NCBI GenBank assembly: GCA_964353405.1 | Contig: CAYGWJ010000073.1 | Span: 1 to 53,851, forward strand | DNA: 53,851 nt | DNA from: an uncultured Anaerolineae bacterium | GTDB lineage: Bacteria; Chloroflexota; Anaerolineae; Fen-1058 | Reading direction: 5' to 3' | Shown here: piece after piece, positions 1 through 53,851 of the stretch | How positions within the stretch are numbered: position 1 is the stretch's first letter | Layout of the letters: every line of letters starts with the position of its first letter | Notes under the pieces: model-generated | What the model was told of the DNA's origin: nothing | Databases searched by the model: none | Seen by the model: the letters and a program-made list of their open reading frames with translations, nothing else | Position numbers and translations under genes: made by a program

Positions 1-186
1 GCGGCCTGGTATTTGTACGTGTTATTAAAACCGGTGGACAAAAACATAGCTTTACTGTTCCTGTTATTAAACTTGGGTGGGTTTGCTATATGGTGTTTTA
101 GTATGCTTAAAGAGGGTTGGAGCAGTCAGGACTGCGCCCGCCTGCATAGGAGCCATGAGGGCAAAAAAGCGGGGGCAGTCAATTGA
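1..186 (+). pseudogene. Membrane-protein fragment (DUF4386-like), 5' end off-window, apparently cut off by the IS
   Basis: Frame 1 is open from base 1: AAWYLYVLLKPVDKNIALLFLLLNLGGFAIWCFSMLKEGW... It is hydrophobic and resembles the LYxxLKPVNxxLALL segment I remember from DUF4386 proteins. The stop (TGA 184-186) lies inside the IS terminal palindrome. Low-GC stretch. Confidence 0.3.
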
Positions 187-1800
187 CTGCCCCCGCTGAT
201 CCCCGAGGGTAAGGATCGGACGTGCTCTTTAACAACTCAATCGGGTTCGGCCAGTTGCAACCGCAAGCGTTGCAAGAAGCGCAGATTGATCAGGAGATAA
301 ATGAGTGTGTTCTGGTTCGCAATGGCTGGGCCGTTGCGCAGGTGAGGCCGCTCAATGCCCAAGGCAACGGCTTGTGAGTTAATGCGTTCGACGGCGGTGC
401 GTTGCCGATAGACCTGTTTGTACAGTTCGCTGTCACGGTCGAGAGTGTAACGCAAGCGCGCGCCGATACTGGTGGGCATCATGGCCGTGCAGCCTTGCTT
501 CTTGGCGTTGGGATGATGAAGGGGACAGCCTTTCTTTCGGGCGGGTTGCTCACGGAAGGGACACACATACTTGCCGCGCTGATGTTCCACGAGGCAAGTG
601 GTGCGATCGGTGAAGGTGAACTTGAGCGGCATCGCCAAGCCCGCGGCGCACAGGGGCAGGCCGGTGGGATCGAACTGGCGTCCGTGCTCGGAGTAGCCCC
701 CTTTACCCGAAAAAGGCACTGCGGCGAAACCGCCGGCGGGGTCGTTTTCGCAGTAAAAATGGGCATAAACGTACCAGGCATCGAAAGCCGCATCGAACGT
801 CCCGAAGCGCGGCGTGTAGCCCAGCCGCTGCTCGACCTGCGACATCAACGGAAAGAAGTAAGACACATCCCCTCGGTCGAAGGGCTGGGTCAGTTCGGCC
901 AGCACGAACTCGCCCCAGTGTGGAACTTTGGTGACAACGATCCCCGACCCATATCCCCAGTAGAATTCACCGACTTTCGCGCGGGCCGCCGCGATGGGAT
1001 TGTGGGTCGGCGTGGGTTCGGCGCGGGACTGATTGTGGCGGCGCTTGCAGCCGAGACGACAATCGGGATCACTCTTGGGTTGCTTGGTTTTGTCGTAGCG
1101 GTCTTTGACGTAAGCTTTGGGGTTGTTCTCCTTGGCCCAAGCGATCACGTGTTTGGTGTCGAGTGAGATGCACTCGATGAGCAACACACCTTGGGCTGCC
1201 AGTTCCGTCAGGATGAGGCGCACGCTGTCGGCCAGCAGGAATTGGAGCAGGGCATTGGGCAGTTGGCGGAACAGGCGGTTGAGGTGTCGCTGCGTCGGCA
1301 GGCTGGCCTGGGCATTGAAACCCAGAGGCTGATTCGGCGCGGGCACGAGTGGGAAACCCAGCAGCCATATGAAACCGGGATGCTCGCCGAGGAAACGTCT
1401 GAGCTTATAGGTCGACGGAAGGCTCTCGTTGAGTTTGACGAGTTCCGCGGCAATCAGGGCGGTGTACGGTATTGAGACTTGGCCCCAGTTGCGCTGGAGG
1501 TTACGTTCGGGGACGCCATCCCAATCGAGTGGCCCGAACAGTTCCAGGCAGCGCAGAACAGTCAGCGACTCGCTCACACAGGCTGGCAAGTCGAGCGGGT
1601 GGCGCCAGTAGGTGTGCAAAGAGGGCGGTTTTACAGGCGTTTTCGGGGGTAAGAGCGTTTCAGGGAACAGTGGGAGTTGTGCTACACTAGGTTGGTCGGT
1701 CATCGAGTTCTCTCCTTTGCTCAAAAAATGGTTTCGGGACGATTCCATTCTAGACCCAGGCGAGAACCCTGCCAACAGCGGGGTCAGTCATTGACTGGTC
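168..1800 (-). mobile_element. Insertion sequence (~1.6 kb), single DDE transposase, palindromic terminal repeats
   Basis: Left end 168-197 (AGCGGGGGCAGTCAATTGACTGCCCCCGCT) and right end 1777-1800 (AGCGGGGTCAGTCATTGACTGGTC) share the same core. Region 176-197 matches the reverse complement of 1777-1797 at about 19/22. The repeats enclose one transposase ORF. Exact ends uncertain by about 10 bp. Confidence 0.75.
237..1703 (-). CDS. DDE transposase (IS4/IS5-superfamily type, PF01609-like)
   Basis: The 512-aa ORF is trimmed to MTDQPSVAQLPLF (ATG at 1703), preceded by AGGAGAG. Motifs: ISLDTKHV, FDAAFDAWYVY, YRQRTAVERINSQ (Y-x2-R-x3-E). The text ...KENNPKAYVKDRYDKTKQPKSDPDCRLGCKRR... is typical of this transposase type, from memory. 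Confidence 0.85.
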   Translation of the reverse strand: MTDQPSVAQLPLFPETLLPPKTPVKPPSLHTYWRHPLDLPACVSESLTVLRCLELFGPLDWDGVPERNLQRNWGQVSIPYTALIAAELVKLNESLPSTYKLRRFLGEHPGFIWLLGFPLVPAPNQPLGFNAQASLPTQRHLNRLFRQLPNALLQFLLADSVRLILTELAAQGVLLIECISLDTKHVIAWAKENNPKAYVKDRYDKTKQPKSDPDCRLGCKRRHNQSRAEPTPTHNPIAAARAKVGEFYWGYGSGIVVTKVPHWGEFVLAELTQPFDRGDVSYFFPLMSQVEQRLGYTPRFGTFDAAFDAWYVYAHFYCENDPAGGFAAVPFSGKGGYSEHGRQFDPTGLPLCAAGLAMPLKFTFTDRTTCLVEHQRGKYVCPFREQPARKKGCPLHHPNAKKQGCTAMMPTSIGARLRYTLDRDSELYKQVYRQRTAVERINSQAVALGIERPHLRNGPAIANQNTLIYLLINLRFLQRLRLQLAEPD

Positions 1801-2009
1801 CAACCCTCCAGAATGAAATTGAAATTGATGGTTGGCGTATGCTCCGGTATACTACCGCGCAAATTCGAGAAGATAGAAACACATACTTGCCGCAAATTCA
1901 AGAGATGGTTGAACGACTTGGCGGTGTGGAATCCTTAATGTATCCTATTAGAGATGACGAGCCGGGTTTTGGTATTCGCGAAGAACAAGCAGAATATGAT
2001 ATAGACTGA
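1798..2009 (+). pseudogene. C-terminal fragment of a restriction-endonuclease-like (DUF559-type) protein
   Basis: The reading frame right after the IS end reads ...EIEIDGWRMLRYTTAQIREDRNTYLPQIQEMVERL...*. The GW(R/K)xLR(F/Y) tail is typical of DUF559/REase-like C-termini. There is no N-terminal part. Low GC. Confidence 0.3.
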
Positions 2010-2014
2010 AAACT

Positions 2015-2146
2015 ATGTGCTTGCAATTCCTCGCCGCGAAGAAGCGCGAAGCCGAGGCAGACACGACGGCGTGGGAACGGGAGATTGACCAACGGGTGTA
2101 CCCGCTCTACGGCCTGACGCCCGAAGAAATCGCCGTCGTGGGCAGT
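2015..2146 (+). pseudogene. C-terminal fragment of a type II/IIG restriction-modification methyltransferase
   Basis: ...KKREAEADTTAWEREIDQRVYPLYGLTPEEIAVV matches the characteristic (E)IDxxVYxLYGLTxEEIxxV C-terminal tail of Eco57I/TaqI-like RM enzymes. Only about 44 codons remain. Confidence 0.35.
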
Positions 2147-2148
2147 GG

Positions 2149-2277
2149 GAGACATTCGCCCAGGCGCTGCGCAAACACGGCCAAGACCACGACGTGACGA
2201 GGGTTCGGGAGACCGGCTTTGGCCCGCGTTACCAAGTCGAGGGTGAGTTGCAAGTAGGGGAGACTTTCAAGTCTTGA
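2149..2277 (+). pseudogene. C-terminal fragment, DUF6883-like
   Basis: ETFAQALRKHGQDHDVTRVRETGFGPRYQVEGELQVGETFKS* resembles the ...YGxRYxVEGxL... C-terminal half of DUF6883 proteins (memory only). No start or N-terminal half. Confidence 0.25.
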
Positions 2278-2454
2278 CTGGGTTTACGCTTGTCGCAACG
2301 TCTTGCCAAGACTTCGGAAGTCTAGTCCCGCGAATTATTGAGATGATACCTGGATCGCGGCGCGGTTGCGCCGCGGCTCATTACTGCGCCTTGACGTTGG
2401 CAGGCAGAACGTCGGCAACGCGGGTCGGGTGGCGGACAAGATGAAGATGATAGA

Positions 2455-2481
2455 GTAGGTCACGCTTAAAGCGTGACCTAC
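2455..2481. repeat. Perfect 13-bp-arm palindrome GTAGGTCACGCTT-A-AAGCGTGACCTAC
   Basis: Read directly from the sequence. The core AGGTCACGCTT recurs at 45031-45041 in the hairpin behind the duplicated cobT end. Confidence 0.9.
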
Positions 2482-2500
2482 CTGGATTGTAAGTGCAACT

Positions 2501-2800
2501 ATGTTGACGCTTCAACTTTCTCTCGCCACCCGTTACTTGTGGGGGCGCAAACTCGGAACGTTTCTCACCACGCTCGCCATCGTGTTCGGCGTGTGGCTGA
2601 TTTTCGCCATGAACATCCTGATGCCGACGATGCTCAAGGCGTTTCAGGCCAACCTGCTGGCCGCCTCGGGCCAGGTGGACGTGACCATCACGCACAAGAC
2701 GGGCGAGTCGTTCTCGCGCAACCTGGTGAACAAGGTGAGAACGATACAAGGAGGTGCAGACTTGCCCGGTCGGCCTGCGATTCGGCTCGTGCCAAGCTAA
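2501..2800 (+). pseudogene. N-terminal fragment of an FtsX/LolE-type ABC transporter permease
   Basis: MLTLQLSLATRYLWGRKLGTFLTTLAIVFGVWLIFAMNILMPTM... is the canonical N-terminus (RYLxxRKxRxxLTxLAIxxGV) of MacB/FtsX-like permeases, which are 400 aa or longer. Similarity is lost after about aa 80 and the ORF stops at 99 aa. Confidence 0.6.
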
Positions 2801-2957
2801 CCCTATTATCGCCGGGACACCCGATCGTACAACTGTTACAAGAGTATTCTATACAAGGAATTGGAAAAGTTTCCGATTTGATGGAATATGCGAGGTGATT
2901 TGCTATTGTCTCGGAAATGTAGATAATCCAAGTTCGCTTTGACTCGGCTGAGAAACA

Positions 2958-2991
2958 AAAACGTGAAGCGCAATGTTACGCTTCACGTTTT
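2958..2991 (-). terminator. Intrinsic terminator of the dipeptidase gene, embedded in an ACGTGAA/ACGTAAA word array
   Basis: On the minus strand: AAAACGTGAAGCG-taacattg-CGCTTCACGTTTT followed by TGTTTCT. Stem of 9-13 bp. Lies downstream of the stop at 3016. Confidence 0.6.
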
Positions 2992-3015
2992 ACGTTTCAC
3001 GCATCACGCTTCACG

Positions 3016-4086
3016 TCACGGCAAGGCGCGACGCAGAATACGCAGCCAGTTGCCCCCCATGATGGCCTCGATGTCGGCCTCGGCATAGCCCCGCGCCTTG
3101 AGCGCAATAGCCACCTTGGGCATGTCGGCAATTGTGTCCAATTCGGCGGGTGTGGATTCTGCGCCGAACCCGCCGTCGAAATCCGTGCCCAGCGCCACGT
3201 GCTGAGCATCGCCCGCCAACTGGCAGACGTAATCCATCGCACCGGCCACATCCGCCACGGTGACGGCCTCCTTGCGGTCGCCGCGCCGCCATCCTTCGCG
3301 CAGCATGGAATTGATCGGCAGAATGCCCATGACGCCATCGCGCTCAAGTACCGCCTTGATCATGTCATCCGAAAGCTGCCGGTTGCCGGAGACGAGCTTG
3401 CGCGGATTCGAGTGGCTGGCGATGACAGGGCCATCGTAGCGGTCCATCGCCTGCAAGCAGGCCTGCTCGGAAAGATGGCTTACGTCGAGCACCAGGTTGA
3501 AATCCATCATCGTGCGAAGCAACTGAATGCCGTCATCGGTGAGCGGCCCGCCCGACGCATCGCCGCCCGCATAACGCGTGCCCGCCAGCCACGCCGGGCC
3601 GACGATGCGCAGGCCGCGCTCATACCAACGTTCCAGGTCCTGCGGTCTGATGATGGGATCGGCGCCTTCCATCAAAACGACCAGGCCGATTTGTCGCTTC
3701 TCTTCTGGCGCGCCGTCTTTCCACGTCGCCAGCACCGCCTCCAGTTCTTTTTGGTCGCGCACCAATGTAAAGCGCGGATTCTCGTCGGCCAGGCGACCGT
3801 ATACGTCGAGTTGTTCCATCGCCTGGGCATCGGCTTCTTGTGGCGTGGTGTATGCGGCAATGCCCGTTTCGGCGCGATGGGCGGGCATGGCAAACAACGT
3901 GGCAAAGATAACGCCGACGTTGCCCTTCAACCATTCTGGCAGACCCAACATGCAGTCACCCATCGCGACCCTGGCTTGTGCGTTAGCGGCCTCGGCCGCG
4001 CGCGTGTCCTGCGCCGGGCGTGTATAGTCGCGTCCGAATGTGACGACGTTGTAGGCGATGTCTTCGTGACCGTCAACGATCAACAT
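3016..4086 (-). CDS. Membrane (renal-type) dipeptidase, peptidase family M19
   Basis: Trimmed to MLIVDGHEDIAYN (ATG 4086, GGGGA upstream). Also has ...VIASHSNPR..., LSDDMIKAVLERDGVMGI and GTDFDGG, typical of M19. The ORF-track N-terminal extension would read through the tandem repeat. Confidence 0.9.
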   Translation of the reverse strand: MLIVDGHEDIAYNVVTFGRDYTRPAQDTRAAEAANAQARVAMGDCMLGLPEWLKGNVGVIFATLFAMPAHRAETGIAAYTTPQEADAQAMEQLDVYGRLADENPRFTLVRDQKELEAVLATWKDGAPEEKRQIGLVVLMEGADPIIRPQDLERWYERGLRIVGPAWLAGTRYAGGDASGGPLTDDGIQLLRTMMDFNLVLDVSHLSEQACLQAMDRYDGPVIASHSNPRKLVSGNRQLSDDMIKAVLERDGVMGILPINSMLREGWRRGDRKEAVTVADVAGAMDYVCQLAGDAQHVALGTDFDGGFGAESTPAELDTIADMPKVAIALKARGYAEADIEAIMGGNWLRILRRALP

Positions 4087-4137
4087 GGTTTCCCCGTTTG
4101 AGAAAAGACGACCCTCGCGCAGCAGGTCATCCCAGCA

Positions 4138-4215
4138 GGGCAAACACACAGGTTTGCTTATCAGGGCAAACACATAGGTTTGCTTATCAGGTCAAACACA
4201 CAGGTTTGCCCCTAC
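4138..4215. repeat. 3 x 26-bp tandem repeat, each unit a GCAAAC...GTTTGC hairpin
   Basis: Units: 4138-4163 GGGCAAACACACAGGTTTGCTTATCA; 4164-4189 GGGCAAACACATAGGTTTGCTTATCA; 4190-4215 GGTCAAACACACAGGTTTGCCCCTAC. The last unit contains the stop codon of the HAD gene. Confidence 0.9.
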
Positions 4216-4940
4216 CTCCATTGATCCAACACAGCCGGCAATTCGGTCAGGCGACAGATGATCGCGTCCGGTTGAACGCTGCCGGCCGAGCGTCCATCAG
4301 TGGAAATCCACACACCGCGCAGCCCGGCCCGTTGAGCGCCCAGCACGTCAATCTCCGGCGCGTCGCCCACATACACAGCTTCTGCCGGCAAGACGCCCAG
4401 GCGATCCGTCACGTAATGGAACGCGGGCACGTTCGGCTTCCACGCGCCCAGCTCGCACGAAAAGGCCAGCGCGTCAAAAAAGCCAATCAGACCAAAGGTC
4501 TGCAACTCTTGCCGGTGAAACTCGCCCGGCCACGTGGTATTGGACAGCAAGCCGAGACGCAGGCCGCGCTGCTTCAACTCGCTCAACACCTGGCGCGCAC
4601 CTTCCATGGGCGTAATGCCCTGCTCCACGCCCGATGCATAAGCGCGCGCCGCTTGCGCCAGCAGGGTCTCATCCAGCGAGATGCCCAACCGGGCCAACGA
4701 CGCGGCAATGATGTCGGGCAGGCACGCATTCGCGCGGCCGGACATGGCGTCATCCCAACCGCGACGCATCCCATCCCAAACGAGTTCATTCAAATCTGCT
4801 TCCGGCAGAGCGTAGCCGCGCTCGACAAGCAAGTGATACAGCGCAGCGCTGCCGCGCTGTTCCATGGCACGCCAGTCCTTGCCGTTGCTGGTAAAGTCAA
4901 TCAGGGTCCCGCCCAGATCAAAGATCACACCCCGAATCAC
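4212..4940 (-). CDS. HAD-superfamily hydrolase (subfamily IA-like)
   Basis: Motif I VIFDLGGTL, later LLSNT and YVGDAPEIDVLGAQRAG. Start set to GTG 4940 (GAGG 6 nt upstream), because the longer ORF would begin inside the upstream terminator hairpin. Start is uncertain. Confidence 0.8.
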   Translation of the reverse strand: MIRGVIFDLGGTLIDFTSNGKDWRAMEQRGSAALYHLLVERGYALPEADLNELVWDGMRRGWDDAMSGRANACLPDIIAASLARLGISLDETLLAQAARAYASGVEQGITPMEGARQVLSELKQRGLRLGLLSNTTWPGEFHRQELQTFGLIGFFDALAFSCELGAWKPNVPAFHYVTDRLGVLPAEAVYVGDAPEIDVLGAQRAGLRGVWISTDGRSAGSVQPDAIICRLTELPAVLDQWR

Positions 4941-4948
4941 GTTCGCCT

Positions 4949-4979
4949 CAAACAAAAGCAGGCAGACACGAGGTCTGCC
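4949..4979 (-). terminator. Intrinsic terminator after the M42 peptidase gene
   Basis: Minus strand: GGCAGAC-CTCGT-GTCTGCC followed by TGCTTTTGTTTG, immediately after the stop at 4981. Confidence 0.65.
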
Positions 4980-4980
4980 C

Positions 4981-6036
4981 CTACGGCGCGACGAGATACT
5001 CGACAATCAAGCGCGCGGTCGCCAACAAGCTAGCTTGATGCGTGCGCTCGTAAGCATGGCTCGCATCCACGCCGGGGCCAATCAATCCCACACGCAGATC
5101 GCCGCCCGCACGCAACGCGGCCGCGCCATCCGAGTTGTAAGACGGGTACACATCCAGCTTATAGGAGATGTCGGCGTTCTGCGCCAGCTCTACCAGCTTG
5201 CGCCGCATCTCGATATGATACGGCCCGCCAGAATCCTTGACGCAGATGCCGCACGAGAACTCGTCGCTATTCTGACCTTCGCCCACTGCGGCCATGTCCA
5301 CCGCCAGCAGTTCGACGCAATCCGCGGGGATGCCAGCGGACGCGCCGTGGCCCACTTCTTCGAAATTGCTGATGAGCACCGTTGTGCGCTGAGTGGGGAC
5401 CAGCCCGGCCTCGTACATCGCCCTCGCCGCGCCATACAGGCAGGTCACCGAAGCCTTGTCGTCCAGGTGGCGGCTGCGGACAAAGCCGGTGTCCGTCAAC
5501 TCGGCGCGCGGGTCGAGATAGCAAAAGTCGCCCACCTCGATGCCCAGCGCGCGCGTCTCATCCGCCTTGGTCGTGCGCGCGTCGAGGCGCACCTCCATGT
5601 TCTCTTCTTTGCGCTCCAGCGCGCTCACTTCCTTGTCGCCGTGAACATGGACAGATGCTTTGATAGGCAGGATCGTGCCACCCACCGTTGCGCCCGTTGC
5701 GGTGCGAACAAAGCATCTTTCACCTTCGACCGAGTTCCAGGTGTAGCCGCCGATCTGAGTCAGGCGCAGGCGGCCATTCGGCTTGATCCCTTTGACCATC
5801 GCGCCGAGCGTGTCCACGTGCGCCGTCAGCGCGCGAGGGCGCTCGCTCGATTGGCCTTGCCAGGTGGCGATGAGCGCGCCTTTGGCATTGAGCGCAGTCT
5901 CCAGCCCGAGCGTATCGAACGCCCGGCGAACGTAAGCGACGGCTCGCTCCGTGTCGCCCGTGGGGCTAAATATGTTGAGCAGGCCCAGCAAGAACTGGGT
6001 CATATCGGATACGTCAACGTTGTAGGTTGCCATCAA
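4981..6036 (-). CDS. M42-family metallopeptidase (glutamyl aminopeptidase/FrvX-like)
   Basis: 351 aa. LLNIFSPTGDTERAVAYV... at the N-terminus, HVDTLG, SRHLDDKASV, FEEVGHGA, and ...GPGVDASHAYERTH at the C-terminus, all typical of M42. Confidence 0.9.
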   Translation of the reverse strand: MMATYNVDVSDMTQFLLGLLNIFSPTGDTERAVAYVRRAFDTLGLETALNAKGALIATWQGQSSERPRALTAHVDTLGAMVKGIKPNGRLRLTQIGGYTWNSVEGERCFVRTATGATVGGTILPIKASVHVHGDKEVSALERKEENMEVRLDARTTKADETRALGIEVGDFCYLDPRAELTDTGFVRSRHLDDKASVTCLYGAARAMYEAGLVPTQRTTVLISNFEEVGHGASAGIPADCVELLAVDMAAVGEGQNSDEFSCGICVKDSGGPYHIEMRRKLVELAQNADISYKLDVYPSYNSDGAAALRAGGDLRVGLIGPGVDASHAYERTHQASLLATARLIVEYLVAP

Positions 6037-6079
6037 CGACTCCTTTAGAGTTCAACGATCAATGAGAGGCGGGTTGTTC

Positions 6080-6472
6080 TCAAATCGGTTCAACCATGAC
6101 TTCAGGCGCACGCGGCACTCCAAAGCGGTCGTGGCGATGATGATAGCCCAGGCTCAATTTGGCGACGCGGCGACCATGCGCGTCGAGCAAGACGCCCGCA
6201 TACCAGCGCACACGCGAGCCATCCTGCCCCGGCGTCTCGTGCGTCTGCTCAAAAGGCGGCGGGAAGCGACCCTCGAAGCGCAAGCCGAGTGACTTGACTG
6301 TCTGGCGCGTGACGCGGTCAAAGATGCCGCCGGGCCTGCCATAGGCTGAATCGCCCATGCGATCGCGCGACACGGCCCACTCTTCCCACTCGTCTGGAGT
6401 AATAGCTTCATAAGCGCGGGTGAGCGCAACTTGCAGCGCACGCCTGATCTGCTCGACAAGGGGCTCGGCCAT
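6080..6472 (-). CDS. Hypothetical protein
   Basis: 130-aa ORF packed 6 nt downstream of the NUDIX gene on the same strand, with a non-repetitive composition. No motif recognised. Confidence 0.55.
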   Translation of the reverse strand: MAEPLVEQIRRALQVALTRAYEAITPDEWEEWAVSRDRMGDSAYGRPGGIFDRVTRQTVKSLGLRFEGRFPPPFEQTHETPGQDGSRVRWYAGVLLDAHGRRVAKLSLGYHHRHDRFGVPRAPEVMVEPI

Positions 6473-6478
6473 CCTCCC

Positions 6479-7021
6479 TCACTTCCGTCTGTCCGCCTGG
6501 CGCGACTGCAAGGTCAGCAAGCCGATGATGGTCTTGCCGTCGCGAATCTCGCCGCGCTCGACCATCGCCAGCGCATCTTGCCACGCCGTGAGAGTCACTT
6601 CGATGCGCTCATCAGCTTCGAGGCGCGGGCCGCCGGGCGTCAGCCCGGTCGCCAGGTAGACGTGCAACACTTCGTTCGTCGCGCCGGGCGTGGAGTAAAA
6701 ACGGCACAGCGGCTCCAGGCGCGCAGCGCGATAGCCCGTCTCTTCTTCCAGCTCGCGCCCGGCGCAGACCTCCGGCATCTCGCCGGGCTCTAGCATCCCT
6801 GCCGGCAGTTCCCAGATCGTCTCGCCCACCGCGTAGCGATACTGGCGAATCAACAGCACACGGCTCGCATCGTCCAACGCCAGAATGGCCACGCCGCCGT
6901 GAAACTCGACGACCTCGCGGATAGCCTCGCCTCCACCCGGCAACACAGCGCGGTCAACCCGCAGGTTGAGAATCTTGCCTTCATAGACGCGGCGGCTGGA
7001 TAGCCTTGTCTCTGCTTCCAA
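6479..7021 (-). CDS. NUDIX hydrolase (ADP-ribose pyrophosphatase-like)
   Basis: Complete Nudix box GMLEPGEMPEVCAGRELEEETGY (G-x5-E-x7-REUxEExGU). Confidence 0.9.
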   Translation of the reverse strand: MEAETRLSSRRVYEGKILNLRVDRAVLPGGGEAIREVVEFHGGVAILALDDASRVLLIRQYRYAVGETIWELPAGMLEPGEMPEVCAGRELEEETGYRAARLEPLCRFYSTPGATNEVLHVYLATGLTPGGPRLEADERIEVTLTAWQDALAMVERGEIRDGKTIIGLLTLQSRQADRRK

Positions 7022-7095
7022 TCAACCCATCCTTTTCCGAACGAAAAGGCTACCAGGGAATGCCTGATAGCCTTGAACGTCAAGACTCGGAGTCA

Positions 7096-7734
7096 TTACG
7101 GAATCACGAGCCTCTGACCCACAAAGATAAAGTTGATATTGACCAGATAGTTGGCATTGGCGATGGCCATGACCGTCTTGCCATGCCGGCGGGCAATCGA
7201 ATACAGCGTGTCGCCCGGCTGGACAACATAGACATTGCCTCCCCCTCCGGGTAGAGTGCCACCCGCCTGGATGATCAAGGGCTGGCCCACGTGGAGCGCA
7301 TAGGGCGGGCGAAGGCCATTGGCCTCAATAATAGAATGGGGGCTCACGTTGAACTTGCGCGCGATATTATAGACCCAGTCGCCGGCTTGGACCGTGTAGG
7401 TAACCGGCACTCCCAACGCGACCGGGGCTGCCACCGACTCGGCCGTCGGCGCGGTTACTGGCACCGGCGCACTGGTTGCCACTGGCACGGGCGCGGGGGC
7501 ACTCGTTGCGGCGGGTGCACCCCCTGCTGCGGGTGTGGGCTGGGGTGCGCCCGGTGCTGCCGAGGTCGTGCCCACGGCGGCAGCGGTGGCAATCACCTGG
7601 GTCGGCATGCCAACCACGGTGGGCTGCCCCAGCGGCTTGGGCAGAGGCCCGGTGGACATGGGTCGGTTGCAGCCGGAAGCCAAAATGACCACGGCTGCCA
7701 CAGCCAGGAATACTACGATGCGTCGGTTCATCAA
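7096..7734 (-). CDS. Lipoprotein with two LysM peptidoglycan-binding domains
   Basis: Signal peptide plus lipobox (VVILASGC), an Ala/Pro-rich linker, and two LysM repeats (YTVQAGDWVYNIARKFNV..., YVVQPGDTLYSIARRHGK...). Confidence 0.85.
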   Translation of the reverse strand: MMNRRIVVFLAVAAVVILASGCNRPMSTGPLPKPLGQPTVVGMPTQVIATAAAVGTTSAAPGAPQPTPAAGGAPAATSAPAPVPVATSAPVPVTAPTAESVAAPVALGVPVTYTVQAGDWVYNIARKFNVSPHSIIEANGLRPPYALHVGQPLIIQAGGTLPGGGGNVYVVQPGDTLYSIARRHGKTVMAIANANYLVNINFIFVGQRLVIP

Positions 7735-7855
7735 CTGCCTCCTTGTTTAGCCAGAACACTATGAGGGGCAAAGCACCTAGAGAATATCACACTTCATTCC
7801 CACAGTCAAATGCAAGTGGGCAGCACGGGTGCTCCCAATTACACAGAAAAAACTG

Positions 7856-7883
7856 TTGACACCGCACGTATCGGTGCTACAAT
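7856..7883 (+). promoter_or_regulatory. Near-consensus sigma-70-type promoter facing the histidine-kinase gene
   Basis: TTGACA (7856-7861), 16-nt spacer, TACAAT (7878-7883). It lies about 190 nt upstream of ATG 8076. Confidence 0.4.
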
Positions 7884-8075
7884 GTATATGCTCATATGAT
7901 TCCTGCCCCACCAGCCTCGTTCGACAGGGGAACGTTCAATGCGCATCGTTTTCGCCGGCCATGCAAAGAATCATTCGACAATGAGTAATCGCCTGACCCC
8001 CTTGCGCGCATGTGCGCGGGCGGCGGTCGATGTTTTGCTTAAAGGGCCGATTTTTGCTTTCCAGAGGCAGCGGAT

Positions 8076-9791
8076 ATGAGCTGGCCCTACGCATACACCC
8101 CCACCATCTGGCCGTCTGTCCTTACGGTCCTGCTGTTGGTCGCGCTGTCCGTCTACGCCTGGCGACGGCGCAGCGTGCCCGGCGTGCTGCTTTTTGCCAT
8201 CGCCGGCTTGCTTGACGCGCTGTGGATGGCCGGATACACCCTGGTCATTGCCGCAACGGACGCTGCCGCCAAGATCTTTTGGCTCAAGTTCGGGAGTGTC
8301 TGGCAGGCGTTCGGCGCCACGGCGGTCACCTGCTTTCTGCTGGAATATGCCTGGCCCGGGCGCTGGCTCACCCGCCGCAACCTGGCCCTGCTGTCTATTC
8401 CTCCGCTGCTGATCATGGGACTGATACTGACCGACGATCTCCATCACCTGATGTGGCGCGGCTTTGTGGTTGATGGACCAGGGGTCACCGAGCTGCTCGG
8501 CCCGGCCGGCCGGGCCGCGGTCGCCTATGGTGTTGGGTTGGTCCTGGTGAATCTTGTCGTCTTTGTCTGGCTGTTTCTGCGCTCGCCGCAGCACCGCTGG
8601 CCGGTGGTACTCATGTTGACCGGCCAGATTGCGGTGCGGGTGGCATTCGTGGCGCATGTAGGCCAAGTTATTGAATCGGACCTGCCCCTCAACGTGCTCG
8701 GGGTGGCGTTTTTGTTCGTGATGTATGCCACCGCCTTGTTCGGCTTCCGCATCTTTGACCCGATCGCCATGGCCCGCCAGAGGGTCATCGAGCAACTGCA
8801 TTCCGGCATGCTGGTGCTGGACCCCCAGGGACGGGTGATCAGCCTGAACCCGGGCGCAGGACGGATTTTGGGCCAACGTCCCGGCGACCTCAAGGGCCGG
8901 AGGATGAGCGACCTGCTCCCGCCTTATCCGGACGCGCCTCTCGACGAGACCGAACAGACCGAAATCGAGCTTTGCCTCCCGGAAGCACACTCCCGGAAGG
9001 ACGACGGTGTGGGCGCCGGGCCGGCGGTCCGGCATTACGCCTTGGCGATCTCATCCCTGAAAGATTGGCGTGGGCTGGAAGTAGGCCGCCTGCTTCTGTT
9101 GCGCGATGTAACGGCCCAGAAGCGTGCCCAGGCGCAGATCCTGGAACAGCAGCGAGCGCTGGCGATGCTCTCGGAGCGGGAACGTCTGGCCCGCGAGTTG
9201 CACGACGATCTGGGCCAGGTGCTGGGCTATGTCAAGATGCAGGCCCAGGCGGCGCGCGACCGGCTGGCTCAAGGCCAGGCGGCCGCCGCCGACCTCGATC
9301 TGGCGCAACTGGTGACGGTGGCGCAAGAGGCGCATACCGACGTGCGCGAGTACATCCTCGGCGCACGGTCGGGGACTGGCGCGGAAGCCGGGCTCGTGCC
9401 GGCGCTGCGCCGTTATCTCGCGCAATTCGGCGAGGCGTACAAGATTCAGGCCGAGCTGATCGTATCGCCCGAATGGACGGGCAGCGTCTTGGAGCCAACC
9501 GTCAGGGCACAGGTGCTGCGCATCGTCCAGGAGGCGCTCACCAACGCGCGCAAACATGCCCGCGCCCGGTGTGTTCAGGTGAGCCTCGGTCTGGAGGAGG
9601 GCCTCGCCCGGATCGTCGTCCACGACGACGGCGTGGGGTTTGATCCAACGCTGCTGGCGACGGCGGACGGACTGAAATATGGTCTGCGCTTTATGCGAGA
9701 TCGAGCACAAGAGGTGGGCGGCAGCGTCGAGATTGATTCCGCGCCGGGCCAGGGGACGCGGGTTGTGGTGCAGGTGCCGGTGAGTAGATGA
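8076..9791 (+). CDS. Sensor histidine kinase, NarL/HisKA_3 type (multi-TM N-terminal domain, PAS, HisKA_3, HATPase_c)
   Basis: Six to seven N-terminal TM helices, a PAS-like segment (GMLVLDPQGRVISLNPGAGRILG), the H-box ELHDDLGQVLGYV, N-box QEALTNARKHA, and G-boxes DDGVGF/GLRFMRDRA...GGS. Confidence 0.9.
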   Translation: MSWPYAYTPTIWPSVLTVLLLVALSVYAWRRRSVPGVLLFAIAGLLDALWMAGYTLVIAATDAAAKIFWLKFGSVWQAFGATAVTCFLLEYAWPGRWLTRRNLALLSIPPLLIMGLILTDDLHHLMWRGFVVDGPGVTELLGPAGRAAVAYGVGLVLVNLVVFVWLFLRSPQHRWPVVLMLTGQIAVRVAFVAHVGQVIESDLPLNVLGVAFLFVMYATALFGFRIFDPIAMARQRVIEQLHSGMLVLDPQGRVISLNPGAGRILGQRPGDLKGRRMSDLLPPYPDAPLDETEQTEIELCLPEAHSRKDDGVGAGPAVRHYALAISSLKDWRGLEVGRLLLLRDVTAQKRAQAQILEQQRALAMLSERERLARELHDDLGQVLGYVKMQAQAARDRLAQGQAAAADLDLAQLVTVAQEAHTDVREYILGARSGTGAEAGLVPALRRYLAQFGEAYKIQAELIVSPEWTGSVLEPTVRAQVLRIVQEALTNARKHARARCVQVSLGLEEGLARIVVHDDGVGFDPTLLATADGLKYGLRFMRDRAQEVGGSVEIDSAPGQGTRVVVQVPVSR

Positions 9792-9845
9792 CGCGGAGAC
9801 ACGGAGAAGGAAAGACGCGGAGACGCAGGGACACGGTGAAGGGGA
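9790..9845. repeat. Left word array (GACGCGGAGACACGG-type) flanking the four-helix-bundle gene
   Basis: GACGCGGAGACACGGAGAAGGAAAGACGCGGAGACGCAGGGACACGGTGAAGGGG starts at the kinase stop codon. Its reverse-complement counterpart is at 10097-10160. Confidence 0.85.
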
Positions 9846-9851
9846 GAGAGG

Positions 9852-10091
9852 GTGATGGGTAATAGTATTCGGCATGCATTCGTCAGCAAGCTCAGCGACG
9901 CCGAAGCGGAAGCGGCGGAAACCGAGGTGTGGCTCGAACTGGCGGTCCGCTGCGGTTATCTCGACCAAGCCAAATCCACCCTCCTCGAACAGGCATACGA
10001 ACATATCCTGGGCAAGCTTGTCAACATGATGACGCATTCCGATCAATGGACGATTCGGATGGCCAAAGAGGAGGCAGCCGATTATGCCTAG
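9852..10091 (+). CDS. Four-helix-bundle protein (23S rRNA IVS protein / Avd-like family), N-terminally short
   Basis: ...FVSKLSDAEAEAAETEVWLELAVRCGYLDQAKSTLLEQAYEHILGKLVNMM matches the C-terminal half (helices 3-4: KLxxAxxEaxETxxWLxLa...gyl) of TIGR02436-type proteins, which are normally about 120 aa. GTG 9852 or ATG 9855 follows GGGGAGAGAGG. Confidence 0.65.
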   Translation: MMGNSIRHAFVSKLSDAEAEAAETEVWLELAVRCGYLDQAKSTLLEQAYEHILGKLVNMMTHSDQWTIRMAKEEAADYA

Positions 10092-10096
10092 TTCGG

Positions 10097-10160
10097 CCCC
10101 CGTCACCGCGTCCCCGCGTCACCGTGTCTCCGTGTCCCCGCGTCGCCGTGTCTCCCCCCG
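10097..10160. repeat. Right word array, reverse complement of the 9790-9845 array
   Basis: CCCCGTCACCGCGTCCCCGCGTCACCGTGTCTCCGTGTCCCCGCGTCGCCGTGTCTCC. For example, 10127-10144 TCTCCGTGTCCCCGCGTC is the reverse complement of GACGCGGGGACACGGAGA, compared with 9790-9807 GACGCGGAGACACGGAGA. Confidence 0.85.
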
Positions 10161-10169
10161 GAGGTTCTC

Positions 10170-10823
10170 ATGCGTGTACTCCTAGTTGACGATCACCCCC
10201 TCTTCCTGGATGGCCTCAGGAACCTGCTGAGCGGGCGCGGCGTGCAGGTGGTGGGCACGGCGCGGGACGGCCTGGAAGCGCTGGACAAGGCGCGCAGCTT
10301 ACGCCCGGACGTGATCCTGATGGATATCCACATGCCCGGCTGTGACGGGCTGACCGCCACACGCCTCATTCAAGCCGAGCTGCCCCAGATCAAAATCGTC
10401 ATGCTGACCATGTCGAGCGACGACGACAACCTGTTCGAGGCGATCAAGAGCGGCGCGTGCGGCTATCTGCTCAAGACATTGGACACCGACGAGTTCATGG
10501 CGCGGCTGATGCAAGTGGAGGACGGGGAGACGCCGCTCTCGCCGGGACTGGCTGCCCGCATCCTCCAGCACCTCGGACAGCAGGCCGGCGAGGTCCGGGT
10601 GCCCGAAGAGGCAGGGCCGGTCGGGTCCCTGTCGCGGCGCGAGCAGGAGGTGCTGGCGCTCGTCGCGCAGGGGTTGACGTATAAAGAAGCCGGGGCGAGG
10701 CTGGGCCTGACCGAGCGCACGATCAAGTATCACATGGCCGAGATCATCGCCCGGCTCCACCTGCAGAACCGCGCCCAGGTGATCGAGTATGCCCGGCGGA
10801 GCGGGTTGGTAAGGCAAAGCTAG
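10170..10823 (+). CDS. Response regulator, NarL/LuxR family (REC + LuxR HTH)
   Basis: MRVLLVDDHPLF..., DVILMDIHMPGCDG (phospho-acceptor Asp), LSRREQEVLALVAQGLTYKEAGARLGLTERTIKYH. RBS GGAGG. Confidence 0.95.
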   Translation: MRVLLVDDHPLFLDGLRNLLSGRGVQVVGTARDGLEALDKARSLRPDVILMDIHMPGCDGLTATRLIQAELPQIKIVMLTMSSDDDNLFEAIKSGACGYLLKTLDTDEFMARLMQVEDGETPLSPGLAARILQHLGQQAGEVRVPEEAGPVGSLSRREQEVLALVAQGLTYKEAGARLGLTERTIKYHMAEIIARLHLQNRAQVIEYARRSGLVRQS

Positions 10824-10888
10824 TTCTCCTACAAGTACGGTACAAGGTACAGTCAAGTATAGTACAAAGTACAGGTCAGGTACAGTAA

Positions 10889-10925
10889 GTACAGTCTCTG
10901 GCTTTTTAGAGACTGTACTTTTTTT
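10889..10925 (+). terminator. Intrinsic terminator after the response regulator
   Basis: GTACAGTCTCT-ggcttttt-AGAGACTGTAC followed by T7. Preceded by a GTACA(A/G)G word array (10830-10888). Confidence 0.8.
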
Positions 10926-10949
10926 GTACTTTGACTGTCCCTCAAGTGC

Positions 10950-11387
10950 ATGGTCACCGAGCGGGCTTTGTGGTTAGATAGTTACGAAGCGGTGGCAGAC
11001 GTGCACCCCTGCAATCAGGATGGTCTCATGCCGGAGACACGAACGGTGGTCCTTTACGGAAATTCCCTGGTGGTCTCTAGTGTTGGCGCGAGCCTGCAAG
11101 GCCGCGCGGGCTTGCGGGTCCTGCCCCTGGACGCGGCCCTGCCGGACGCGGCTGGGCAGTTGAGCGCGCTCCAGCCGGACGTCATCATTTTCGACCTGGC
11201 CACGACTCTGCCGAATGATGCCATCCGGCTGTGGAAGGCGCTTCCCGCCTTGCTCCTGATCGGCGTTGACCTGGCGAAGGGCACAGCGCTGGTACTTTCC
11301 GGCCAGACGGCCCGCGCGCTGACAACGGACGATTTACTCCACGTGATCGAGAGCCATGCTACAAGCGAATCATCCGAGCCATTCTAG
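10950..11387 (+). CDS. Hypothetical protein, receiver-like (pseudo-receiver?)
   Basis: TVVLYGNSLVVSS...LQPDVIIFDLATTLPND...LLLIGVD has the beta-alpha rhythm of a REC domain, but the N-terminal acidic pair is replaced by GNS. The true start may be ATG 11028 (MPETRTVV). Confidence 0.5.
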   Translation: MVTERALWLDSYEAVADVHPCNQDGLMPETRTVVLYGNSLVVSSVGASLQGRAGLRVLPLDAALPDAAGQLSALQPDVIIFDLATTLPNDAIRLWKALPALLLIGVDLAKGTALVLSGQTARALTTDDLLHVIESHATSESSEPF

Positions 11388-11572
11388 GAGGCAATCCATC
11401 GTCCCAAGACTGGTACTCGATGGACCCCGTAATCGAGACGCAGCCCCAGGCACCGGGGGTCAGGAGGCTATCGGACAATCTGTCGCCCTGAGTGAAACCT
11501 GCAGGCCCGGCCTGGCCGGGCGCGGCGCGTTGCAGGTGCGCAAAGGACCATCATCACGAAAGGAGTCCCTCC

Positions 11573-14500
11573 ATGAAACGCTCAACGGTTAACCGCATTT
11601 CCTATTCCATTGTGCTGGCCGCGCTTTTGCTCAGCGCGGTTGCACCGGCATCCGTAGCGCCGGCCGCGACGCCGGTCCCGTCTCCAGCGCCTCTGCCCGC
11701 GGCGCCGCTGCCTCAAGCGCCGCCGGCCGAGCCGCCAGAGCCGGCGCCCCCTGCGGCGCCCGCCTCTGCGGCGCCCGCCGCCCCTCCGGCCCAGGTAGAG
11801 GAGGCCGGTCAAGTGTCCCCGGCCAAGCCAGCTTCGCCGGGGTCGGTGCCGTGCGCAAACCCCCCACCCCAGGACATAATCCCCATGGGGCAGGACCTTG
11901 AGCTGATCCTGGGTCCTTTCAATAACACTACCACCCGCCAAATCACCCAGACCCGGAACTTGGTGCAGCCCTATGCGATGAGCTACCTGGGCCCTCACAC
12001 AACGGCCACCTCTAATGCCTGCACGTCGAACGGTCCCAAGCCCGAGGAAGTGTACTTTTACGAGAATAATAACTATGGCGGATGGTGCACCGTCCTCACC
12101 CCCGGCCAGTACCCCAGGGCTATCGTTGACTTTCCCATTCGTTACATCGGGAATAATATGCAGAGCCTCAGGGTCGGCAAAAATGTTGTAGTCACAGCGT
12201 GGAGGTATGAACAGTATACTGGGAGCTCCCGGACTTTTTACTCCGGCGAACAGCTAGATCATCTGGGCCCGGAAATCCCGACTGATCCCTGCTGGGCCAC
12301 GCTTTGCAACAATCAAGCGAACTCAGCCAAGGTCTGGGTCAGGCCGGAGGTTACCGGAACCGTGTCCGCAGCCGCGCTGGGCACAGACAGTAATATCGTG
12401 CTGATGAAAAGCGTCGGGGGCACGCTCAATGCGCCGACCGTCGAGCTGGCGTCAATGACGTGGGATGCGCACAACGGGTGGTCGTCCATCGTCCACCATC
12501 CAATCACCACCACCGCCGGCGGTTCCACGCTCATCCCCTACGGCAACCCGGTCGTCGCCGTCCTGCTCCGCGATCCGATCTTTTTCGTGCGGACTGGCCC
12601 CACCACCAGCCAAAACCAACTCGCGTTCAATGTGGCGAAGAGCACGTGGAGCTATCTGCCCGACAGCTCCACAAGCAGCGGCGTCATCACCAACGCATAT
12701 TCCGACCCGGCCGTGGTGGTGCCCGATATCAACCACGTGAAGGTGTTTTACAGGGACGTGCCTACCACGACCAACGGCTCGATCTTCATGTCTCAGTGGG
12801 ACTCGAACGTGGGCTGGTCGCGCACGCCGATTAACCTCGGCAAGCCGTCCGGCACGTACTTTGTCTCGGAGGTGAACGCGGTCACCCGGGACGAAAACCA
12901 CGTGGCCGTGTTTGCCATCGGCAACGACCAGGCACTGTACGTCAAAGAGTGGTCTTCCCTGTACAAGCCCGACTGGAGCGACACAACGTGGGTCCAGTTG
13001 ATGACCGGCATCAACAAAGCGCAAAAGCCGGCCGTCACGTCGCGCCACGCGGGCAACGTCGTCGTGATGGCGCTAGGCGCGACGGCTGTTGGCGGCGGCT
13101 ACCAGCCCTACTACCGGGAGTGGAACGCCGCTTCGTACACCGACAACGTGGGTACTCCGCGCGGATGGAACACTGTCCAGACCCCGGGCGGAGGTCTGAC
13201 GTCGGTCGGCCTGGTAGCAACCGGCGTCGACGAGATGTGGGCCTACGGCGTCAGCAGCGCCAACCGTGTCTTTGTGAACAAGTGGACCGAGTGCAGCGCC
13301 GCCAACTGCTTTGCGGGGTGGAGCCCGGGCTTGGGCATGAACTACATGGGCTTGTGGTCCTCGGGGCAGGTCGTGGCGGCCGTGGCCGGGCGCCCGTACG
13401 ACGTGATGTGGTACGGACGCAACACTTCGAACAAGGTCGAGGTTGCCCAGATGACCAACGTCGGGGCGGCCTTGAATGTGACGACGGAGGCGAACTATAG
13501 CTGGGGGATGCCGCGCGCCCAGGTCATCGCGACGGTCAATGCGCGGACGGTCTGGGTCAGCCTTTACCGCAACGGCGCCACCAATTGGTACATTGACGCC
13601 AAAGACACGGACGCCTGGACGGGGACACGGAGGACTGCTACTACGACCGAGCTTCCGCCCACGAGCACCGATACCAACAAGGTGTCTGTCGCGGCCGGCG
13701 ACGTGGACCAGGACGGCGACGACGAGGTCGTCGTCTCGACGCTGGATGAAGCCGGCCACAAGATAACGACGAGGGTGTACGAGCTGACGGTGAGCGGTTC
13801 CAGTGTGACGGCGATCACCGAGATAGCCAACGACATCGCCGATTATGGCGCGGGTGTCACCCTCTCGGACGTGAACGTTGACGTGGGCGACCTCGACGGA
13901 GATGGCAAGAAGAACGAAATTGCGATCGCCGCGAACAGGCCGGGTTATGCCCAGGTGAAAATCCGGGTCGAGCAATATTTGACCACCACCACCACGCTGG
14001 TTGACCTGGCGGACGCGGCTCCAGATATGACCTGGCAACTCGACGACGTCGAGATGTCGGTCGCCCGGGTGGATGACGCCGGCTATGAGCACATCGTCGT
14101 GGCGGCCTGGACGTCGGACGTGGGGGTCGGGCAAATACGCGCGTTTGCGTTGGACAGAGCCAACGCGACGGTTACCCTGGCTCACGCCGTTGACCTCGGG
14201 ACATATACGGGCGCTACAGGCGCTTATAGCACTGCGCTCGCCACAGGCGATGTGGACAGCGATGGCATGGAAGAAGCGGTCTACAGCTACGCCACTATAA
14301 TCAGGGCTCAAAGTCTCGAGTCGGCCAGTAATTCGACCGATCCGATAGATGATATGTCGGGGCCAGTGTATGGAGTATCTGCTAACGACGCAGGCCGATC
14401 GCTGGCCGTAGGCGATGCGGATGGCGACGGCCGGGCCGAGATCGTGTACAACGCGGGCAGCACCGGCTGGACGGGTCTGCTCAAACTGATGGACCCGTCT

Positions 14501-17500
14501 AATGCGACCGGCTTGCACGTGGTTGGGCAGGCGTCCGCGACGCCGGGCGTGCCGCTGCTGGCCGACCTGGACAACGACTCGTTCGTGGCCACCTATGTGC
14601 CGAATAGCTGCCAGGAGGCTTGGGATGCCCGCGTCGTCGGCGTCGCAAACTCGCAACCGATGTATTTCAAGTCGGATGGAGGGGGCTGGCAAGACACCGG
14701 CGGCGGGATGGCCAAGGGCACGGGCGTCATCACGGCGACAGAGGATGGCTGGTCAACCTCGTATGGCGCCTCGCTCGAAATTGGCCTAAAGCAAAGTTGG
14801 AACACGCCTATCCTGGCGATCAAGCTGGGCGAAATCAGGGCCTCGGTAACCGAAGAGGCCCTCTGGAAATTTGGAGGTGGGACCGAGCGGGAACATTCCA
14901 CAAGCGCGGCAGACGGCTTTGAATATAGCCCACCCTGGGAAGTCCCGGAACATAGAACAAGCCATGGCGCAGTGTGCTATAGCAACACCAAGTACAGGTG
15001 CATGGCCTACAGCCTGGTCAGGGCCAACTCGACCTACACCAACCCGGTCAAGACCTGTGTGCCGGTGATTGGCGCAGGCTCGGCGAACCTAACGTGTGTT
15101 TCGATCGAAGACTGGTACTCGACGGACCCCGCGATTGGGATCCGAGACGCTCTGGGGGGGTCGTGGGTCCCGGTGGGGCACCACCCGGTCGGCCAACCCG
15201 ACACCGTGTCTTACGATCTCAACGTGGCGAACAATTATCCGGTCGCCCCGAGCAGATTTGGCCTGCCGGCGGGTCTGAATCGTGACCTCATTTGGTGGCG
15301 TCGTACCAGCCCGACCGATATAGGCGCGACGAGCACCGGCGGTTGCCAGACCTGGGAAGTGGAGAAAACGAACAGCGAGAGCAGTATCACAAGCGGCGGC
15401 TTTGAAGAGAACACCAAGGTCAGCTTCGGCGCGGACGTGTTTGTCTTTACGTTCGACGCCAGCTTTACGCGCGGCTCTGGCACAGAGTGGAGCAGCAAAG
15501 TGGGTTGGGAAGACAAGCTGTCGTTCTCGGGCAGGTTTTGCCCGTACGCGGCTGCCTGCCCGAGCTCGACCTGCCGGCCATACTCCGTGGTCCCGTACGT
15601 CTACCATGCCACGGCCAGGACCCTGGCGGGCGCCACCTACTCTTACCTCGAGCAAGATTACTATCGCGTGCCGCTCGCGTTGGCGAGCGAGGCGGCCGCG
15701 CAAGAGGCCCCGGCGGCCGTCGGGCTGACGCCGCAGGAGCCCGTCATTACCAGCCCCACGCATCCCAATCCGGACACCTGGTACCCGGCGGACACGGTCA
15801 CCTTCAACTGGGCCCAGCCTCCCGGCGACCCGGCGCGCGTGATCGGCTACCGGTGGATGCTGGACGAGTTGCCGCTGGGCAGCCCGGGGGCCATGGAGGT
15901 GTTGACGACCACGCAGACCTACCGGAACGTGCCCGATGGCGTCTACTATCTGCACGTCCTGGCCGTGGGCGATACCGGCGAGTACAGCCCCATCGCGCAC
16001 CGGGCCTTTCGCGTGGACATGGGCGCGCCCAAGGTCGCGTTCGCTCCGATCCCGTCCCAGCCGGATGGCATGAACGGCTGGTACAACACCCCGATCACCT
16101 TCGCCGTGACGGCGACGGATCTAAACGGCTCGGGCGTGAAAAGCATCGAAACCAGCTCGGACGGGACGACCTGGCTGTCCTACACGCCCCTTTACGTCGC
16201 CGCCGACACACCCGGCCGCACGCTGTGGGCGCGCGCCACGGACAACCTGGGCCACGTTTCAGACATCGTCTCCACCACCTTCAAGCTCGACCAGACCCCG
16301 CCCAGCGTCCGGGATTCGGATCGCTACGGCCTGAGCTATGCCCGCATCATCACCGACGAAGTGGGCAACGCGCAGCTCGTCTTGGGCGGCGCGCTCAGCG
16401 ACACGCTCTCCGGCCGGCTGCAAGTCGAGGTCAAGGCCGGCGAGACGGGCGAGTGGAACGCCATCAGCGCGGTGGGCGACCTGCCCATGCCGCCCGGCAA
16501 CTGGTTCACCGACACGACCATGACCAGCCTCCAGTGGATGTATACGCCCACGTTCGAGATCCGTGGCGCGTACCCGCTGTACGTGCGCGGCGTGGATATG
16601 GCCGGGAACTATGGGCATTACTATTCCAACACCCTCATTATGCCGGGGGGTTGTTTCTGGTGGGATCCGGTTGACGTGCCCGCGCTGGACGAAAGCCGCG
16701 TGAGCGTCTCGCCGCACCAGGCCAAGCCTGGCGACGTGGTGGCCTTTACCGTCGCCGCGCGCGACTCGGGCTACCAGGAAGCTCAATACCTCATCACCGA
16801 TACCGTCCCGGCGGGCCTGACCGTCCTGCCCGGCTCGATCACCGACGGCGGCCAATATGACGCCGCCACGCGCCAGATCGTGTGGACCTTGCACGCCGCG
16901 TGGCCCGGCCAGACGCGCTATCTCTTCTTCAAAGCCACGGTTGATAGCGCCACGACGACCGCCGCGCTGGAAAACCAGCTCGACCTGATGGCCTACTGGC
17001 CGTGGGACCGCACCTGCGACTCGCGCGTGCCGCCCGAGCCGGCCCGCCATTACTACTCATCCACCACCACCCTGACCGTGCTGCCGGGCGCTGCTATGCG
17101 CGCCAGCGCAGCCGCGGCCACATCCAGCCCAACTGCGCCGCAGATCATAAACGCTGCCGTGGTCGAAGGCGACATCGTCGGCGATCCGGACGTGACGCTG
17201 CTCGTCAACGCCAGCCCCGAGGCGCGCTATCTGTACGTCAGAGAGTGGGTGTGGAACGGCGCGCTCGCCACGTGGAGCCAGGCGCACGAAAGCGGCTGGG
17301 TGCCGTTCGAGGCCGCCACGGGCTTTGTGGTGTCCCAAGATAACATCGGCAAATATGGCCGCTATGACTGGACGCTCTCCGAAGGCGATGGCATCAAGTA
17401 CCTAGGTCTGTGGGTCGCCGACGCGGACGGGCAGACGAGCAACCTGAACGAAGGCAACCTGATCCATACCAACCTGCTGTCGGCGGGCGGGCAACAACTC

Positions 17501-17962
17501 GCCGCCGGGGGGCGGGTCCAGTATCGGGCACAGATGCGCGCTGACCAACTGGCGGTCCTGACGCTGGTGAGCTTGAGCGGCGACGCGGACCTGTATGTCT
17601 GGAAGCCGCGCGCCGGACTCAAGCCCCACTATTACAGCAACGCCGTGCCAGGGGCCGGGGGGCTGGGCGCAGATAGCGTGGCGTTCTATGCGCCTGAAGA
17701 AGGCCTGTACGTGATCGAGGTCGAGGCCGCCACCGACGCCAACTATCGCCTGGTCACTGCCGGCGATATCGCCAGCATGGGCCTGCTGGCCCAGGCGCAG
17801 GACGAGGCGCTGCCCGCCAGCACGCACCTCTCGCTGGCGGATAAAGAGCGCCCGGCGCATCCGCTCACGCTGACCACACCCTTTAGCGCGGGGGGCAGCG
17901 AAGAATTGCCCGCAACGCCAGCAGTGCCATACCGGTACTATTTCCCGATAGTCTACAAGTAA
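11573..17962 (+). CDS. Giant secreted multidomain protein (2,129 aa)
   Basis: Start at MKRSTVNRISYSIVLAALLL (AAGGAG upstream). Order of modules: signal peptide, then Pro/Ala linker. Next a beta/gamma-crystallin-like module (VYFYENNNYGGWCTVL...MQSLRVG), propeller-like repeats, and at least 5 FG-GAP/VCBS motifs (AAGDVDQDGDDEVVVS, VGDLDGDGKKNEIAIA, ATGDVDSDGMEEAVYS, VGDADGDGRAEIVYN, LADLDNDSF). Then an Ig-like OmpL47/chitobiase-type module (GWYNTPITFAVTATDLNGSGVKSIE), a DUF11-like module, and a C-terminal PPC (pre-peptidase C-terminal) domain (LSGDADLYVWKP...YVIEVEA). Confidence 0.9.
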   Translation: MKRSTVNRISYSIVLAALLLSAVAPASVAPAATPVPSPAPLPAAPLPQAPPAEPPEPAPPAAPASAAPAAPPAQVEEAGQVSPAKPASPGSVPCANPPPQDIIPMGQDLELILGPFNNTTTRQITQTRNLVQPYAMSYLGPHTTATSNACTSNGPKPEEVYFYENNNYGGWCTVLTPGQYPRAIVDFPIRYIGNNMQSLRVGKNVVVTAWRYEQYTGSSRTFYSGEQLDHLGPEIPTDPCWATLCNNQANSAKVWVRPEVTGTVSAAALGTDSNIVLMKSVGGTLNAPTVELASMTWDAHNGWSSIVHHPITTTAGGSTLIPYGNPVVAVLLRDPIFFVRTGPTTSQNQLAFNVAKSTWSYLPDSSTSSGVITNAYSDPAVVVPDINHVKVFYRDVPTTTNGSIFMSQWDSNVGWSRTPINLGKPSGTYFVSEVNAVTRDENHVAVFAIGNDQALYVKEWSSLYKPDWSDTTWVQLMTGINKAQKPAVTSRHAGNVVVMALGATAVGGGYQPYYREWNAASYTDNVGTPRGWNTVQTPGGGLTSVGLVATGVDEMWAYGVSSANRVFVNKWTECSAANCFAGWSPGLGMNYMGLWSSGQVVAAVAGRPYDVMWYGRNTSNKVEVAQMTNVGAALNVTTEANYSWGMPRAQVIATVNARTVWVSLYRNGATNWYIDAKDTDAWTGTRRTATTTELPPTSTDTNKVSVAAGDVDQDGDDEVVVSTLDEAGHKITTRVYELTVSGSSVTAITEIANDIADYGAGVTLSDVNVDVGDLDGDGKKNEIAIAANRPGYAQVKIRVEQYLTTTTTLVDLADAAPDMTWQLDDVEMSVARVDDAGYEHIVVAAWTSDVGVGQIRAFALDRANATVTLAHAVDLGTYTGATGAYSTALATGDVDSDGMEEAVYSYATIIRAQSLESASNSTDPIDDMSGPVYGVSANDAGRSLAVGDADGDGRAEIVYNAGSTGWTGLLKLMDPSNATGLHVVGQASATPGVPLLADLDNDSFVATYVPNSCQEAWDARVVGVANSQPMYFKSDGGGWQDTGGGMAKGTGVITATEDGWSTSYGASLEIGLKQSWNTPILAIKLGEIRASVTEEALWKFGGGTEREHSTSAADGFEYSPPWEVPEHRTSHGAVCYSNTKYRCMAYSLVRANSTYTNPVKTCVPVIGAGSANLTCVSIEDWYSTDPAIGIRDALGGSWVPVGHHPVGQPDTVSYDLNVANNYPVAPSRFGLPAGLNRDLIWWRRTSPTDIGATSTGGCQTWEVEKTNSESSITSGGFEENTKVSFGADVFVFTFDASFTRGSGTEWSSKVGWEDKLSFSGRFCPYAAACPSSTCRPYSVVPYVYHATARTLAGATYSYLEQDYYRVPLALASEAAAQEAPAAVGLTPQEPVITSPTHPNPDTWYPADTVTFNWAQPPGDPARVIGYRWMLDELPLGSPGAMEVLTTTQTYRNVPDGVYYLHVLAVGDTGEYSPIAHRAFRVDMGAPKVAFAPIPSQPDGMNGWYNTPITFAVTATDLNGSGVKSIETSSDGTTWLSYTPLYVAADTPGRTLWARATDNLGHVSDIVSTTFKLDQTPPSVRDSDRYGLSYARIITDEVGNAQLVLGGALSDTLSGRLQVEVKAGETGEWNAISAVGDLPMPPGNWFTDTTMTSLQWMYTPTFEIRGAYPLYVRGVDMAGNYGHYYSNTLIMPGGCFWWDPVDVPALDESRVSVSPHQAKPGDVVAFTVAARDSGYQEAQYLITDTVPAGLTVLPGSITDGGQYDAATRQIVWTLHAAWPGQTRYLFFKATVDSATTTAALENQLDLMAYWPWDRTCDSRVPPEPARHYYSSTTTLTVLPGAAMRASAAAATSSPTAPQIINAAVVEGDIVGDPDVTLLVNASPEARYLYVREWVWNGALATWSQAHESGWVPFEAATGFVVSQDNIGKYGRYDWTLSEGDGIKYLGLWVADADGQTSNLNEGNLIHTNLLSAGGQQLAAGGRVQYRAQMRADQLAVLTLVSLSGDADLYVWKPRAGLKPHYYSNAVPGAGGLGADSVAFYAPEEGLYVIEVEAATDANYRLVTAGDIASMGLLAQAQDEALPASTHLSLADKERPAHPLTLTTPFSAGGSEELPATPAVPYRYYFPIVYK

Positions 17963-18053
17963 CGCAGTGATTGAACCCACCCGCCGGCCCCTGCGGCCTG
18001 CGGCTGGCGGGTGGGAAGGGTCATTCTTCACGATCGAGAAGGAGGCAAGGATA

Positions 18054-18290
18054 ATGAGTGCAGAACAAGTCAAGGCTTTTCTCAAATGGATCGAGGACGC
18101 CAAGCTTCGAGCGGCCTTTCAAGCCGCTAAGCCCGAGGCCCAGCGCGCAATGTTGAAGAAGGCCGGGCTGGATATTTCGCTGGAACAAGCTCTGGCGGCC
18201 ATGAAAGGCGAGCGAGAACTGGCCGACCAGGAGCTGGACAAGGTCGCCGGAGGAGATGGCATCGTCCGGCCGCCGCCTCCGCCCGAGTGA
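18054..18290 (+). CDS. Nif11-like leader peptide family precursor (78 aa) with a GG cleavage motif
   Basis: MSAEQVKAFLKWIEDAKLRAAFQAAKPEAQRAMLKKAGLDISLEQALAAMKGERELADQELDKVAGG|DGIVRPPPPPE. It is near-collinear with prochlorosin-type Nif11 leaders (MSxEQLKAFL...AGFxIS...ELSDEELEGVAGG). Strong RBS GAAGGAGG. Confidence 0.75.
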   Translation: MSAEQVKAFLKWIEDAKLRAAFQAAKPEAQRAMLKKAGLDISLEQALAAMKGERELADQELDKVAGGDGIVRPPPPPE

Positions 18291-18350
18291 GCCGATCCAC
18301 GGTAGGCGCGCGGTCACACTCGCGCTGCCGCGGTGAGGATAATTACAAGA

Positions 18351-18395
18351 CAAGGTCTCCTGATTGACGCACGCAAGCTCAGTCAGGAGACCTTG
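18351..18395. terminator. 13-bp-stem hairpin between the convergent Nif11 and tpx genes
   Basis: CAAGGTCTCCTGA-(19 nt)-TCAGGAGACCTTG. No clean T-tract on the plus strand; TCTTGTAATT follows on the minus strand. Confidence 0.45.
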
Positions 18396-18423
18396 GAGTC
18401 AACAAACCGGCCTGTTGTTCAAC

Positions 18424-18933
18424 CTACTTGGCGGCCTGCCTGAGGGCCTGGAGCGCTGCGTCGTAATTCGGATGGCTGGAAATTTCGGGCACGTATTCGA
18501 CATGGCGCACCATCCCAGCCTTGTCCACCACGAACACCGCGCGTCCTGTCACGCGGCGCTCCTTGAGATGCACGCCGTATGCGTCCGAGAACCCCAGGGT
18601 CTTGTGATCGGAAAGCGTTATCACGTTTTCCAGTCCAGAAGCGCCACACCACCGTTTTTGCGTGAACGGCAAATCGGCGCTGATGGTCAGCACGACCACC
18701 TCGCCGCTCAACCTGGTCGCCTCCTCGTTGAACTTGTGCGTCTGCGCATCGCAGATGCCCGTCTCCAGCGAGTACACCACATTGATCAGCCGCGCCTTGC
18801 CAGCATAGTCAGACAACTTGACGGTGGACCAGTCGTTCGCGGTCAACTCGGCATCGGGCGCAACATCACCCACCTTCACCGGATTGCCCGTCAGCGTAAA
18901 GGGACTGCCTTTGATTGTAATTGCGCGTTCCAT
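18424..18933 (-). CDS. tpx: Thiol peroxidase (atypical 2-Cys peroxiredoxin, Tpx)
   Basis: MERAITIKGSPFTLTGNPVKVGDVAPDAELT...LINVVYSLETGICDAQTHKFNEEA...SADLPFTQKRWCGA. AAGGAG lies upstream of ATG 18933. Confidence 0.92.
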   Translation of the reverse strand: MERAITIKGSPFTLTGNPVKVGDVAPDAELTANDWSTVKLSDYAGKARLINVVYSLETGICDAQTHKFNEEATRLSGEVVVLTISADLPFTQKRWCGASGLENVITLSDHKTLGFSDAYGVHLKERRVTGRAVFVVDKAGMVRHVEYVPEISSHPNYDAALQALRQAAK

Positions 18934-19132
18934 CTTTATCTCCTTTGTTTTCAAGGTTGAGGTGATTCTAGCATCGAGAGGTGTCTGCGTCAATGCGCTA
19001 AAAGCATTCCTGCGCTCACCGACAGCATTGACACGTTTGCCATTCGGATTTAGAATCAGTTACCGATTGCTTGTTCATCAAGCGTGTAGAATGTTCCACC
19101 GTACTAAAGCTGCATTGAGAAGGAGAAGAAAT

Positions 19133-19318
19133 ATGCTACCTCATTTAGGGCCTACGGAGTTGATCATCATCCTGGTGATCATTATCGTCCTCTTTGGTGC
19201 TGGACGTATCAGCAAAATTGCGGGTGAGCTGGGTCAGGGCATCCGCGAGTTCCGCAAGGGCCTGTCGTCGGAAGAAGAGAAAAAGGCCGCTGAGGAGAAA
19301 AAAGACAAGGAAAGCTAA
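19133..19318 (+). CDS. tatA: Twin-arginine translocase subunit TatA/E
   Basis: MLPHLGPTELIIILVIIIVLFGAGRISKIAGELGQGIREFRKG..., 61 aa. RBS AAGGAG. Confidence 0.9.
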   Translation: MLPHLGPTELIIILVIIIVLFGAGRISKIAGELGQGIREFRKGLSSEEEKKAAEEKKDKES

Positions 19319-19324
19319 CCCGGC

Positions 19325-20119
19325 ATGACCACAACTTCATCGGCCGGAAAACCCAAAAAGCGGTCCTGGCTCGACTATATCCGCGCGTTCGGACGCGCGC
19401 ACCAAAAAGCCAAGAGTCAGCTTGATAACTCCATGCCGCTGCTGGAGCACCTCGAAGAGTTGCGGCAGAGGCTCTTCAAAGCCTTTGCCGCTCTTGTTGT
19501 CGCCACCGGTATAAGCTTCATCTTCGCCGGGCAATTGGTGGACATCCTGGCTGCGCCCATCGGCGGACGCAAGGCGCTGGTCTCGATCGAAGTCACCGAG
19601 AATATGTCCATCTTTATGCGCGTCTCGATGCTGAGTGGCTTTGTGCTGGCGATGCCGGTGATTGTGTATCAAGTCGTCCGTTTTGTCCTGCCCGGTCTCA
19701 CCGACCGAGAAAGACGGTGGCTGCTTCTCGCTGTGCCCTTTGCCAGCCTGTTGTTTGTTGTCGGCGTCTTTTTTACCTGGTACATCATGCTGCCGGAGGC
19801 GCTGCCATTCCTGATGAACTTTTTGGGCATCACCACCCAGGTCCGTCCCAACAACTATTTCGAGTTTGCCACCTCGCTCATGTTCTGGATCGGTCTGGCT
19901 TTTGAGATGCCGCTGGTCATCATGTTCCTGGCCAAGCTTGGATTTGTCAAAGCCAGTCAATTGATCAAGTATTGGCGGCATGCCGTCGTGGTCATGGCCA
20001 TTGTCGCAGCCGTCGTCACGCCCACCATTGATCCCTTTAACATGAGCCTCGTCATGCTGCCCCTGGGAGGGTTGTACGTGATCAGTATTGTCCTGGCCAC
20101 GATTGCAGGCAAGGGCTAA
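19325..20119 (+). CDS. tatC: Twin-arginine translocase subunit TatC
   Basis: 264 aa with six TM segments. MPLLEHLEELRQRL N-terminal signature. Confidence 0.92.
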   Translation: MTTTSSAGKPKKRSWLDYIRAFGRAHQKAKSQLDNSMPLLEHLEELRQRLFKAFAALVVATGISFIFAGQLVDILAAPIGGRKALVSIEVTENMSIFMRVSMLSGFVLAMPVIVYQVVRFVLPGLTDRERRWLLLAVPFASLLFVVGVFFTWYIMLPEALPFLMNFLGITTQVRPNNYFEFATSLMFWIGLAFEMPLVIMFLAKLGFVKASQLIKYWRHAVVVMAIVAAVVTPTIDPFNMSLVMLPLGGLYVISIVLATIAGKG

Positions 20120-20120
20120 G

Positions 20121-20645
20121 ATGGAAAGCTTTTTTGGCATCGGCGGTCCTGAACTGCTGTTGATCCTGGTTCTGGCAACCATTGTCCTGGGCCCGCTCAA
20201 CATGATCAAGATGGCCCGCCAGTTTGGCATCCTGATGCGCGACCTGCGGAATTACTACAATTCTCTCACAGCAAACCTGAGCCAGGAACTGGGTGACCTG
20301 GCCGAGTTGCAGGATACGCTGCGCGGACAAGTCAGCGCCGCCCTCCCCAAGCCGGAAGAGTTGCAGGTTGCTGTGCCGGACCTGATGGCCGAAGCTCAAC
20401 AAGCGTTGAACACATCCGCGCCGAATCAGCCTGCGGTTGAATCGAGCGAGCCAGCCACTCCGGACGTTGAAGCAACAACGCCAGCCCAGATTGGGGCAAG
20501 CCCTGGCGAGCCTGGCACTTTCGAGCCGGCAGAACCGGAAGCCGTCCAGGTTGTTCCAACCGAAGAGTCCGGCAGTCAGCCCCAGGAGCCGGAACAAGCC
20601 CAAACGGCGCCGGCTTCAGCAGACAGTTCAGAAGCCAACTCTTGA
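20121..20645 (+). CDS. tatB: TatB-like Tat subunit (TatA/B family with a long acidic/Pro-rich tail)
   Basis: MESFFGIGGPELLLILVLATIVLGPLNMIKMARQFGILMRDLRNYY..., starting one base after the tatC stop. Confidence 0.75.
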   Translation: MESFFGIGGPELLLILVLATIVLGPLNMIKMARQFGILMRDLRNYYNSLTANLSQELGDLAELQDTLRGQVSAALPKPEELQVAVPDLMAEAQQALNTSAPNQPAVESSEPATPDVEATTPAQIGASPGEPGTFEPAEPEAVQVVPTEESGSQPQEPEQAQTAPASADSSEANS

Positions 20646-20649
20646 AAGG

Positions 20650-20671
20650 CGAGCCAAGTGGCTCGTTTTTT
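20650..20671 (+). terminator. Intrinsic terminator after tatB
   Basis: CGAGCC-aagt-GGCTCG followed by TTTTTT. Confidence 0.6.
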
Positions 20672-20685
20672 GTCAGCGGTGACTG

Positions 20686-21879
20686 GTGAACATTGTCATG
20701 GTCGGCCCATTTGCCTTCACGCCCAAAGGCACGGTCAGTGTGAGGGCGTTCTTTGCGGCGCGCGCGCTCGTCAAGCGCGGGCATCGAGTCACCCTCATCA
20801 TGCCACCGCACGACAACCTGGCCGATTCGGGCCGCGAGTGGGTACGTGACGGCGTGCAACTGGTGAACATGGTCATCCGCCGCGTCACGCCCATCACGCC
20901 GCTGACGGTTTCACTGGCGATGGTGCGCTGCGCGTTGGCGCTCAAGCCGGATGTGATTCACGTCTGGAAGCCCATCGGTTACAGCGGGCTGGCGGGACAT
21001 TTCCTGTCCGAGTCTTGTCGCGTCCCGCTCGTGCTTGACCACGACGACTGGGAAGGGCGCGGCGGCTGGGCCGACATCAATCCCTACCCACGCTTGTGGC
21101 GAGGGTTTTTCATCCGGCAAGAAGTGGACACCCTGCGGCGCGCACGCACGATCACCGTCGCCAGCCGGACGTTGCAGACGCAAGTGTGGGGCATGGGTAT
21201 CCACCCGGCGCGCGTGTTTTACGTCCCCAACGGCCCGGATGAATGGCTCAAGACAAGGCCAGAAGAATCGGCCGCCAGGCGCGCGCAGATTCGCGCCGAG
21301 TTGGGAGTGGGCGAGGGCAGGCTGGCGATCTACACGGGACAGATTCCGCACGGCAACGACCTTGATCAGGCGCTCTATGCGGTGGAAAAAGCGTTGCCGC
21401 ACTGCCCCGATTTGCGGCTCGCTATCCTGGGCTCCGGCGGCGGATTGCCCGCCTTGCGCGCGGAGGTGGCGAGGCGCGGGCTGGAACGTGTTGTGATTCT
21501 CAATGACAGATGGATGGATCACTCGCTCGTGCCCGATTACGTGGCGGCCGCCGATCTGGCGATTTACCCTTATCGAGACACCCTCGTCAATCGAGCCAAG
21601 TGCTCGGCCAAGATCATTGATTACATGGCGATGGGTCTGCCCATCGTCGCCAGCCGCGTGGGCCAGAACGTGGAATACATCGAACATGGCGTGAGCGGCT
21701 TGCTCGCCGAGCCGGGCGATGCCGATTCGTTCGCGCAAATGATGCTGGCCGTACTGGCCGATCCGCACAAGGCCAAGGCAATGGGGCAAGCCGCGCGCGA
21801 GCGTGTGTGGTCCAGATTCGATTGGGACAAGTTGGTGGAGACGGTGGAAGCGGCATACCAATATGCAGGATGCAAGTAG
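20686..21879 (+). CDS. Glycosyltransferase family 4 (GT-B fold)
   Basis: 397 aa. N-terminal MNIVMVGPFAFTPKGT...RGHRVTLI. C-terminal half has AADLAIYPY...AKIIDYMAMGLPIVASRVGQNVEYIEHGVSGLL (E-x7-E-type region). Confidence 0.88.
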   Translation: MNIVMVGPFAFTPKGTVSVRAFFAARALVKRGHRVTLIMPPHDNLADSGREWVRDGVQLVNMVIRRVTPITPLTVSLAMVRCALALKPDVIHVWKPIGYSGLAGHFLSESCRVPLVLDHDDWEGRGGWADINPYPRLWRGFFIRQEVDTLRRARTITVASRTLQTQVWGMGIHPARVFYVPNGPDEWLKTRPEESAARRAQIRAELGVGEGRLAIYTGQIPHGNDLDQALYAVEKALPHCPDLRLAILGSGGGLPALRAEVARRGLERVVILNDRWMDHSLVPDYVAAADLAIYPYRDTLVNRAKCSAKIIDYMAMGLPIVASRVGQNVEYIEHGVSGLLAEPGDADSFAQMMLAVLADPHKAKAMGQAARERVWSRFDWDKLVETVEAAYQYAGCK

Positions 21880-22279
21880 CAGGACGCGCGAGGCAAGAGG
21901 CAGGACGCAAGTCGCAGGGAACATACAGCACGGATGGTCGGTCGTTCGTCGTTGGTCATTTGTCATTCTGTGGATGGGAGTGATCTTTTGGTTTTCGGCC
22001 CAGCCCAAAGAGGCCCTGAATTTCGGGCAGAGCACGCTGATGAGCAAACTGGCGCACGTGACCGAGTACGCCATCCAAGGCTGGCTCATCCAGTGGGCGC
22101 GCGGCGGGCGCAATAGGCAGCGCGTGGGGTGGTCGTCGTGGCTGATAGCGGCGCTCTACGCGGCGACCGACGAGTTACACCAGTCATTCACGCCCGGCCG
22201 CACGCCGTCGGTGACGGACGTGATGATTGATTCATTCGGTGCGGCCATTGGAGTGGGGCTGGCACTCTGGCGCAGTTGA
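21863..22279 (+). CDS. VanZ-family membrane protein
   Basis: ...RRWSFVILWMGVIFWFSAQP...LAHVTEYAIQGWL...ATDELHQSFTPGRTPSVTDVMIDSFGAAIG. The start is uncertain: the only in-frame ATG (21863) makes the N-terminus read through two word arrays. Confidence 0.75.
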   Translation: MQDASSRTREARGRTQVAGNIQHGWSVVRRWSFVILWMGVIFWFSAQPKEALNFGQSTLMSKLAHVTEYAIQGWLIQWARGGRNRQRVGWSSWLIAALYAATDELHQSFTPGRTPSVTDVMIDSFGAAIGVGLALWRS

Positions 22280-22297
22280 CGGCGACAAGCCCTCGCT

Positions 22298-23113
22298 CTA
22301 CTCTCCATTCTCTACATTCTGCGCCTCCTCGCCGTCCTCCTCCTCACCGAACTCGGCATCGTCCATGAAGATGGGCGTTGCGCCCACAGCTTCTGCCCCA
22401 CGTCGGATGATAATGTCCCCAAACAATCGCTCCTGCATCACCTCGATGCGGCGGCGCCGGGCCAGTTCCAACACGGCCAGGAAGGTGACAGCGATCTCTA
22501 CTCGCGAGCGGCGCTGCAACAACTGCGTAAAGCTGATCTGCGATTGAGACTCTAGCCTCCGCTCGATCAGCGCAATCTGGTCGCGGATGGTGATGGTCAA
22601 CGGCTTGACCACATTGCCCACGGGCGGCAAGGGTTCCGCCACAGCCAGCGCTCGCCGCACTGCCGCCAGCAAGTCCTCAACGGTGATGCCCGTCAGGTCC
22701 ACGTGGGTCACTTCAATCTTGAGTGGCGGAGCCAGCCGGATAAAACTTCGCAGCCCTTCCGCCTCGCGCTGGCCTAATCCCTTGGCGACCTCTTTGAATT
22801 GCTTGTAAGCCAAAAGCTGGCGCACCAAATCATCACCCACGTCGTCTTCCACCTCGATGCTGGGCGGGCGAGGCAAGAGCGCCTGCGACTTGATCAGAAT
22901 CAGCTTGGCCGCAATCACCAGAAAATCAGCGAGCTGATCTACGATGAGGTTTTCCAGCAGGCTCATATAAGTGATATATTGCTCGGTCACTGCCGCCAGC
23001 GACACGGCTGTGATGTCTAGCTCCTCGCGCTCAATGAGGTAGAGCAGCAAGTCGAGCGGGCCTTCAAAGATGGGCAGCTTGACCTGATAGGCTTCGGGCC
23101 GAGGCATGGTCAA
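22298..23113 (-). CDS. scpA: Segregation and condensation protein A
   Basis: KLPIFEGPLDLLLYLIEREELDITAVSLAAVTEQYI..., 271 aa. Its start overlaps the kinase stop (ATGA). Confidence 0.9.
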   Translation of the reverse strand: MTMPRPEAYQVKLPIFEGPLDLLLYLIEREELDITAVSLAAVTEQYITYMSLLENLIVDQLADFLVIAAKLILIKSQALLPRPPSIEVEDDVGDDLVRQLLAYKQFKEVAKGLGQREAEGLRSFIRLAPPLKIEVTHVDLTGITVEDLLAAVRRALAVAEPLPPVGNVVKPLTITIRDQIALIERRLESQSQISFTQLLQRRSRVEIAVTFLAVLELARRRRIEVMQERLFGDIIIRRGAEAVGATPIFMDDAEFGEEEDGEEAQNVENGE

Positions 23114-24615
23114 AACAGCCTTAGTTGAGGTGCAATGTCAAATGCGATCACAAAGATGATGGCGGCAAGAATGATGGCTGCCACTAGCAGCCAAATGACC
23201 AGTTCCTGGCGCCGTTGCTTGGCCTTGTTTCTCGCAATCGTTTCGAGACGTTGGTGTTCCTGATCCCACATCTTGGCAAGCCGTTCCTGAGACGCGCGTT
23301 GTGTTTCGACTTTGATGGCAGCCATGCCTGACTGGCGGCGTTGGATGTGTTCTGCGTTGCTTTCGGCGTTTCGAGCCGCAATTTGGTCGAGGACAGTGAG
23401 CGAAGCGCCGCACTGTCGGCAAAGAGTTGCATCCACCCAGTTGATCGTCTGGCACTGTGGGCAGACTTTCTTCAGAGCTTGTCCGCACGTCACACATTGT
23501 CGCGCACTCAATTCATTGATGGTTTCGCAACGAGGACACACGCGCTCCGGGTGTGCGAACTTGGAGTTGCAGGGTGGGCAGGTTAACGTGCCATCCTTGT
23601 CGTCTTTGAGCGGCCCCTTGCCGCAATCAGGACATTGGAACGTCCCATCGAGCGACGGCGACAGGGGGACGGCGGACGTAAGCACTCCTTGACCTGTCGT
23701 CTTGCGAACTGCAATAGGTGACTGAGGTGTTGGGCCCCCTGCCGGGGTAGGGGGGCCGGCAATCTCTTTGGCTGCCAGGGCAAGGTCATCGAGCATCTCG
23801 CCGACGTGCCGGTAACGCTGGCCCGGATTTTTGACCAATGCCTTGAGAATGACACGCTCGATAGGTTCGGGCACGTTCGGGTTGACACGGCGCGGCATGG
23901 GCAAAGGAGACTCGATATGCTTGAAGATGATCGCTAGCGGTGTGTCCGCATCAAAAGGCAGCCGCCCAGTGGTAAGTTGGTACAGGATGATGCCGAGTGA
24001 ATAGATGTCACTGCGCTCGTCGCCGGAACGTCCCATGCCCTGCTCTGGCGACATGTAAGCGGGCGTGCCCATCGTCGTGCCGGTGGCCGTCAGAGTCTGG
24101 GCATTGCCGACCATGATCTTGGCAATGCCAAAGTCGGTTAGGATGACATTGCCTTTTTGGTCCAGCATGATATTGGCTGGCTTGACATCGCGATGCACCA
24201 TTCCCAAACCGTGTGCGTACTTGAGTGCGGAGCCAATGGCAGCGATAATCCGCACTGTTTCGTCAATCGAGACCCACTCATGCCGCTCTTCGAGTTTCTG
24301 CAGGTGAGCCTGGAGTGTCTTGCCGTCAATAAACTCTGTCACCATGTAATAGATGTTGTCTTCAACGTCAAAGTCGTAGACCTGGACGATGTTCGGATGA
24401 CGCATCGAAGCGATCAGCTTGGCCTCGCGCTGGAAGCGGGCTAGAAAATCTTGATCTTTTGCAAGGAATGGGCGCAACACTTTGACGGCGATATAGCGGT
24501 CGAGGTTTGACTGGTAAGCTTTGTAAACTTGTGCCATGCCGCCCTGACCAAGTTGTTCGGTGAGACGATACTTGCCCAATGTCCTGCCTAATAGCTCTTT
24601 CGCAGTCATTCTCAA
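23110..24615 (-). CDS. Ser/Thr protein kinase with C-terminal multi-zinc-ribbon, coiled-coil and TM anchor
   Basis: LGQGGMAQVYKA, AVKVL, HRDVKPANIML, DFGIAK, GTPAYMSPEQ. Then CPDCG...CPPC...CPRC...CVTCG...CPQC...CRQCG, a coiled coil, and LVIWLLVAAIILAAIIFVIAF. Confidence 0.92.
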   Translation of the reverse strand: MRMTAKELLGRTLGKYRLTEQLGQGGMAQVYKAYQSNLDRYIAVKVLRPFLAKDQDFLARFQREAKLIASMRHPNIVQVYDFDVEDNIYYMVTEFIDGKTLQAHLQKLEERHEWVSIDETVRIIAAIGSALKYAHGLGMVHRDVKPANIMLDQKGNVILTDFGIAKIMVGNAQTLTATGTTMGTPAYMSPEQGMGRSGDERSDIYSLGIILYQLTTGRLPFDADTPLAIIFKHIESPLPMPRRVNPNVPEPIERVILKALVKNPGQRYRHVGEMLDDLALAAKEIAGPPTPAGGPTPQSPIAVRKTTGQGVLTSAVPLSPSLDGTFQCPDCGKGPLKDDKDGTLTCPPCNSKFAHPERVCPRCETINELSARQCVTCGQALKKVCPQCQTINWVDATLCRQCGASLTVLDQIAARNAESNAEHIQRRQSGMAAIKVETQRASQERLAKMWDQEHQRLETIARNKAKQRRQELVIWLLVAAIILAAIIFVIAFDIAPQLRLF

Positions 24616-24676
24616 TTCCTCCGCGGCAATGGGTTGTCCACGTGAAAAAGCGTGATCGGTGTGATGCGTACTTGGC

Positions 24677-25222
24677 TCAAGGGACTCGTAGTCGAGCGAC
24701 TATCGCTAGCGCAATGATCGAAAGCACGACTACCAGCAGGGCTGCCGACACAGACAGCACGATCAAGCGTTCCTGTCGTTGTTGTTCCGCCTTTGCCCGG
24801 GCCAGCGATTCCAGCCGCGCCTGCTCTTGCGCCCAGAATTTGGACATGCGCTCCTGCGATGCGCGCTCGGTCTCTTCCTTGATGCGGGTCGCCTCGGACT
24901 GCATTTGCTCAAGACGGCTGGCGTCAGTCACGGCGCGGCGAGCGGCAATGTGCTCGAGCAGATCGAGGCCCGCGCCGCACTCGCGGCAAAAAGAGGCGTT
25001 GACCGGGTTTAGCGCACCACAGCGCACGCACGGCTCACGCAGTTTTTGGCCGCACGAGACGCACAGGCGCACGTCCGGCTCGTTGACGGTTTCGCAGCGC
25101 GGGCACACGCAGTCCGGGTGCGCGAACGTCGAGCTGCAGAATGGGCAAGACAGGGTGCCGTCGCCGTTGTCTTTAAGCGGCGACCCGCCGCACTGGGAGC
25201 ACTTTGGCAAAGCGTCACTCAT
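24677..25222 (-). CDS. Stand-alone zinc-ribbon/coiled-coil/TM protein, paralogue of the kinase C-terminal module
   Basis: CSQCGGSPLKDNGDGTLSCPFCSSTFAHPDCVCPRCETVNEPDVRLCVSCGQKL...CVRCG...CRECG, a coiled coil, and a C-terminal TM. It aligns collinearly with kinase residues ~325-501. Confidence 0.85.
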   Translation of the reverse strand: MSDALPKCSQCGGSPLKDNGDGTLSCPFCSSTFAHPDCVCPRCETVNEPDVRLCVSCGQKLREPCVRCGALNPVNASFCRECGAGLDLLEHIAARRAVTDASRLEQMQSEATRIKEETERASQERMSKFWAQEQARLESLARAKAEQQRQERLIVLSVSAALLVVVLSIIALAIVARLRVP

Positions 25223-25226
25223 CGGA

Positions 25227-26819
25227 TCACCTCGGAATGAGAATGTGGTAAGTAAAGCCGTTCATGTCCACATCGGCCAGCGTGCGATATTTCTGCCCGA
25301 TAGCCTGCAGCACAGGCTCGGGATAGAACTGGGCGCGCAACACCACCACACCAAAGGCCTGCCCGTTGATCATCTCGACCAGGCCGGCCGGATCGTACAG
25401 TCCGTTCTTGTAGAGGTTCAACAATTGCGTGGGATTGGTGACCACATCCTTGCCGGCCCGCATCGCCCAGGTGGCTTCTTCGGTCAGCGCAGGGCCGGGC
25501 GCGCGATTGACCAGGTCTTGAATGCGCGCCGCCGCCGCGTGATCGTAATCCGCCGGGATGTGCCCCAGCTGCGTGTAACCAGCACTGTCGTAATACGAAT
25601 AATTCTTGTAGACTGAGGCCCGCCGCCCTACCCCGACGATTTGCGCCAACACGCCAAAAAAGCGCCCGTCCGTCGGCAGGTGCAATACTGCCCGCGCCTG
25701 GAACAGGAACAAAATCGGAATCAAAGCCCCTAGCGCCAGTTGAGGGTAGAGCGTAGAGTGTGGAACAAGTTTTGAAATCTGGGATTTGAGATTAGAGAGC
25801 TGCAATCCCGCACACACGCACGCCGCCACCACCGCCGTCGTAAAGTACGACTCACCCGCGCCCCACTTGCCAGCGAGCGCCGAGTCCAGCACGGCAAATA
25901 CAAACCAGATCGAATAGGGCGACCACCTACGCTTGCCCGACTCGTACACCACAAACGCCGCCGCCAGCAAAACAATGACCCAGTGCAACCGGAACCACTG
26001 CCGATACAAAAACCACGCCTGGGCAAAATCATAGGCGTTGACGTTGGCCTGGATGATATTGAGGTACCACTGTCCCTGCGTGGCGATATTGACGGCCAGG
26101 AACAGAGCGGCATTGACCGCCGCGAAAATCGCGCCGGAGACCATCGCACGCTTGGGATTGCGGATGAACAAATAAAGGAACACAGCCAACACGGTTGCCA
26201 GCGCGAGCTGTTTAGTCCATCCGGCGGCGGTCAAAAAAATCAAACTCATGACCAGGTTGCGCGTGCCGTGGCGGGCATCGTCGGATTCGGCAATCGCGAC
26301 CACGGCGAGCAGCTCGAACATCACCATGATAAGGTGCAGTCGCGCCAGCGGGCCTATGTGGTAGATATAATTCGAGGCGAACACCATCAGCCCGCACAAC
26401 GCCGCCGCGCCTGCCATTTTGGTCCTGCGCCAGACCACCGCTCCCACCGTGCCGCCGATGACAAACGTGGCGGCGACCGACATGAGCCTGCCCGTCAGGA
26501 GTGTCTTGCCGGTGAGCGGGAACAGCGGGACCAACATCAAGTGATACAGCGGCGGATAGTTGGAGGCGTAAAAAGGATACACCGCGTTATCACGATACGG
26601 CCACTGGCCTTGCGAAAACAGCACCGCGTCGTTGACTTCGAACCCCTCGCCCTGGTCATAGTCATAGGGGAAGCGAAAGAGACCCCACGCATACAACAGG
26701 TAAATCCCCAGGTAGCCGATAAAGACGGCGATCGTGACGGCCATCAACAGGCCATTCAGTCCTCGAATGACGCCGGTTGACGTGGATTCTTGTTCTGTGG
26801 TCATCCGCATCCTTGTCAA
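25227..26819 (-). CDS. Polytopic membrane protein, GT-C-type glycosyltransferase (ArnT/PMT_2-like)
   Basis: 530 aa with about 12 or more TM segments. First periplasmic loop reads YDYDQGEGFEVNDAVL...YPPLY, reminiscent of GT39/GT83-type enzymes. Soluble C-terminal domain. Confidence 0.65.
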   Translation of the reverse strand: MTRMRMTTEQESTSTGVIRGLNGLLMAVTIAVFIGYLGIYLLYAWGLFRFPYDYDQGEGFEVNDAVLFSQGQWPYRDNAVYPFYASNYPPLYHLMLVPLFPLTGKTLLTGRLMSVAATFVIGGTVGAVVWRRTKMAGAAALCGLMVFASNYIYHIGPLARLHLIMVMFELLAVVAIAESDDARHGTRNLVMSLIFLTAAGWTKQLALATVLAVFLYLFIRNPKRAMVSGAIFAAVNAALFLAVNIATQGQWYLNIIQANVNAYDFAQAWFLYRQWFRLHWVIVLLAAAFVVYESGKRRWSPYSIWFVFAVLDSALAGKWGAGESYFTTAVVAACVCAGLQLSNLKSQISKLVPHSTLYPQLALGALIPILFLFQARAVLHLPTDGRFFGVLAQIVGVGRRASVYKNYSYYDSAGYTQLGHIPADYDHAAAARIQDLVNRAPGPALTEEATWAMRAGKDVVTNPTQLLNLYKNGLYDPAGLVEMINGQAFGVVVLRAQFYPEPVLQAIGQKYRTLADVDMNGFTYHILIPR

Positions 26820-27008
26820 AGGTGGTGCCCTGGATTATACCAGTGCAAGGACAATTCTCAAATATCACAAACGCCGAAGGTAAGAATTCGGTTTAGGCAG
26901 CCGCCCCAACCTCATCCCGTAACTCAATTGTAGCTAAGGCGAAACTCGTGAAGCGACTGATTGGGAGTACAATATTTCTAGCATTTATCCCTCTAGAACT
27001 CTGTTCAA

Positions 27009-27074
27009 CTTGATGATGACCTTCTAGCGGCGGCTATGGAAAGCCGCCCTACAAAGTTGCTTGATGATGACCTT
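27009..27074. repeat. Two exact 15-bp direct repeats CTTGATGATGACCTT flanking a short hairpin
   Basis: Repeats at 27009-27023 and 27060-27074 (51-bp period). Hairpin GGCGGCT-atggaa-AGCCGCC lies between them. About 140 bp upstream of the 27211 gene. Confidence 0.85.
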
Positions 27075-27210
27075 GCTGGACGCCACTGGATAGACCGACG
27101 GTCTGCAGAGAGGCCGATGGGTCTGCTCAACTCGTAACCGGGCCGGAATGACGGCTGGAAAAATCAAGAACCTGGGCCAAAACGAGCCACTGCAATAATG
27201 GGGAGGCAGC

Positions 27211-30200
27211 ATGTTCAAGCGAATTTTCATCCTCACCGGGGTCGTCGTCTTTAGTGCAGTTTTGGTATCGGGCTGGCTGGAACTCTTGTCTGGGGTCACG
27301 CCGGCGGTCCGCGCCAACCCGGCATTCCCGTCGGACTGTGAACCCATTATCTATGACATTTTGACCAACACGACCTGGTCAGGTGAGTGCTATCGCGTGA
27401 TGACCAGCGCCGTCACAGTCCAGTCTGACGCGCTTCTCACCATCGTGCCGACCAGCAGCGCCGGTACGCGAGTCGAGTTCGATCCGAATGCGCGGCTTCA
27501 GGTGTTGGGCGGCCTACGCGCTCTGGGCGACAGGAATCGCCCGATTACTTTCACCCTGGACAATATCACATCAACGCCACCCATGACCTCTTGGGTGGGG
27601 ATCATGCTTGCGCAGAATTCAAGCTTTAGCGACACCCTCCAGTACTCGGTCATTCAATACTCTCGCCAAGGCATCCACATCGACAACGCAAAAGGTATTA
27701 GTATTCTTTCCAATACCTTTCTTTACAACGGCGAAGGCGGCAGCCGCGATGGAGCCATTGGCGGCCTGACAGACTATTCCTTGATTGCAAACAACACCAT
27801 CTACAGCGCCACGAATGGCATTCTGCTGGGCAAGTCTTCTTTCAACGACATCATCAGCAACACAATCTCGAACGTAGATGGTTACGGCGTGGCTTTGTTC
27901 GAGGATCCGCTGCTGCTGGGTGGAAACAACGACGACATCATCAGCAACACGATTTCCGGTTGTGGCCAGGGCGGTGTGTTCGTCAACAACGGCAATGACA
28001 ACATGATGATCGCCAACCAGATTTCCAACTGCGGGCAGGCCGGTTTGCTCATCCGTAATGGCAGCAACAACGCCGTCAAAGGAAACGAGATCGCCCGAAG
28101 CAGCGGCGACGGTTTGCGGCTCGATCTTGGCAGCGGTAATGTCGTTTTCAGCAATTCGATCTATCTCAACGCGGGCGGCGCAATTTCCCTTTCGGTTCAA
28201 GCGGGGACCCGTGTCCAATACAACCACGTCTACAGCAACGGGAGCGGAACTGGCCGCCAAGCATCCATCTACGTCACGGGCACGCCAGACACGTCCATCA
28301 ACAACATCTCTTACAATGTGGTCTATGACAGGCACGAAGATACTATCTGGTATACGGCAAGCAATGGCGATACAGGGTCTCTGATGTGGAACAATGCCCT
28401 GTGTTCAGTTCCACCAGCATACAGACTGCGGAACGATGACAATGTGACCCTTGACGCTCCTTACACTTGGTGGGGCACGAACATACCGACATTGGGCAGA
28501 GAATATACCGGCTCTGTCAACATTACGCCGTGGATCACGCTTTCGCTCATCACCTCAACGGCTACTCTGCCGGCCGATGGAGTTTCAACCAGCAGCATCA
28601 CGATTTCACTTCGAGACACAGCAGGTCACACAGTCCCGCCGGCCTCCACGCGCCAAACGAACCCGCCTGCTCCAAATCCTCGCCAGATAGATCTGACGAC
28701 GACGATGGGCGTCATCAGTCCGAGGTTTGTCTTTGTGGGCGATGATGGCTTTGCTACGGCGACCTTGACCTCGGCTCCGACGACGGGCACAGCCCTCATC
28801 ACGGCGACAGCATTCTGCAATTACCCTGTCTCTATCCCGGTCAGGTTTGCTGCGACGAATCTTGCCATTACCAAGACCGCCATCGTGACCCAGGTCGTCC
28901 CTGGAGACGCGCTTGCTTATCGCATCACCTACAGCAACACGAGCAGCATCACGGCGAGCGATGTCCGCATCACGGACACTTTGCCGGCTGGCGCAACCTG
29001 GCTGAGCGATACGGCTCCGGCGCTGGGCTGGACACGAGTTCAGACCTCGCCTGTTGTGGTGTATACCCGGTCGAATGCGCTGGCGAACACGCGCGAGAGT
29101 TTTACCCTGATGGCGTCCGCGCGTCGCGCAGCCTGCGGCGTGCCTCTGACGAATGTGATCACCCTTAGTACAGCGACCAACGAGACCAATCTAGCCGATA
29201 ATGCTGCTTCGGCGCTGGTGGAGGTCGCTTGCGTGGATTTGTCTATCGCCAAAGTGGCCACACCACCCATCGGCACGCCAGCCGACCCGGTGACGTTTAG
29301 GATTACCTATACCAACAACAGCAATGTCACATTGCCAAGCTTTGTGATTACCGATACTCTGCCCACTGATACCAGCTACGTGAGCGATACCAGCAATCTG
29401 CCGATGACACCGGTGCCGGGCGGCCTAGTGTGGAACGGCAGCAACCTTGCGCTGAACCGGCGGTTCAGCTTTGACTTGCGATTGCGCTATACGGGCGCGA
29501 CGTGCAGCCAGGGCATCACATTGACGAATCGAGTTGACATCGCCTCAACTGCGCCCGAAATGCAGATGGACAACAACACGGTGACAGCGACCTATGCCAT
29601 TCGCGGCGGTATGTGCGCGGATGTGGTGGTGATCAAGAATGACGAGGTCGGGCCTACGACGCCAGCGCCCAATGCGCCTCTCTCGTCCGACAAACGAGAC
29701 GCGCTGGCGCGGCTGCTTGCCCCGCATGGCTTGTCTGCACATCGCGAATTTGTCCGCCCAGGCGACCTGGTCACATACACGATTGCGGTGGTCAATCACG
29801 GCGTCTATACCGCCACTCAGTTTGTCTTGACCGAAACCATGCCGCTGAACTCGGACTATATCGGCTACGACTGGGCGCAGTTGGACACGCGCACATTTAC
29901 CACGAGTGTCGGCACGCTGGCCCCCGGCGCGGGCCGCGTCTATGAATTTGTCGTGCGCGTGTGGCCCGACATCCCGGGCGACACGCGAAATATCACAAAC
30001 ACGATCTGCGGCCAGGGCGCAGAGCTTGACTTGAATCCTGAGGACAACTGTTGGATCGAAGACACGCCTGTGCGCCCGTGGGAGCTGCGCGTGACCAAAT
30101 CTGCGCCGCAGTGCGTCATCCCGGGTCAGGACTTTGAGTATACCATCTGGTACACGAACACAATGACGGGGACAACTTTTACCCATGTGCCGCTCACGGA

Positions 30201-32367
30201 TACACTGTCTCCCTATGTCGCTTACCTGGGTGGCGGGGGCTGGAATTGTCCGTCGCATGTGTGCACTCAGAGTATTCCGACAGTCACGGCGGGCATTCAC
30301 TCAGTGGGCCTGTTAGGCCAATTGGACGCTCACTTCCCCTATACCATCGAACACGGGATCACAAACACGGTTGAAATCACAGGCGGGTATCGCTTTACGC
30401 TGTTCACGCCAGTTTATACGGGCGCGGATCTGGCGGTGGTCAAAAACGACAACGTTGGCCCGCTCCCCTTGGCGCAGCAACGGGCATGGGATCAAGTTCG
30501 CTCTCGGCTCTCGAGCCTGAACCGCGTGAGCCAGATGTCACCCTACCGCGAGTTTGTTCAGCCTGGCGACCGTATCACCTATACCATTTTGTACGTCAAC
30601 AATGGCCTGGAGGGGGCGCGCCATGTCGTCTTGACTGAGACGCTTCCGGTTCAAACACAATACATCGGCGGCGGATGGACGCCTGTTGGCGGTGGCCTAT
30701 ACACAATATCGCTCGGCGATCTGGGGCCGCATGAAGGCGGGGAAGTGCACTTTATCGTCCAGATTGACAATGCATTCTCCTGCCGGGCCAATCCGCTTCG
30801 CAATCGCGTGAGCATCGGCGGCGACAACGCCGAGTGTGACCTGAGCGACAACTGGTCGGTGGATCACACGACGATTAGCAACTGCGTCCCGGTCAACAAC
30901 GTGATCTTTTTCCCCATCGTCCTTAGAGATTATCCGCCGCCGCTTCCGAATGTCCTGTTCAGCAGCGGCCACTATAGTGTAGACGAAAAAGTGGGCGCGG
31001 CAGAGATCACGGTGGTGCTGGATCGCTCGTGGTCTCAGACGGTGACGGTGGACTATTACACCCAAGATGGGACGGCGCGTGCGGGCAACGATTACACGGC
31101 GACCAGCGGCGCGCTGGTGTTCGCGCCAGGCACGCCGAGCAAAACCTTTGCCGTGCCTGTCGTGGATGATGGAGTTTACGAAGGGCCAGAAACCGTCTAT
31201 CTGTGGCTGACCCATGCGCGCAATGCTAACATCGTTCCACCCAATCCCGCCACGTTGACGATTGAGGACAACCCGGGGGTAACCTGTTCACCTATGCCGC
31301 CGAGTTGCGCCCCGGCGGTCTGGTGTACGTTACCTTCCGCTCCCAGTCCGACGGGCATGGCTTACGAGACCAGCACTGAGCGTTTGTACATTGCCAACGA
31401 GGGCAGCGGGGGCGATGGCAATCTACGGCGCAGTACCTCGCTGGGGATGCCCGTTGCGGTAAACGATGATCTGCCCGGCGCGCGCGGCGTGGCGCTCGAT
31501 AGAGGCCGCAATCGACTCTACGTGGCGGGTGGCGACTCGCTCTATGTCCTGGAGGGCGCAACGTACGCCCGCGTGCGGACGATTCGCGTGGGCGCTGGCG
31601 CGCGCGGCGTGGCCTACAATCCCAATACCGATCTGATCTATGTCACTGCGTATGAGGACAATTCAGTTTGGGTGATCAATGCGGAGACGTGGAACGCGGT
31701 CAGGTTGCACAATTTCCACGAGCCGGCGTACGTGGCAGTCAATACCGTTACCAACAAGGTGTACGTCAGCAATCACACGGGCGGCAATCCATGGGGGTAT
31801 GTGACGGTGATCAGCGGCACCAGCGAGATCACCCGCGTCTATTTGAGCGCCGATCTGTATGGGTTGGCAGTGGACGAGGTTCATAACCGCATCTATGTTG
31901 CTTCGATCAGCGTGTCGCGTTTGTTTGTCATTGACGGCGTGACGGACACCAAACATCCAATTGACATTCTAATCATGCGCTCCGGCGGAAACCAGGTGCC
32001 GCTACGCATGGTAGCGGTCAATCCTAGCGTAGGAGGGGCAGACACACATGTCTGGCTCACCAGCAGTTCCAACGATTATTTGGGTCTGGACAAGTTGTTC
32101 CTGCTTCACTTGCCGGGAAGCAATTGGCCACCTTCAAGCCCAATGACCTTGCGCGCTGTGAGCGTCGATCCGTCACCGGAAGGCGGGCTGGTGTTCGACC
32201 CGGCTTCGTGGCGTGTATTTGCCAGCAGTGCTAATTCAAACCTGGTGACGGTCTCCCAGGATAATGCTACACTTTGCCGAGCGCCACTCGCCACGAGTGC
32301 GGCCGCTGGCAATGATGACTATTATGTCGTCGTGCTTGACAATACCAATCACAAGCCCGGGCGATAG
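27211..32367 (+). CDS. Giant secreted protein (1,718 aa): parallel beta-helix, Ig-like, multiple DUF11 repeats, Calx-beta, YVTN beta-propeller
   Basis: Signal anchor MFKRIFILTGVVVFSAVLV. Beta-helix repeats (NNTIYSATNGILLGKSSFNDIISNTISNVDGYGV...). DUF11 units (LAITKTA...PGDALAYRITYSNTS...DVRITDTLPAGATW). Calx-beta (TVTVDYYTQDGTARAGNDYTATSGALVFAPG...VVDDGVYEGPE). YVTN repeats (YNPNTDLIYVTAYEDNSVWVI, NTVTNKVYVSNH). RBS GGGGAGG. Confidence 0.9.
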   Translation: MFKRIFILTGVVVFSAVLVSGWLELLSGVTPAVRANPAFPSDCEPIIYDILTNTTWSGECYRVMTSAVTVQSDALLTIVPTSSAGTRVEFDPNARLQVLGGLRALGDRNRPITFTLDNITSTPPMTSWVGIMLAQNSSFSDTLQYSVIQYSRQGIHIDNAKGISILSNTFLYNGEGGSRDGAIGGLTDYSLIANNTIYSATNGILLGKSSFNDIISNTISNVDGYGVALFEDPLLLGGNNDDIISNTISGCGQGGVFVNNGNDNMMIANQISNCGQAGLLIRNGSNNAVKGNEIARSSGDGLRLDLGSGNVVFSNSIYLNAGGAISLSVQAGTRVQYNHVYSNGSGTGRQASIYVTGTPDTSINNISYNVVYDRHEDTIWYTASNGDTGSLMWNNALCSVPPAYRLRNDDNVTLDAPYTWWGTNIPTLGREYTGSVNITPWITLSLITSTATLPADGVSTSSITISLRDTAGHTVPPASTRQTNPPAPNPRQIDLTTTMGVISPRFVFVGDDGFATATLTSAPTTGTALITATAFCNYPVSIPVRFAATNLAITKTAIVTQVVPGDALAYRITYSNTSSITASDVRITDTLPAGATWLSDTAPALGWTRVQTSPVVVYTRSNALANTRESFTLMASARRAACGVPLTNVITLSTATNETNLADNAASALVEVACVDLSIAKVATPPIGTPADPVTFRITYTNNSNVTLPSFVITDTLPTDTSYVSDTSNLPMTPVPGGLVWNGSNLALNRRFSFDLRLRYTGATCSQGITLTNRVDIASTAPEMQMDNNTVTATYAIRGGMCADVVVIKNDEVGPTTPAPNAPLSSDKRDALARLLAPHGLSAHREFVRPGDLVTYTIAVVNHGVYTATQFVLTETMPLNSDYIGYDWAQLDTRTFTTSVGTLAPGAGRVYEFVVRVWPDIPGDTRNITNTICGQGAELDLNPEDNCWIEDTPVRPWELRVTKSAPQCVIPGQDFEYTIWYTNTMTGTTFTHVPLTDTLSPYVAYLGGGGWNCPSHVCTQSIPTVTAGIHSVGLLGQLDAHFPYTIEHGITNTVEITGGYRFTLFTPVYTGADLAVVKNDNVGPLPLAQQRAWDQVRSRLSSLNRVSQMSPYREFVQPGDRITYTILYVNNGLEGARHVVLTETLPVQTQYIGGGWTPVGGGLYTISLGDLGPHEGGEVHFIVQIDNAFSCRANPLRNRVSIGGDNAECDLSDNWSVDHTTISNCVPVNNVIFFPIVLRDYPPPLPNVLFSSGHYSVDEKVGAAEITVVLDRSWSQTVTVDYYTQDGTARAGNDYTATSGALVFAPGTPSKTFAVPVVDDGVYEGPETVYLWLTHARNANIVPPNPATLTIEDNPGVTCSPMPPSCAPAVWCTLPSAPSPTGMAYETSTERLYIANEGSGGDGNLRRSTSLGMPVAVNDDLPGARGVALDRGRNRLYVAGGDSLYVLEGATYARVRTIRVGAGARGVAYNPNTDLIYVTAYEDNSVWVINAETWNAVRLHNFHEPAYVAVNTVTNKVYVSNHTGGNPWGYVTVISGTSEITRVYLSADLYGLAVDEVHNRIYVASISVSRLFVIDGVTDTKHPIDILIMRSGGNQVPLRMVAVNPSVGGADTHVWLTSSSNDYLGLDKLFLLHLPGSNWPPSSPMTLRAVSVDPSPEGGLVFDPASWRVFASSANSNLVTVSQDNATLCRAPLATSAAAGNDDYYVVVLDNTNHKPGR

Positions 32368-32398
32368 GCTGACCCCAGAATTTGCGCATGACCTTCGC

Positions 32399-32430
32399 GC
32401 CCCCGGCTTTAGGCCGGGGGCTTTTTTTTT
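32399..32430 (+). terminator. Strong intrinsic terminator after the giant gene
   Basis: GCCCCCGGC-tttag-GCCGGGGGC followed by T9. Confidence 0.9.
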
Positions 32431-32504
32431 GATCTGCTCGCAAGCGCTGTCATAGCCCCAAAAGTGACATTCGTCACTAGACTGCGGCTGGTTCCAATGT
32501 TATA

Positions 32505-32534
32505 TTGACACAAAAGTCATATCATTAGTATCAT
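32505..32534 (+). promoter_or_regulatory. Candidate promoter of rrf2-cydABDC
   Basis: TTGACA (32505-32510), 18 nt, TATCAT (32529-32534). An AGTGAC-attc-GTCACT inverted repeat lies just upstream (32463-32478). Confidence 0.35.
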
Positions 32535-32559
32535 TTAATCGCGCCACTCTGGAATCTGC

Positions 32560-32988
32560 ATGCTTTCGATCAGCCGTCAAACCGATTATGCTTGCCGCGT
32601 GATTCTTCACCTGGCGATGCTCCCGCCAGGCGAGCGCGTGACAACTCGGGACATTGCCAAGCGCCGGCTCATTCCGCCCGCGCTGGTGCGCCGCGTCATC
32701 ACGCAGCTGGCGAACGCCGGGCTCGTCACGACGGCGCGCGGCAGCAACGGCGGCCTGTCACTCGCGCGGCCCGCGAGTGAAATGAGCTTGCTGGATGTGG
32801 TACAGGTGATGGAAGGGCCGCTGGCGCTCAACGCGTGCGCAGTCAATCCGCAAGCTTGCCCGTTGATGCAAGTCTGCTCGGTGCATCAAGTGTGGGTGGA
32901 AGCCCGTGCGGCGCTGATGGCCAAGTTGAGCCAATCCACCTTTGATAAACTGGCGCAGCGCGGCGCGGTTCTGCTCTCTGCTCCTTGA
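32560..32988 (+). CDS. Rrf2-family transcriptional regulator (three-Cys cluster-binding type)
   Basis: MLSISRQTDYACRVILHLAM...RDIAKRRLIPPALVRRVITQLANAGLVTTARGSNGG. Cys triad in CAVNPQACPLMQVC. Confidence 0.9.
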   Translation: MLSISRQTDYACRVILHLAMLPPGERVTTRDIAKRRLIPPALVRRVITQLANAGLVTTARGSNGGLSLARPASEMSLLDVVQVMEGPLALNACAVNPQACPLMQVCSVHQVWVEARAALMAKLSQSTFDKLAQRGAVLLSAP

Positions 32989-33076
32989 GGCACTGGGCCA
33001 GGAGGCTGTATGAATTGAACTGAGACCATCCCCACTGACGCCAATCATTTCTGCAACTTTTTCAGGAGGCTCATCT

Positions 33077-34438
33077 ATGGATGCTCTGCTTTTGGCGCGT
33101 CTGCAATTTGCCATCACAACCGTATACCATTTCTTTTTTGTGCCCTTGACGTTGGGCCTGTCCATCCTCGTGGCGATTTTGGAATCGGCCTACATCCGCT
33201 ACGGAGATGATGTGTATTTGCGCCTGACCAAATTCTGGGGCAAGTTATTCCTCATCAATTTTGCGCTCGGCGTGGTTACCGGCATCGTACAGGAATTTCA
33301 ATTCGGCATGAATTGGTCGGAATACTCGCGTTTTGTAGGCGATATTTTTGGCGCGCCGCTTGCCATCGAGGCGCTGCTCGCTTTCTTCCTCGAGTCCACT
33401 TTCCTGGGCGTGTGGATTTTCGGCTGGGATAAACTGTCCAAGAAAGCGCACGCGGCGGTGATGTGGGCGGTGGCGATTGGCTCGAATCTTTCCGCGCTGT
33501 GGATTCTGATCGCCAACTCGTTCATGCAGGAACCGGTGGGCTTTGTCCTTCGAAATGGCCGCGCCGAGATGACGGATTTCTTGGCGCTGCTCACCAATCC
33601 GCATGTTTGGGTGCAATACCCGCACGTGCTCTTTTCCGGCATCACCACGGCTGGTTTTTTTGTGCTTGGCATCAGTGCGTGGCATCTTGTTCGCAAGAGC
33701 AACCTTGATTTCTTCAAGCGCTCAGCCCAGATCGCGATTGTGTATGGATTGATCGGCAGTGTGCTGGTGGCCATGCTGGGACACTCGCAGGCTCAGCGCA
33801 TGGTGCAGGTCCAGCCGATGAAGATGGCTGCCGCCGAAGGTCTGTATCAGACCGAAAATCCCGCGTCGTTTTCGATTTTGACGATTGGCGATCTGGAAGC
33901 GCGCAAAGAGGTATTTGCCATTCGGATTCCCAACGTGCTCAGCCTGTTGGCTTTTAATCAGCTCACAGGTCAAGTCAAAGGCATTGACGACTTGCAGGCT
34001 GCCTACGCCAAGCAATATGGCCCTGGCGATTACCGCCCGCCCATCCCGCTCATCTACTGGAGTTTTCGCTTGATGGCCGGCTCGGGCTTTTTGATGATCG
34101 CGTTGGCGCTCATCGGCCTGTTCCTGACGCTCAAAAATCGGCTCGACGGCACGGCGTGGTATCTCAAGGCGTTGCTCTTTGCCCTGTTCCTGCCGTACCT
34201 TGCCAATAGCACCGGCTGGTTGATGACCGAGCTGGGCCGCCAGCCATGGATTGTGTTTGGACTGATGAAGACGGAGGCGGGTGTCTCTTCCACAGTGACC
34301 GCCGGCATGGTGTTGATCTCGTTGGTGCTGTTCACGCTGGTGTATGGCGCGCTGATGGTAGCGGACATTTATCTACTCAACAAATACGCCAAGGGCGGGC
34401 CGGTCGCTGAAGAATCGCTCGCTCCGGCGAAGGCCTAG
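33077..34438 (+). CDS. cydA: Cytochrome bd ubiquinol oxidase subunit I
   Basis: MDALLLARLQFAITTVYHFFFVPLTLGL..., GWxxxExGRQPW motif (GWLMTELGRQPWIVFG). Confidence 0.95.
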   Translation: MDALLLARLQFAITTVYHFFFVPLTLGLSILVAILESAYIRYGDDVYLRLTKFWGKLFLINFALGVVTGIVQEFQFGMNWSEYSRFVGDIFGAPLAIEALLAFFLESTFLGVWIFGWDKLSKKAHAAVMWAVAIGSNLSALWILIANSFMQEPVGFVLRNGRAEMTDFLALLTNPHVWVQYPHVLFSGITTAGFFVLGISAWHLVRKSNLDFFKRSAQIAIVYGLIGSVLVAMLGHSQAQRMVQVQPMKMAAAEGLYQTENPASFSILTIGDLEARKEVFAIRIPNVLSLLAFNQLTGQVKGIDDLQAAYAKQYGPGDYRPPIPLIYWSFRLMAGSGFLMIALALIGLFLTLKNRLDGTAWYLKALLFALFLPYLANSTGWLMTELGRQPWIVFGLMKTEAGVSSTVTAGMVLISLVLFTLVYGALMVADIYLLNKYAKGGPVAEESLAPAKA

Positions 34439-34454
34439 GTGCGGGAGGCACACC

Positions 34455-35468
34455 ATGGATCTCAACACGATTTGGTTTATTCTGATCGCCGTGCTGTTCA
34501 TCGGTTACTTTTTCCTGGAAGGCTTTGATTATGGCGTGGGCATCCTGCTGCCGTTCCTGGCGAAGGACGACAAGAATCGCCGCATCATCATCAACACGGT
34601 CGGCCCACACTGGGACGGCAACGAGGTGTGGCTGTTGACGGCAGGCGGCGCGATCTTTGCCGCGTTCTCGCAATGGTATGCCACACTGTTCTCCGGCTTT
34701 TACCTGGCGCTCGTGCTGATGCTCGTCGGCCTGATCGTGCGCGGCGTGGCTTTCGAGTTCCGCAGCAAGGATGCCAACCCCACGTGGCGCAGCTTTTGGG
34801 ATTGGATGATTTTCCTTGGCAGCTTTTTGCCGGCGTTGCTGTGGGGCGTGGCACTCGCCAACATCTTGAAGGGCGTGCCGATTGACGCCAAGAAGAATTA
34901 CGTAGGTGGCTTTTTCAATCTGCTCAATCCGTATGCGGTGTTGGCCGGGCTAACCTCGCTGACCGGCTTTACGCTGCACGGCGCGATCTTTCTGGCGCTC
35001 AAGACGACAGATGATCTCAAGGCCAAAGCACACGCTGTGGCGAACAAGCTCTGGCTGCCCACCGTCGTGCTGATCGTGGCGCTGGTGATCTCGGGTTACT
35101 TTGCCACCGATGTGTTCATTCGCCTCGGCCTGAACCCCGGCGTCGCACCGATCGGCGCGTTCGCGGCGCTGATGGCCATGGGCTGGTTCCTCCGCACGGG
35201 ACGGCACGGCTGGGCGTTTGCGATGAATGGCGTCGGCATGGCGCTGACGGTGGTCTCGGCCTTCCTGGGGCTGTATCCGCGCGTTATGGTTTCCAGCCTG
35301 AATCCCGATTGGAGCCTGACGATCTATAACGCTTCGTCCAGCCCGTACACGTTGACGGTGATGACGATTGTGGCGCTGATCTTGGTGCCCATCGTGCTGA
35401 TCTATCAAGGCTGGACATACTATGTCTTTCGCCAGCGGCTGGGCGGAAAGAGCAAGCTGACGTATTGA
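34455..35468 (+). CDS. cydB: Cytochrome bd ubiquinol oxidase subunit II
   Basis: MDLNTIWFILIAVLFIGYFFLEGFDYGVGILLPF...WDGNEVWLL. Confidence 0.95.
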   Translation: MDLNTIWFILIAVLFIGYFFLEGFDYGVGILLPFLAKDDKNRRIIINTVGPHWDGNEVWLLTAGGAIFAAFSQWYATLFSGFYLALVLMLVGLIVRGVAFEFRSKDANPTWRSFWDWMIFLGSFLPALLWGVALANILKGVPIDAKKNYVGGFFNLLNPYAVLAGLTSLTGFTLHGAIFLALKTTDDLKAKAHAVANKLWLPTVVLIVALVISGYFATDVFIRLGLNPGVAPIGAFAALMAMGWFLRTGRHGWAFAMNGVGMALTVVSAFLGLYPRVMVSSLNPDWSLTIYNASSSPYTLTVMTIVALILVPIVLIYQGWTYYVFRQRLGGKSKLTY

Positions 35469-35478
35469 TGGGAGCAAA

Positions 35479-35551
35479 GTAGACAAGGGAAGAGCAGACA
35501 AGTAGACAAGAAAAGCGACCTTGTCTACTTGTTCCTTGTCTACCTGTCTAC
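35479..35551. repeat. Long imperfect hairpin built from GTAGACAAG words, between cydB and cydD
   Basis: GTAGACAAGGGAAGAGCAGACAAGTAGACAAG-aaaagcgac-CTTGTCTACTTGTTCCTTGTCTACCTGTCTAC. The inner 13 bp are perfect (ACAAGTAGACAAG/CTTGTCTACTTGT) and the outer 11/12 pair across an asymmetric bulge. Confidence 0.9.
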
Positions 35552-35555
35552 TTCA

Positions 35556-37289
35556 ATGAACCTTGACCCACGACTCTGGCGCGAAGCGCGCGCGGTGCGC
35601 CGCCTATTGGCCTGGACGGTTGGCCTGGGCGGGGCGGCGAGTATCATGGTGGTCTTGCAGGCGCGCATACTCTGCCGGGTTGTGAGTCAGGTTTTTCTAG
35701 AAGGTCAGTCGTTGAGCGGCGTGGGATCACTCCTCGCCGCCTTGTTGTTGATTGCGATCGTGCGCGCGGGCTTGATGTGGGCCGGCGAAGTGACAGCGAA
35801 CCGTGTCGCCGGACAGGTCAAGCGAGATTTGCGCGAGCGATTCTTTGCGCACATCTTGGAACTCGGGCCGGCCTACACCCGTGGCGAGCGCAGTGGTGAA
35901 TTGGTCAACACCGCCGTCGAAGGCATCGAGTCGCTTGATGCTTACTTTAGCCAGTATCTTCCGCAGCTGGCTTTGACTGTCCTCGTGCCGGTCACGTTTC
36001 TGATCCTCGTCTTTCCGCTTGATCTTCTCTCCGGCCTCGTGCTGCTGTTGACCGCGCCCATCATTCCCGTGTTCATGATCCTTATCGGCAACCTGGCGGA
36101 TTCACTCACGCGCAAGCAGTGGCAGTCACTCTCCCGAATGAGCGCGCATTTTTTAGACGTGCTGCAAGGGCTGACCACCCTCAAGCTGTTTGGCCGCGCG
36201 AAAGACCAGGTGCAAGTCATTGCGCAGATCAGCGATCGCTTCCGCGACACGACGCTAGGCGTATTGCGCGTGGCATTCCTTTCGGCGCTCGTGCAAGAGA
36301 TGGTGGCGACGATCAGCACGGCCATTGTGGCAGTCGAGATCGGCCTGCGTCTGCTGTACGGTCACTTGGTTTTCGAGCAAGCTTTCTTCGTTCTCGTCCT
36401 CGCGCCCGAATTCTATCTGCCGTTGCGTTTACTCGGGACACGCTTTCATGCGAGCGTTTCGGGCGTGACAGCGGCGCGGCGTATCTTGCAAGTGCTTGAC
36501 ATTGAGATGCCACGACAAGGCGAGGGGAAGACAAGTGGACGAGGAGAACCTGACCGTTTTATCTCCTTATCCTTCGACGATGTTCACTACGCTTACGCTA
36601 ACGACCGGCCCGCATTGAACGGGATCTCTTTCACCGTCGAAGCAGGACAGCGAGTGGCGCTCGTCGGGCCGAGTGGCGCAGGCAAGAGCACAGTGGCTCA
36701 ATTGCTATTGCGCTTCATCGAGCCGCAGCGCGGCGAGATTCGCGTGAACGGGGCGCGGCTGGCTGGCGTGCCGGCTGGCGACTGGCGCAAGCAGGTGGCG
36801 TGGGTATCACAGAATCCGTACCTGTTCAACATGAGCGCGATGGAGAACATTCGCCTCGCGCGGCCGGGTGCGACACGGGACGAGATTACTCTGGCAGCGC
36901 AGTTTGCACATGCGCACGATTTTCTCCAGGCCTTGCCACAAGGCTATGACACCGTCATCGGCGAGCGCGGCGCAAGGTTGAGCGGCGGACAGGCTCAACG
37001 CATCGCGCTGGCGCGCGCATTCTTGAAGGATGCGCCGCTGCTCATCCTCGACGAGGCTACGTCCAACCTCGATCCCGAGATCGAAGCTCTGCTTCAAGAC
37101 GCAACCGAGCGTTTGATGCAAGGCCGCATGACACTCGTCATCGCGCACCGCCTCAGCACAGTTTATCGCGCTGACCGCATCGTGGTGATGGACGCTGGAC
37201 GAGTCGTTGAAACAGGAACGCACCCATCTCTCATGCAGCAAGATGGCGCCTACCGCAAGTTGGTGTCGGTCTATGGGGGCGCAGCATGA
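35556..37289 (+). CDS. cydD: Thiol reductant ABC exporter subunit CydD
   Basis: Six-TM ABC exporter domain plus NBD (GPSGAGKST, LSGGQAQRIALARA, LILDEATS). Sits next to cydAB. Start ATG 35556, just past the hairpin. Confidence 0.88.
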   Translation: MNLDPRLWREARAVRRLLAWTVGLGGAASIMVVLQARILCRVVSQVFLEGQSLSGVGSLLAALLLIAIVRAGLMWAGEVTANRVAGQVKRDLRERFFAHILELGPAYTRGERSGELVNTAVEGIESLDAYFSQYLPQLALTVLVPVTFLILVFPLDLLSGLVLLLTAPIIPVFMILIGNLADSLTRKQWQSLSRMSAHFLDVLQGLTTLKLFGRAKDQVQVIAQISDRFRDTTLGVLRVAFLSALVQEMVATISTAIVAVEIGLRLLYGHLVFEQAFFVLVLAPEFYLPLRLLGTRFHASVSGVTAARRILQVLDIEMPRQGEGKTSGRGEPDRFISLSFDDVHYAYANDRPALNGISFTVEAGQRVALVGPSGAGKSTVAQLLLRFIEPQRGEIRVNGARLAGVPAGDWRKQVAWVSQNPYLFNMSAMENIRLARPGATRDEITLAAQFAHAHDFLQALPQGYDTVIGERGARLSGGQAQRIALARAFLKDAPLLILDEATSNLDPEIEALLQDATERLMQGRMTLVIAHRLSTVYRADRIVVMDAGRVVETGTHPSLMQQDGAYRKLVSVYGGAA

Positions 37290-39091
37290 GCAAGACGCTC
37301 GGGCGGCTGCTCAAACTTGCCGCACCCTTTGCGGGCTGGATGATTCTAGCGGCTCTGCTGGGCACGGCGACCGTCAGCAGCGGCATCGGCTTGATGGCGG
37401 CCTCAGCCTGGATTATAGCCAGCGCTGCGCTGCATCCGTCCATCGCCGATTTGCAGGTGGCGATTGTGGGCGTGCGCTTTTTCGGCATCGCGCGCGGGGT
37501 CTTGCGCTACCTGGAACGCTATGTCTCGCATCAGGTGACGTTCCGTCTGCTGGCCCACTTGCGCGTCTGGTTCTATGAATCCATCGAGCCACTGGCTCCC
37601 GCACACCTGATACACACCGGGCGCAGCAGCGGCGATTTGCTGGCTCGTTTCGTAGCAGACATTGAAACGCTGCAAAACTTTTACGTCCGCGCCATCTCTC
37701 CGCCGATCGTGGCTGTGCTTGTCGGCGCGCTCATGTGGGTTTTCATGTGCAGCTATGACAAACAACTGGCTCTCATGTTCCTGGCCGTTTTCGTCGTGGC
37801 GAGCGCAGGCGTGCCGCTGTTGACGCGCGTCTTGAGCCGTGAGGCTGGGCGGCAACTGGTTTCCACGCGCGCCGAGTTGAACGCGACACTTGTGGACGGC
37901 ATCCAAGGTGTGGCCGATCTAGTTTCATTCGGACAAGAAGACGCATGGCTGGAACGGATGCAAGCGCAGAGCCGCGCATGGGTCGGAGCACAAGCACGCA
38001 TGGCCTGGGCAGGCGGACTGCACGGCGCACTCGGCAGCCTATTGACGAGTGTGGCGGCGTTAGCTGTACTGATCATCGCCATTCCACTCGTGAACGCGGC
38101 GCAGATTCAGGGCACGCACCTGGCCGTGCTGGTCCTGGCGGCGATGGCGAGCCTGGAAGCGGTGCTGCCTCTGCCCCTTGCCGCGCAATATCTCGACAGC
38201 ACGCTGGAATCGGCGCGGCGATTGTTTGAGATTGTGGACGCTTGCCCCCAGCCTGGCCCCACGGGCGCGCCGCCCCTTGAGGGTCCTTCCCCGGCGCAAG
38301 CGGGGGAAGGGCCAAGGATGGGAGTACGCGCCTGCGACCTGCGAGTTGAGCACTTGCATTTCCGCTACGACGCCGACGCGCTGCCCGCATTGGATGACGT
38401 AAGCTTCAATCTTCCGCAAGGTGGGCGGCTGGCGATTGTCGGGCCGAGCGGCGCGGGCAAGTCCACGCTGATCAACCTGTTGCTCCGGTTCTGGGATTAC
38501 AAGGCGGGCGTCATCCAGTTGGGCGGACGCGACCTGCAAAGATATGACCCTGACGACGCGCGTCACTTGATGGGTGTAGTCTCGCAAAGCACATATCTCT
38601 TCAACGCGACCGTGCGCGATAACCTGCTCATCGCCAGGCCAAAGGCCACTCGAGCAGAGCTGGAGCGAGCCGCGCAGCGGGCACAAATTCATTCGTTCGT
38701 CCAATCGCTGCCGCAGGGCTATGACACCTGGATCGGTGAGCAAGGCCTGCGCTTGAGTGGCGGCGAGCGTCAACGGCTGGCCATCGCTCGCGCGCTGCTC
38801 AAGGACGCGCCCATCTTGATTTTGGACGAAGCCACTGCCAACCTCGATCCCGTGACCGAGCGCCAGGTGATGCAGTCCATCCGCGAGTTGATGCAGGGTC
38901 GCACGACACTCATCGCCACGCATCGGCTTGTAGGGTTGGAAGATGCCGATGAGATTCTGGTGATGCAATGTGGACGCGTGATCGAGCGAGGCCGCCATGC
39001 CGGGCTGATCGAGGCGAACGGCCTGTACCGACGAATGTGGGATTTGCAGAATCAGATACTTGATGCGCCCTGGTGGCGTATCAAGCCCTAG
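37286..39091 (+). CDS. cydC: Thiol reductant ABC exporter subunit CydC
   Basis: ATGA overlap with cydD. NBD motifs GPSGAGKST, LSGGERQRLAIARA, LILDEATA. Confidence 0.88.
   Translation: MSKTLGRLLKLAAPFAGWMILAALLGTATVSSGIGLMAASAWIIASAALHPSIADLQVAIVGVRFFGIARGVLRYLERYVSHQVTFRLLAHLRVWFYESIEPLAPAHLIHTGRSSGDLLARFVADIETLQNFYVRAISPPIVAVLVGALMWVFMCSYDKQLALMFLAVFVVASAGVPLLTRVLSREAGRQLVSTRAELNATLVDGIQGVADLVSFGQEDAWLERMQAQSRAWVGAQARMAWAGGLHGALGSLLTSVAALAVLIIAIPLVNAAQIQGTHLAVLVLAAMASLEAVLPLPLAAQYLDSTLESARRLFEIVDACPQPGPTGAPPLEGPSPAQAGEGPRMGVRACDLRVEHLHFRYDADALPALDDVSFNLPQGGRLAIVGPSGAGKSTLINLLLRFWDYKAGVIQLGGRDLQRYDPDDARHLMGVVSQSTYLFNATVRDNLLIARPKATRAELERAAQRAQIHSFVQSLPQGYDTWIGEQGLRLSGGERQRLAIARALLKDAPILILDEATANLDPVTERQVMQSIRELMQGRTTLIATHRLVGLEDADEILVMQCGRVIERGRHAGLIEANGLYRRMWDLQNQILDAPWWRIKP
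38282..38313. repeat. GC-rich palindrome inside the cydC TMD-NBD linker coding sequence
   Basis: GGTCCTTCCCCG-gcgcaag-CGGGGGAAGGGCC (12 bp with one bulge). It encodes ...EGPSPAQAGEGP... Confidence 0.8.
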
Positions 39092-39124
39092 TATGTTATA
39101 CTCTGCACGCGTTCAAAAACTGCT

Positions 39125-39260
39125 TCGGCGCAGGTGCCCGTGGCCCGGATGCCAGGGCACGCTTTGCGTGGGGAAGCCGGTGAGCTGAAAGGCAAGTCCG
39201 GCGCTGTCCCGCAACTGTAAGTTAGCCAACAAGCCAGGAAACCCGCCCGCGCCGATGCTC
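39125..39260 (+). ncRNA. Cobalamin (AdoCbl-type) riboswitch
   Basis: GGTGCC...GGGAAGCCGGTGAGCTGAAAGGCAAGTCCGGCGCTGTCCCGCAACTGTAAG... followed by the B12 box AAGCCAGGAAACCCGCC (39231-39247). It lies directly upstream of corrinoid-related genes. Boundaries are approximate. Confidence 0.85.
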
Positions 39261-39292
39261 CCAAAATCCTTCGTGGAAAGAGGAGAGGAGCG

Positions 39293-40150
39293 ATGGGTGA
39301 CTGGATAAGATGTCTCACCACGCGACTCGGACGGGGTGAGACAATTTTGTTTCTGATGATGCTGTTAGCACTCCCAGCGGGAGAGAGGGCGTCGGCGCAA
39401 GGCGCTCCGCATCGCGCTGGTCTGGTTATACGCTTTGGCGATGGAAGCGTCATCACACGCTGCGTGCCGTTCAGCGAGCCGAGCATCACCGGCGTGGAAC
39501 TGCTGGCACGCGCGGGATTGTCCATCCGCGTGGACACGAGTTCTTCCATCGGCGCGGGCGTCTGCAAGGTCAACAGCCAGGGCTGCGATGCGGGCAGATC
39601 ATGTTTCTGCCAGTGCGAAGGCAGCACGTGCGCTTACTGGCAATACTTTCACTTGCAGAGCGGCGCGTGGAAATATTCCAACCTGGGCGCCGCGGTCTAC
39701 CAGATTTCCGATGGCGCGGTTGAAGGCTGGGCGTGGGGGAACAATGTCGCGCCGCCTGTGATGACGCTCGATCAGGTGTGTGCCAGCGCTTACTCTGCGC
39801 TTGCGCCGACCAACGTGCAGGTCACGCGTGCTCCGACGGGTGTCCTCACGCCCACACCGCCCGCGCCCGCCGCAACGCCAACACTGGCGGTGACGGTTGT
39901 GCCGGTCACTGCTTCGGTGATTCCGGCTTTTACGCTGACCCATGTTCCGGCAACAGATCTTGCGCCGGCGACTGGCCCAACCGCATCACCAACCGCCGCG
40001 CCCGCCATCCCCACTTTGTCGCCAACGGGATCGCCTACGCCACAAAGCATGGCGGGGTCGTCGCCTGCAGCCTCGTATGCACTCTTTGGCGTCCTTGTGC
40101 TGGGCCTGGGCACGTGGCTGTTGATTCAATTACGGCGAAAGGCACGCTGA
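39293..40150 (+). CDS. Secreted, C-terminally anchored DUF4430-like (transcobalamin-like) putative corrinoid-binding protein
   Basis: Signal peptide (ILFLMMLLALPAGERASA). HRAGLVIRFGDGSVITRCVPF...ITGVELLARAGL...AYWQYFHLQSGAWKYSNLGAAVYQISDGAVEGWAWG fits the DUF4430 pattern (G.YW.Y...G.......DGD...W). Ala/Pro/Thr linker and a terminal TM. Confidence 0.7.
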   Translation: MGDWIRCLTTRLGRGETILFLMMLLALPAGERASAQGAPHRAGLVIRFGDGSVITRCVPFSEPSITGVELLARAGLSIRVDTSSSIGAGVCKVNSQGCDAGRSCFCQCEGSTCAYWQYFHLQSGAWKYSNLGAAVYQISDGAVEGWAWGNNVAPPVMTLDQVCASAYSALAPTNVQVTRAPTGVLTPTPPAPAATPTLAVTVVPVTASVIPAFTLTHVPATDLAPATGPTASPTAAPAIPTLSPTGSPTPQSMAGSSPAASYALFGVLVLGLGTWLLIQLRRKAR

Positions 40151-40154
40151 CGAA

Positions 40155-40952
40155 ATGCTCAAACGCCTGACACGTGGATTGCCGGTGGCCGTGGCGAGCC
40201 TGGTGGGTATCGTCGCGTTCCTCTGGCCGTTCTGGTCGCCCATGGCGCAAGGCGCCGGCAATGCTTCCGCGCACGCGCAAGATGCACCGCTGGTGACGGC
40301 ACTCGTCGTCGGCCTGTGCGTGGTCGTAGCGCTGGCCGACCGCACCCAGATGCTCAATTCCAAGAGCGTGGCATTACTCGGAGTGCTGTGCGCCATCAAC
40401 GCCGCATTGCGATTGGCCTCTAACTTTTTTCCCATGCCCGGCGGGTTCTCGCTCGTATTCGTGCTTGTCATCCTTGTAGGCTATGTCTATGGCGCGCGGA
40501 TGGGCTTTCTCATGGGGACATTTTCATTGTTGGCCTCGGCGCTCGTCACAGGTGGAGTCGGGCCGTGGCTGCCTTTCCAGATGATTGCTTCCGCCTGGGT
40601 GGGAATGACGGCCGGGTGGCTCGCCAAACTTTCAATTTCGAATGTCAAATATCAAGCGTGGATGTTGGCGGCGTTCGGCTGGGTGTGGGGGATGGTGTTT
40701 GGCGCAGTGATGAATCTGTACTTTTGGCCGTTCGTCGCGGGCGGGCCGGACCAGTACTATCAGGCCGGTCTGGGCGTGGGTGAGATCCTGAAGCGGTATG
40801 CCGCGTTTTACCTGATCACGTCGCTGTGGTGGGACGCGGCGCGCGCGGTGGGCAACGCCGTGCTGATTGTCGCCGTCGGCCCGGCACTCATCAAGACACT
40901 TTCCCGCTTCAAGCGCCGATTGAGCGCGGACATGGCGCCGGTTTTCGAATGA
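40155..40952 (+). CDS. Polytopic membrane protein, ECF-transporter S-component-like (putative corrinoid uptake)
   Basis: 265 aa with about 6 TM segments and small-residue-rich helices (GVLCAINAALRL, LASALVTGGVGPWLPFQMIASAWVG). In the riboswitch-controlled transcription unit. No A/T modules adjacent. Confidence 0.55.
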   Translation: MLKRLTRGLPVAVASLVGIVAFLWPFWSPMAQGAGNASAHAQDAPLVTALVVGLCVVVALADRTQMLNSKSVALLGVLCAINAALRLASNFFPMPGGFSLVFVLVILVGYVYGARMGFLMGTFSLLASALVTGGVGPWLPFQMIASAWVGMTAGWLAKLSISNVKYQAWMLAAFGWVWGMVFGAVMNLYFWPFVAGGPDQYYQAGLGVGEILKRYAAFYLITSLWWDAARAVGNAVLIVAVGPALIKTLSRFKRRLSADMAPVFE

Positions 40953-40976
40953 CCTGCTCGCAGGCTGTGCCAAGAT

Positions 40977-41705
40977 ATGATCATTGACATTCTTTGCGCC
41001 TTTTCACTGCTGACCGTTTTGCCTGTGCCGTTTCGCTGGCTGGATGCAAAACGTCCGCCCGCTCGCGCCATGGCGGCCTATCCGCTGGTTGGGCTTGCAC
41101 TCGGCCTTGTGTTGACTTTCGCATTCGTTCTGCTTCAGGCCGTCTTGCCGTCACTCGTCGCCGCCGCGCTGACGGTTGCACTGTGGGCGATCTTGACCGG
41201 CGGGCTGCACCTCGATGGCTGGGCCGATTGCTGTGATGCCTTGCCGGCGACCGTTTCGCGTGAGCTACGGCTGGAGATTCTAAAGGATCCACGCCTGGGA
41301 AGTTTCGGCGGTGTGGGATTGGTGCTGTTGTTGCTGATAAAGTCTGCCGCAGTTGCCTCGCTATCACATACGACTGCCGCGCTCATCTTGGCGCCGACCC
41401 TGGGGCGTTGGGCCATCGTCAACGTGGCGGCGGTATTCCCGCTGGCTCGACCTGACGGAATGGCCGCGCACTTTGGCGCGGGACTCGAGCGCCGTGAGTT
41501 GACGTGGGCCACATTGACAGTGGCGTTGGTATGCGGTCTGGCCGGGTGGAGCGGCCTCATCGCCTGGGGCGGCGCTGTCATCGCCGCTTTTGCCTTTGGC
41601 CGTTGGGCTTCCTCGCGCCTGGGCGGTGTGACCGGCGACGTCTATGGCGCAACGTGCGAGTTGGTCGAGTGTGTTGTGCTTGTTCTTGCCAGCTTGCACT
41701 TTTAA
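40977..41705 (+). CDS. cobS: Adenosylcobinamide-GDP ribazoletransferase (cobalamin synthase)
   Basis: FSLLTVLPVP..., GGLHLDGWADCCDAL, membrane protein of 242 aa. Confidence 0.9.
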   Translation: MIIDILCAFSLLTVLPVPFRWLDAKRPPARAMAAYPLVGLALGLVLTFAFVLLQAVLPSLVAAALTVALWAILTGGLHLDGWADCCDALPATVSRELRLEILKDPRLGSFGGVGLVLLLLIKSAAVASLSHTTAALILAPTLGRWAIVNVAAVFPLARPDGMAAHFGAGLERRELTWATLTVALVCGLAGWSGLIAWGGAVIAAFAFGRWASSRLGGVTGDVYGATCELVECVVLVLASLHF

Positions 41706-41715
41706 CCACACCAGC

Positions 41716-42612
41716 ATGAAACCTAAAAACAACCTCCCCTTTCGCCTCGGCGCCACGTCCTACATCTGGCCCGACGACATTCTGCCGAATGTCGTTCAGC
41801 TTGCACCATTGGTGGACGATGTCGAGCTGGTTCTATTCGAGTCGGACGAGTATGGCAGCAACTTGCCCAGTGCGGCGGTCATTACCGAGTTGCGACGATT
41901 GGCCCAGGCACACGACTTGACTTTTACGATTCACTTGCCGCTCGACCTGCGCTTTGGCGACGATGACGCGGCGCGTCACCCGTCGCTGGAAAAGGCGCGG
42001 CGCGTGATCGAGCGGACGCGGCTACTTGACCCGTTTGCTTACGTGGTCCACCTCGACGGCAGGGCCATTCAAAATACGCCCCCACCCCCCGGCCCCCTCC
42101 CCTGTCGGGCGACAGGAGAGGGGGAGTCGGACACGGCGAGGCTGGCACGCTGGCAAGCGCAAGCAGCACGGTCGCTGAAACAGGTTGCGAACTGGGCCGG
42201 TGGCGCGCAGCGCGTGTGTGTGGAAAATCTGGAGAACTATGACCCGGCAGCCTTTGCGCCTGTGCTGGAGGCCGTCCCGGCGAGCCGGTGCGTGGATGTG
42301 GGTCACTTGTGGCGGCTCAGACTCGACCCGTTACCCCATCTGCGGCAGTGGCAGGCGCGCACGCGCGTCGTTCACCTTCATGGCGTCGGCGAACGCGATC
42401 ACCAATCGCTCGCCCTTATGCCGCCTGACGCGCTCGATTCCGTCGTCAAGCATCTGCTGGAATATGCTCGCGGCGTGGTGACGCTGGAAGTGTTTGGTGT
42501 GGATGATTTCTTTTCGTCCAAGCAGGCTTTTCAAGCAGCCGTAATACGTTCGTCCGCGAATCCAGCGAATCAGCGCGAATTCGAAAAACAAAATTGGCGT
42601 GGATTCGCGTAA
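41716..42612 (+). CDS. cbiR: TIM-barrel (AP endonuclease 2 / sugar-phosphate isomerase fold) protein, CbiR-like cobamide remodelling phosphodiesterase
   Basis: MKPKNNLPFRLGATSYIWPDDILPNVVQLAPLVDDVELVLFES...FTIHLPLDL...VHLHG. Its position between cobS and cobU matches the context of CbiR, as I recall from Akkermansia. Confidence 0.6.
   Translation: MKPKNNLPFRLGATSYIWPDDILPNVVQLAPLVDDVELVLFESDEYGSNLPSAAVITELRRLAQAHDLTFTIHLPLDLRFGDDDAARHPSLEKARRVIERTRLLDPFAYVVHLDGRAIQNTPPPPGPLPCRATGEGESDTARLARWQAQAARSLKQVANWAGGAQRVCVENLENYDPAAFAPVLEAVPASRCVDVGHLWRLRLDPLPHLRQWQARTRVVHLHGVGERDHQSLALMPPDALDSVVKHLLEYARGVVTLEVFGVDDFFSSKQAFQAAVIRSSANPANQREFEKQNWRGFA
42093..42124. repeat. GC-rich palindrome inside the cbiR coding sequence
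   Basis: CCCCCTCCCCTGTC-gggc-GACAGGAGAGGGGG (14 bp, one mismatch). It encodes ...PPGPLPCRATGEGES... Confidence 0.8.
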
Positions 42613-42637
42613 TTCGCGGAAGGAAACAAATAGCATA

Positions 42638-43180
42638 ATGCCCAAGACCTTAACCTTGATTTTAGGCGGCGCGCGCAGCGGCAAAAGCACATACGCGCAA
42701 AAGCTGGCACTGGAGCGCGGTGGCGATGACGTGTTGGTCGTCGCCACGGCGCAGGCGTTGGATGAAGAGATGCAGTCGCGCATCGAGGCACACCGCCGTG
42801 ACCGTCCTGCCGCCTGGCGCACGCTCGAAGCTCCGCATGACACTGGCAGACTCATCCAGCAAGCTGATCCGAGCGCCGTGGTCCTGGTGGATTGTCTTAC
42901 ACTACTGGTGAGCAACGCGGTAATGGCTCTACCCCAATCGGCCAGTGCTGTGGAAGCCGAGGCGGCTGCGTTGGCTGAGGTGGACGAGCTGCTCGCCGCT
43001 TACCGGCGCGGAACGGCGAGTTGGATTGCGATCTCAAATGAAGTGGGTCTAGGCCTTGTGCCCCCCTACCCTATGGGCCGCGTGTACCGCGATGCGCTGG
43101 GCCGCGCCAATCAAAGCCTGGCCGCCGAAGCAGACGAGGTGCTGTTCCTGGTGGCGGGCATTCCGATGAAGGTCAAGTGA
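42638..43180 (+). CDS. cobU: Bifunctional adenosylcobinamide kinase / cobinamide-phosphate guanylyltransferase
   Basis: MPKTLTLILGGARSGKSTYAQ (P-loop), ...VLVDCLT..., SNEVGLGLVP. Confidence 0.9.
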   Translation: MPKTLTLILGGARSGKSTYAQKLALERGGDDVLVVATAQALDEEMQSRIEAHRRDRPAAWRTLEAPHDTGRLIQQADPSAVVLVDCLTLLVSNAVMALPQSASAVEAEAAALAEVDELLAAYRRGTASWIAISNEVGLGLVPPYPMGRVYRDALGRANQSLAAEADEVLFLVAGIPMKVK

Positions 43181-43182
43181 TG

Positions 43183-43239
43183 CGTAAAACGTAAAACGTG
43201 ATACGTGATGCGTGAGCGATTCACGTTTTACGCTTTACG
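43183..43239. repeat. 19-bp-arm hairpin built from CGTAAAA/CGTGA words, between cobU and cobT
   Basis: CGTAAAACGTAAAACGTGA-(19 nt)-TCACGTTTTACGCTTTACG, 18/19 paired. It uses the same word family as the array at 2958-3016. Confidence 0.9.
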
Positions 43240-43274
43240 TTTCACGAGCGACAATACTGGCAAAAGGAATCAAA

Positions 43275-44336
43275 ATGCTTCTTGACGAAACTATAGCCAA
43301 GATTCAATCGCTGGACGAGCGCGCCATGCAAGCCGCGCGCGAGCGTCAGGCTCAGCTCACCAAGCCGCAAGGCAGCCTGGGCCGGCTGGAGGAAATCTCG
43401 ATTCAACTGGCGGGTATCACTGGGCAAGCACGTCCGCGCATCAGCCAGCCCGTGGTGATCACAATGGCGGGCGATCACGGTGTAGCGTTGCAAGGCGTGA
43501 GCGCCTATCCGCGCGAGGTCACGCCGCAGATGGTGCTCAACTTTTTGCGCGGCGGCGCGGCGATCAATGTGCTGGCGCGGCACGTCGGCGCTCGCGTCGT
43601 CGTGGTGGACATGGGCGTGGCGTCCGATTTTGCGCCGGATGCCGACCTGATCAGCAAAAAGATTGCTTTTGGCACACGTGACTTCTCTCAGGGCGCGGCG
43701 ATGACGCGCGACGAAGCGCAGCGCGCCGTGGAAGCCGGGATCCAAGTCGTGTTGCACGAGATCGAAAATGGCGCGGACATGCTCGCCACGGGCGACATGG
43801 GCATCGGCAATACGACGCCCTCCAGCGCCATCGTCGCCGCGTTCACAGGCCGACCGGTGGCAGAAGTGACGGGGCGCGGCACGGGCGTGGACGATGCGGG
43901 CCTGGCACACAAAGTTGCTATTATCGAACAGGCGCTTCAAGTCAATCAGCCTGATGCTTCAGACGCCCTGGATGTGTTGAGCAAGGTCGGGGGATTCGAG
44001 ATCGGCGGACTGGCGGGAGTGATGCTCGGCGCGGCGGCGCAGCGCGTGCCGGTGGTGATAGATGGCTTTATCTCCGGCGCGGCGGCGCTCATCGCGTATC
44101 ATCTGGCGCCGTCGGTGCAGCCCTACCTGATCGCAGCACACCGCTCGGTCGAGATCGGGCATCGCGTTATGCTGGAGCATCTGAAGCTCAGGCCACTCTT
44201 TGACCTGGACTTGCGATTGGGCGAGGGCACCGGCGCGGCGCTGGGAATTTCGCTGTGCCAGGCCGCGTGCAAAATCCTGGACGAGATGGCGACGTTCGGG
44301 GAAGCGGGGGTGGCGAAGAAGGACCGCCCTGCGTGA
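43275..44336 (+). CDS. cobT: Nicotinate-nucleotide--dimethylbenzimidazole phosphoribosyltransferase
   Basis: MLLDETIAKIQSLDERAMQAARERQAQLTKPQGSLGRLEE..., GDMGIGNTT, LRLGEGTGAA. The present C-terminus ...EMATFGEAGVAKKDRPA* lies in the first copy of a 42-bp duplication. Confidence 0.92.
   Translation: MLLDETIAKIQSLDERAMQAARERQAQLTKPQGSLGRLEEISIQLAGITGQARPRISQPVVITMAGDHGVALQGVSAYPREVTPQMVLNFLRGGAAINVLARHVGARVVVVDMGVASDFAPDADLISKKIAFGTRDFSQGAAMTRDEAQRAVEAGIQVVLHEIENGADMLATGDMGIGNTTPSSAIVAAFTGRPVAEVTGRGTGVDDAGLAHKVAIIEQALQVNQPDASDALDVLSKVGGFEIGGLAGVMLGAAAQRVPVVIDGFISGAAALIAYHLAPSVQPYLIAAHRSVEIGHRVMLEHLKLRPLFDLDLRLGEGTGAALGISLCQAACKILDEMATFGEAGVAKKDRPA
44283..44324 (+). repeat. Direct repeat copy 1 (last codons of cobT)
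   Basis: GAGATGGCGACGTTCGGGGAAGCGGGGGTGGCGAAGAAGGAC. 38/42 identical to 44983-45024, exactly 700 bp downstream. Confidence 0.9.
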
Positions 44337-44367
44337 CGAGTGTCGAGCGACGAATGACTGCAGCCTT

Positions 44368-44634
44368 TCAGGCGTAGGCCGGTTCTGCTGGCCTCTCTTC
44401 CGGTTCCATCTGGAACAGGAAATCCGGGGCCAGGTCGGCGCCGTTCGGCCAGGTTACAGTGCGCGAGTCTGGATCGAGATAGGCCTGGGCAAAATAGGCC
44501 GGATCGCGTAACGGCTGAAAGACTTCGCCATACAGCTCATGCCGAAGATTGACGCGCTTGCGGATGCCATTATCAAAGGTCAGGTCAAGCGAATATGGCC
44601 CTACAACCTCGACTTTTCTCACATGGATAATCAT
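44368..44634 (-). CDS. DUF2442 domain protein
   Basis: MIIHVRKVEVVGPYSLDLTFDNGIRKRVNLRHELYGEVFQPLRDPAYFAQAYLDPDSRTVTWPNGADLAPDFL is the typical DUF2442 text. Confidence 0.8.
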   Translation of the reverse strand: MIIHVRKVEVVGPYSLDLTFDNGIRKRVNLRHELYGEVFQPLRDPAYFAQAYLDPDSRTVTWPNGADLAPDFLFQMEPEERPAEPAYA

Positions 44635-44648
44635 CAGAACGATTCCTT

Positions 44649-44909
44649 CTAGTCCAGCGGCGCGATGGAGCGCAGCGGCAGTCCGGCGCGAGCAAGTTCC
44701 CAGTTTGCGCGCAGTTCGGCCTGATGGATGGCAGCCCACTCAAATACTTGAGAGCGCGTCTTTCTGGACAGGCCACCCTCCAGGATCATGATCGGGTCAA
44801 TGCCCACCTCGGCGGCCTCTTCGCCAAGCTCAGCATGAAAGTGCGGCGGATAGTGTTCGCGGTAATACATCAGAATCTTGATGCCGTTGAAGATGGAGAT
44901 GGTTGGCAT
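44649..44909 (-). CDS. DUF4160 domain protein
   Basis: MPTISIFNGIKILMYYREHYPPHFHAELGEEAAEV... carries the canonical DUF4160 signature (I.MY..EH.PPHFHA). It is paired with DUF2442, as is common. Confidence 0.8.
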   Translation of the reverse strand: MPTISIFNGIKILMYYREHYPPHFHAELGEEAAEVGIDPIMILEGGLSRKTRSQVFEWAAIHQAELRANWELARAGLPLRSIAPLD

Positions 44910-44982
44910 ATTCACATTATAGCACGCCTTCAGAGCAGGAACAAGATTTTGCTGTTTCTGGTTGAGCGCGCAAGTCTTTCGC

Positions 44983-45024
44983 GAGATGGCGACGTTCGGG
45001 GAGGCGGGCGTGGCGACAAAGGAC
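44983..45024 (+). repeat. Direct repeat copy 2 (orphaned former cobT 3' end)
   Basis: GAGATGGCGACGTTCGGGGAGGCGGGCGTGGCGACAAAGGAC. In frame it continues ...EYRSRLK* with TGA at 45046-45048 inside the following hairpin. Confidence 0.9.
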
Positions 45025-45030
45025 GAATAT

Positions 45031-45051
45031 AGGTCACGCTTGAAGTGACCT
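45031..45051 (+). terminator. Hairpin plus T-rich tail, likely the original cobT terminator
   Basis: AGGTCAC-gcttgaa-GTGACCT followed by GCGCTCTTTACTTTTCG. Confidence 0.5.
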
Positions 45052-45394
45052 GCGCTCTTTACTTTTCGCGTTTGCAACCCTGTGTGCTGCCTGCACGCCC
45101 ATGCCCCTGCCCGACCCCGACTTGCTCCCTCCCGTTCCTGCCCAGACGCCCGAGCCGGCCGACGCTTTTGACTTTCCGCTTTCTCCCGAAAATCCGGCCC
45201 CTTTCTGCATTACGTCGGCGGGCCGCTGCCGGTGGACACGCGCTACGCCGCGCAAAACCCCGGCGTGGGCTATACGTGGGATGATAATCCAACGCGCGCC
45301 CGGCCCGACTATTGAGGCTATCGCGAGCCGACGGCGTTTGTCGAAGCGAGAAGATGAGCTGCGGGGTAATGGGATTCTCGCAGAATTGAGAACA

Positions 45395-45421
45395 AAGGCC
45401 GCAGGCGTGACCTGCGGCCTT
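45395..45421. terminator. 11-bp GC-rich hairpin just outside the island's left border
   Basis: AAGGCCGCAGG-cgtga-CCTGCGGCCTT. No clean U-tract on either strand. Confidence 0.4.
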
Positions 45422-45582
45422 GCGTTTCGCGGCAGCGGGCGGCGTTAGGGTGCGTTTCAGTTTTTAGGGCCACCGGTACTGGCGCAGTGCTCCGACGACC
45501 CTGGACACCGGTTTTGCGATGTCTGCGTCTAACTGGTCACAAGTCGCCCAATAATTGAAACGCACCCAGTCAAAACGTTCGT

Positions 45583-45610
45583 TTGACATCATTTCAGAGA
45601 CAAGTATACT
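45583..45610 (+). promoter_or_regulatory. Near-consensus promoter of the three-gene island operon
   Basis: TTGACA (45583-45588), 16 nt, TATACT (45605-45610). About 130 nt upstream of ATG 45741. Confidence 0.45.
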
Positions 45611-45740
45611 ATGGATACAGTTCTTGTAGAGAGCTGACCTCGTAGATTCAGAAAGAACTTTGCAATGATGCAGTTTTTTCTCCAAACCCAGTTTCCTCTT
45701 GGAGCACCAGGTGGAAGCCCCTGCTTTCAAGGAATGCATA

Positions 45741-46898
45741 ATGGGCAAATCCTCAACTGAACCACAGAAATTGCCGATTGACTTTCTTGTCGTTACGCCG
45801 CTTGAGGAAGAGCGGGACGCCTTGCTTGACAAGCTGCCAGGATGGCAAAAAATAGCTCCATCTGAGCAGGATGTTCAAGTCTATTTCCAGTCGGCTCTAT
45901 TGACCACTTTTCCAAATGGCTCTACCAGCGTTTATCAAATTGTCGTGATGCCGCTTGTGGGAATGGGCCGAGTGCAAGCCGCAATGGCAACCAAAGATGC
46001 TATCCGGCAGTGGCACCCTCGCCATGTAATCTTGGTGGGTATTGCGGGTGGGGTGGCCGCCAAGGGTGTGGAACTGGGCGATGTTCTTGTGGCAGACAAA
46101 ATCGTAGATTACGAATTGCAGAAGCAGACCGCCCAGGGTTTGGATATACGGTGGGAAGTCTACAATGCAAGCCCAAGACTGCTCGGGGCAGCCAGAAATT
46201 TGATCGGTGAAAGTTGGTCAGATCTGAGCCGAGTCAAGCGCCCGCAGCGCGGCCAGCCCAAGCGCCATATTGGCCCAATTGCCTCAGGAGACAAAGTCGT
46301 TGACTTCGCCGAGGCCCTGAATATATACCGCGAGACTTGGTCCAAGCTTATTGGGACAGAAATGGAAGCGGGCGGCGTGGCGGCATCAGCATTTCAGTCG
46401 GTTGAGCATGCAGAGTTCTTTATGATTCGGGGTGTTTCGGACCTAGCGGATGGAGACAAGAACAATCCTCAGACTGAAAAGTGGCGCCCTTATGCCTGTG
46501 ATATCGCGGCGGCGTACACCGTCGCACTACTCAAAAGTGGACCGGTTCCGCCAATCAGTGAAGACGTATCTGTCGCTGCGCCTCGACAAGAGACTGTCCA
46601 CTCGGATATTGAAGAATCCTTCAGCAAGCCAAGCCTTGACACACAGGTATTACGAACTCTCTATGCCTATTATCAGATGCATAAAGGGGAACGGCGAATG
46701 AATCTCAATGAATTGGTCACGGCTTGCAGAGCTGATCGGCAAGATATACTACAGTGTCTTTTGGGACTAGAAGAGAAAAGGTGGCTAGAGTATGATGTGA
46801 CAGTTGCGGCAGAAGCCGGGGTGGTGTGGCTTACCGCACTTGGAATCAAAGTTGCTAAGGATATCTATGGAAACAAGCCTGGAAAGCAAAATTCTTGA
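45741..46898 (+). CDS. PNP_UDP_1 (MTA/SAH-nucleosidase-fold) domain protein with C-terminal winged-helix domain
   Basis: Start MGKSSTEPQKLPIDFLVV (AAGGAA upstream). Fold motifs: VVTPLEEERDAL, HVILVGIAGGVAAKGVELGDVLVADKIVDYE, IGPIASGDKVV, GTEMEAGGVAASA, FFMIRGVSDLADGD. The C-terminal ~85 aa are wHTH-like (LRTLYAYYQ...MNLNELVTAC...LLGLEEKRWLEYD...VWLTALGIKVAKD). Confidence 0.85.
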   Translation: MGKSSTEPQKLPIDFLVVTPLEEERDALLDKLPGWQKIAPSEQDVQVYFQSALLTTFPNGSTSVYQIVVMPLVGMGRVQAAMATKDAIRQWHPRHVILVGIAGGVAAKGVELGDVLVADKIVDYELQKQTAQGLDIRWEVYNASPRLLGAARNLIGESWSDLSRVKRPQRGQPKRHIGPIASGDKVVDFAEALNIYRETWSKLIGTEMEAGGVAASAFQSVEHAEFFMIRGVSDLADGDKNNPQTEKWRPYACDIAAAYTVALLKSGPVPPISEDVSVAAPRQETVHSDIEESFSKPSLDTQVLRTLYAYYQMHKGERRMNLNELVTACRADRQDILQCLLGLEEKRWLEYDVTVAAEAGVVWLTALGIKVAKDIYGNKPGKQNS

Positions 46899-48333
46899 CG
46901 AACTTTACACTTGCTTCAATCGCCAGCCCGGTCACCCAGTTACCTTGAGTGAATTGATCGAGGCGATTGGCACGAGTGACATAGGAAAAGTTTGGCAGGA
47001 ACTCAAACGCTTGCAAGAGAAGGGGTGGGTCAAATATCAAATCCTGGAAGACGGAACAGCCGGTACATTTGAAGTGACGTCAGATGGTTGCACAATTGCT
47101 CGAGATAGGCAAAAAACAGTTGCCTATCCTCAGCGTGATAGAGTAAACACTGCTTGCTCCTGCCCAACGACCATAGGCGATCTAATTCAGAAAAAACCAG
47201 ATTGCGCCTCCCTCATTCAGCGCGACGATATTGTGCACGAGATTCAGAAGTACTTTACTCAGAGACCTCCGCCTAAACTGAATTACGTTGTTTTGTATGG
47301 TCAGCCAATGGTAGGAAAGACCTTAATCCTTCGTCGTCTGTGCGAAGTTTTGGGTGGCGAATATGTTACGCTCATGGTGACTGGACAGGGCATCAGTGCA
47401 AGCAATCAGGATGACTATCTGTTCGATCTTGCGTTTCAATTGAAGATCCAGTTCGATCAATGGACTAAACGTCGCGGGTTGTCTCTCAGCCTGGACGCCC
47501 CTGAGCGGGAAGATTTTAGAAAAGGAAGGGGGAGAAATGCGTTTTTTGTGTACTGGAATAATCTTCGACACACGGCTGACAATATACAGCCTGTGGTCAT
47601 GTTCGATGAAATCGAGCACCTATTAGATGATCCACGCCACTTGGATGAGCAGATAATTGCTTTCCTGGACACTTTTGTGAGCGACCCTGATAATGGATAT
47701 TTTGTTTTGGCCGGGTCTGAACGCATATCTCATTCAAGTAATAAGCGGTTTAGCGATTTAATCGGCGATGGATATTCTGTCCGTGTTCCATATTTTGACA
47801 AAGAAGATGTTGAGTCATTCTTTACGGCGCTCCAAGATTACTTTGTCTTGGAAGATGATGCTTTAAAGTGTGTTGTAGCTCTCTGCGATGGGCAGCCTCG
47901 AGTGCTGCAGAACATGTTCGAAGTGATTGCGTCTCTTGCATCTAAATTGCCAGGCAAACGGGAGGTCGGGAACAGCGACGTCAAACTTATCGAGAAAGGC
48001 ATCCTTGAGCGAACCGACAACTTTATATGGGCGCTCGTCCAGCGATTACATCGCGAAGAAAGAGGAGTAGTAACACTGTTCAGTCAAAAGCCATGTGATT
48101 TGAACGACTTGGGGTGCCGCTTAAGACAACTGTTTGAACAGGCAGATCAGCATTTGCAGTCAAAGTTGAACTACAAGAGCCTGGAGGACGGAACTGATTA
48201 TTTGAAAACACGGGAATGGATTGACTGGATAAACCGAGATGAGCGGTTTTTCAATTTCAGGTTAGGGATTGTGCGCTTGTGGCTTAGCCACAATATTCTC
48301 AGTAGTGAGTGGATTGAGGAAACAAGCCAATGA
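46867..48333 (+). CDS. wHTH + P-loop NTPase (AAA/STAND-like ATPase)
   Basis: Start METSLESKILDELY (AAGGA upstream), 32 nt inside the upstream gene. N-terminal wHTH (VTLSELIEAIG...LKRLQEKGWVKYQ...FEVTSDGCTIARD). Walker A YGQPMVGKT, Walker B PVVMFDEIEHLLD. Helical C-terminal half. Confidence 0.85.
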   Translation: METSLESKILDELYTCFNRQPGHPVTLSELIEAIGTSDIGKVWQELKRLQEKGWVKYQILEDGTAGTFEVTSDGCTIARDRQKTVAYPQRDRVNTACSCPTTIGDLIQKKPDCASLIQRDDIVHEIQKYFTQRPPPKLNYVVLYGQPMVGKTLILRRLCEVLGGEYVTLMVTGQGISASNQDDYLFDLAFQLKIQFDQWTKRRGLSLSLDAPEREDFRKGRGRNAFFVYWNNLRHTADNIQPVVMFDEIEHLLDDPRHLDEQIIAFLDTFVSDPDNGYFVLAGSERISHSSNKRFSDLIGDGYSVRVPYFDKEDVESFFTALQDYFVLEDDALKCVVALCDGQPRVLQNMFEVIASLASKLPGKREVGNSDVKLIEKGILERTDNFIWALVQRLHREERGVVTLFSQKPCDLNDLGCRLRQLFEQADQHLQSKLNYKSLEDGTDYLKTREWIDWINRDERFFNFRLGIVRLWLSHNILSSEWIEETSQ

Positions 48334-51239
48334 GCACGCAACCACATGTCAACCCTTTCCGGGTGGGGACAGAAATTCGGGATCCAGCAGATTTTGTCGG
48401 ACGCACCGAAATCCTGCAAGCTATCTCTGCTGCGATGCGAAATCTCCAAAATGTATCTTTGCATGGTGAGCGACGAACTGGAAAAACGTCATTGCTGCTT
48501 TATCTGGCCCATCCTGCTTCTGCTTCGGTAATCGGACTGCCCTCAACTCATATCCCCGTGTATTTCAACTTTCAAGGCTTGGCCGCCAAAGCCAGCGCGG
48601 CTAGTATCTGGCAGGCTATTGCAGATGCCATTTCGATCCAGATCAAGCAGAGACACCCTGATGGGCAGGCTGAAGCAGAACGATTCCTGGCTACCATAGC
48701 CGCAGAGACCTCTGCCATGCCCGCAACTAGTTTTGGGCGAGCTCTTGCGCACCTAGGTAGCTCTGATCACAAGATTCACCTTCTGTTTGATGAATTTGAG
48801 CAAACAGCAGAAAACCCCGACCTGAGAGATATCTTTTACGACGAGCTTCGCAGCTTGCCCCAACGGGCAGGAAATACCTCCTATGTTATCGCCACCCGCA
48901 CAGGGCTGGCAACGCTTCAGCCAAAGTATAACAAGGTCAGTTCCCCCTTCTTCAATATTTTCACCACTATGATCCTGCATCCTTTCGAAGAAGATCAAGT
49001 TTACCACCTAATTTTTAAGTATCTTAATCGTTCAGGTCTTGGTTTTGTCGCAGAAAGACTGTGTACTCAGTCTCATTTCTTACATGAAGTGACAGGATAC
49101 CACCCCTTCTTTCTGCAGACTTTGTGTTACCACCTCTGTGAAAGGATAGATGAACCTGGCTGGCCATTGGGCAAGCCCCAACAGGAAGCACTGGCGGCTT
49201 TCGAAAACGACGCGGACCCTCATTTTAGGTATTATTGGGAACAATCATCTCCAGCAGAACGAGAGCTACTGGCAAAACTTGCTACTGGGCAGTCTGTTGA
49301 TTGGCATGAGACAAATGCAGAGCCTGTGCGCAAGGAACTGGAAGCGCGTTGCCTAGTTGTGCAGACTAATGAGCTTGAACCTGGATGGAGGTTGTTTTCT
49401 TCTGTTTTTGGCAGGTGGGTCGGGGCTCAGTTATTAAATGAAGCCAAGAAACAACAGCAGTTGGAAGAATGGTACAGGCAGGGCATTGCACATCTGGAGC
49501 GAGAACAGTGGTCTGAAGCTATTCAGTGCTTCGAGCACATTGTGAATGAAAATCCCGCTTATCACGACGCTGTCGAACGACTGGAGTATGCACGGCCACA
49601 GAAAGAGTTAGAGATCCTGTACACCCAAGGCCTCAGCTATATTCAACGAAGCAATTGGCAACAAGCAATCACCAAACTTGAGGCTGTGGTTCAACGGGAT
49701 AGCGGCTTTAAGGACGTAGCCGCCTGCTTGCAAGTGGCGCAGAGGCAGCAAGAAGCAGAGATTCTCTACAAACAAGGCAAAGATCGGTTTAATCGTGGTG
49801 AATGGTCCCAGGCGATTGAGCAACTTGAGCGTGTCCTGATACTGGTCCCGGGTTACAGAGACGTGGATGCGATGCTGACCCAAGCACGCCAGCAAGAAAG
49901 ATTACAGCAATTGTACCGCCAGGGTGAGGAGTATCTTAAAAAAGAGGAATGGCAGCAAGCCATTGACGCTTTTGATCAAGTTGTTGCCCTTGACAAAGAC
50001 TATATGGACACCCTGGCGAAACTGGATGAAGCGCACCGGCAGGCAGAATTGTTCGATCTCTATGACAGGGCTCAGTATTATGAGGAGAAGAAAAGATGGG
50101 CCGAAGCCGGAGACCTATACATCCAAATCTTGGCAAAGGACCGAGATTACCGAGATGTTGCCCGCCGACTGGCTGAGGTGCAACTCCAGAAGGAACTTGC
50201 AGCTCTCTACCTACAGGCAGAAGATGACTTGGCGCGAGGCGAATGGAACAAAGCAGCGGGAAAGTTTTATCAAGTCCTTAAGTTGAGTCCAGGGTACCGA
50301 GACGCTCAAGCCAAGCTGGTAGAAGCAGAGAAGAAGGCACGACTTCAGACCATTTACGATATGGCAATGCAGGATGCGAAACGGGAGAACTGGAAAGCTG
50401 CGGCCAGGAAGTTGAAAAGCATTCTGAGAGAAGAGCCGGCTTTTCCGGACGTCGAAGCAAAGCTGGAGTGGGTTGAACGGAATGAGAGACTGGCGGAGCG
50501 CTATCTACTGGCGATTAAGCGTTTGAAGACAAAGCAGTGGCAAGCGGCTATAGCGTTGTTAGAGCAGGTCCTGGCAGAAGATCCTAGTTACAAGGACGCA
50601 AGCGAGCAACTGGATGAGGCAAAGAGACATGCAAGCCGGGTGGAGCAGCCGGAGCCAAAATCTGAAAGTCAGGTTGGTCAAGTGCTTGGTCTTATCCTGG
50701 GGTTTATTGCAGTGGCCCTTACAATGTTTGCGGTTTGGAAGATCAATCCTGGACAACTGGTCCTGGTGATTGTTGGCGCTGGGGTGTCTATAATCGGTAT
50801 CCTCTTGACTTTTCTGTCTTCCAAGAAATTCGGCAAGGTGCCTGGATCGGTGGTATTCGTATTAGGCTTGGCGATATCTCTAATCGGTATGATACCAATC
50901 CCATCTTCCTCTAAGCTCGAAATCACCAGCGTCAATCTAGTTGAAGGAAAAGTGACTGGTAGAATGCTTGTCAATGAGCAACTACCCCAAGATGTAGCCG
51001 TTGAAGTTTACATGCGAACGGGAGGTGACAGAGGCTGGCTCTTGATCAACCCGAATCCTGGCTCTCACGATATACACCTGGACGATACTTGGACTTGGAC
51101 TGTTTATTTTGGTCAGGAGGTACATTTGGAGCCGGGGGAAAACTTGTCCTTTGCTGCACTTGTGCCGGTTGGGAAGATAAGTGAGCTTCCCGGGTCCCTA
51201 GCAGCTTGTCGGAGAGGCGTTTCGGAGTCTAGGCTTTAG
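48330..51239 (+). CDS. STAND-like P-loop NTPase + 8 TPR-like repeats + 3 TM helices + extracytoplasmic beta-rich tail
   Basis: ATGA overlap with the upstream gene. NPFRVGTEIRDPADFVGRTEIL...LHGERRTGKTSLLLYL (Walker A), KIHLLFDEFEQ (Walker B). Eight ~46-aa repeats (L..LY.QG......W..AI..LE.VL...P.Y.D....L..A). TM helices VLGLILGFIAVALTMFAVW, LVLVIVGAGVSIIGILLTFL, VVFVLGLAISLIGMIPI. Confidence 0.85.
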   Translation: MSTQPHVNPFRVGTEIRDPADFVGRTEILQAISAAMRNLQNVSLHGERRTGKTSLLLYLAHPASASVIGLPSTHIPVYFNFQGLAAKASAASIWQAIADAISIQIKQRHPDGQAEAERFLATIAAETSAMPATSFGRALAHLGSSDHKIHLLFDEFEQTAENPDLRDIFYDELRSLPQRAGNTSYVIATRTGLATLQPKYNKVSSPFFNIFTTMILHPFEEDQVYHLIFKYLNRSGLGFVAERLCTQSHFLHEVTGYHPFFLQTLCYHLCERIDEPGWPLGKPQQEALAAFENDADPHFRYYWEQSSPAERELLAKLATGQSVDWHETNAEPVRKELEARCLVVQTNELEPGWRLFSSVFGRWVGAQLLNEAKKQQQLEEWYRQGIAHLEREQWSEAIQCFEHIVNENPAYHDAVERLEYARPQKELEILYTQGLSYIQRSNWQQAITKLEAVVQRDSGFKDVAACLQVAQRQQEAEILYKQGKDRFNRGEWSQAIEQLERVLILVPGYRDVDAMLTQARQQERLQQLYRQGEEYLKKEEWQQAIDAFDQVVALDKDYMDTLAKLDEAHRQAELFDLYDRAQYYEEKKRWAEAGDLYIQILAKDRDYRDVARRLAEVQLQKELAALYLQAEDDLARGEWNKAAGKFYQVLKLSPGYRDAQAKLVEAEKKARLQTIYDMAMQDAKRENWKAAARKLKSILREEPAFPDVEAKLEWVERNERLAERYLLAIKRLKTKQWQAAIALLEQVLAEDPSYKDASEQLDEAKRHASRVEQPEPKSESQVGQVLGLILGFIAVALTMFAVWKINPGQLVLVIVGAGVSIIGILLTFLSSKKFGKVPGSVVFVLGLAISLIGMIPIPSSSKLEITSVNLVEGKVTGRMLVNEQLPQDVAVEVYMRTGGDRGWLLINPNPGSHDIHLDDTWTWTVYFGQEVHLEPGENLSFAALVPVGKISELPGSLAACRRGVSESRL

Positions 51240-51327
51240 CCGGTTTTGGCCGAAAATCGCCGCGTGCTCACCGGCTGAAGCCTCGATTCCGGCCCGTCAG
51301 GGTTCTCTCCGACAAGCTCCTAGGGGA
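51195..51327. repeat. ~133-bp nested inverted-repeat element spanning the stop of the STAND gene
   Basis: Outer arms 51195-51216 TCCCTAGCAGCTTGTCGGAGAG and 51305-51327 CTCTCCGACAAGCTCCTAGGGGA (one mismatch, one extra G). Inner arms 51231-51243 AGGCTTTAGCCGG and 51271-51283 CCGGCTGAAGCCT (12/13 plus a G-U pair). Confidence 0.85.
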
Positions 51328-51349
51328 TAGAGTTAGCAGAGATTACGGC

Positions 51350-52018
51350 GTGCTCAAAAAGGACCTGAAACCCCTGGTGTTCAAGGAGGATGTTGGTTGG
51401 ATATCCGGGGTGTATCGTGAACCGGCAAATACACCAACACCCACCCATACATCAACGGCCAGATCTACACAAACTATTGCACCCACGCCATCACCGACTA
51501 GTACACCAGCGCCATCCAGCTCACCAACATCTTCGCCAATACCGACACATTATCCTTCTCCGTCAGTTAGTCCCACACGCACGCCAACACCTATCGCTGT
51601 CCCGACACTAGCCTTATTGCCGGCTCCCAAGTTGATCAAGCCGGGGAATGATAGTGGCTGGACAATGGGGTTTGTCCAATTTGAGTGGACGTGGGATGGC
51701 AATCTCTCGAATGACAAATGGTATCTGATCCGTGTTGGCCCTGATCCGAATCTGGAGATGAACACAGCAACCGCAAAAACCTGGGAATCTGGTACCTCAT
51801 GGCAGACGAATGATGTAGGCGCACGTGCAGGTTGGTATTACGCTTACGTGGTCGTTATAGGCACTTGGCCCGGCAGTGCAGAAAGCTGCAAGCCTTACAT
51901 CTATGAAGCAGGCAAGAATGTCTGTTTCCGAGAAATAAGCGCAAGAAGTGAGAAACAGGAATTTTACTTTGTACCACCTGGTTCGGGTGCTCCTTCATGC
52001 CCGCCCGGTCATTGTTGA
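51350..52018 (+). CDS. Pro/Thr/Ser-linker protein with Cys-containing C-terminal domain; possibly the detached C-terminus of the upstream gene
   Basis: The GTG start has no convincing RBS and no signal peptide, yet the sequence looks extracytoplasmic (a long PTPTHTSTA...PSPTSTPAPSSSPTSSP linker, then WTMGFVQFEWTWDG...CKPYIYEAGKNVC...CPPGHC). The frame is open upstream to 51233. Confidence 0.55.
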   Translation: MLKKDLKPLVFKEDVGWISGVYREPANTPTPTHTSTARSTQTIAPTPSPTSTPAPSSSPTSSPIPTHYPSPSVSPTRTPTPIAVPTLALLPAPKLIKPGNDSGWTMGFVQFEWTWDGNLSNDKWYLIRVGPDPNLEMNTATAKTWESGTSWQTNDVGARAGWYYAYVVVIGTWPGSAESCKPYIYEAGKNVCFREISARSEKQEFYFVPPGSGAPSCPPGHC

Positions 52019-52089
52019 TGACGGAATATTTCGAGACAGTGATGCAATCAGTGAAATGATCTGATGGCTCAGACCACAGGGAGAGAGGA

Positions 52090-53493
52090 TTGAGATTGAA
52101 GATAGGAAAATGGTTGCCTAACATCTTGGAACCGATTGTAGCCCGTAAATGGCTACTCGTTTCAATATTTCTCGGCATCCTTCTCTTTGTCTCTGTTTAT
52201 GCTGTACTAGTATCGGAGAGAAGGCCCATTTTACATCTGGCCCAAAGTGACGCGCCTGATCCTGTTGAAGTTGGCAAAACGTTGGTATACCATATCACCT
52301 ATAGCAACACAGGGCAAGCTGCGGCGCATGGAGTGTTTATCACCGACACTTTCGATATGAACGTTACTCCCATAGCATTCTCGCAGCCTCCTCACACTAT
52401 AGATAGTCGCCAGGGGTCATGGAACATTGGTCAGGTGAAAGCAAACAGCAGTGGCGATGTTGTCATTACCGTAACGGTGAATAGCTCTCTTACAACTAGC
52501 CTCAAGTTGTCTAATCAGGTCAAGATAAGCAGTGATGAACTTCAGGCCATTGAGGACAGAGAACTCACACGAGTTATTGGAGTTCCGGTATTGAGCATAA
52601 GCCAAGTTGACCCGCCCGATCGAGTAGGACCAGGCGGAATACTGATCTACAGACTCACCTATAGCAATACTGGAACCGCCGCAGCTACGCAAGCGAGTGT
52701 CTATGACGAGTTTGATCCCAACGTCATGTTTGACGCAGGCAATTGTGCGCCTGTTCCAAGTATGTTAGGTCCGCGCTTGGCTCTTTGGAATATTGGGAAG
52801 CTGGAAGTGGGAGAGCAGGGAATGATCGAGTGTTCAGTTCAAGTAACAGACACGGTGTTGGGCTTCGCCGTGCTAAACAATGCCGCTTGGATTCAGAGCC
52901 ATGAAACGGATAAAGTAGAGGCACATACCAAGACCGTATTGAATAGCCCCGGAGTGCTCTGTAACGGCGACTTTGAAATGGGTGACTTGAGTTGTTGGAT
53001 CAAAATTGCCGCGCCCAACTTTCCTGTAGATGTCGTGAGACCCCTTACTGATCCAAATTATAACTGCTTTGATACCTATGCTGTGCGTATTGGAAATTCT
53101 GGATGGGTGCCCAATGGAAAGTTGGCAACGGGGCGCTATGGCATTGCACAGACTGTCCAGGTATCTGATATACCTTATCCAAAGCTGGAATTTGACTATT
53201 GCATGTATTCCTACGACGTAATGGAAGGTCCCTTTTCTCGCGACATTTACGATATTTTCGCAATTGCTGTAAACGACCTCTACACTTATACTTGGCGTAC
53301 TGGGAACCCTGGTCCGAATTTGGGCAATCCTTGGATGTCAGAACCTTCCCGAAAAGCTATTCGTCAATCCATCGATCTCTCAGACTACCGAGGAAAGACT
53401 GTAACCCTTTTCTTCCTAGTCTGGAACCAGATCTATCCTGAATTGAACACCTGGGTATATATAGACAATATTGACGGCGACTTTGCGCGTTGA
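52090..53493 (+). CDS. Membrane-anchored surface protein: two DUF11-like repeats + C-terminal jelly-roll/CBM-like domain
   Basis: TM anchor WLLVSIFLGILLFVSVYAVLV. DUF11-type units (DPVEVGKTLVYHITYSNTGQAAAHGVFITDTF..., DRVGPGGILIYRLTYSNTGTAAATQASVYDEF...). C-terminal CNGDFEMGDLSCW...VYIDNI. TTG start (52090 or 52096) after GGGAGAGAGGA. Confidence 0.75.
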   Translation: MRLKIGKWLPNILEPIVARKWLLVSIFLGILLFVSVYAVLVSERRPILHLAQSDAPDPVEVGKTLVYHITYSNTGQAAAHGVFITDTFDMNVTPIAFSQPPHTIDSRQGSWNIGQVKANSSGDVVITVTVNSSLTTSLKLSNQVKISSDELQAIEDRELTRVIGVPVLSISQVDPPDRVGPGGILIYRLTYSNTGTAAATQASVYDEFDPNVMFDAGNCAPVPSMLGPRLALWNIGKLEVGEQGMIECSVQVTDTVLGFAVLNNAAWIQSHETDKVEAHTKTVLNSPGVLCNGDFEMGDLSCWIKIAAPNFPVDVVRPLTDPNYNCFDTYAVRIGNSGWVPNGKLATGRYGIAQTVQVSDIPYPKLEFDYCMYSYDVMEGPFSRDIYDIFAIAVNDLYTYTWRTGNPGPNLGNPWMSEPSRKAIRQSIDLSDYRGKTVTLFFLVWNQIYPELNTWVYIDNIDGDFAR

Positions 53494-53503
53494 GCGGCGT
53501 TAG

Positions 53504-53851
53504 CGTTTATCAGTTTTCCTCTTTGGTGATCTGTGTCGCAAGATCAATATCTTGCGGCCCGATCGTCTACGCACACTGCCATTCAATGCCCAGGGCAAGA
53601 AAAGCCGCGCTCTGCACAGGCGCGAGCGCACACGAGTCAGCGAGTATGTCTCTGGCAACCTGACCACCGAAGAAGCGATTGAAGAGGCGATTCAGAAACT
53701 GCGTGACTGGCCGATCGAGCTTGTGCGACAACGCGACGAACTACGTCCCAAGGTCAGCGAGGCTCGCGAAGCGCTTGAGCACGACTTGTACGAGCAACTA
53801 GTATTACAGCGCAACATTAGCCTCCAGCTGTCTCAGCTTGGTCTTGCGGTG
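53504..53851 (+). CDS. Open reading frame running off the window; no canonical ATG, function unknown
   Basis: The frame is open from 53504 to the window end: ...RLRTLPFNAQGKKSRALHRRERTRVSEYVSGNLTTEEAIEEAIQKLRDWPIELVRQRDELRPKVSEAREALEHDLYEQLVLQRN... It looks helical/coiled-coil. GC is back at backbone level. Confidence 0.25.

Follow-up and report, generated by a model that had tools for sequence, protein, structure and literature searches.

A putative conflict system built on paralogous STAND NTPases and a separately encoded PNP-fold nucleosidase in an uncultured Anaerolineae bacterium

The nSTAND2 two-gene operon and the coupling principle of effector-associated domains (EADs), both described computationally, are the systems closest to the locus reported here, which shares the following features with them. 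In the former (Kaur et al. 2021, eLife 10:e70394, Fig. 6C), for which a hetero-oligomeric ring has been predicted, two STAND genes are adjacent and co-directional, and a winged helix ends each NTPase module. Its second gene is a member of the nSTAND2 family with TPRs after the nSTAND2 module, and variable effector modules are attached. In the latter (Kaur et al. 2020, eLife 9:e52696), a small non-catalytic domain is found both on a core NTPase and on a separate effector of the same operon, while other members fuse the same effectors directly to the core. PNP-fold effectors are known from Cap17 (CBASS) and DtcC (Detocs), where the activating module is a SAVED or TPALS/SLOG cyclic-nucleotide sensor, or a receiver domain; ATP nucleosidase activity was shown for PNP domains of the Cap17 clade, which are also found on Avs-type proteins (Rousset et al. 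2023). Avs/AVAST and other single-chain NLR-like proteins combine a STAND NTPase, a C-terminal TPR-type sensor and a death effector, with PNP at the N-terminus of some Avs.

We analysed a window of 53,851 nucleotides (contig CAYGWJ010000073.1, GCA_964353405.1). We suggest, with a probability of about 0.65, that it codes for a conflict system gated by NTPases, which is based on a paralogous STAND pair and is most likely of the anti-phage suicide type.

Organisation of the locus

The genes g1, g2 and g3 (Table 1) lie on the same strand with coupled junctions, g2 starting 32 nt within g1 and g3 overlapping g2 by ATGA. The g1 ORF opens with a TTG at 45699, and its ATG is at 45741. All are in a low-GC island (GC is 0.46-0.52 beyond 46 kb, up to the end of the window, and 0.55-0.66 before that point). 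Coordinates, junctions and GC profile bear out the first-pass annotation in these respects, and every motif it quoted was found in the translations. The operon comprises three genes, possibly five when the candidate accessory genes d1 and d2 are counted, and this layout is rare among bacteria.

The promoter proposed earlier is present as a sequence: TTGACA-16-TATACT is a good consensus match, which is not in itself a sign of function. Promoter-like sites across the region (10) are not in excess of those in shuffles (8.6 +/- 3.2). Just 5' of it, the left palindrome (RNA fold -57.9 kcal/mol, z -4.5) is uncertain as a part of the system. The right one (-86.1 kcal/mol, z -7.8), with no match in Rfam, is a candidate terminator or RNA-stability element. 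The rest of the window is ordinary chromosome (cobalamin genes, cytochrome bd, TatC, surface proteins), and no recognisable defence island was found within it; among relatives, toxin-antitoxin genes or an integrase adjoin the L008 and L012 loci.

Table 1. Coordinates of genes, domains and flanking features in the window
Feature	Coordinates	Strand	Content or basis
Left flanking imperfect palindrome	45448..45567	.	21-nt arms, ~78 nt between
Sigma-70-like promoter match, TTGACA-16-TATACT	45583..45610	+	11/12 match
g1, putative effector protein, 385 aa	45741..46898	+	PNP domain, disordered linker, C-terminal winged helix
g1 PNP/MTAN-fold catalytic domain, aa 13-270	45777..46550	+	conserved columns, MTAN alignment, AlphaFold2, Foldseek
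g1 C-terminal winged helix, putative adaptor, effector subtype, aa 296-378	46626..46874	+	
g2, 488 aa	46867..48333	+	winged helix (putative adaptor), then P-loop NTPase
g2 N-terminal winged helix, putative adaptor, aa 1-84	46867-47118	+	
g2 P-loop NTPase (STAND/Cdc6-like by model), helical domain, C-terminal winged helix, aa ~103-485	47173-48321	+	
g3, 969 aa	48330-51239	+	ORF
g3 N-terminal nSTAND2-type NTPase module, aa 1-370	48330..49439	+	
g3 eight TPR-like repeats, aa ~372-763	49443..50618	+	
g3 three TM helices, aa 785-803, 810-828, 839-857	50682..50900	+	
g3 predicted extracytoplasmic tail, aa 858-969, plus stop codon	50901..51239	+	
Right flanking long palindrome, covers g3 stop codon	51195..51327	.	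RNA fold
d1, candidate accessory gene	51350..52018	+	Pro/Thr-rich linker, ~100-aa domain
d2, candidate accessory gene	52090..53493	+	N-terminal TM anchor, two DUF11 repeats, C-terminal domain

The nucleosidase and the shared winged helix

The PNP fold of g1 and its C-terminal winged helix, both recognised in the first-pass annotation, are confirmed by a match to PNP_UDP_1 (E 1e-18) and by models, the PNP domain having pLDDT > 90 over most of the AlphaFold2 model and a Foldseek TM of ~0.8, normalised to MTAN length. The catalytic Asp and Glu are retained in alignment to MTAN, and the alignment columns of the clade are invariant at E24, E207-M208-E209 and D234, all kept in g1. That g1 could be a housekeeping Pfs/MqnB, a possibility raised earlier, was rejected since its NCBIfam equivalog scores are far under the cut-offs (80.6 against 169; 61 against 124.7). 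Its closest homologues (50-70% identical) are fusions with TIR, EAD1/7/9, bDLD1, FHA, FGS and SLOG domains. BLASTP gave 152 bits (36% identity) with a Nostoc CBASS PNP-SAVED effector, 77 bits (26%) with a Detocs-like REC-PNP and 40 bits (25%) with E. coli MtnN; PADLOC matches were PDC-M60C (5e-27) and the CBASS PN-superfamily effector (1.5e-17). Judged from pairwise scores and architectures, the PNP domain seems closer to CBASS/Detocs-like effectors than to housekeeping MTAN.

The g1 C-terminus and the g2 N-terminus are homologous (31% identity over 78 aa, pairwise E 1e-9), and both are modelled as H-strand-H-H-hairpin-H. Such sharing is found with different effectors: wHTH-ATPases accompany PNP-wHTH in the window and L016, CHAT-wHTH in L004 and Mrr-wHTH in L018, while PNP-wHTH accompanies nSTAND2-wHTH in L015. 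EAD1-trypsin with EAD1-ATPase (L006) and TIR-EAD8 with EAD8-ATPase (L014) are also found. In L008, both winged helices were found by HMM and comparison with the window copies, and they are mutually weakly similar. Within g2, the domain takes the position held by EAD1, EAD7, EAD8 or fused effectors in relatives, and it has no match to the Pfam EAD and bDLD models. With net charges of -8 to 0, the copies range from acidic to neutral, unlike DNA-binding winged helices. The domain appears to act as an effector adaptor.

Two subtypes were distinguished among the copies, effector-type and NTPase-type. The g1 winged helix is 42-57% identical to effector-borne copies of other loci and 29% identical to the adjacent g2 copy; because it is closer to the former, the recent co-duplication that is a published hallmark of EADs is not seen here. 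Docking of g1 on g2 would have to be heterotypic, between the two subtypes.

The ATPase-nSTAND2 pair and its membrane-linked partners

In Pfam, AAA_22, ATPase_2 and AAA_16 are all sub-threshold for g2. Its AlphaFold2 model (pLDDT 85) contains a P-loop domain, a helical domain and a winged helix, with Cdc6/Orc1, PF01637 archaeal ATPases, plant NLR resistosomes and Avs3 as nearest structures; by modelled fold, g2 is a STAND/Cdc6-like NTPase. The winged helix plus P-loop ATPase described for g2 in the first-pass annotation are supported accordingly by this model and by the similarity to g1. HTH_27, PadR and LexA match the g2 N-terminus weakly (E 0.04-0.08). Death effectors are swappable at this N-terminus in g2-type relatives, or replaced by an adaptor matching a separately encoded effector: TIR, trypsin, EAD1, EAD7 and EAD8 are found there, as are CHAT, calcineurin-like phosphoesterase, PNP, caspase and trypsin, with PNP fused directly to the ATPase in P0283 and P0312. 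The suggested role of g2 as an ATPase adaptor fits these arrangements.

The second NTPase, g3, scores 36.4 bits with nSTAND2 PF20702 (gathering cut-off 24) and is also matched by several TPR families; its Walker A (GERRTGKTS) and Walker B (LLFDEFE) are intact. The repeats number exactly eight and recur every 49 residues, a longer unit than the 34 residues of a canonical TPR, with no tandem repeat at the DNA level. Three strong hydrophobic helices follow (aa 785-857), and the 112-aa tail, which has no match in databases, is predicted to be outside since the TM2-TM3 loop is Lys-rich. The earlier description of g3 holds in all these parts, and the proposed sensor role fits the C-terminal region of nSTAND2 partners, which differs by locus (TPR, FGS, HEAT, REC, kinase, NUDIX, SIR2-TIR). 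PADLOC models found nothing above noise in g2 and g3. Membrane anchoring of a sensor that exposes a domain outside would suit signalling just as well as an anti-phage role.

In a family of ~90 representatives, the pair count was taken over 12 independent loci (the window, L001, L003, L004, L006, L008, L012, L013, L014, L016, L017 and L018), and a g2-type ATPase lies directly upstream of the nSTAND2 partner, co-oriented and tightly spaced, in 12/12. The three genes also co-occur elsewhere, with PNP-wHTH, wHTH-ATPase and nSTAND2 triads in L008 and L016. The g2 and g3 NTPases are paralogues: profile-profile comparison of their families gave an alignment of 320 columns (probability 88%, E 3e-6) that begins at the pre-Walker motif and extends to the C-terminal winged helix. 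Neither family varies at the Walker A Gly-Lys or at the first Walker B Asp, and in that of g2 the second Walker B acidic residue is invariant as well. A search of 72,556 plasmids found no relatives of g2 or g3 by sequence. Among the named hosts are filamentous or multicellular bacteria (Desulfonema limicola, a Magnetomoraceae MAG).

TM segments are present in the nSTAND2 partner of 5 loci (window, L001, L006, L013 and L016). In all of them the product of the next co-oriented gene has an N-terminal signal or anchor; in the window the gene in question is d2, two genes downstream of g3. The corresponding figure is 0/5 for evaluable loci lacking a TM partner. The ~100-aa domain of d1, where no signal peptide was found, is common to the gene downstream of the nSTAND2 partner in L006 and, via L006, to L001. 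The C-terminal domain of d2 and the extracytoplasmic tail of the nSTAND2-TPR-TM protein in L006 are homologues (E 4e-14). Homology of tails and downstream proteins extends across loci whose effectors differ, as between L001 and L016 (39-43% identity).

Proposed mechanism and comparison with known systems

In the conflict system that we propose, g3 would be the variable, membrane-anchored sensor subunit, with its nSTAND2 module, eight TPR-like repeats and small outside domain, tightly coupled to g2, the effector-bearing subunit. The separate effector g1, a Cap17/DtcC-like nucleosidase, would be recruited by docking of its winged helix on that of g2. Sensing would lead to nucleotide-dependent co-oligomerisation of g2 and g3, clustering the winged helices and bringing PNP domains together, so that the nucleosidase is activated by proximity. 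The most likely reaction would be cleavage of ATP/dATP to adenine and (deoxy)ribose-5'-triphosphate, halting the metabolism of the affected cell. The immune role would be of the anti-phage or abortive-infection kind.

The same parts could serve envelope or extracellular signalling instead, g3 and exported d1/d2-type partners reading a surface cue (kin contact, damage to the envelope or, in a filamentous organism, a developmental signal) and triggering, via g2 and g1, either a metabolic switch or the regulated death of the cell. The association of TM-bearing partners with downstream signal/anchor proteins, the homologous tails despite different effectors (L001-L016; the L006 tail and d2) and the filamentous or multicellular hosts point this way. 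Nevertheless, we consider it unlikely, as the sample is small, most of the family has no TM segment and carries classic intracellular modules (FGS, HEAT, REC, SIR2-TIR), the effector repertoire is of the anti-invader type, and d1 has no signal peptide.

Another doubt concerns the winged helix, which could be a sensor of a ligand such as nucleic acid or a nucleotide rather than a docking adaptor, effector and NTPase responding to, or meeting on, one common ligand. Nucleic-acid binding is common for winged helices, the copies form two subtypes, and the best PDB matches of the domain profile are winged-helix proteins including Z-alpha, but these matches are not significant (E 0.04-0.6). The charge of the copies, with a putative recognition helix and wing that are not basic, and a position exactly where EADs or fused effectors sit make this sensor quite improbable. 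Least credible of all is a role of g2 and g3 in transcription, as regulators of the STAND class (MalT/AfsR-like) whose winged helices bind DNA and which control g1 as a metabolic nucleosidase. STAND, TPR and HTH do form the architecture of known regulators, and the weak HTH_27, PadR and LexA matches agree with it; against it stand the acidic winged helices, their presence on the enzymes PNP, CHAT and Mrr, the proteases, TIR and phosphoesterases that replace or adjoin them in g2 relatives, and g1 itself, whose scores are below housekeeping cut-offs and whose clade has TIR, EAD and Death-like fusions.

Returning to the conflict system, the published nSTAND2 set is proteobacterial and its nSTAND2 module has eroded NTP-binding motifs, whereas Walker A and B are kept in both NTPases of this family. 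The published operon has its effector (HEPN or GT4) at the nSTAND2 C-terminus and shows the first protein with an N-terminal region listed as unknown ('??'); in this family the effector is fused or putatively recruited to the first NTPase N-terminus, and the C-terminal part of the nSTAND2 protein resembles a sensor and is able to cross the membrane. As for EADs, relatives in this family use bona fide EAD1, EAD7 and EAD8 likewise, but the window adaptor is a winged helix outside the Pfam EAD/bDLD models while most published EADs are all-alpha, its copies in neighbouring genes are not closest to one another, and the core is a STAND pair instead of MoxR-vWA, GTPase or EACC1. Avs proteins are soluble single chains; here the functions are divided among three polypeptides with two distinct NTPases, g3 spans the membrane, and no PADLOC Avs model matched. 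Unlike Cap17 and DtcC, g1 has a putative winged-helix adaptor to a STAND pair as its activating module, and neither a cyclase nor a histidine kinase was found in the operon.

The earlier claim that the layout is unlike any named system stands in that no named or tested system matches it, but the general design had already been described computationally (Kaur et al. 2020, 2021), in the form of the nSTAND2 pair and of EAD coupling. What is new are the intact motifs in both NTPases, the effector at or putatively docked to the first of them, and the putative winged-helix adaptor. As read from sequence, the locus would join two NLR-like switch ATPases with a separate immune-type nucleosidase, a modular layout that computational work had foreseen.

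Operon layout and genomic setting

The locus formed by g1 (PNP nucleosidase with a C-terminal winged helix), g2 (N-terminal winged helix and STAND ATPase) and g3 (nSTAND2 NTPase with TPR-like repeats and three TM helices) is best described, from its sequence, as a rare variant of adaptor-coupled conflict systems with paired STAND proteins, its predicted effector being an immune-type PNP nucleosidase. It had been proposed as a candidate defence system in the first-pass annotation, whose sequence-level statements were all borne out; the finding is real, and its interpretation essentially right.

The coupled junctions described for the three genes are present, with g1 and g2 overlapping by 32 nt and g2 and g3 by ATGA. 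A promoter had also been claimed ahead of g1: the TTGACA-16-TATACT sequence is there, but the region is no richer in promoter-like sites than shuffled sequence, so we take it as a lead only. The lower-GC island is clear, since GC, at 0.55-0.66 upstream, drops to 0.46-0.52 at about 46 kb and stays in that range up to the window end. A tRNA and direct repeats were looked for at the island boundaries and none were found. The window is a complete 53,851-bp contig of an NCBI assembly, and elsewhere it is ordinary chromosome, encoding giant DUF11/FG-GAP surface proteins as well as kinases, TatC, cytochrome bd and cobalamin functions. At the 90% identity level, g1 and g3 are singletons.

Two long imperfect palindromes flank the operon (Table). 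The left one, just 5' of the promoter-like site, has 21-nt arms and an RNA fold of -57.9 kcal/mol (z -4.5), and the right one covers the g3 stop codon, with 21-nt arms that are 95% complementary and a fold of -86.1 kcal/mol (z -7.8). They show no mutual similarity, no Rfam match and no recurrence within the window. The minus-strand ORF overlapping the promoter-like site and the g1 start is probably not a gene.

Table. Positions of the operon, its surroundings and selected related loci
Feature	Sequence	Position	Strand	Description
Giant surface protein	window	11492-17962	+	2,156 aa, predicted; FG-GAP, DUF11 (also in d2), beta-helix and Calx-beta domains in the two giant proteins
Giant surface protein	window	27211-32367	+	1,718 aa, predicted
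DUF2442/DUF4160 small-gene pair	window	44368-44739 and 44649-45077	-	between cobalamin genes (CobU, CobT) and low-GC island
Left palindrome	window	45448-45567		imperfect
Small ORF	window	45464-45832	-	122 aa, without Pfam match
Promoter-like site	window	45583-45610		TTGACA-16-TATACT
g1	window	45741-46898	+	385 aa
g2	window	46867-48333	+	488 aa
g3	window	48330-51239	+	969 aa
Right palindrome	window	51195-51327		imperfect
d1	window	51350-52018	+	~100-aa domain shared with the L006 downstream protein and, via L006, with that of L001
d2	window	52090-53493	+	TM anchor, two DUF11 repeats, C-terminal domain
L008 region	L008	10589-13567		NUDIX-ending partner in the triad PNP-winged helix, winged helix-ATPase, nSTAND2-TPR
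L015 gene pair	L015 (JGI 3300057013)	1-3144		PNP-winged helix, then nSTAND2-winged helix
L017 locus	L017 (Candidatus Magnetomoraceae MAG)	644-9601		vWA genes, TIR-ATPase/nSTAND2 pair, WD40 and AAA+ genes

The NTPase pair and its variable ends

The Pfam matches of g2 are to AAA+ models, all below threshold. Its AlphaFold2 model, built from the family alignment (mean pLDDT 85), has a winged helix (aa 5-84), a P-loop domain, a helical domain and a C-terminal winged helix, and the Foldseek neighbours are Cdc6/Orc1, PF01637 archaeal ATPases, plant NLR resistosomes and Avs3. The g3 protein matches the nSTAND2 model PF20702 (36.4 bits, cut-off 24, E 4.6e-9) together with many TPR models, and the nSTAND2 partners in related loci likewise match PF20702. 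Its TPR-like repeats number exactly eight, as had been counted, with a period of 49 residues; no tandem repeat was found at the DNA level.

Comparing the two families with hhalign gave a probability of 88% and E 3e-6 over 320 columns, and judged by this alignment they are paralogous across the whole NTPase module. Walker A G150/K151 and Walker B D247/E248 are invariant in the g2 family, including the second Walker B acidic residue (Glu); in the g3 family, Walker A G51/K52/T53 and Walker B D154 are invariant.

A word-indexed search found 23 relatives of g2, and exhaustively scanning 1.84 billion cluster representatives with an HMM gave 91 at E <=1e-30 and 1,272 at E <=1e-10. Close relatives of the g3 NTPase module number about 22, and a large score gap separates them from generic nSTAND2 proteins. 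Because the metagenome pattern scan yielded few loci, the genomic context of relatives was obtained by exact-protein look-ups. Linkage between the genes, which the first-pass annotation had raised as a check, is conserved: in 12/12 loci recovered (the window and 11 others), the gene for a g2-type ATPase comes directly before that for an nSTAND2-type protein, usually overlapping it or a few bases apart. The g2-g3 pair is the conserved core.

The pattern scan for g2 relatives in 185,579 GTDB species genomes, with the window's own genome not among them, gave a single hit, on the contig L009 (CAYZOW010000109.1), which holds the only g2 relative among GTDB species representatives and is binned as an uncultured Nitrosopumilaceae archaeon; since it is only 1,915 bp long, it may have been binned wrongly. 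Metagenomes, scanned with a pattern, yielded two loci only, one of them already known. We found no relative of g2 or the g3 NTPase module in plasmids by tblastn, and viral-contig scans gave none either, so there is no sign of plasmid- or phage-borne carriage. Where the hosts of related loci are named, they include Desulfonema limicola and a Magnetomoraceae MAG. Neither g2 nor g3 is credibly matched by a PADLOC model, the matches to PDC-S27 (E 0.0015) and LeoBC (E 9e-4) being taken as noise.

Both outer ends of the pair vary. The N-terminus of g2-type proteins carries TIR, trypsin, caspase, CHAT, a calcineurin-like phosphoesterase or PNP directly (PNP in P0283 and P0312), or else EAD1, EAD7 or EAD8. 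If it is an EAD, the effector encoded upstream carries that EAD as well, namely EAD1-trypsin in L006 and TIR-EAD8 in L014. On these architectures, the g2-type N-terminus is an effector port. The C-terminus of the nSTAND2 partner varies among TPR, FGS, HEAT, REC, protein kinase, NUDIX, SIR2-TIR and CHAT-TIR. Such swapping at the two ends is a signature of conflict systems as defined by Kaur et al.

The three genes also occur together elsewhere, the closest full triad being that of L008. In place of TM helices, its nSTAND2 partner has a C-terminal NUDIX domain, which would give the system a second nucleotide-processing module. Immediately upstream there are toxin-antitoxin genes of the HepT-like, Phd/YefM and PIN kinds. 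The minimal variant in L015 has two genes and no g2-type ATPase, and its winged helices are 69% identical to each other. At a contig end, P0148 seems to be an nSTAND2 protein that continues directly into a PNP domain ('VDFVIVTALEEERD'). In L017, two paralogous vWA proteins are encoded 5' of the TIR-ATPase/nSTAND2 pair, and a WD40 protein and a Mg-chelatase/MoxR-like AAA+ gene follow 3' of it; this gene order hints at a link to vWA-MoxR type systems.

The nucleosidase, its winged helix and the membrane-linked partners

The PNP fold recognised in g1 is confirmed by a PNP_UDP_1 match at E 1e-18. In the AlphaFold2 model from the family alignment (mean pLDDT 86), aa 15-265 adopt a PNP/MTAN fold and are joined by a disordered linker (275-293) to a winged helix (299-377). 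The nearest Foldseek neighbours of the catalytic domain are MTA/SAH nucleosidases, with TM ~0.8 (target-length normalised) and ~20% identity. A housekeeping identity, either Pfs/MtnN or the futalosine hydrolase MqnB, had been named as the alternative and was rejected, since all NCBIfam equivalog scores are far below their cut-offs: PRK05584, the MTAN model, 80.6 bits (cut-off 169), TIGR03664 61 (124.7) and TIGR01704 44.6 (73.8).

The 120 closest homologues, with 50-70% identity in the PNP domain, are found fused to EAD1, EAD7, EAD9, bacterial Death-like domain 1, TIR, FHA, FGS, SLOG, AAA_35 and AbiTii; the closest named PNP relatives come from Anaerolineae MAGs. The best plasmid-borne matches are a PNP-SAVED protein of Nostoc, adjoining a CBASS cyclase, and REC-PNP proteins of Klebsiella in a three-gene arrangement like that of Detocs. 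Pairwise BLASTP scores were 152 bits for the former, 77 for the latter and 40 for E. coli MtnN; these scores favour the immune PNPs, as do the fusion architectures. E24, E207-M208-E209 and D234 are invariant in the PNP clade of g1, and align with the catalytic Glu12, Met173-Glu174 and Asp197 of MTAN.

PNP domains of the Cap17 clade cleave ATP/dATP and are found on Avs proteins, pAgo systems, CBASS and Detocs (Rousset et al., 2023). By its relatedness to these ATP-cleaving enzymes, g1 would act on the same substrate, releasing adenine and (deoxy)ribose-5'-triphosphate, and we predict it to be an immune-type PNP effector rather than a housekeeping enzyme. A PADLOC match of g1 to PDC-M60C is confined to the PNP domain; the full set of PDC-M60 components is not present, g2 and g3 having no match to any of them, and our literature search on PDC-M60 found nothing beyond one survey paper.

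The C-terminal winged helix of g1 (aa 296-378) and the N-terminal one of g2 (aa 1-84) are homologous, as had been noticed, with 29-31% identity, a pairwise E of 1e-9 and the same topology in the AlphaFold2 models. An HMM built from eight copies detected the domain at the N-terminus of most g2 family members and at the C-terminus of PNP effectors (window, L008, L015, L016, P0002-P0006), of a CHAT effector (L004), of an Mrr-type endonuclease (L018) and of the nSTAND2 protein in L015, with a second, C-terminal copy in the g2 relative P0132. Relative to the g1 copy, the effector subtype is 42-57% identical and the NTPase subtype 20-30%. A profile search against PDB sequences returned winged-helix matches only, none significant, so the fold call rests on the AlphaFold2 topology. 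A role as DNA-binding regulator was rejected, since the copies are acidic to neutral and occur on enzymes. We infer that the winged helix is an adaptor domain predicted to serve effector docking.

At its other end, g3 has the three strongly hydrophobic helices previously reported, at aa 785-857, and the last 112 residues are predicted outside because of the Lys-rich TM2-TM3 loop; this tail has no Pfam or BLAST match. TM segments are found in the nSTAND2 partner of five loci (window, L001, L006, L013, L016). In 5/5 of these, a protein with an N-terminal signal or anchor is encoded by the next co-oriented gene, the window case being d2, two genes downstream of g3. Such a downstream gene is found in 0/5 evaluable loci without a TM partner (one-sided Fisher p ~0.004, from a small sample). 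L001 and L016 have homologous tails and homologous downstream proteins (39% and 43% identity), with different effectors, trypsin vs PNP. The C-terminal domain of d2 and the outside tail in L006 share homology (E 4e-14). The Pro/Thr-rich linker of d1 is typical of exported proteins; no signal peptide was found in d1, nor one hidden upstream, nor a frameshift in any frame. Since d1 and d2 lie inside the same low-GC island, they are candidate fourth and fifth components.

Least expected of all is that a sensor spanning the membrane comes with matched exported partners. One reading, which we consider unlikely, is that some members, including that of the window, are membrane-spanning NLR-like receptors with outside-in signalling to the nucleosidase. 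The extracytoplasmic domain of the STAND sensor and the co-encoded exported proteins of the d1/d2 type would then detect a cell-surface event, possibly phage adsorption, envelope attack or kin contact, and the signal would cross the membrane to the cytoplasmic STAND pair, which would recruit the ATP-destroying nucleosidase via a new winged-helix adaptor.

Predicted mechanism and comparison with known systems

We propose, from the architecture and the characterised relatives of the parts, that g2 and g3 may hetero-oligomerise, that the winged helices would dock g1 to g2, and that the nucleosidase, activated by proximity, would deplete ATP. Bacterial NLR-like (STAND) defence proteins studied to date are mostly single soluble chains. 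If the model is true, the locus is a rare modular two-NTPase version, with sensing and effector carriage split between paralogous, seemingly competent subunits, and a winged-helix docking module takes the role that Death-fold/EAD domains have elsewhere, a further case of the adaptor principle by which the cell-death machineries of bacteria and animals are linked. It would also add a third upstream control of an ATP-nucleosidase effector, besides cyclic-nucleotide sensing (CBASS) and phosphotransfer (Detocs), and the subset with membrane-spanning sensors would suggest that bacterial NLR-like machines may read the cell surface. The system is compact (5.5 kb) and the predictions are directly testable.

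No paper describing this particular family was found in the literature, and a 2026 STAND survey preprint makes no mention of PNP effectors or two-gene STAND systems. Membership in the known systems sharing its parts was considered and rejected. Avs/AVAST proteins are single polypeptides with the effector N-terminal and the sensor C-terminal to a STAND NTPase, whereas these functions are here split over three genes, and PADLOC gave no Avs match at E <=0.1. CBASS combines a CD-NTase cyclase with a nucleotide-sensing effector domain, and no cyclase, SAVED or SLOG domain is present in g1-g3, d1 or d2; the Nostoc CBASS locus serves as comparison. Detocs consists of the kinase DtcA, DtcB and the receiver-PNP fusion DtcC, while g1 has no receiver domain, the Klebsiella locus being the comparison here.

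The EAD principle (Kaur et al., 2020, eLife 9:e52696) is closer. As with EADs, a small terminal domain sits on the core (g2) with a copy on an effector of the same operon (g1), a pairing also seen in L004, L008, L015, L016 and L018, and effector types are fused directly to the core elsewhere (PNP, CHAT, caspase, trypsin, TIR). Unlike EADs, adjacent winged-helix copies are not each other's closest relatives, with L015 as the only exception. Neither g1 nor g2 matches the Pfam EAD/bDLD models at E <=0.1, and in relatives these models pick up EAD1, EAD7, EAD9 and bDLD1 with ease.

Kaur et al. (2021, eLife 10:e70394), who defined nSTAND2, described a mobile two-gene operon with a STAND module in both proteins and predicted a hetero-multimeric ring; their set is proteobacterial, and its nSTAND2 module, in which the NTP-binding motifs have eroded, is followed C-terminally by HEPN or GT4. 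Our locus likewise has two adjacent co-directional STAND genes, the second of the nSTAND2 family. In contrast to that system, neither NTPase is eroded here, the Walker A Gly-Lys and the first Walker B Asp being invariant in both, and instead of a C-terminal HEPN or GT4, g3 ends in TPR-like repeats, TM helices and a tail, with the effector encoded separately by g1.

Follow-up and report, generated by a model that had tools for sequence, protein, structure and literature searches.

The window analysed here, the whole stretch of 53,851 nucleotides from an uncultured Anaerolineae bacterium, carries on its + strand three overlapping genes. Gene 1 (45741-46898; protein P0004), delimited from its ORF and translation, starts with ATG, encodes 385 aa and stops at a TGA (46896-46898); it specifies an effector of the PNP/MTA-nucleosidase fold with a C-terminal winged helix. 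Its catalytic domain, PNP_UDP_1, occupies residues ~67-246 (45939-46478; + strand), the Pfam match at residues 81-260 of a TTG-start translation being residues 67-246 of the ATG-start protein. A linker of ~50 aa (46479-46631), read from the translation, leads from this domain to the winged helix; it is Pro/Ser/Glu-rich over its last ~35 aa, is covered by no family match in a Pfam-type domain search, and may be a flexible tether. The effector-borne winged helix, here the 'B' copy, spans residues 298-374 (~77 aa; 46632-46862) and was placed by BLASTP against the gene 2 copy and by a structural model. Gene 2 (46867-48333; P0005, 488 aa) begins inside gene 1: an AAGGA ribosome-binding site (46857-46861) lies 5 nt before its ATG, and this start agrees with the N-termini of its homologues. 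Since the tail of gene 1 and the start of gene 2 overlap by 32 nt (46867-46898), the two winged-helix domains are encoded back-to-back across the gene junction, as the original prediction had it; the location that it gave for the pair, 46631-47110, was also correct, save for a start one base off frame, the gene 1 domain beginning at codon 46632. The ATPase-borne winged helix, or 'A' copy, comprises residues 4-80 of gene 2 (46876-47106; BLASTP, model and Foldseek). The ATPase module that follows (residues ~100-488; 47164-48330, from the homologue alignment and Pfam coordinates) opens at a conserved CP..L..LI...........RD motif and, by its AAA_22, ATPase_2 and AAA_16 matches, is a P-loop ATPase with a further winged helix at its C-terminus. 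Gene 3 (48330-51239; 969 aa), a conserved downstream partner of gene 2 that overlaps it by 4 nt, encodes an nSTAND2 NTPase with TPR repeats and a transmembrane/beta C-terminus (PF20702 and TPR families); the same gene order, with the same 4-nt overlap, recurs in two other loci (L010 and L011).

Gene 1 matches PF01048 (PNP_UDP_1) at E 1e-18, as well as the PADLOC 'Effector PN-superfamily' and PDC-M60C, and MTA/SAH nucleosidases are its nearest solved relatives. The Walker A (GQPMVGKT) and Walker B (FDEIE) motifs of gene 2 are invariant across 19 homologues. A sequence search found no relative of this protein in the PDB, a tblastn search of 72,556 plasmids gave no match, and ~400 genomes of the window's own phylum hold no close homologue, the best match (E 1e-12) covering the ATPase core only. 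Gene 3 reaches 36.4 bits against PF20702 (nSTAND2; cut-off 24), with a Walker A motif GERRTGKT and a Walker B motif FDEFE.

The C-terminus of the effector and the N-terminus of the ATPase carry the same domain. BLASTP, run as a single comparison, aligned the two segments with 24 identities in 78 positions (31%; 38 bits, E 4e-10), and their Smith-Waterman score of 89 compares with 23.3 +/- 4.5 in shuffles, 0 of 5000 of which reach 89. When the 5.58-Mb assembly was searched in six frames, the sole significant match of each segment was the other one (E 1e-4 and 2e-4); a profile made from four effector-borne copies retrieved gene 2 from 1.84 billion proteins at E 2.5e-5, and hhalign joined the two sub-family profiles over 84 columns with a probability of 99.3% and an E of 1.3e-20. 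A homologue search with the last 90 residues of gene 1 returned the query itself only. The predicted models of both copies follow the order H1-beta-H2-H3-beta-beta. That of the gene 2 copy (pLDDT 86) superimposes on the winged helices of MarR, MepR and ZitR with TM 0.74-0.79 and an rmsd of 1.6-2.3 A (Foldseek); that of the gene 1 copy, built from 4 sequences only (pLDDT 72), gives weak and generic winged-helix matches, among them 5ffx, 3eco, 5fb2 and 3ov8, which the gene 2 copy also finds, and Z-alpha domains that bind Z-DNA or RNA. A search of the ESM Atlas returned only generic MarR/winged-helix look-alikes, below 0.9. These data support the conclusion that the two segments are homologous MarR-like winged helices; the original prediction, which had read ~30% identity between them by eye and proposed profile-profile alignment and agreement of fold as checks, is borne out on all three points, the gene 1 model being the weaker of the two.

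To whom else does this domain belong? A profile search of the 1.84 billion proteins at E<=1e-3 matched 94 clusters, all of which have the motif of this domain and none of which is a generic MarR regulator. The domain, of about 80 aa and without a match to any catalytic family, lies at the extreme C-terminus in 52 of them, at the N-terminus in 37 and internally in 5, and the family has no entry in Pfam, NCBIfam, PADLOC or the literature. A gene 2-type ATPase follows it in 16 of the 37 N-terminal matches, so that this arrangement accounts for 16 of the 94, to which further homologues in the gene 2 alignment are added; most gene 2 homologues keep the winged helix in this position. The effectors fused to the domain include PNP, TIR, caspase, CHAT, Mrr_cat, HNH, trypsin, FGE-sulfatase, DUF4062 and a calcineurin-like phosphoesterase (Metallophos). 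It is also found N-terminal on iSTAND core NTPases (P0041 and P0094), C-terminal on an nSTAND2 core NTPase (P0032), and in the same polypeptide as the named adaptors EAD1, EAD2, EAD7, EAD8, EAD9 and bDLD1, the EAD matches in these relatives falling outside the winged helix. Indeed, one protein (P0033) consists of adaptors only, in the order EAD2-wHTH-EAD7, and in one ATPase homologue (P0020) an EAD8 stands in place of the winged helix. The fusions to effectors and NTPases, the co-occurrence with EADs and the replacement by EAD8 match the effector-associated-domain logic that had been suggested for the pair. A single PNP-wHTH-ATPase polypeptide, the Rosetta-stone evidence first looked for, was not found among the homologues, but equivalent fusions exist with TIR, trypsin and phosphoesterase in front of the wHTH-ATPase, and one protein (P0016) unites both sub-types as wHTH-ATPase-wHTH.

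An effector-wHTH gene lies directly 5' of a wHTH-ATPase gene in the window (PNP), in L007 (PNP) and in L010 (CHAT), the three loci in which adjacency was read as DNA, and we infer two further pairs of this kind (P0039/P0007 and P0109/P0117) from the identical lengths of their contigs. Searches for related loci with gene alignments gave few loci in genome contigs and four in the metagenome scan. In L009, the N-terminal 270 aa of the fusion protein were considered as a partner of the neighbouring EAD9-caspase, but BLASTP detected no similarity between the two, and genome G401 holds two copies of the domain and no gene 2-type ATPase. Only 31-43% identity is shared by the two copies in five of the six pairs, and these copies do not group as sisters in the tree, P0109/P0117 being the exception (72% identity, SH-aLRT 100). 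The effector-borne sub-type forms a large separate group in this tree, and C-terminal domains in other PNP, CHAT and ATPase proteins share 43-71% identity with the gene 1 copy. We discarded the idea that the pair arose by recent local duplication, because the copies belong to different, old sub-groups. With copies so diverged in five of the six pairs, the pairing would be homotypic at the family level only. In addition, the ATPase keeps its winged helix despite a fused TIR, trypsin, phosphoesterase, EAD1 or EAD7, which argues for a role beyond the recruitment of a separate effector: in the gene 2 ATPase clade, this copy is a constant component and not merely an adaptor slot. The homotypic adaptor pair originally proposed therefore stands as regards homology and EAD-like architecture, and has to be narrowed in these two respects.

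Taken together, we think it rather probable that the two segments represent one specific, previously unnamed winged-helix family acting as a predicted effector-associated adaptor domain. In its favour speak the homology, the fold, the specificity of the family, the range of fusions, the adjacency of the genes, the replacement by EAD8, the presence of both sub-types in P0016, the acidity of the domains with a wing free of conserved basic residues, the agreement with the EAD criteria of Kaur et al. 2020 (PMC7159879) and the ATP nucleosidase activity of immune PNP domains. Counted against it are the retention of the winged helix by the ATPase even with an effector or an EAD fused in front, the divergence within the pairs, the adjacency directly read in only three loci, and G401. 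Because at least ten other kinds of immune effector carry the domain as well, it most likely serves, as judged from sequence, as a plug-and-socket adaptor and not for binding DNA. In the mechanism that we propose, gene 3 (nSTAND2-TPR) would sense the invader and assemble with the gene 2 ATPase, a step suggested by the conservation of this gene pair and by the nSTAND2 model in the literature; once the ATPase is assembled, its N-terminal winged helices would offer a docking platform, at which the PNP enzyme, on its ~50-aa linker, would dock through its C-terminal winged helix by winged-helix-to-winged-helix contact. Clustering would turn on the nucleosidase, whose substrate is probably ATP/dATP, as for other immune PNP effectors, and the infection would be aborted. 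Immune PNP domains have been described as ATP nucleosidases (bioRxiv 10.1101/2023.01.24.525353). The mutual binding of the copies, the trigger of the system and the substrate of this nucleosidase are all predicted here.

Winged helices are known above all as nucleic-acid binders, which is a further point against the adaptor reading, and the fold commonly binds DNA, RNA and small ligands. Both winged helices could accordingly be sensors of one trigger (invader nucleic acid, a modified nucleotide or a small-molecule signal), the effector and the ATPase being co-regulated without touching. MarR-type proteins as best structural matches, the Z-alpha domains among the weak matches of the gene 1 model and the retention of its copy by an ATPase with a fused effector are all compatible with this, and fusion to many effectors is also a signature of sensor domains, CARF and SAVED being examples. 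We nevertheless consider a shared ligand unlikely. It is weakened by the acidity of the domains, whose net charge in the family averages about -2 with a maximum of +3 and which have no conserved basic position in H3, the recognition helix, or in the wing; moreover, a TPR sensor is already present in gene 3, the domain sits between EAD2 and EAD7 in an adaptor-only protein and gives way to EAD8 in a homologue, and one would not expect a dedicated sensor to be carried by the core NTPase as well as by the effector of a single operon.

The constancy of the ATPase-borne copy in its clade also fits an explanation in which the winged helix is an oligomerization or regulatory part of the ATPase, and the effector-borne copy was left behind when an ancestral effector-wHTH-ATPase gene split, being kept for folding or autoinhibition of the effector with no docking involved. 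Effector-wHTH-ATPase fusions with a single winged helix do exist, and in the window the split falls exactly between the two copies, in overlapping genes. However, the effector-borne sub-type is conserved over effector classes and loci and has its own large group in the tree, which makes it an old, selected and mobile module and not a local relic, and the domain has further sites at N-termini, on iSTAND, on nSTAND2 and next to other EADs; we regard this origin as quite improbable. Finally, the notion of ordinary DNA-binding regulators that autoregulate the operon or tether the proteins to DNA, for which the MarR-like fold and marginal HTH_27, PadR and LexA_DNA_bind matches (HTH_27 at E<=1e-3 in 2 of 44 family members) can be cited, is very hard to sustain, given that at only ~80 aa the domain lacks the MarR dimerization helices, that it is acidic with a wing free of conserved basic residues where MarR proteins have a conserved Asp-x-Arg motif, that more than ten terminal fusions to enzyme classes would go unexplained by a transcription-factor role, and that 0 of the 94 family matches are generic regulators.

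The predicted adaptor role invites comparison with the EAD class (EAD1-EAD11 and bDLD1-3) of NTP-dependent conflict systems, as presented by Kaur, Burroughs, Iyer and Aravind 2020 (PMC7159879) and Kaur et al. 2021 (PMC8195603). Like an EAD, the winged helix is a small, non-catalytic terminal domain, with one copy on the core NTPase and another on the variable effector of the adjacent gene; its effector partners cover the same range (PNP, TIR, caspase/CHAT, trypsin, REase and FGS), and it accompanies EAD1/2/7/8/9 and bDLD1, is exchanged for EAD8 in one homologue, and on iSTAND is N-terminal, at a terminus of the core component of the kind to which Kaur et al. assign EADs. In spite of these similarities there are differences: (i) the winged helix matches no Pfam EAD model, whether in the segments of genes 1 and 2 (E<=0.1) or as an isolated segment (E<=1e-3); (ii) its fold contrasts with the all-alpha or mixed alpha+beta folds of the described EADs; (iii) direct fusion of an effector does not displace the core-borne copy; and (iv) the paired copies usually belong to two diverged sub-types, whereas the rule given in the 2020 paper (PMC7159879), that EAD copies of neighbouring genes tend to be nearest relatives, is followed by P0109/P0117 only.

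A similar scenario occurs with the nSTAND2 two-gene conflict operon (Kaur et al. 2021, fig. 6C), in which two adjacent NTPase genes are translationally coupled, the second NTPase (here gene 3) matches Pfam nSTAND2 and carries TPRs, and the first has, before its NTPase, an N-terminal domain that the authors label '??', the proteobacterial proteins being given as '??+STAND+wHTH' in the source data. In contrast to that operon, Walker A and B are intact in both genes 2 and 3, whereas one of the published NTPases has eroded NTP-binding motifs and carries an effector (HEPN or GT4); in place of either of these, gene 3 has a membrane/beta region at its end; the gene 2 ATPase falls below the Pfam nSTAND2 threshold; and the effector has a gene of its own upstream, joined via the winged-helix pair. 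With MarR/MepR wHTH domains the family shares the fold and the order of secondary structure, at the TM values given above for the gene 2 copy, and an L..L.EKGW motif followed by a beta-hairpin that resembles the recognition-helix/wing region, but it lacks flanking dimerization helices, is acidic rather than basic and is never a stand-alone regulator among the family matches. The Death-fold adaptors (CARD, DD, DED and PYD; bDLDs) are comparable in the proposed placing of like domains on a signalling NTPase and an effector, which like-with-like contacts would bring together; they are, however, six-helix bundles, where the models of the winged helix have three to four helices and a beta-hairpin, and no Death-fold entry appears among the structural matches of either model. 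As to the immune PNP effectors (Cap17 of CBASS, DtcC of Detocs and PNP-Avs; Rousset et al. 2023), they share with gene 1 a PNP_UDP_1-fold domain and a defence context, but are coupled through SAVED, a receiver or direct STAND fusion, and gene 1 through its C-terminal winged helix.

EADs explain the exchange of effectors in bacterial NTPase-based immune systems and have been proposed as forerunners of the animal Death-fold adaptors. A further family with a different fold would widen the adaptor repertoire. Tentatively, and with confidence a little short of even, we go further and propose that this is the first effector-associated domain of winged-helix fold, with a docking code of two sub-types (the 'A' socket on the NTPase and the 'B' plug on the effector) by which at least 10 unrelated effector classes may be swapped onto several NTPase cores (the gene 2 ATPase clade, iSTAND and nSTAND2); what was published as a two-gene nSTAND2 system would become a three-gene system with an effector recruited in trans, and prokaryotic immunity would have turned a DNA-binding fold into an adaptor between proteins. 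That the copies usually fall into two sub-types points to a directional plug-and-socket contact and not to like-with-like polymerization, which would be a new variation on the adaptor theme. With this family, the unannotated end domains of many metagenomic PNP, TIR, caspase and nuclease proteins could also be named and assigned a testable role, and the N-terminal region of the gene 2 ATPase clade would be annotated. In addition, the winged-helix domain can serve well as a marker in the search for new defence operons and in assigning effectors to their NTPases.

The winged helix that ends the PNP nucleosidase effector and the one that opens the neighbouring P-loop ATPase are, as the original prediction held, the same domain encoded back-to-back across an overlapping gene junction. 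Gene 1 (45741-46898, + strand; 385 aa) encodes a PNP_UDP_1 nucleosidase domain (Pfam E 1e-18), is also matched by the PADLOC model 'Effector PN-superfamily' and has MTA/SAH nucleosidases as its closest solved relatives; after this domain comes a linker of ~50 aa, Pro/Ser/Glu-rich near its end, and then the effector-type winged helix (46632-46862, + strand). Gene 2 (46867-48333, + strand; 488 aa) starts inside the tail of gene 1, with a 32-nt overlap and AAGGA 5 nt ahead, and comprises the ATPase-type winged helix (46876-47106, + strand) followed by an ATPase whose Walker A and Walker B are both intact. Gene 3, on the same strand (48330-51239, +) and overlapping gene 2 by 4 nt, encodes an nSTAND2 NTPase that carries TPR repeats and ends in a membrane-associated region. 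The similarity between the two copies is real: (i) BLASTP aligns them with 24/78 identities (31%; 38 bits, pairwise E 4e-10). (ii) Their local alignment scores 89 against 23.3 +/- 4.5 for shuffled sequences, and none of 5000 shuffles reaches 89. (iii) In six-frame searches of the 5.58-Mb assembly, each copy matches only itself and the other. (iv) Searched against 1.84 billion proteins, a profile of four effector-borne copies recovers gene 2 (E 2.5e-5), and profile-profile alignment joins the two sub-families with a probability of 99.3% (E 1.3e-20). (v) AlphaFold models of both copies have the winged-helix order H1-b-H2-H3-b-b; that of gene 2 (pLDDT 86) superimposes on MepR, MarR and ZitR with TM 0.74-0.79, while that of gene 1 is weaker (pLDDT 72, four sequences) and matches winged helices only in a generic way, including some of the same entries.

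GC content is 0.46-0.52 across the operon and the genes after it (45600-53800) versus 0.60-0.63 in the upstream cobalamin genes, and a search of ~400 genomes from its phylum yielded no close gene 2 homologue; both observations are consistent with horizontal acquisition. Elsewhere, the same genome encodes at least one protein bearing the effector-associated domain (EAD) EAD1 (C273, 628-837; 25.7 bits, above the Pfam cut-off), so this organism has further conflict systems of the EAD type.

An effector gene ending in the winged helix and lying upstream of a wHTH-ATPase gene was read directly in three loci: the window, L007, where the effector is a PNP protein, and L010, where it is a CHAT protease. 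Among themselves and with that of gene 1, the C-terminal copies of L007, L010 and the relative protein P0016 share 43-54% identity; with the neighbouring ATPase-borne copies they share only 31-43%. L007 is a whole contig of 1915 nt labelled as a Nitrosopumilaceae archaeon MAG, whereas outside it the PNP-wHTH/wHTH-ATPase pair occurs on bacterial or unassigned metagenome contigs; the archaeal label could reflect a mis-binned short contig or transfer into archaea. When every protein of the 1.84-billion library was searched with a HMMER profile of the effector-borne copies, 94 clusters matched at E<=1e-3 (63 at E<=1e-10), all with the domain motif and none an ordinary MarR regulator. The domain lies at the extreme C-terminus in 52, at the N-terminus in 37 (16 of them followed by a gene 2-type ATPase) and internally in 5. 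Pfam scans identified as effector partners PNP, single and double TIR, caspase, CHAT, Mrr-type and HNH nucleases, trypsin, FGE-sulfatase and DUF4062, and as core NTPase partners iSTAND (P0041, P0094) and nSTAND2 (P0032). The named adaptors EAD2, EAD7, EAD8, EAD9 and bDLD1 share a chain with the winged helix, and one metagenomic protein of 303 aa (P0033), composed only of EAD2-wHTH-EAD7 without an enzymatic domain, looks from its domain content like a pure adaptor hub. Co-location is suggested for P0039 and P0007, since both are on contigs of identical size (2546 nt), and likewise for P0109 and P0117 (8483 and 10202 nt); in a tree of the copies, poorly resolved over its 84 columns, the last two are sisters with full support (72% identical). 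The Desulfobacterales genome G401 has the domain twice, on short ORFs, and no gene 2-type ATPase: one is a truncated PNP-wHTH remnant (L025:7716-8240), the other a second short wHTH ORF (L028:7457-7894). Beside the remnant lies a block of short DNA repeats (L025:6400-7800), recognizable from a peptide that recurs in several ORFs; it may represent a CRISPR or REP-like array.

Homologues of gene 2 (32-63% identity) come mostly from metagenomes, and most have the winged helix in the same place, followed by a variable linker and a conserved ATPase start motif. It is kept behind fused TIR (P0008, P0015), trypsin (P0012), calcineurin-like phosphoesterase (P0111), EAD1 (P0017) or EAD7 (P0019, P0024), and behind a 270-aa N-terminal region of unknown nature in L009. 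EAD8 takes its place in P0020, as do other N-terminal regions in P0010, P0022 and P0026, and in P0016 a single polypeptide combines both types, the ATPase one N-terminal and the effector one C-terminal. A second winged helix closes the ATPase module (gene 2 residues ~415-470; 47900-48330; motif L..REWIEW......LFRFKLGI). In secondary HMM matches it shows weak similarity to the N-terminal one of several homologues; by sequence, the two may be distantly related. L010 and L011 likewise have the nSTAND2 gene downstream, with the 4-nt overlap; the L010 partner (3446-7219), a protein of 1257 aa that unites nSTAND2, CHAT, TIR and AAA_35 modules, greatly exceeds the nSTAND2-TPR-TM protein of the window in complexity. 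At L009:192-9812, the wHTH-ATPase lies between a vWA_CoxE-like gene on its upstream side and, downstream, an EAD9-caspase and a PglZ-like protein; no nSTAND2 partner was seen. At L012:1-885, a DDE transposase gene occupies the position of the effector-wHTH gene directly upstream of the wHTH-ATPase; the effector may here have been displaced by an insertion. Genes 2 and 3 are laid out like the nSTAND2 two-gene operon, for which the source tables give the first protein as '??+STAND+wHTH', its N-terminus unannotated, with no separate effector gene among the table entries examined (Kaur et al. 2021, PMC8195603); in the window, by contrast, both NTPases have intact motifs and a gene of its own encodes the effector.

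An adaptor is the most economical reading of the winged-helix pair. From the presence of the same domain on both proteins we infer that the copies bind each other and that binding activates the effector. The TPR protein would sense a trigger on which the two NTPases assemble, gathering the ATPase-borne winged helices; by way of its own winged helix, the PNP enzyme would be recruited to these and concentrated there, and would then deplete adenine nucleotides, an activity shown for other PNP effectors of immunity (bioRxiv 10.1101/2023.01.24.525353). The main rival is that both winged helices sense a shared ligand. The adaptor reading fits domains that are acidic and flanked by linkers in both proteins, and a wing that is without conserved basic positions and in which the two sub-types diverge most (effector type, conserved AE.GLVWLT; ATPase type, DG..G...I). 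Since the winged helix is kept in directly fused proteins, the ATPase copy has an additional role, which may be self-association within the oligomer that the effector copy could exploit.

Four features characterize EADs (Kaur et al. 2020, PMC7159879): (i) a copy on the core component; (ii) copies on variable effectors, often in an adjacent gene; (iii) small size without catalytic features; and (iv) adjacent copies that are closest relatives. The winged-helix domain has the first three, but in 5 of 6 pairs the adjacent copies are not closest relatives. Overall, the predicted homotypic adaptor pair receives partial support. The domain has no match among the Pfam EAD models and no entry in NCBIfam or PADLOC, and full-text literature searches did not turn up any account of an EAD with this fold. 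The domain pair is most aptly classified among the EADs, as a new member with a winged-helix fold, usually present as two sub-types whose pairing is predicted.
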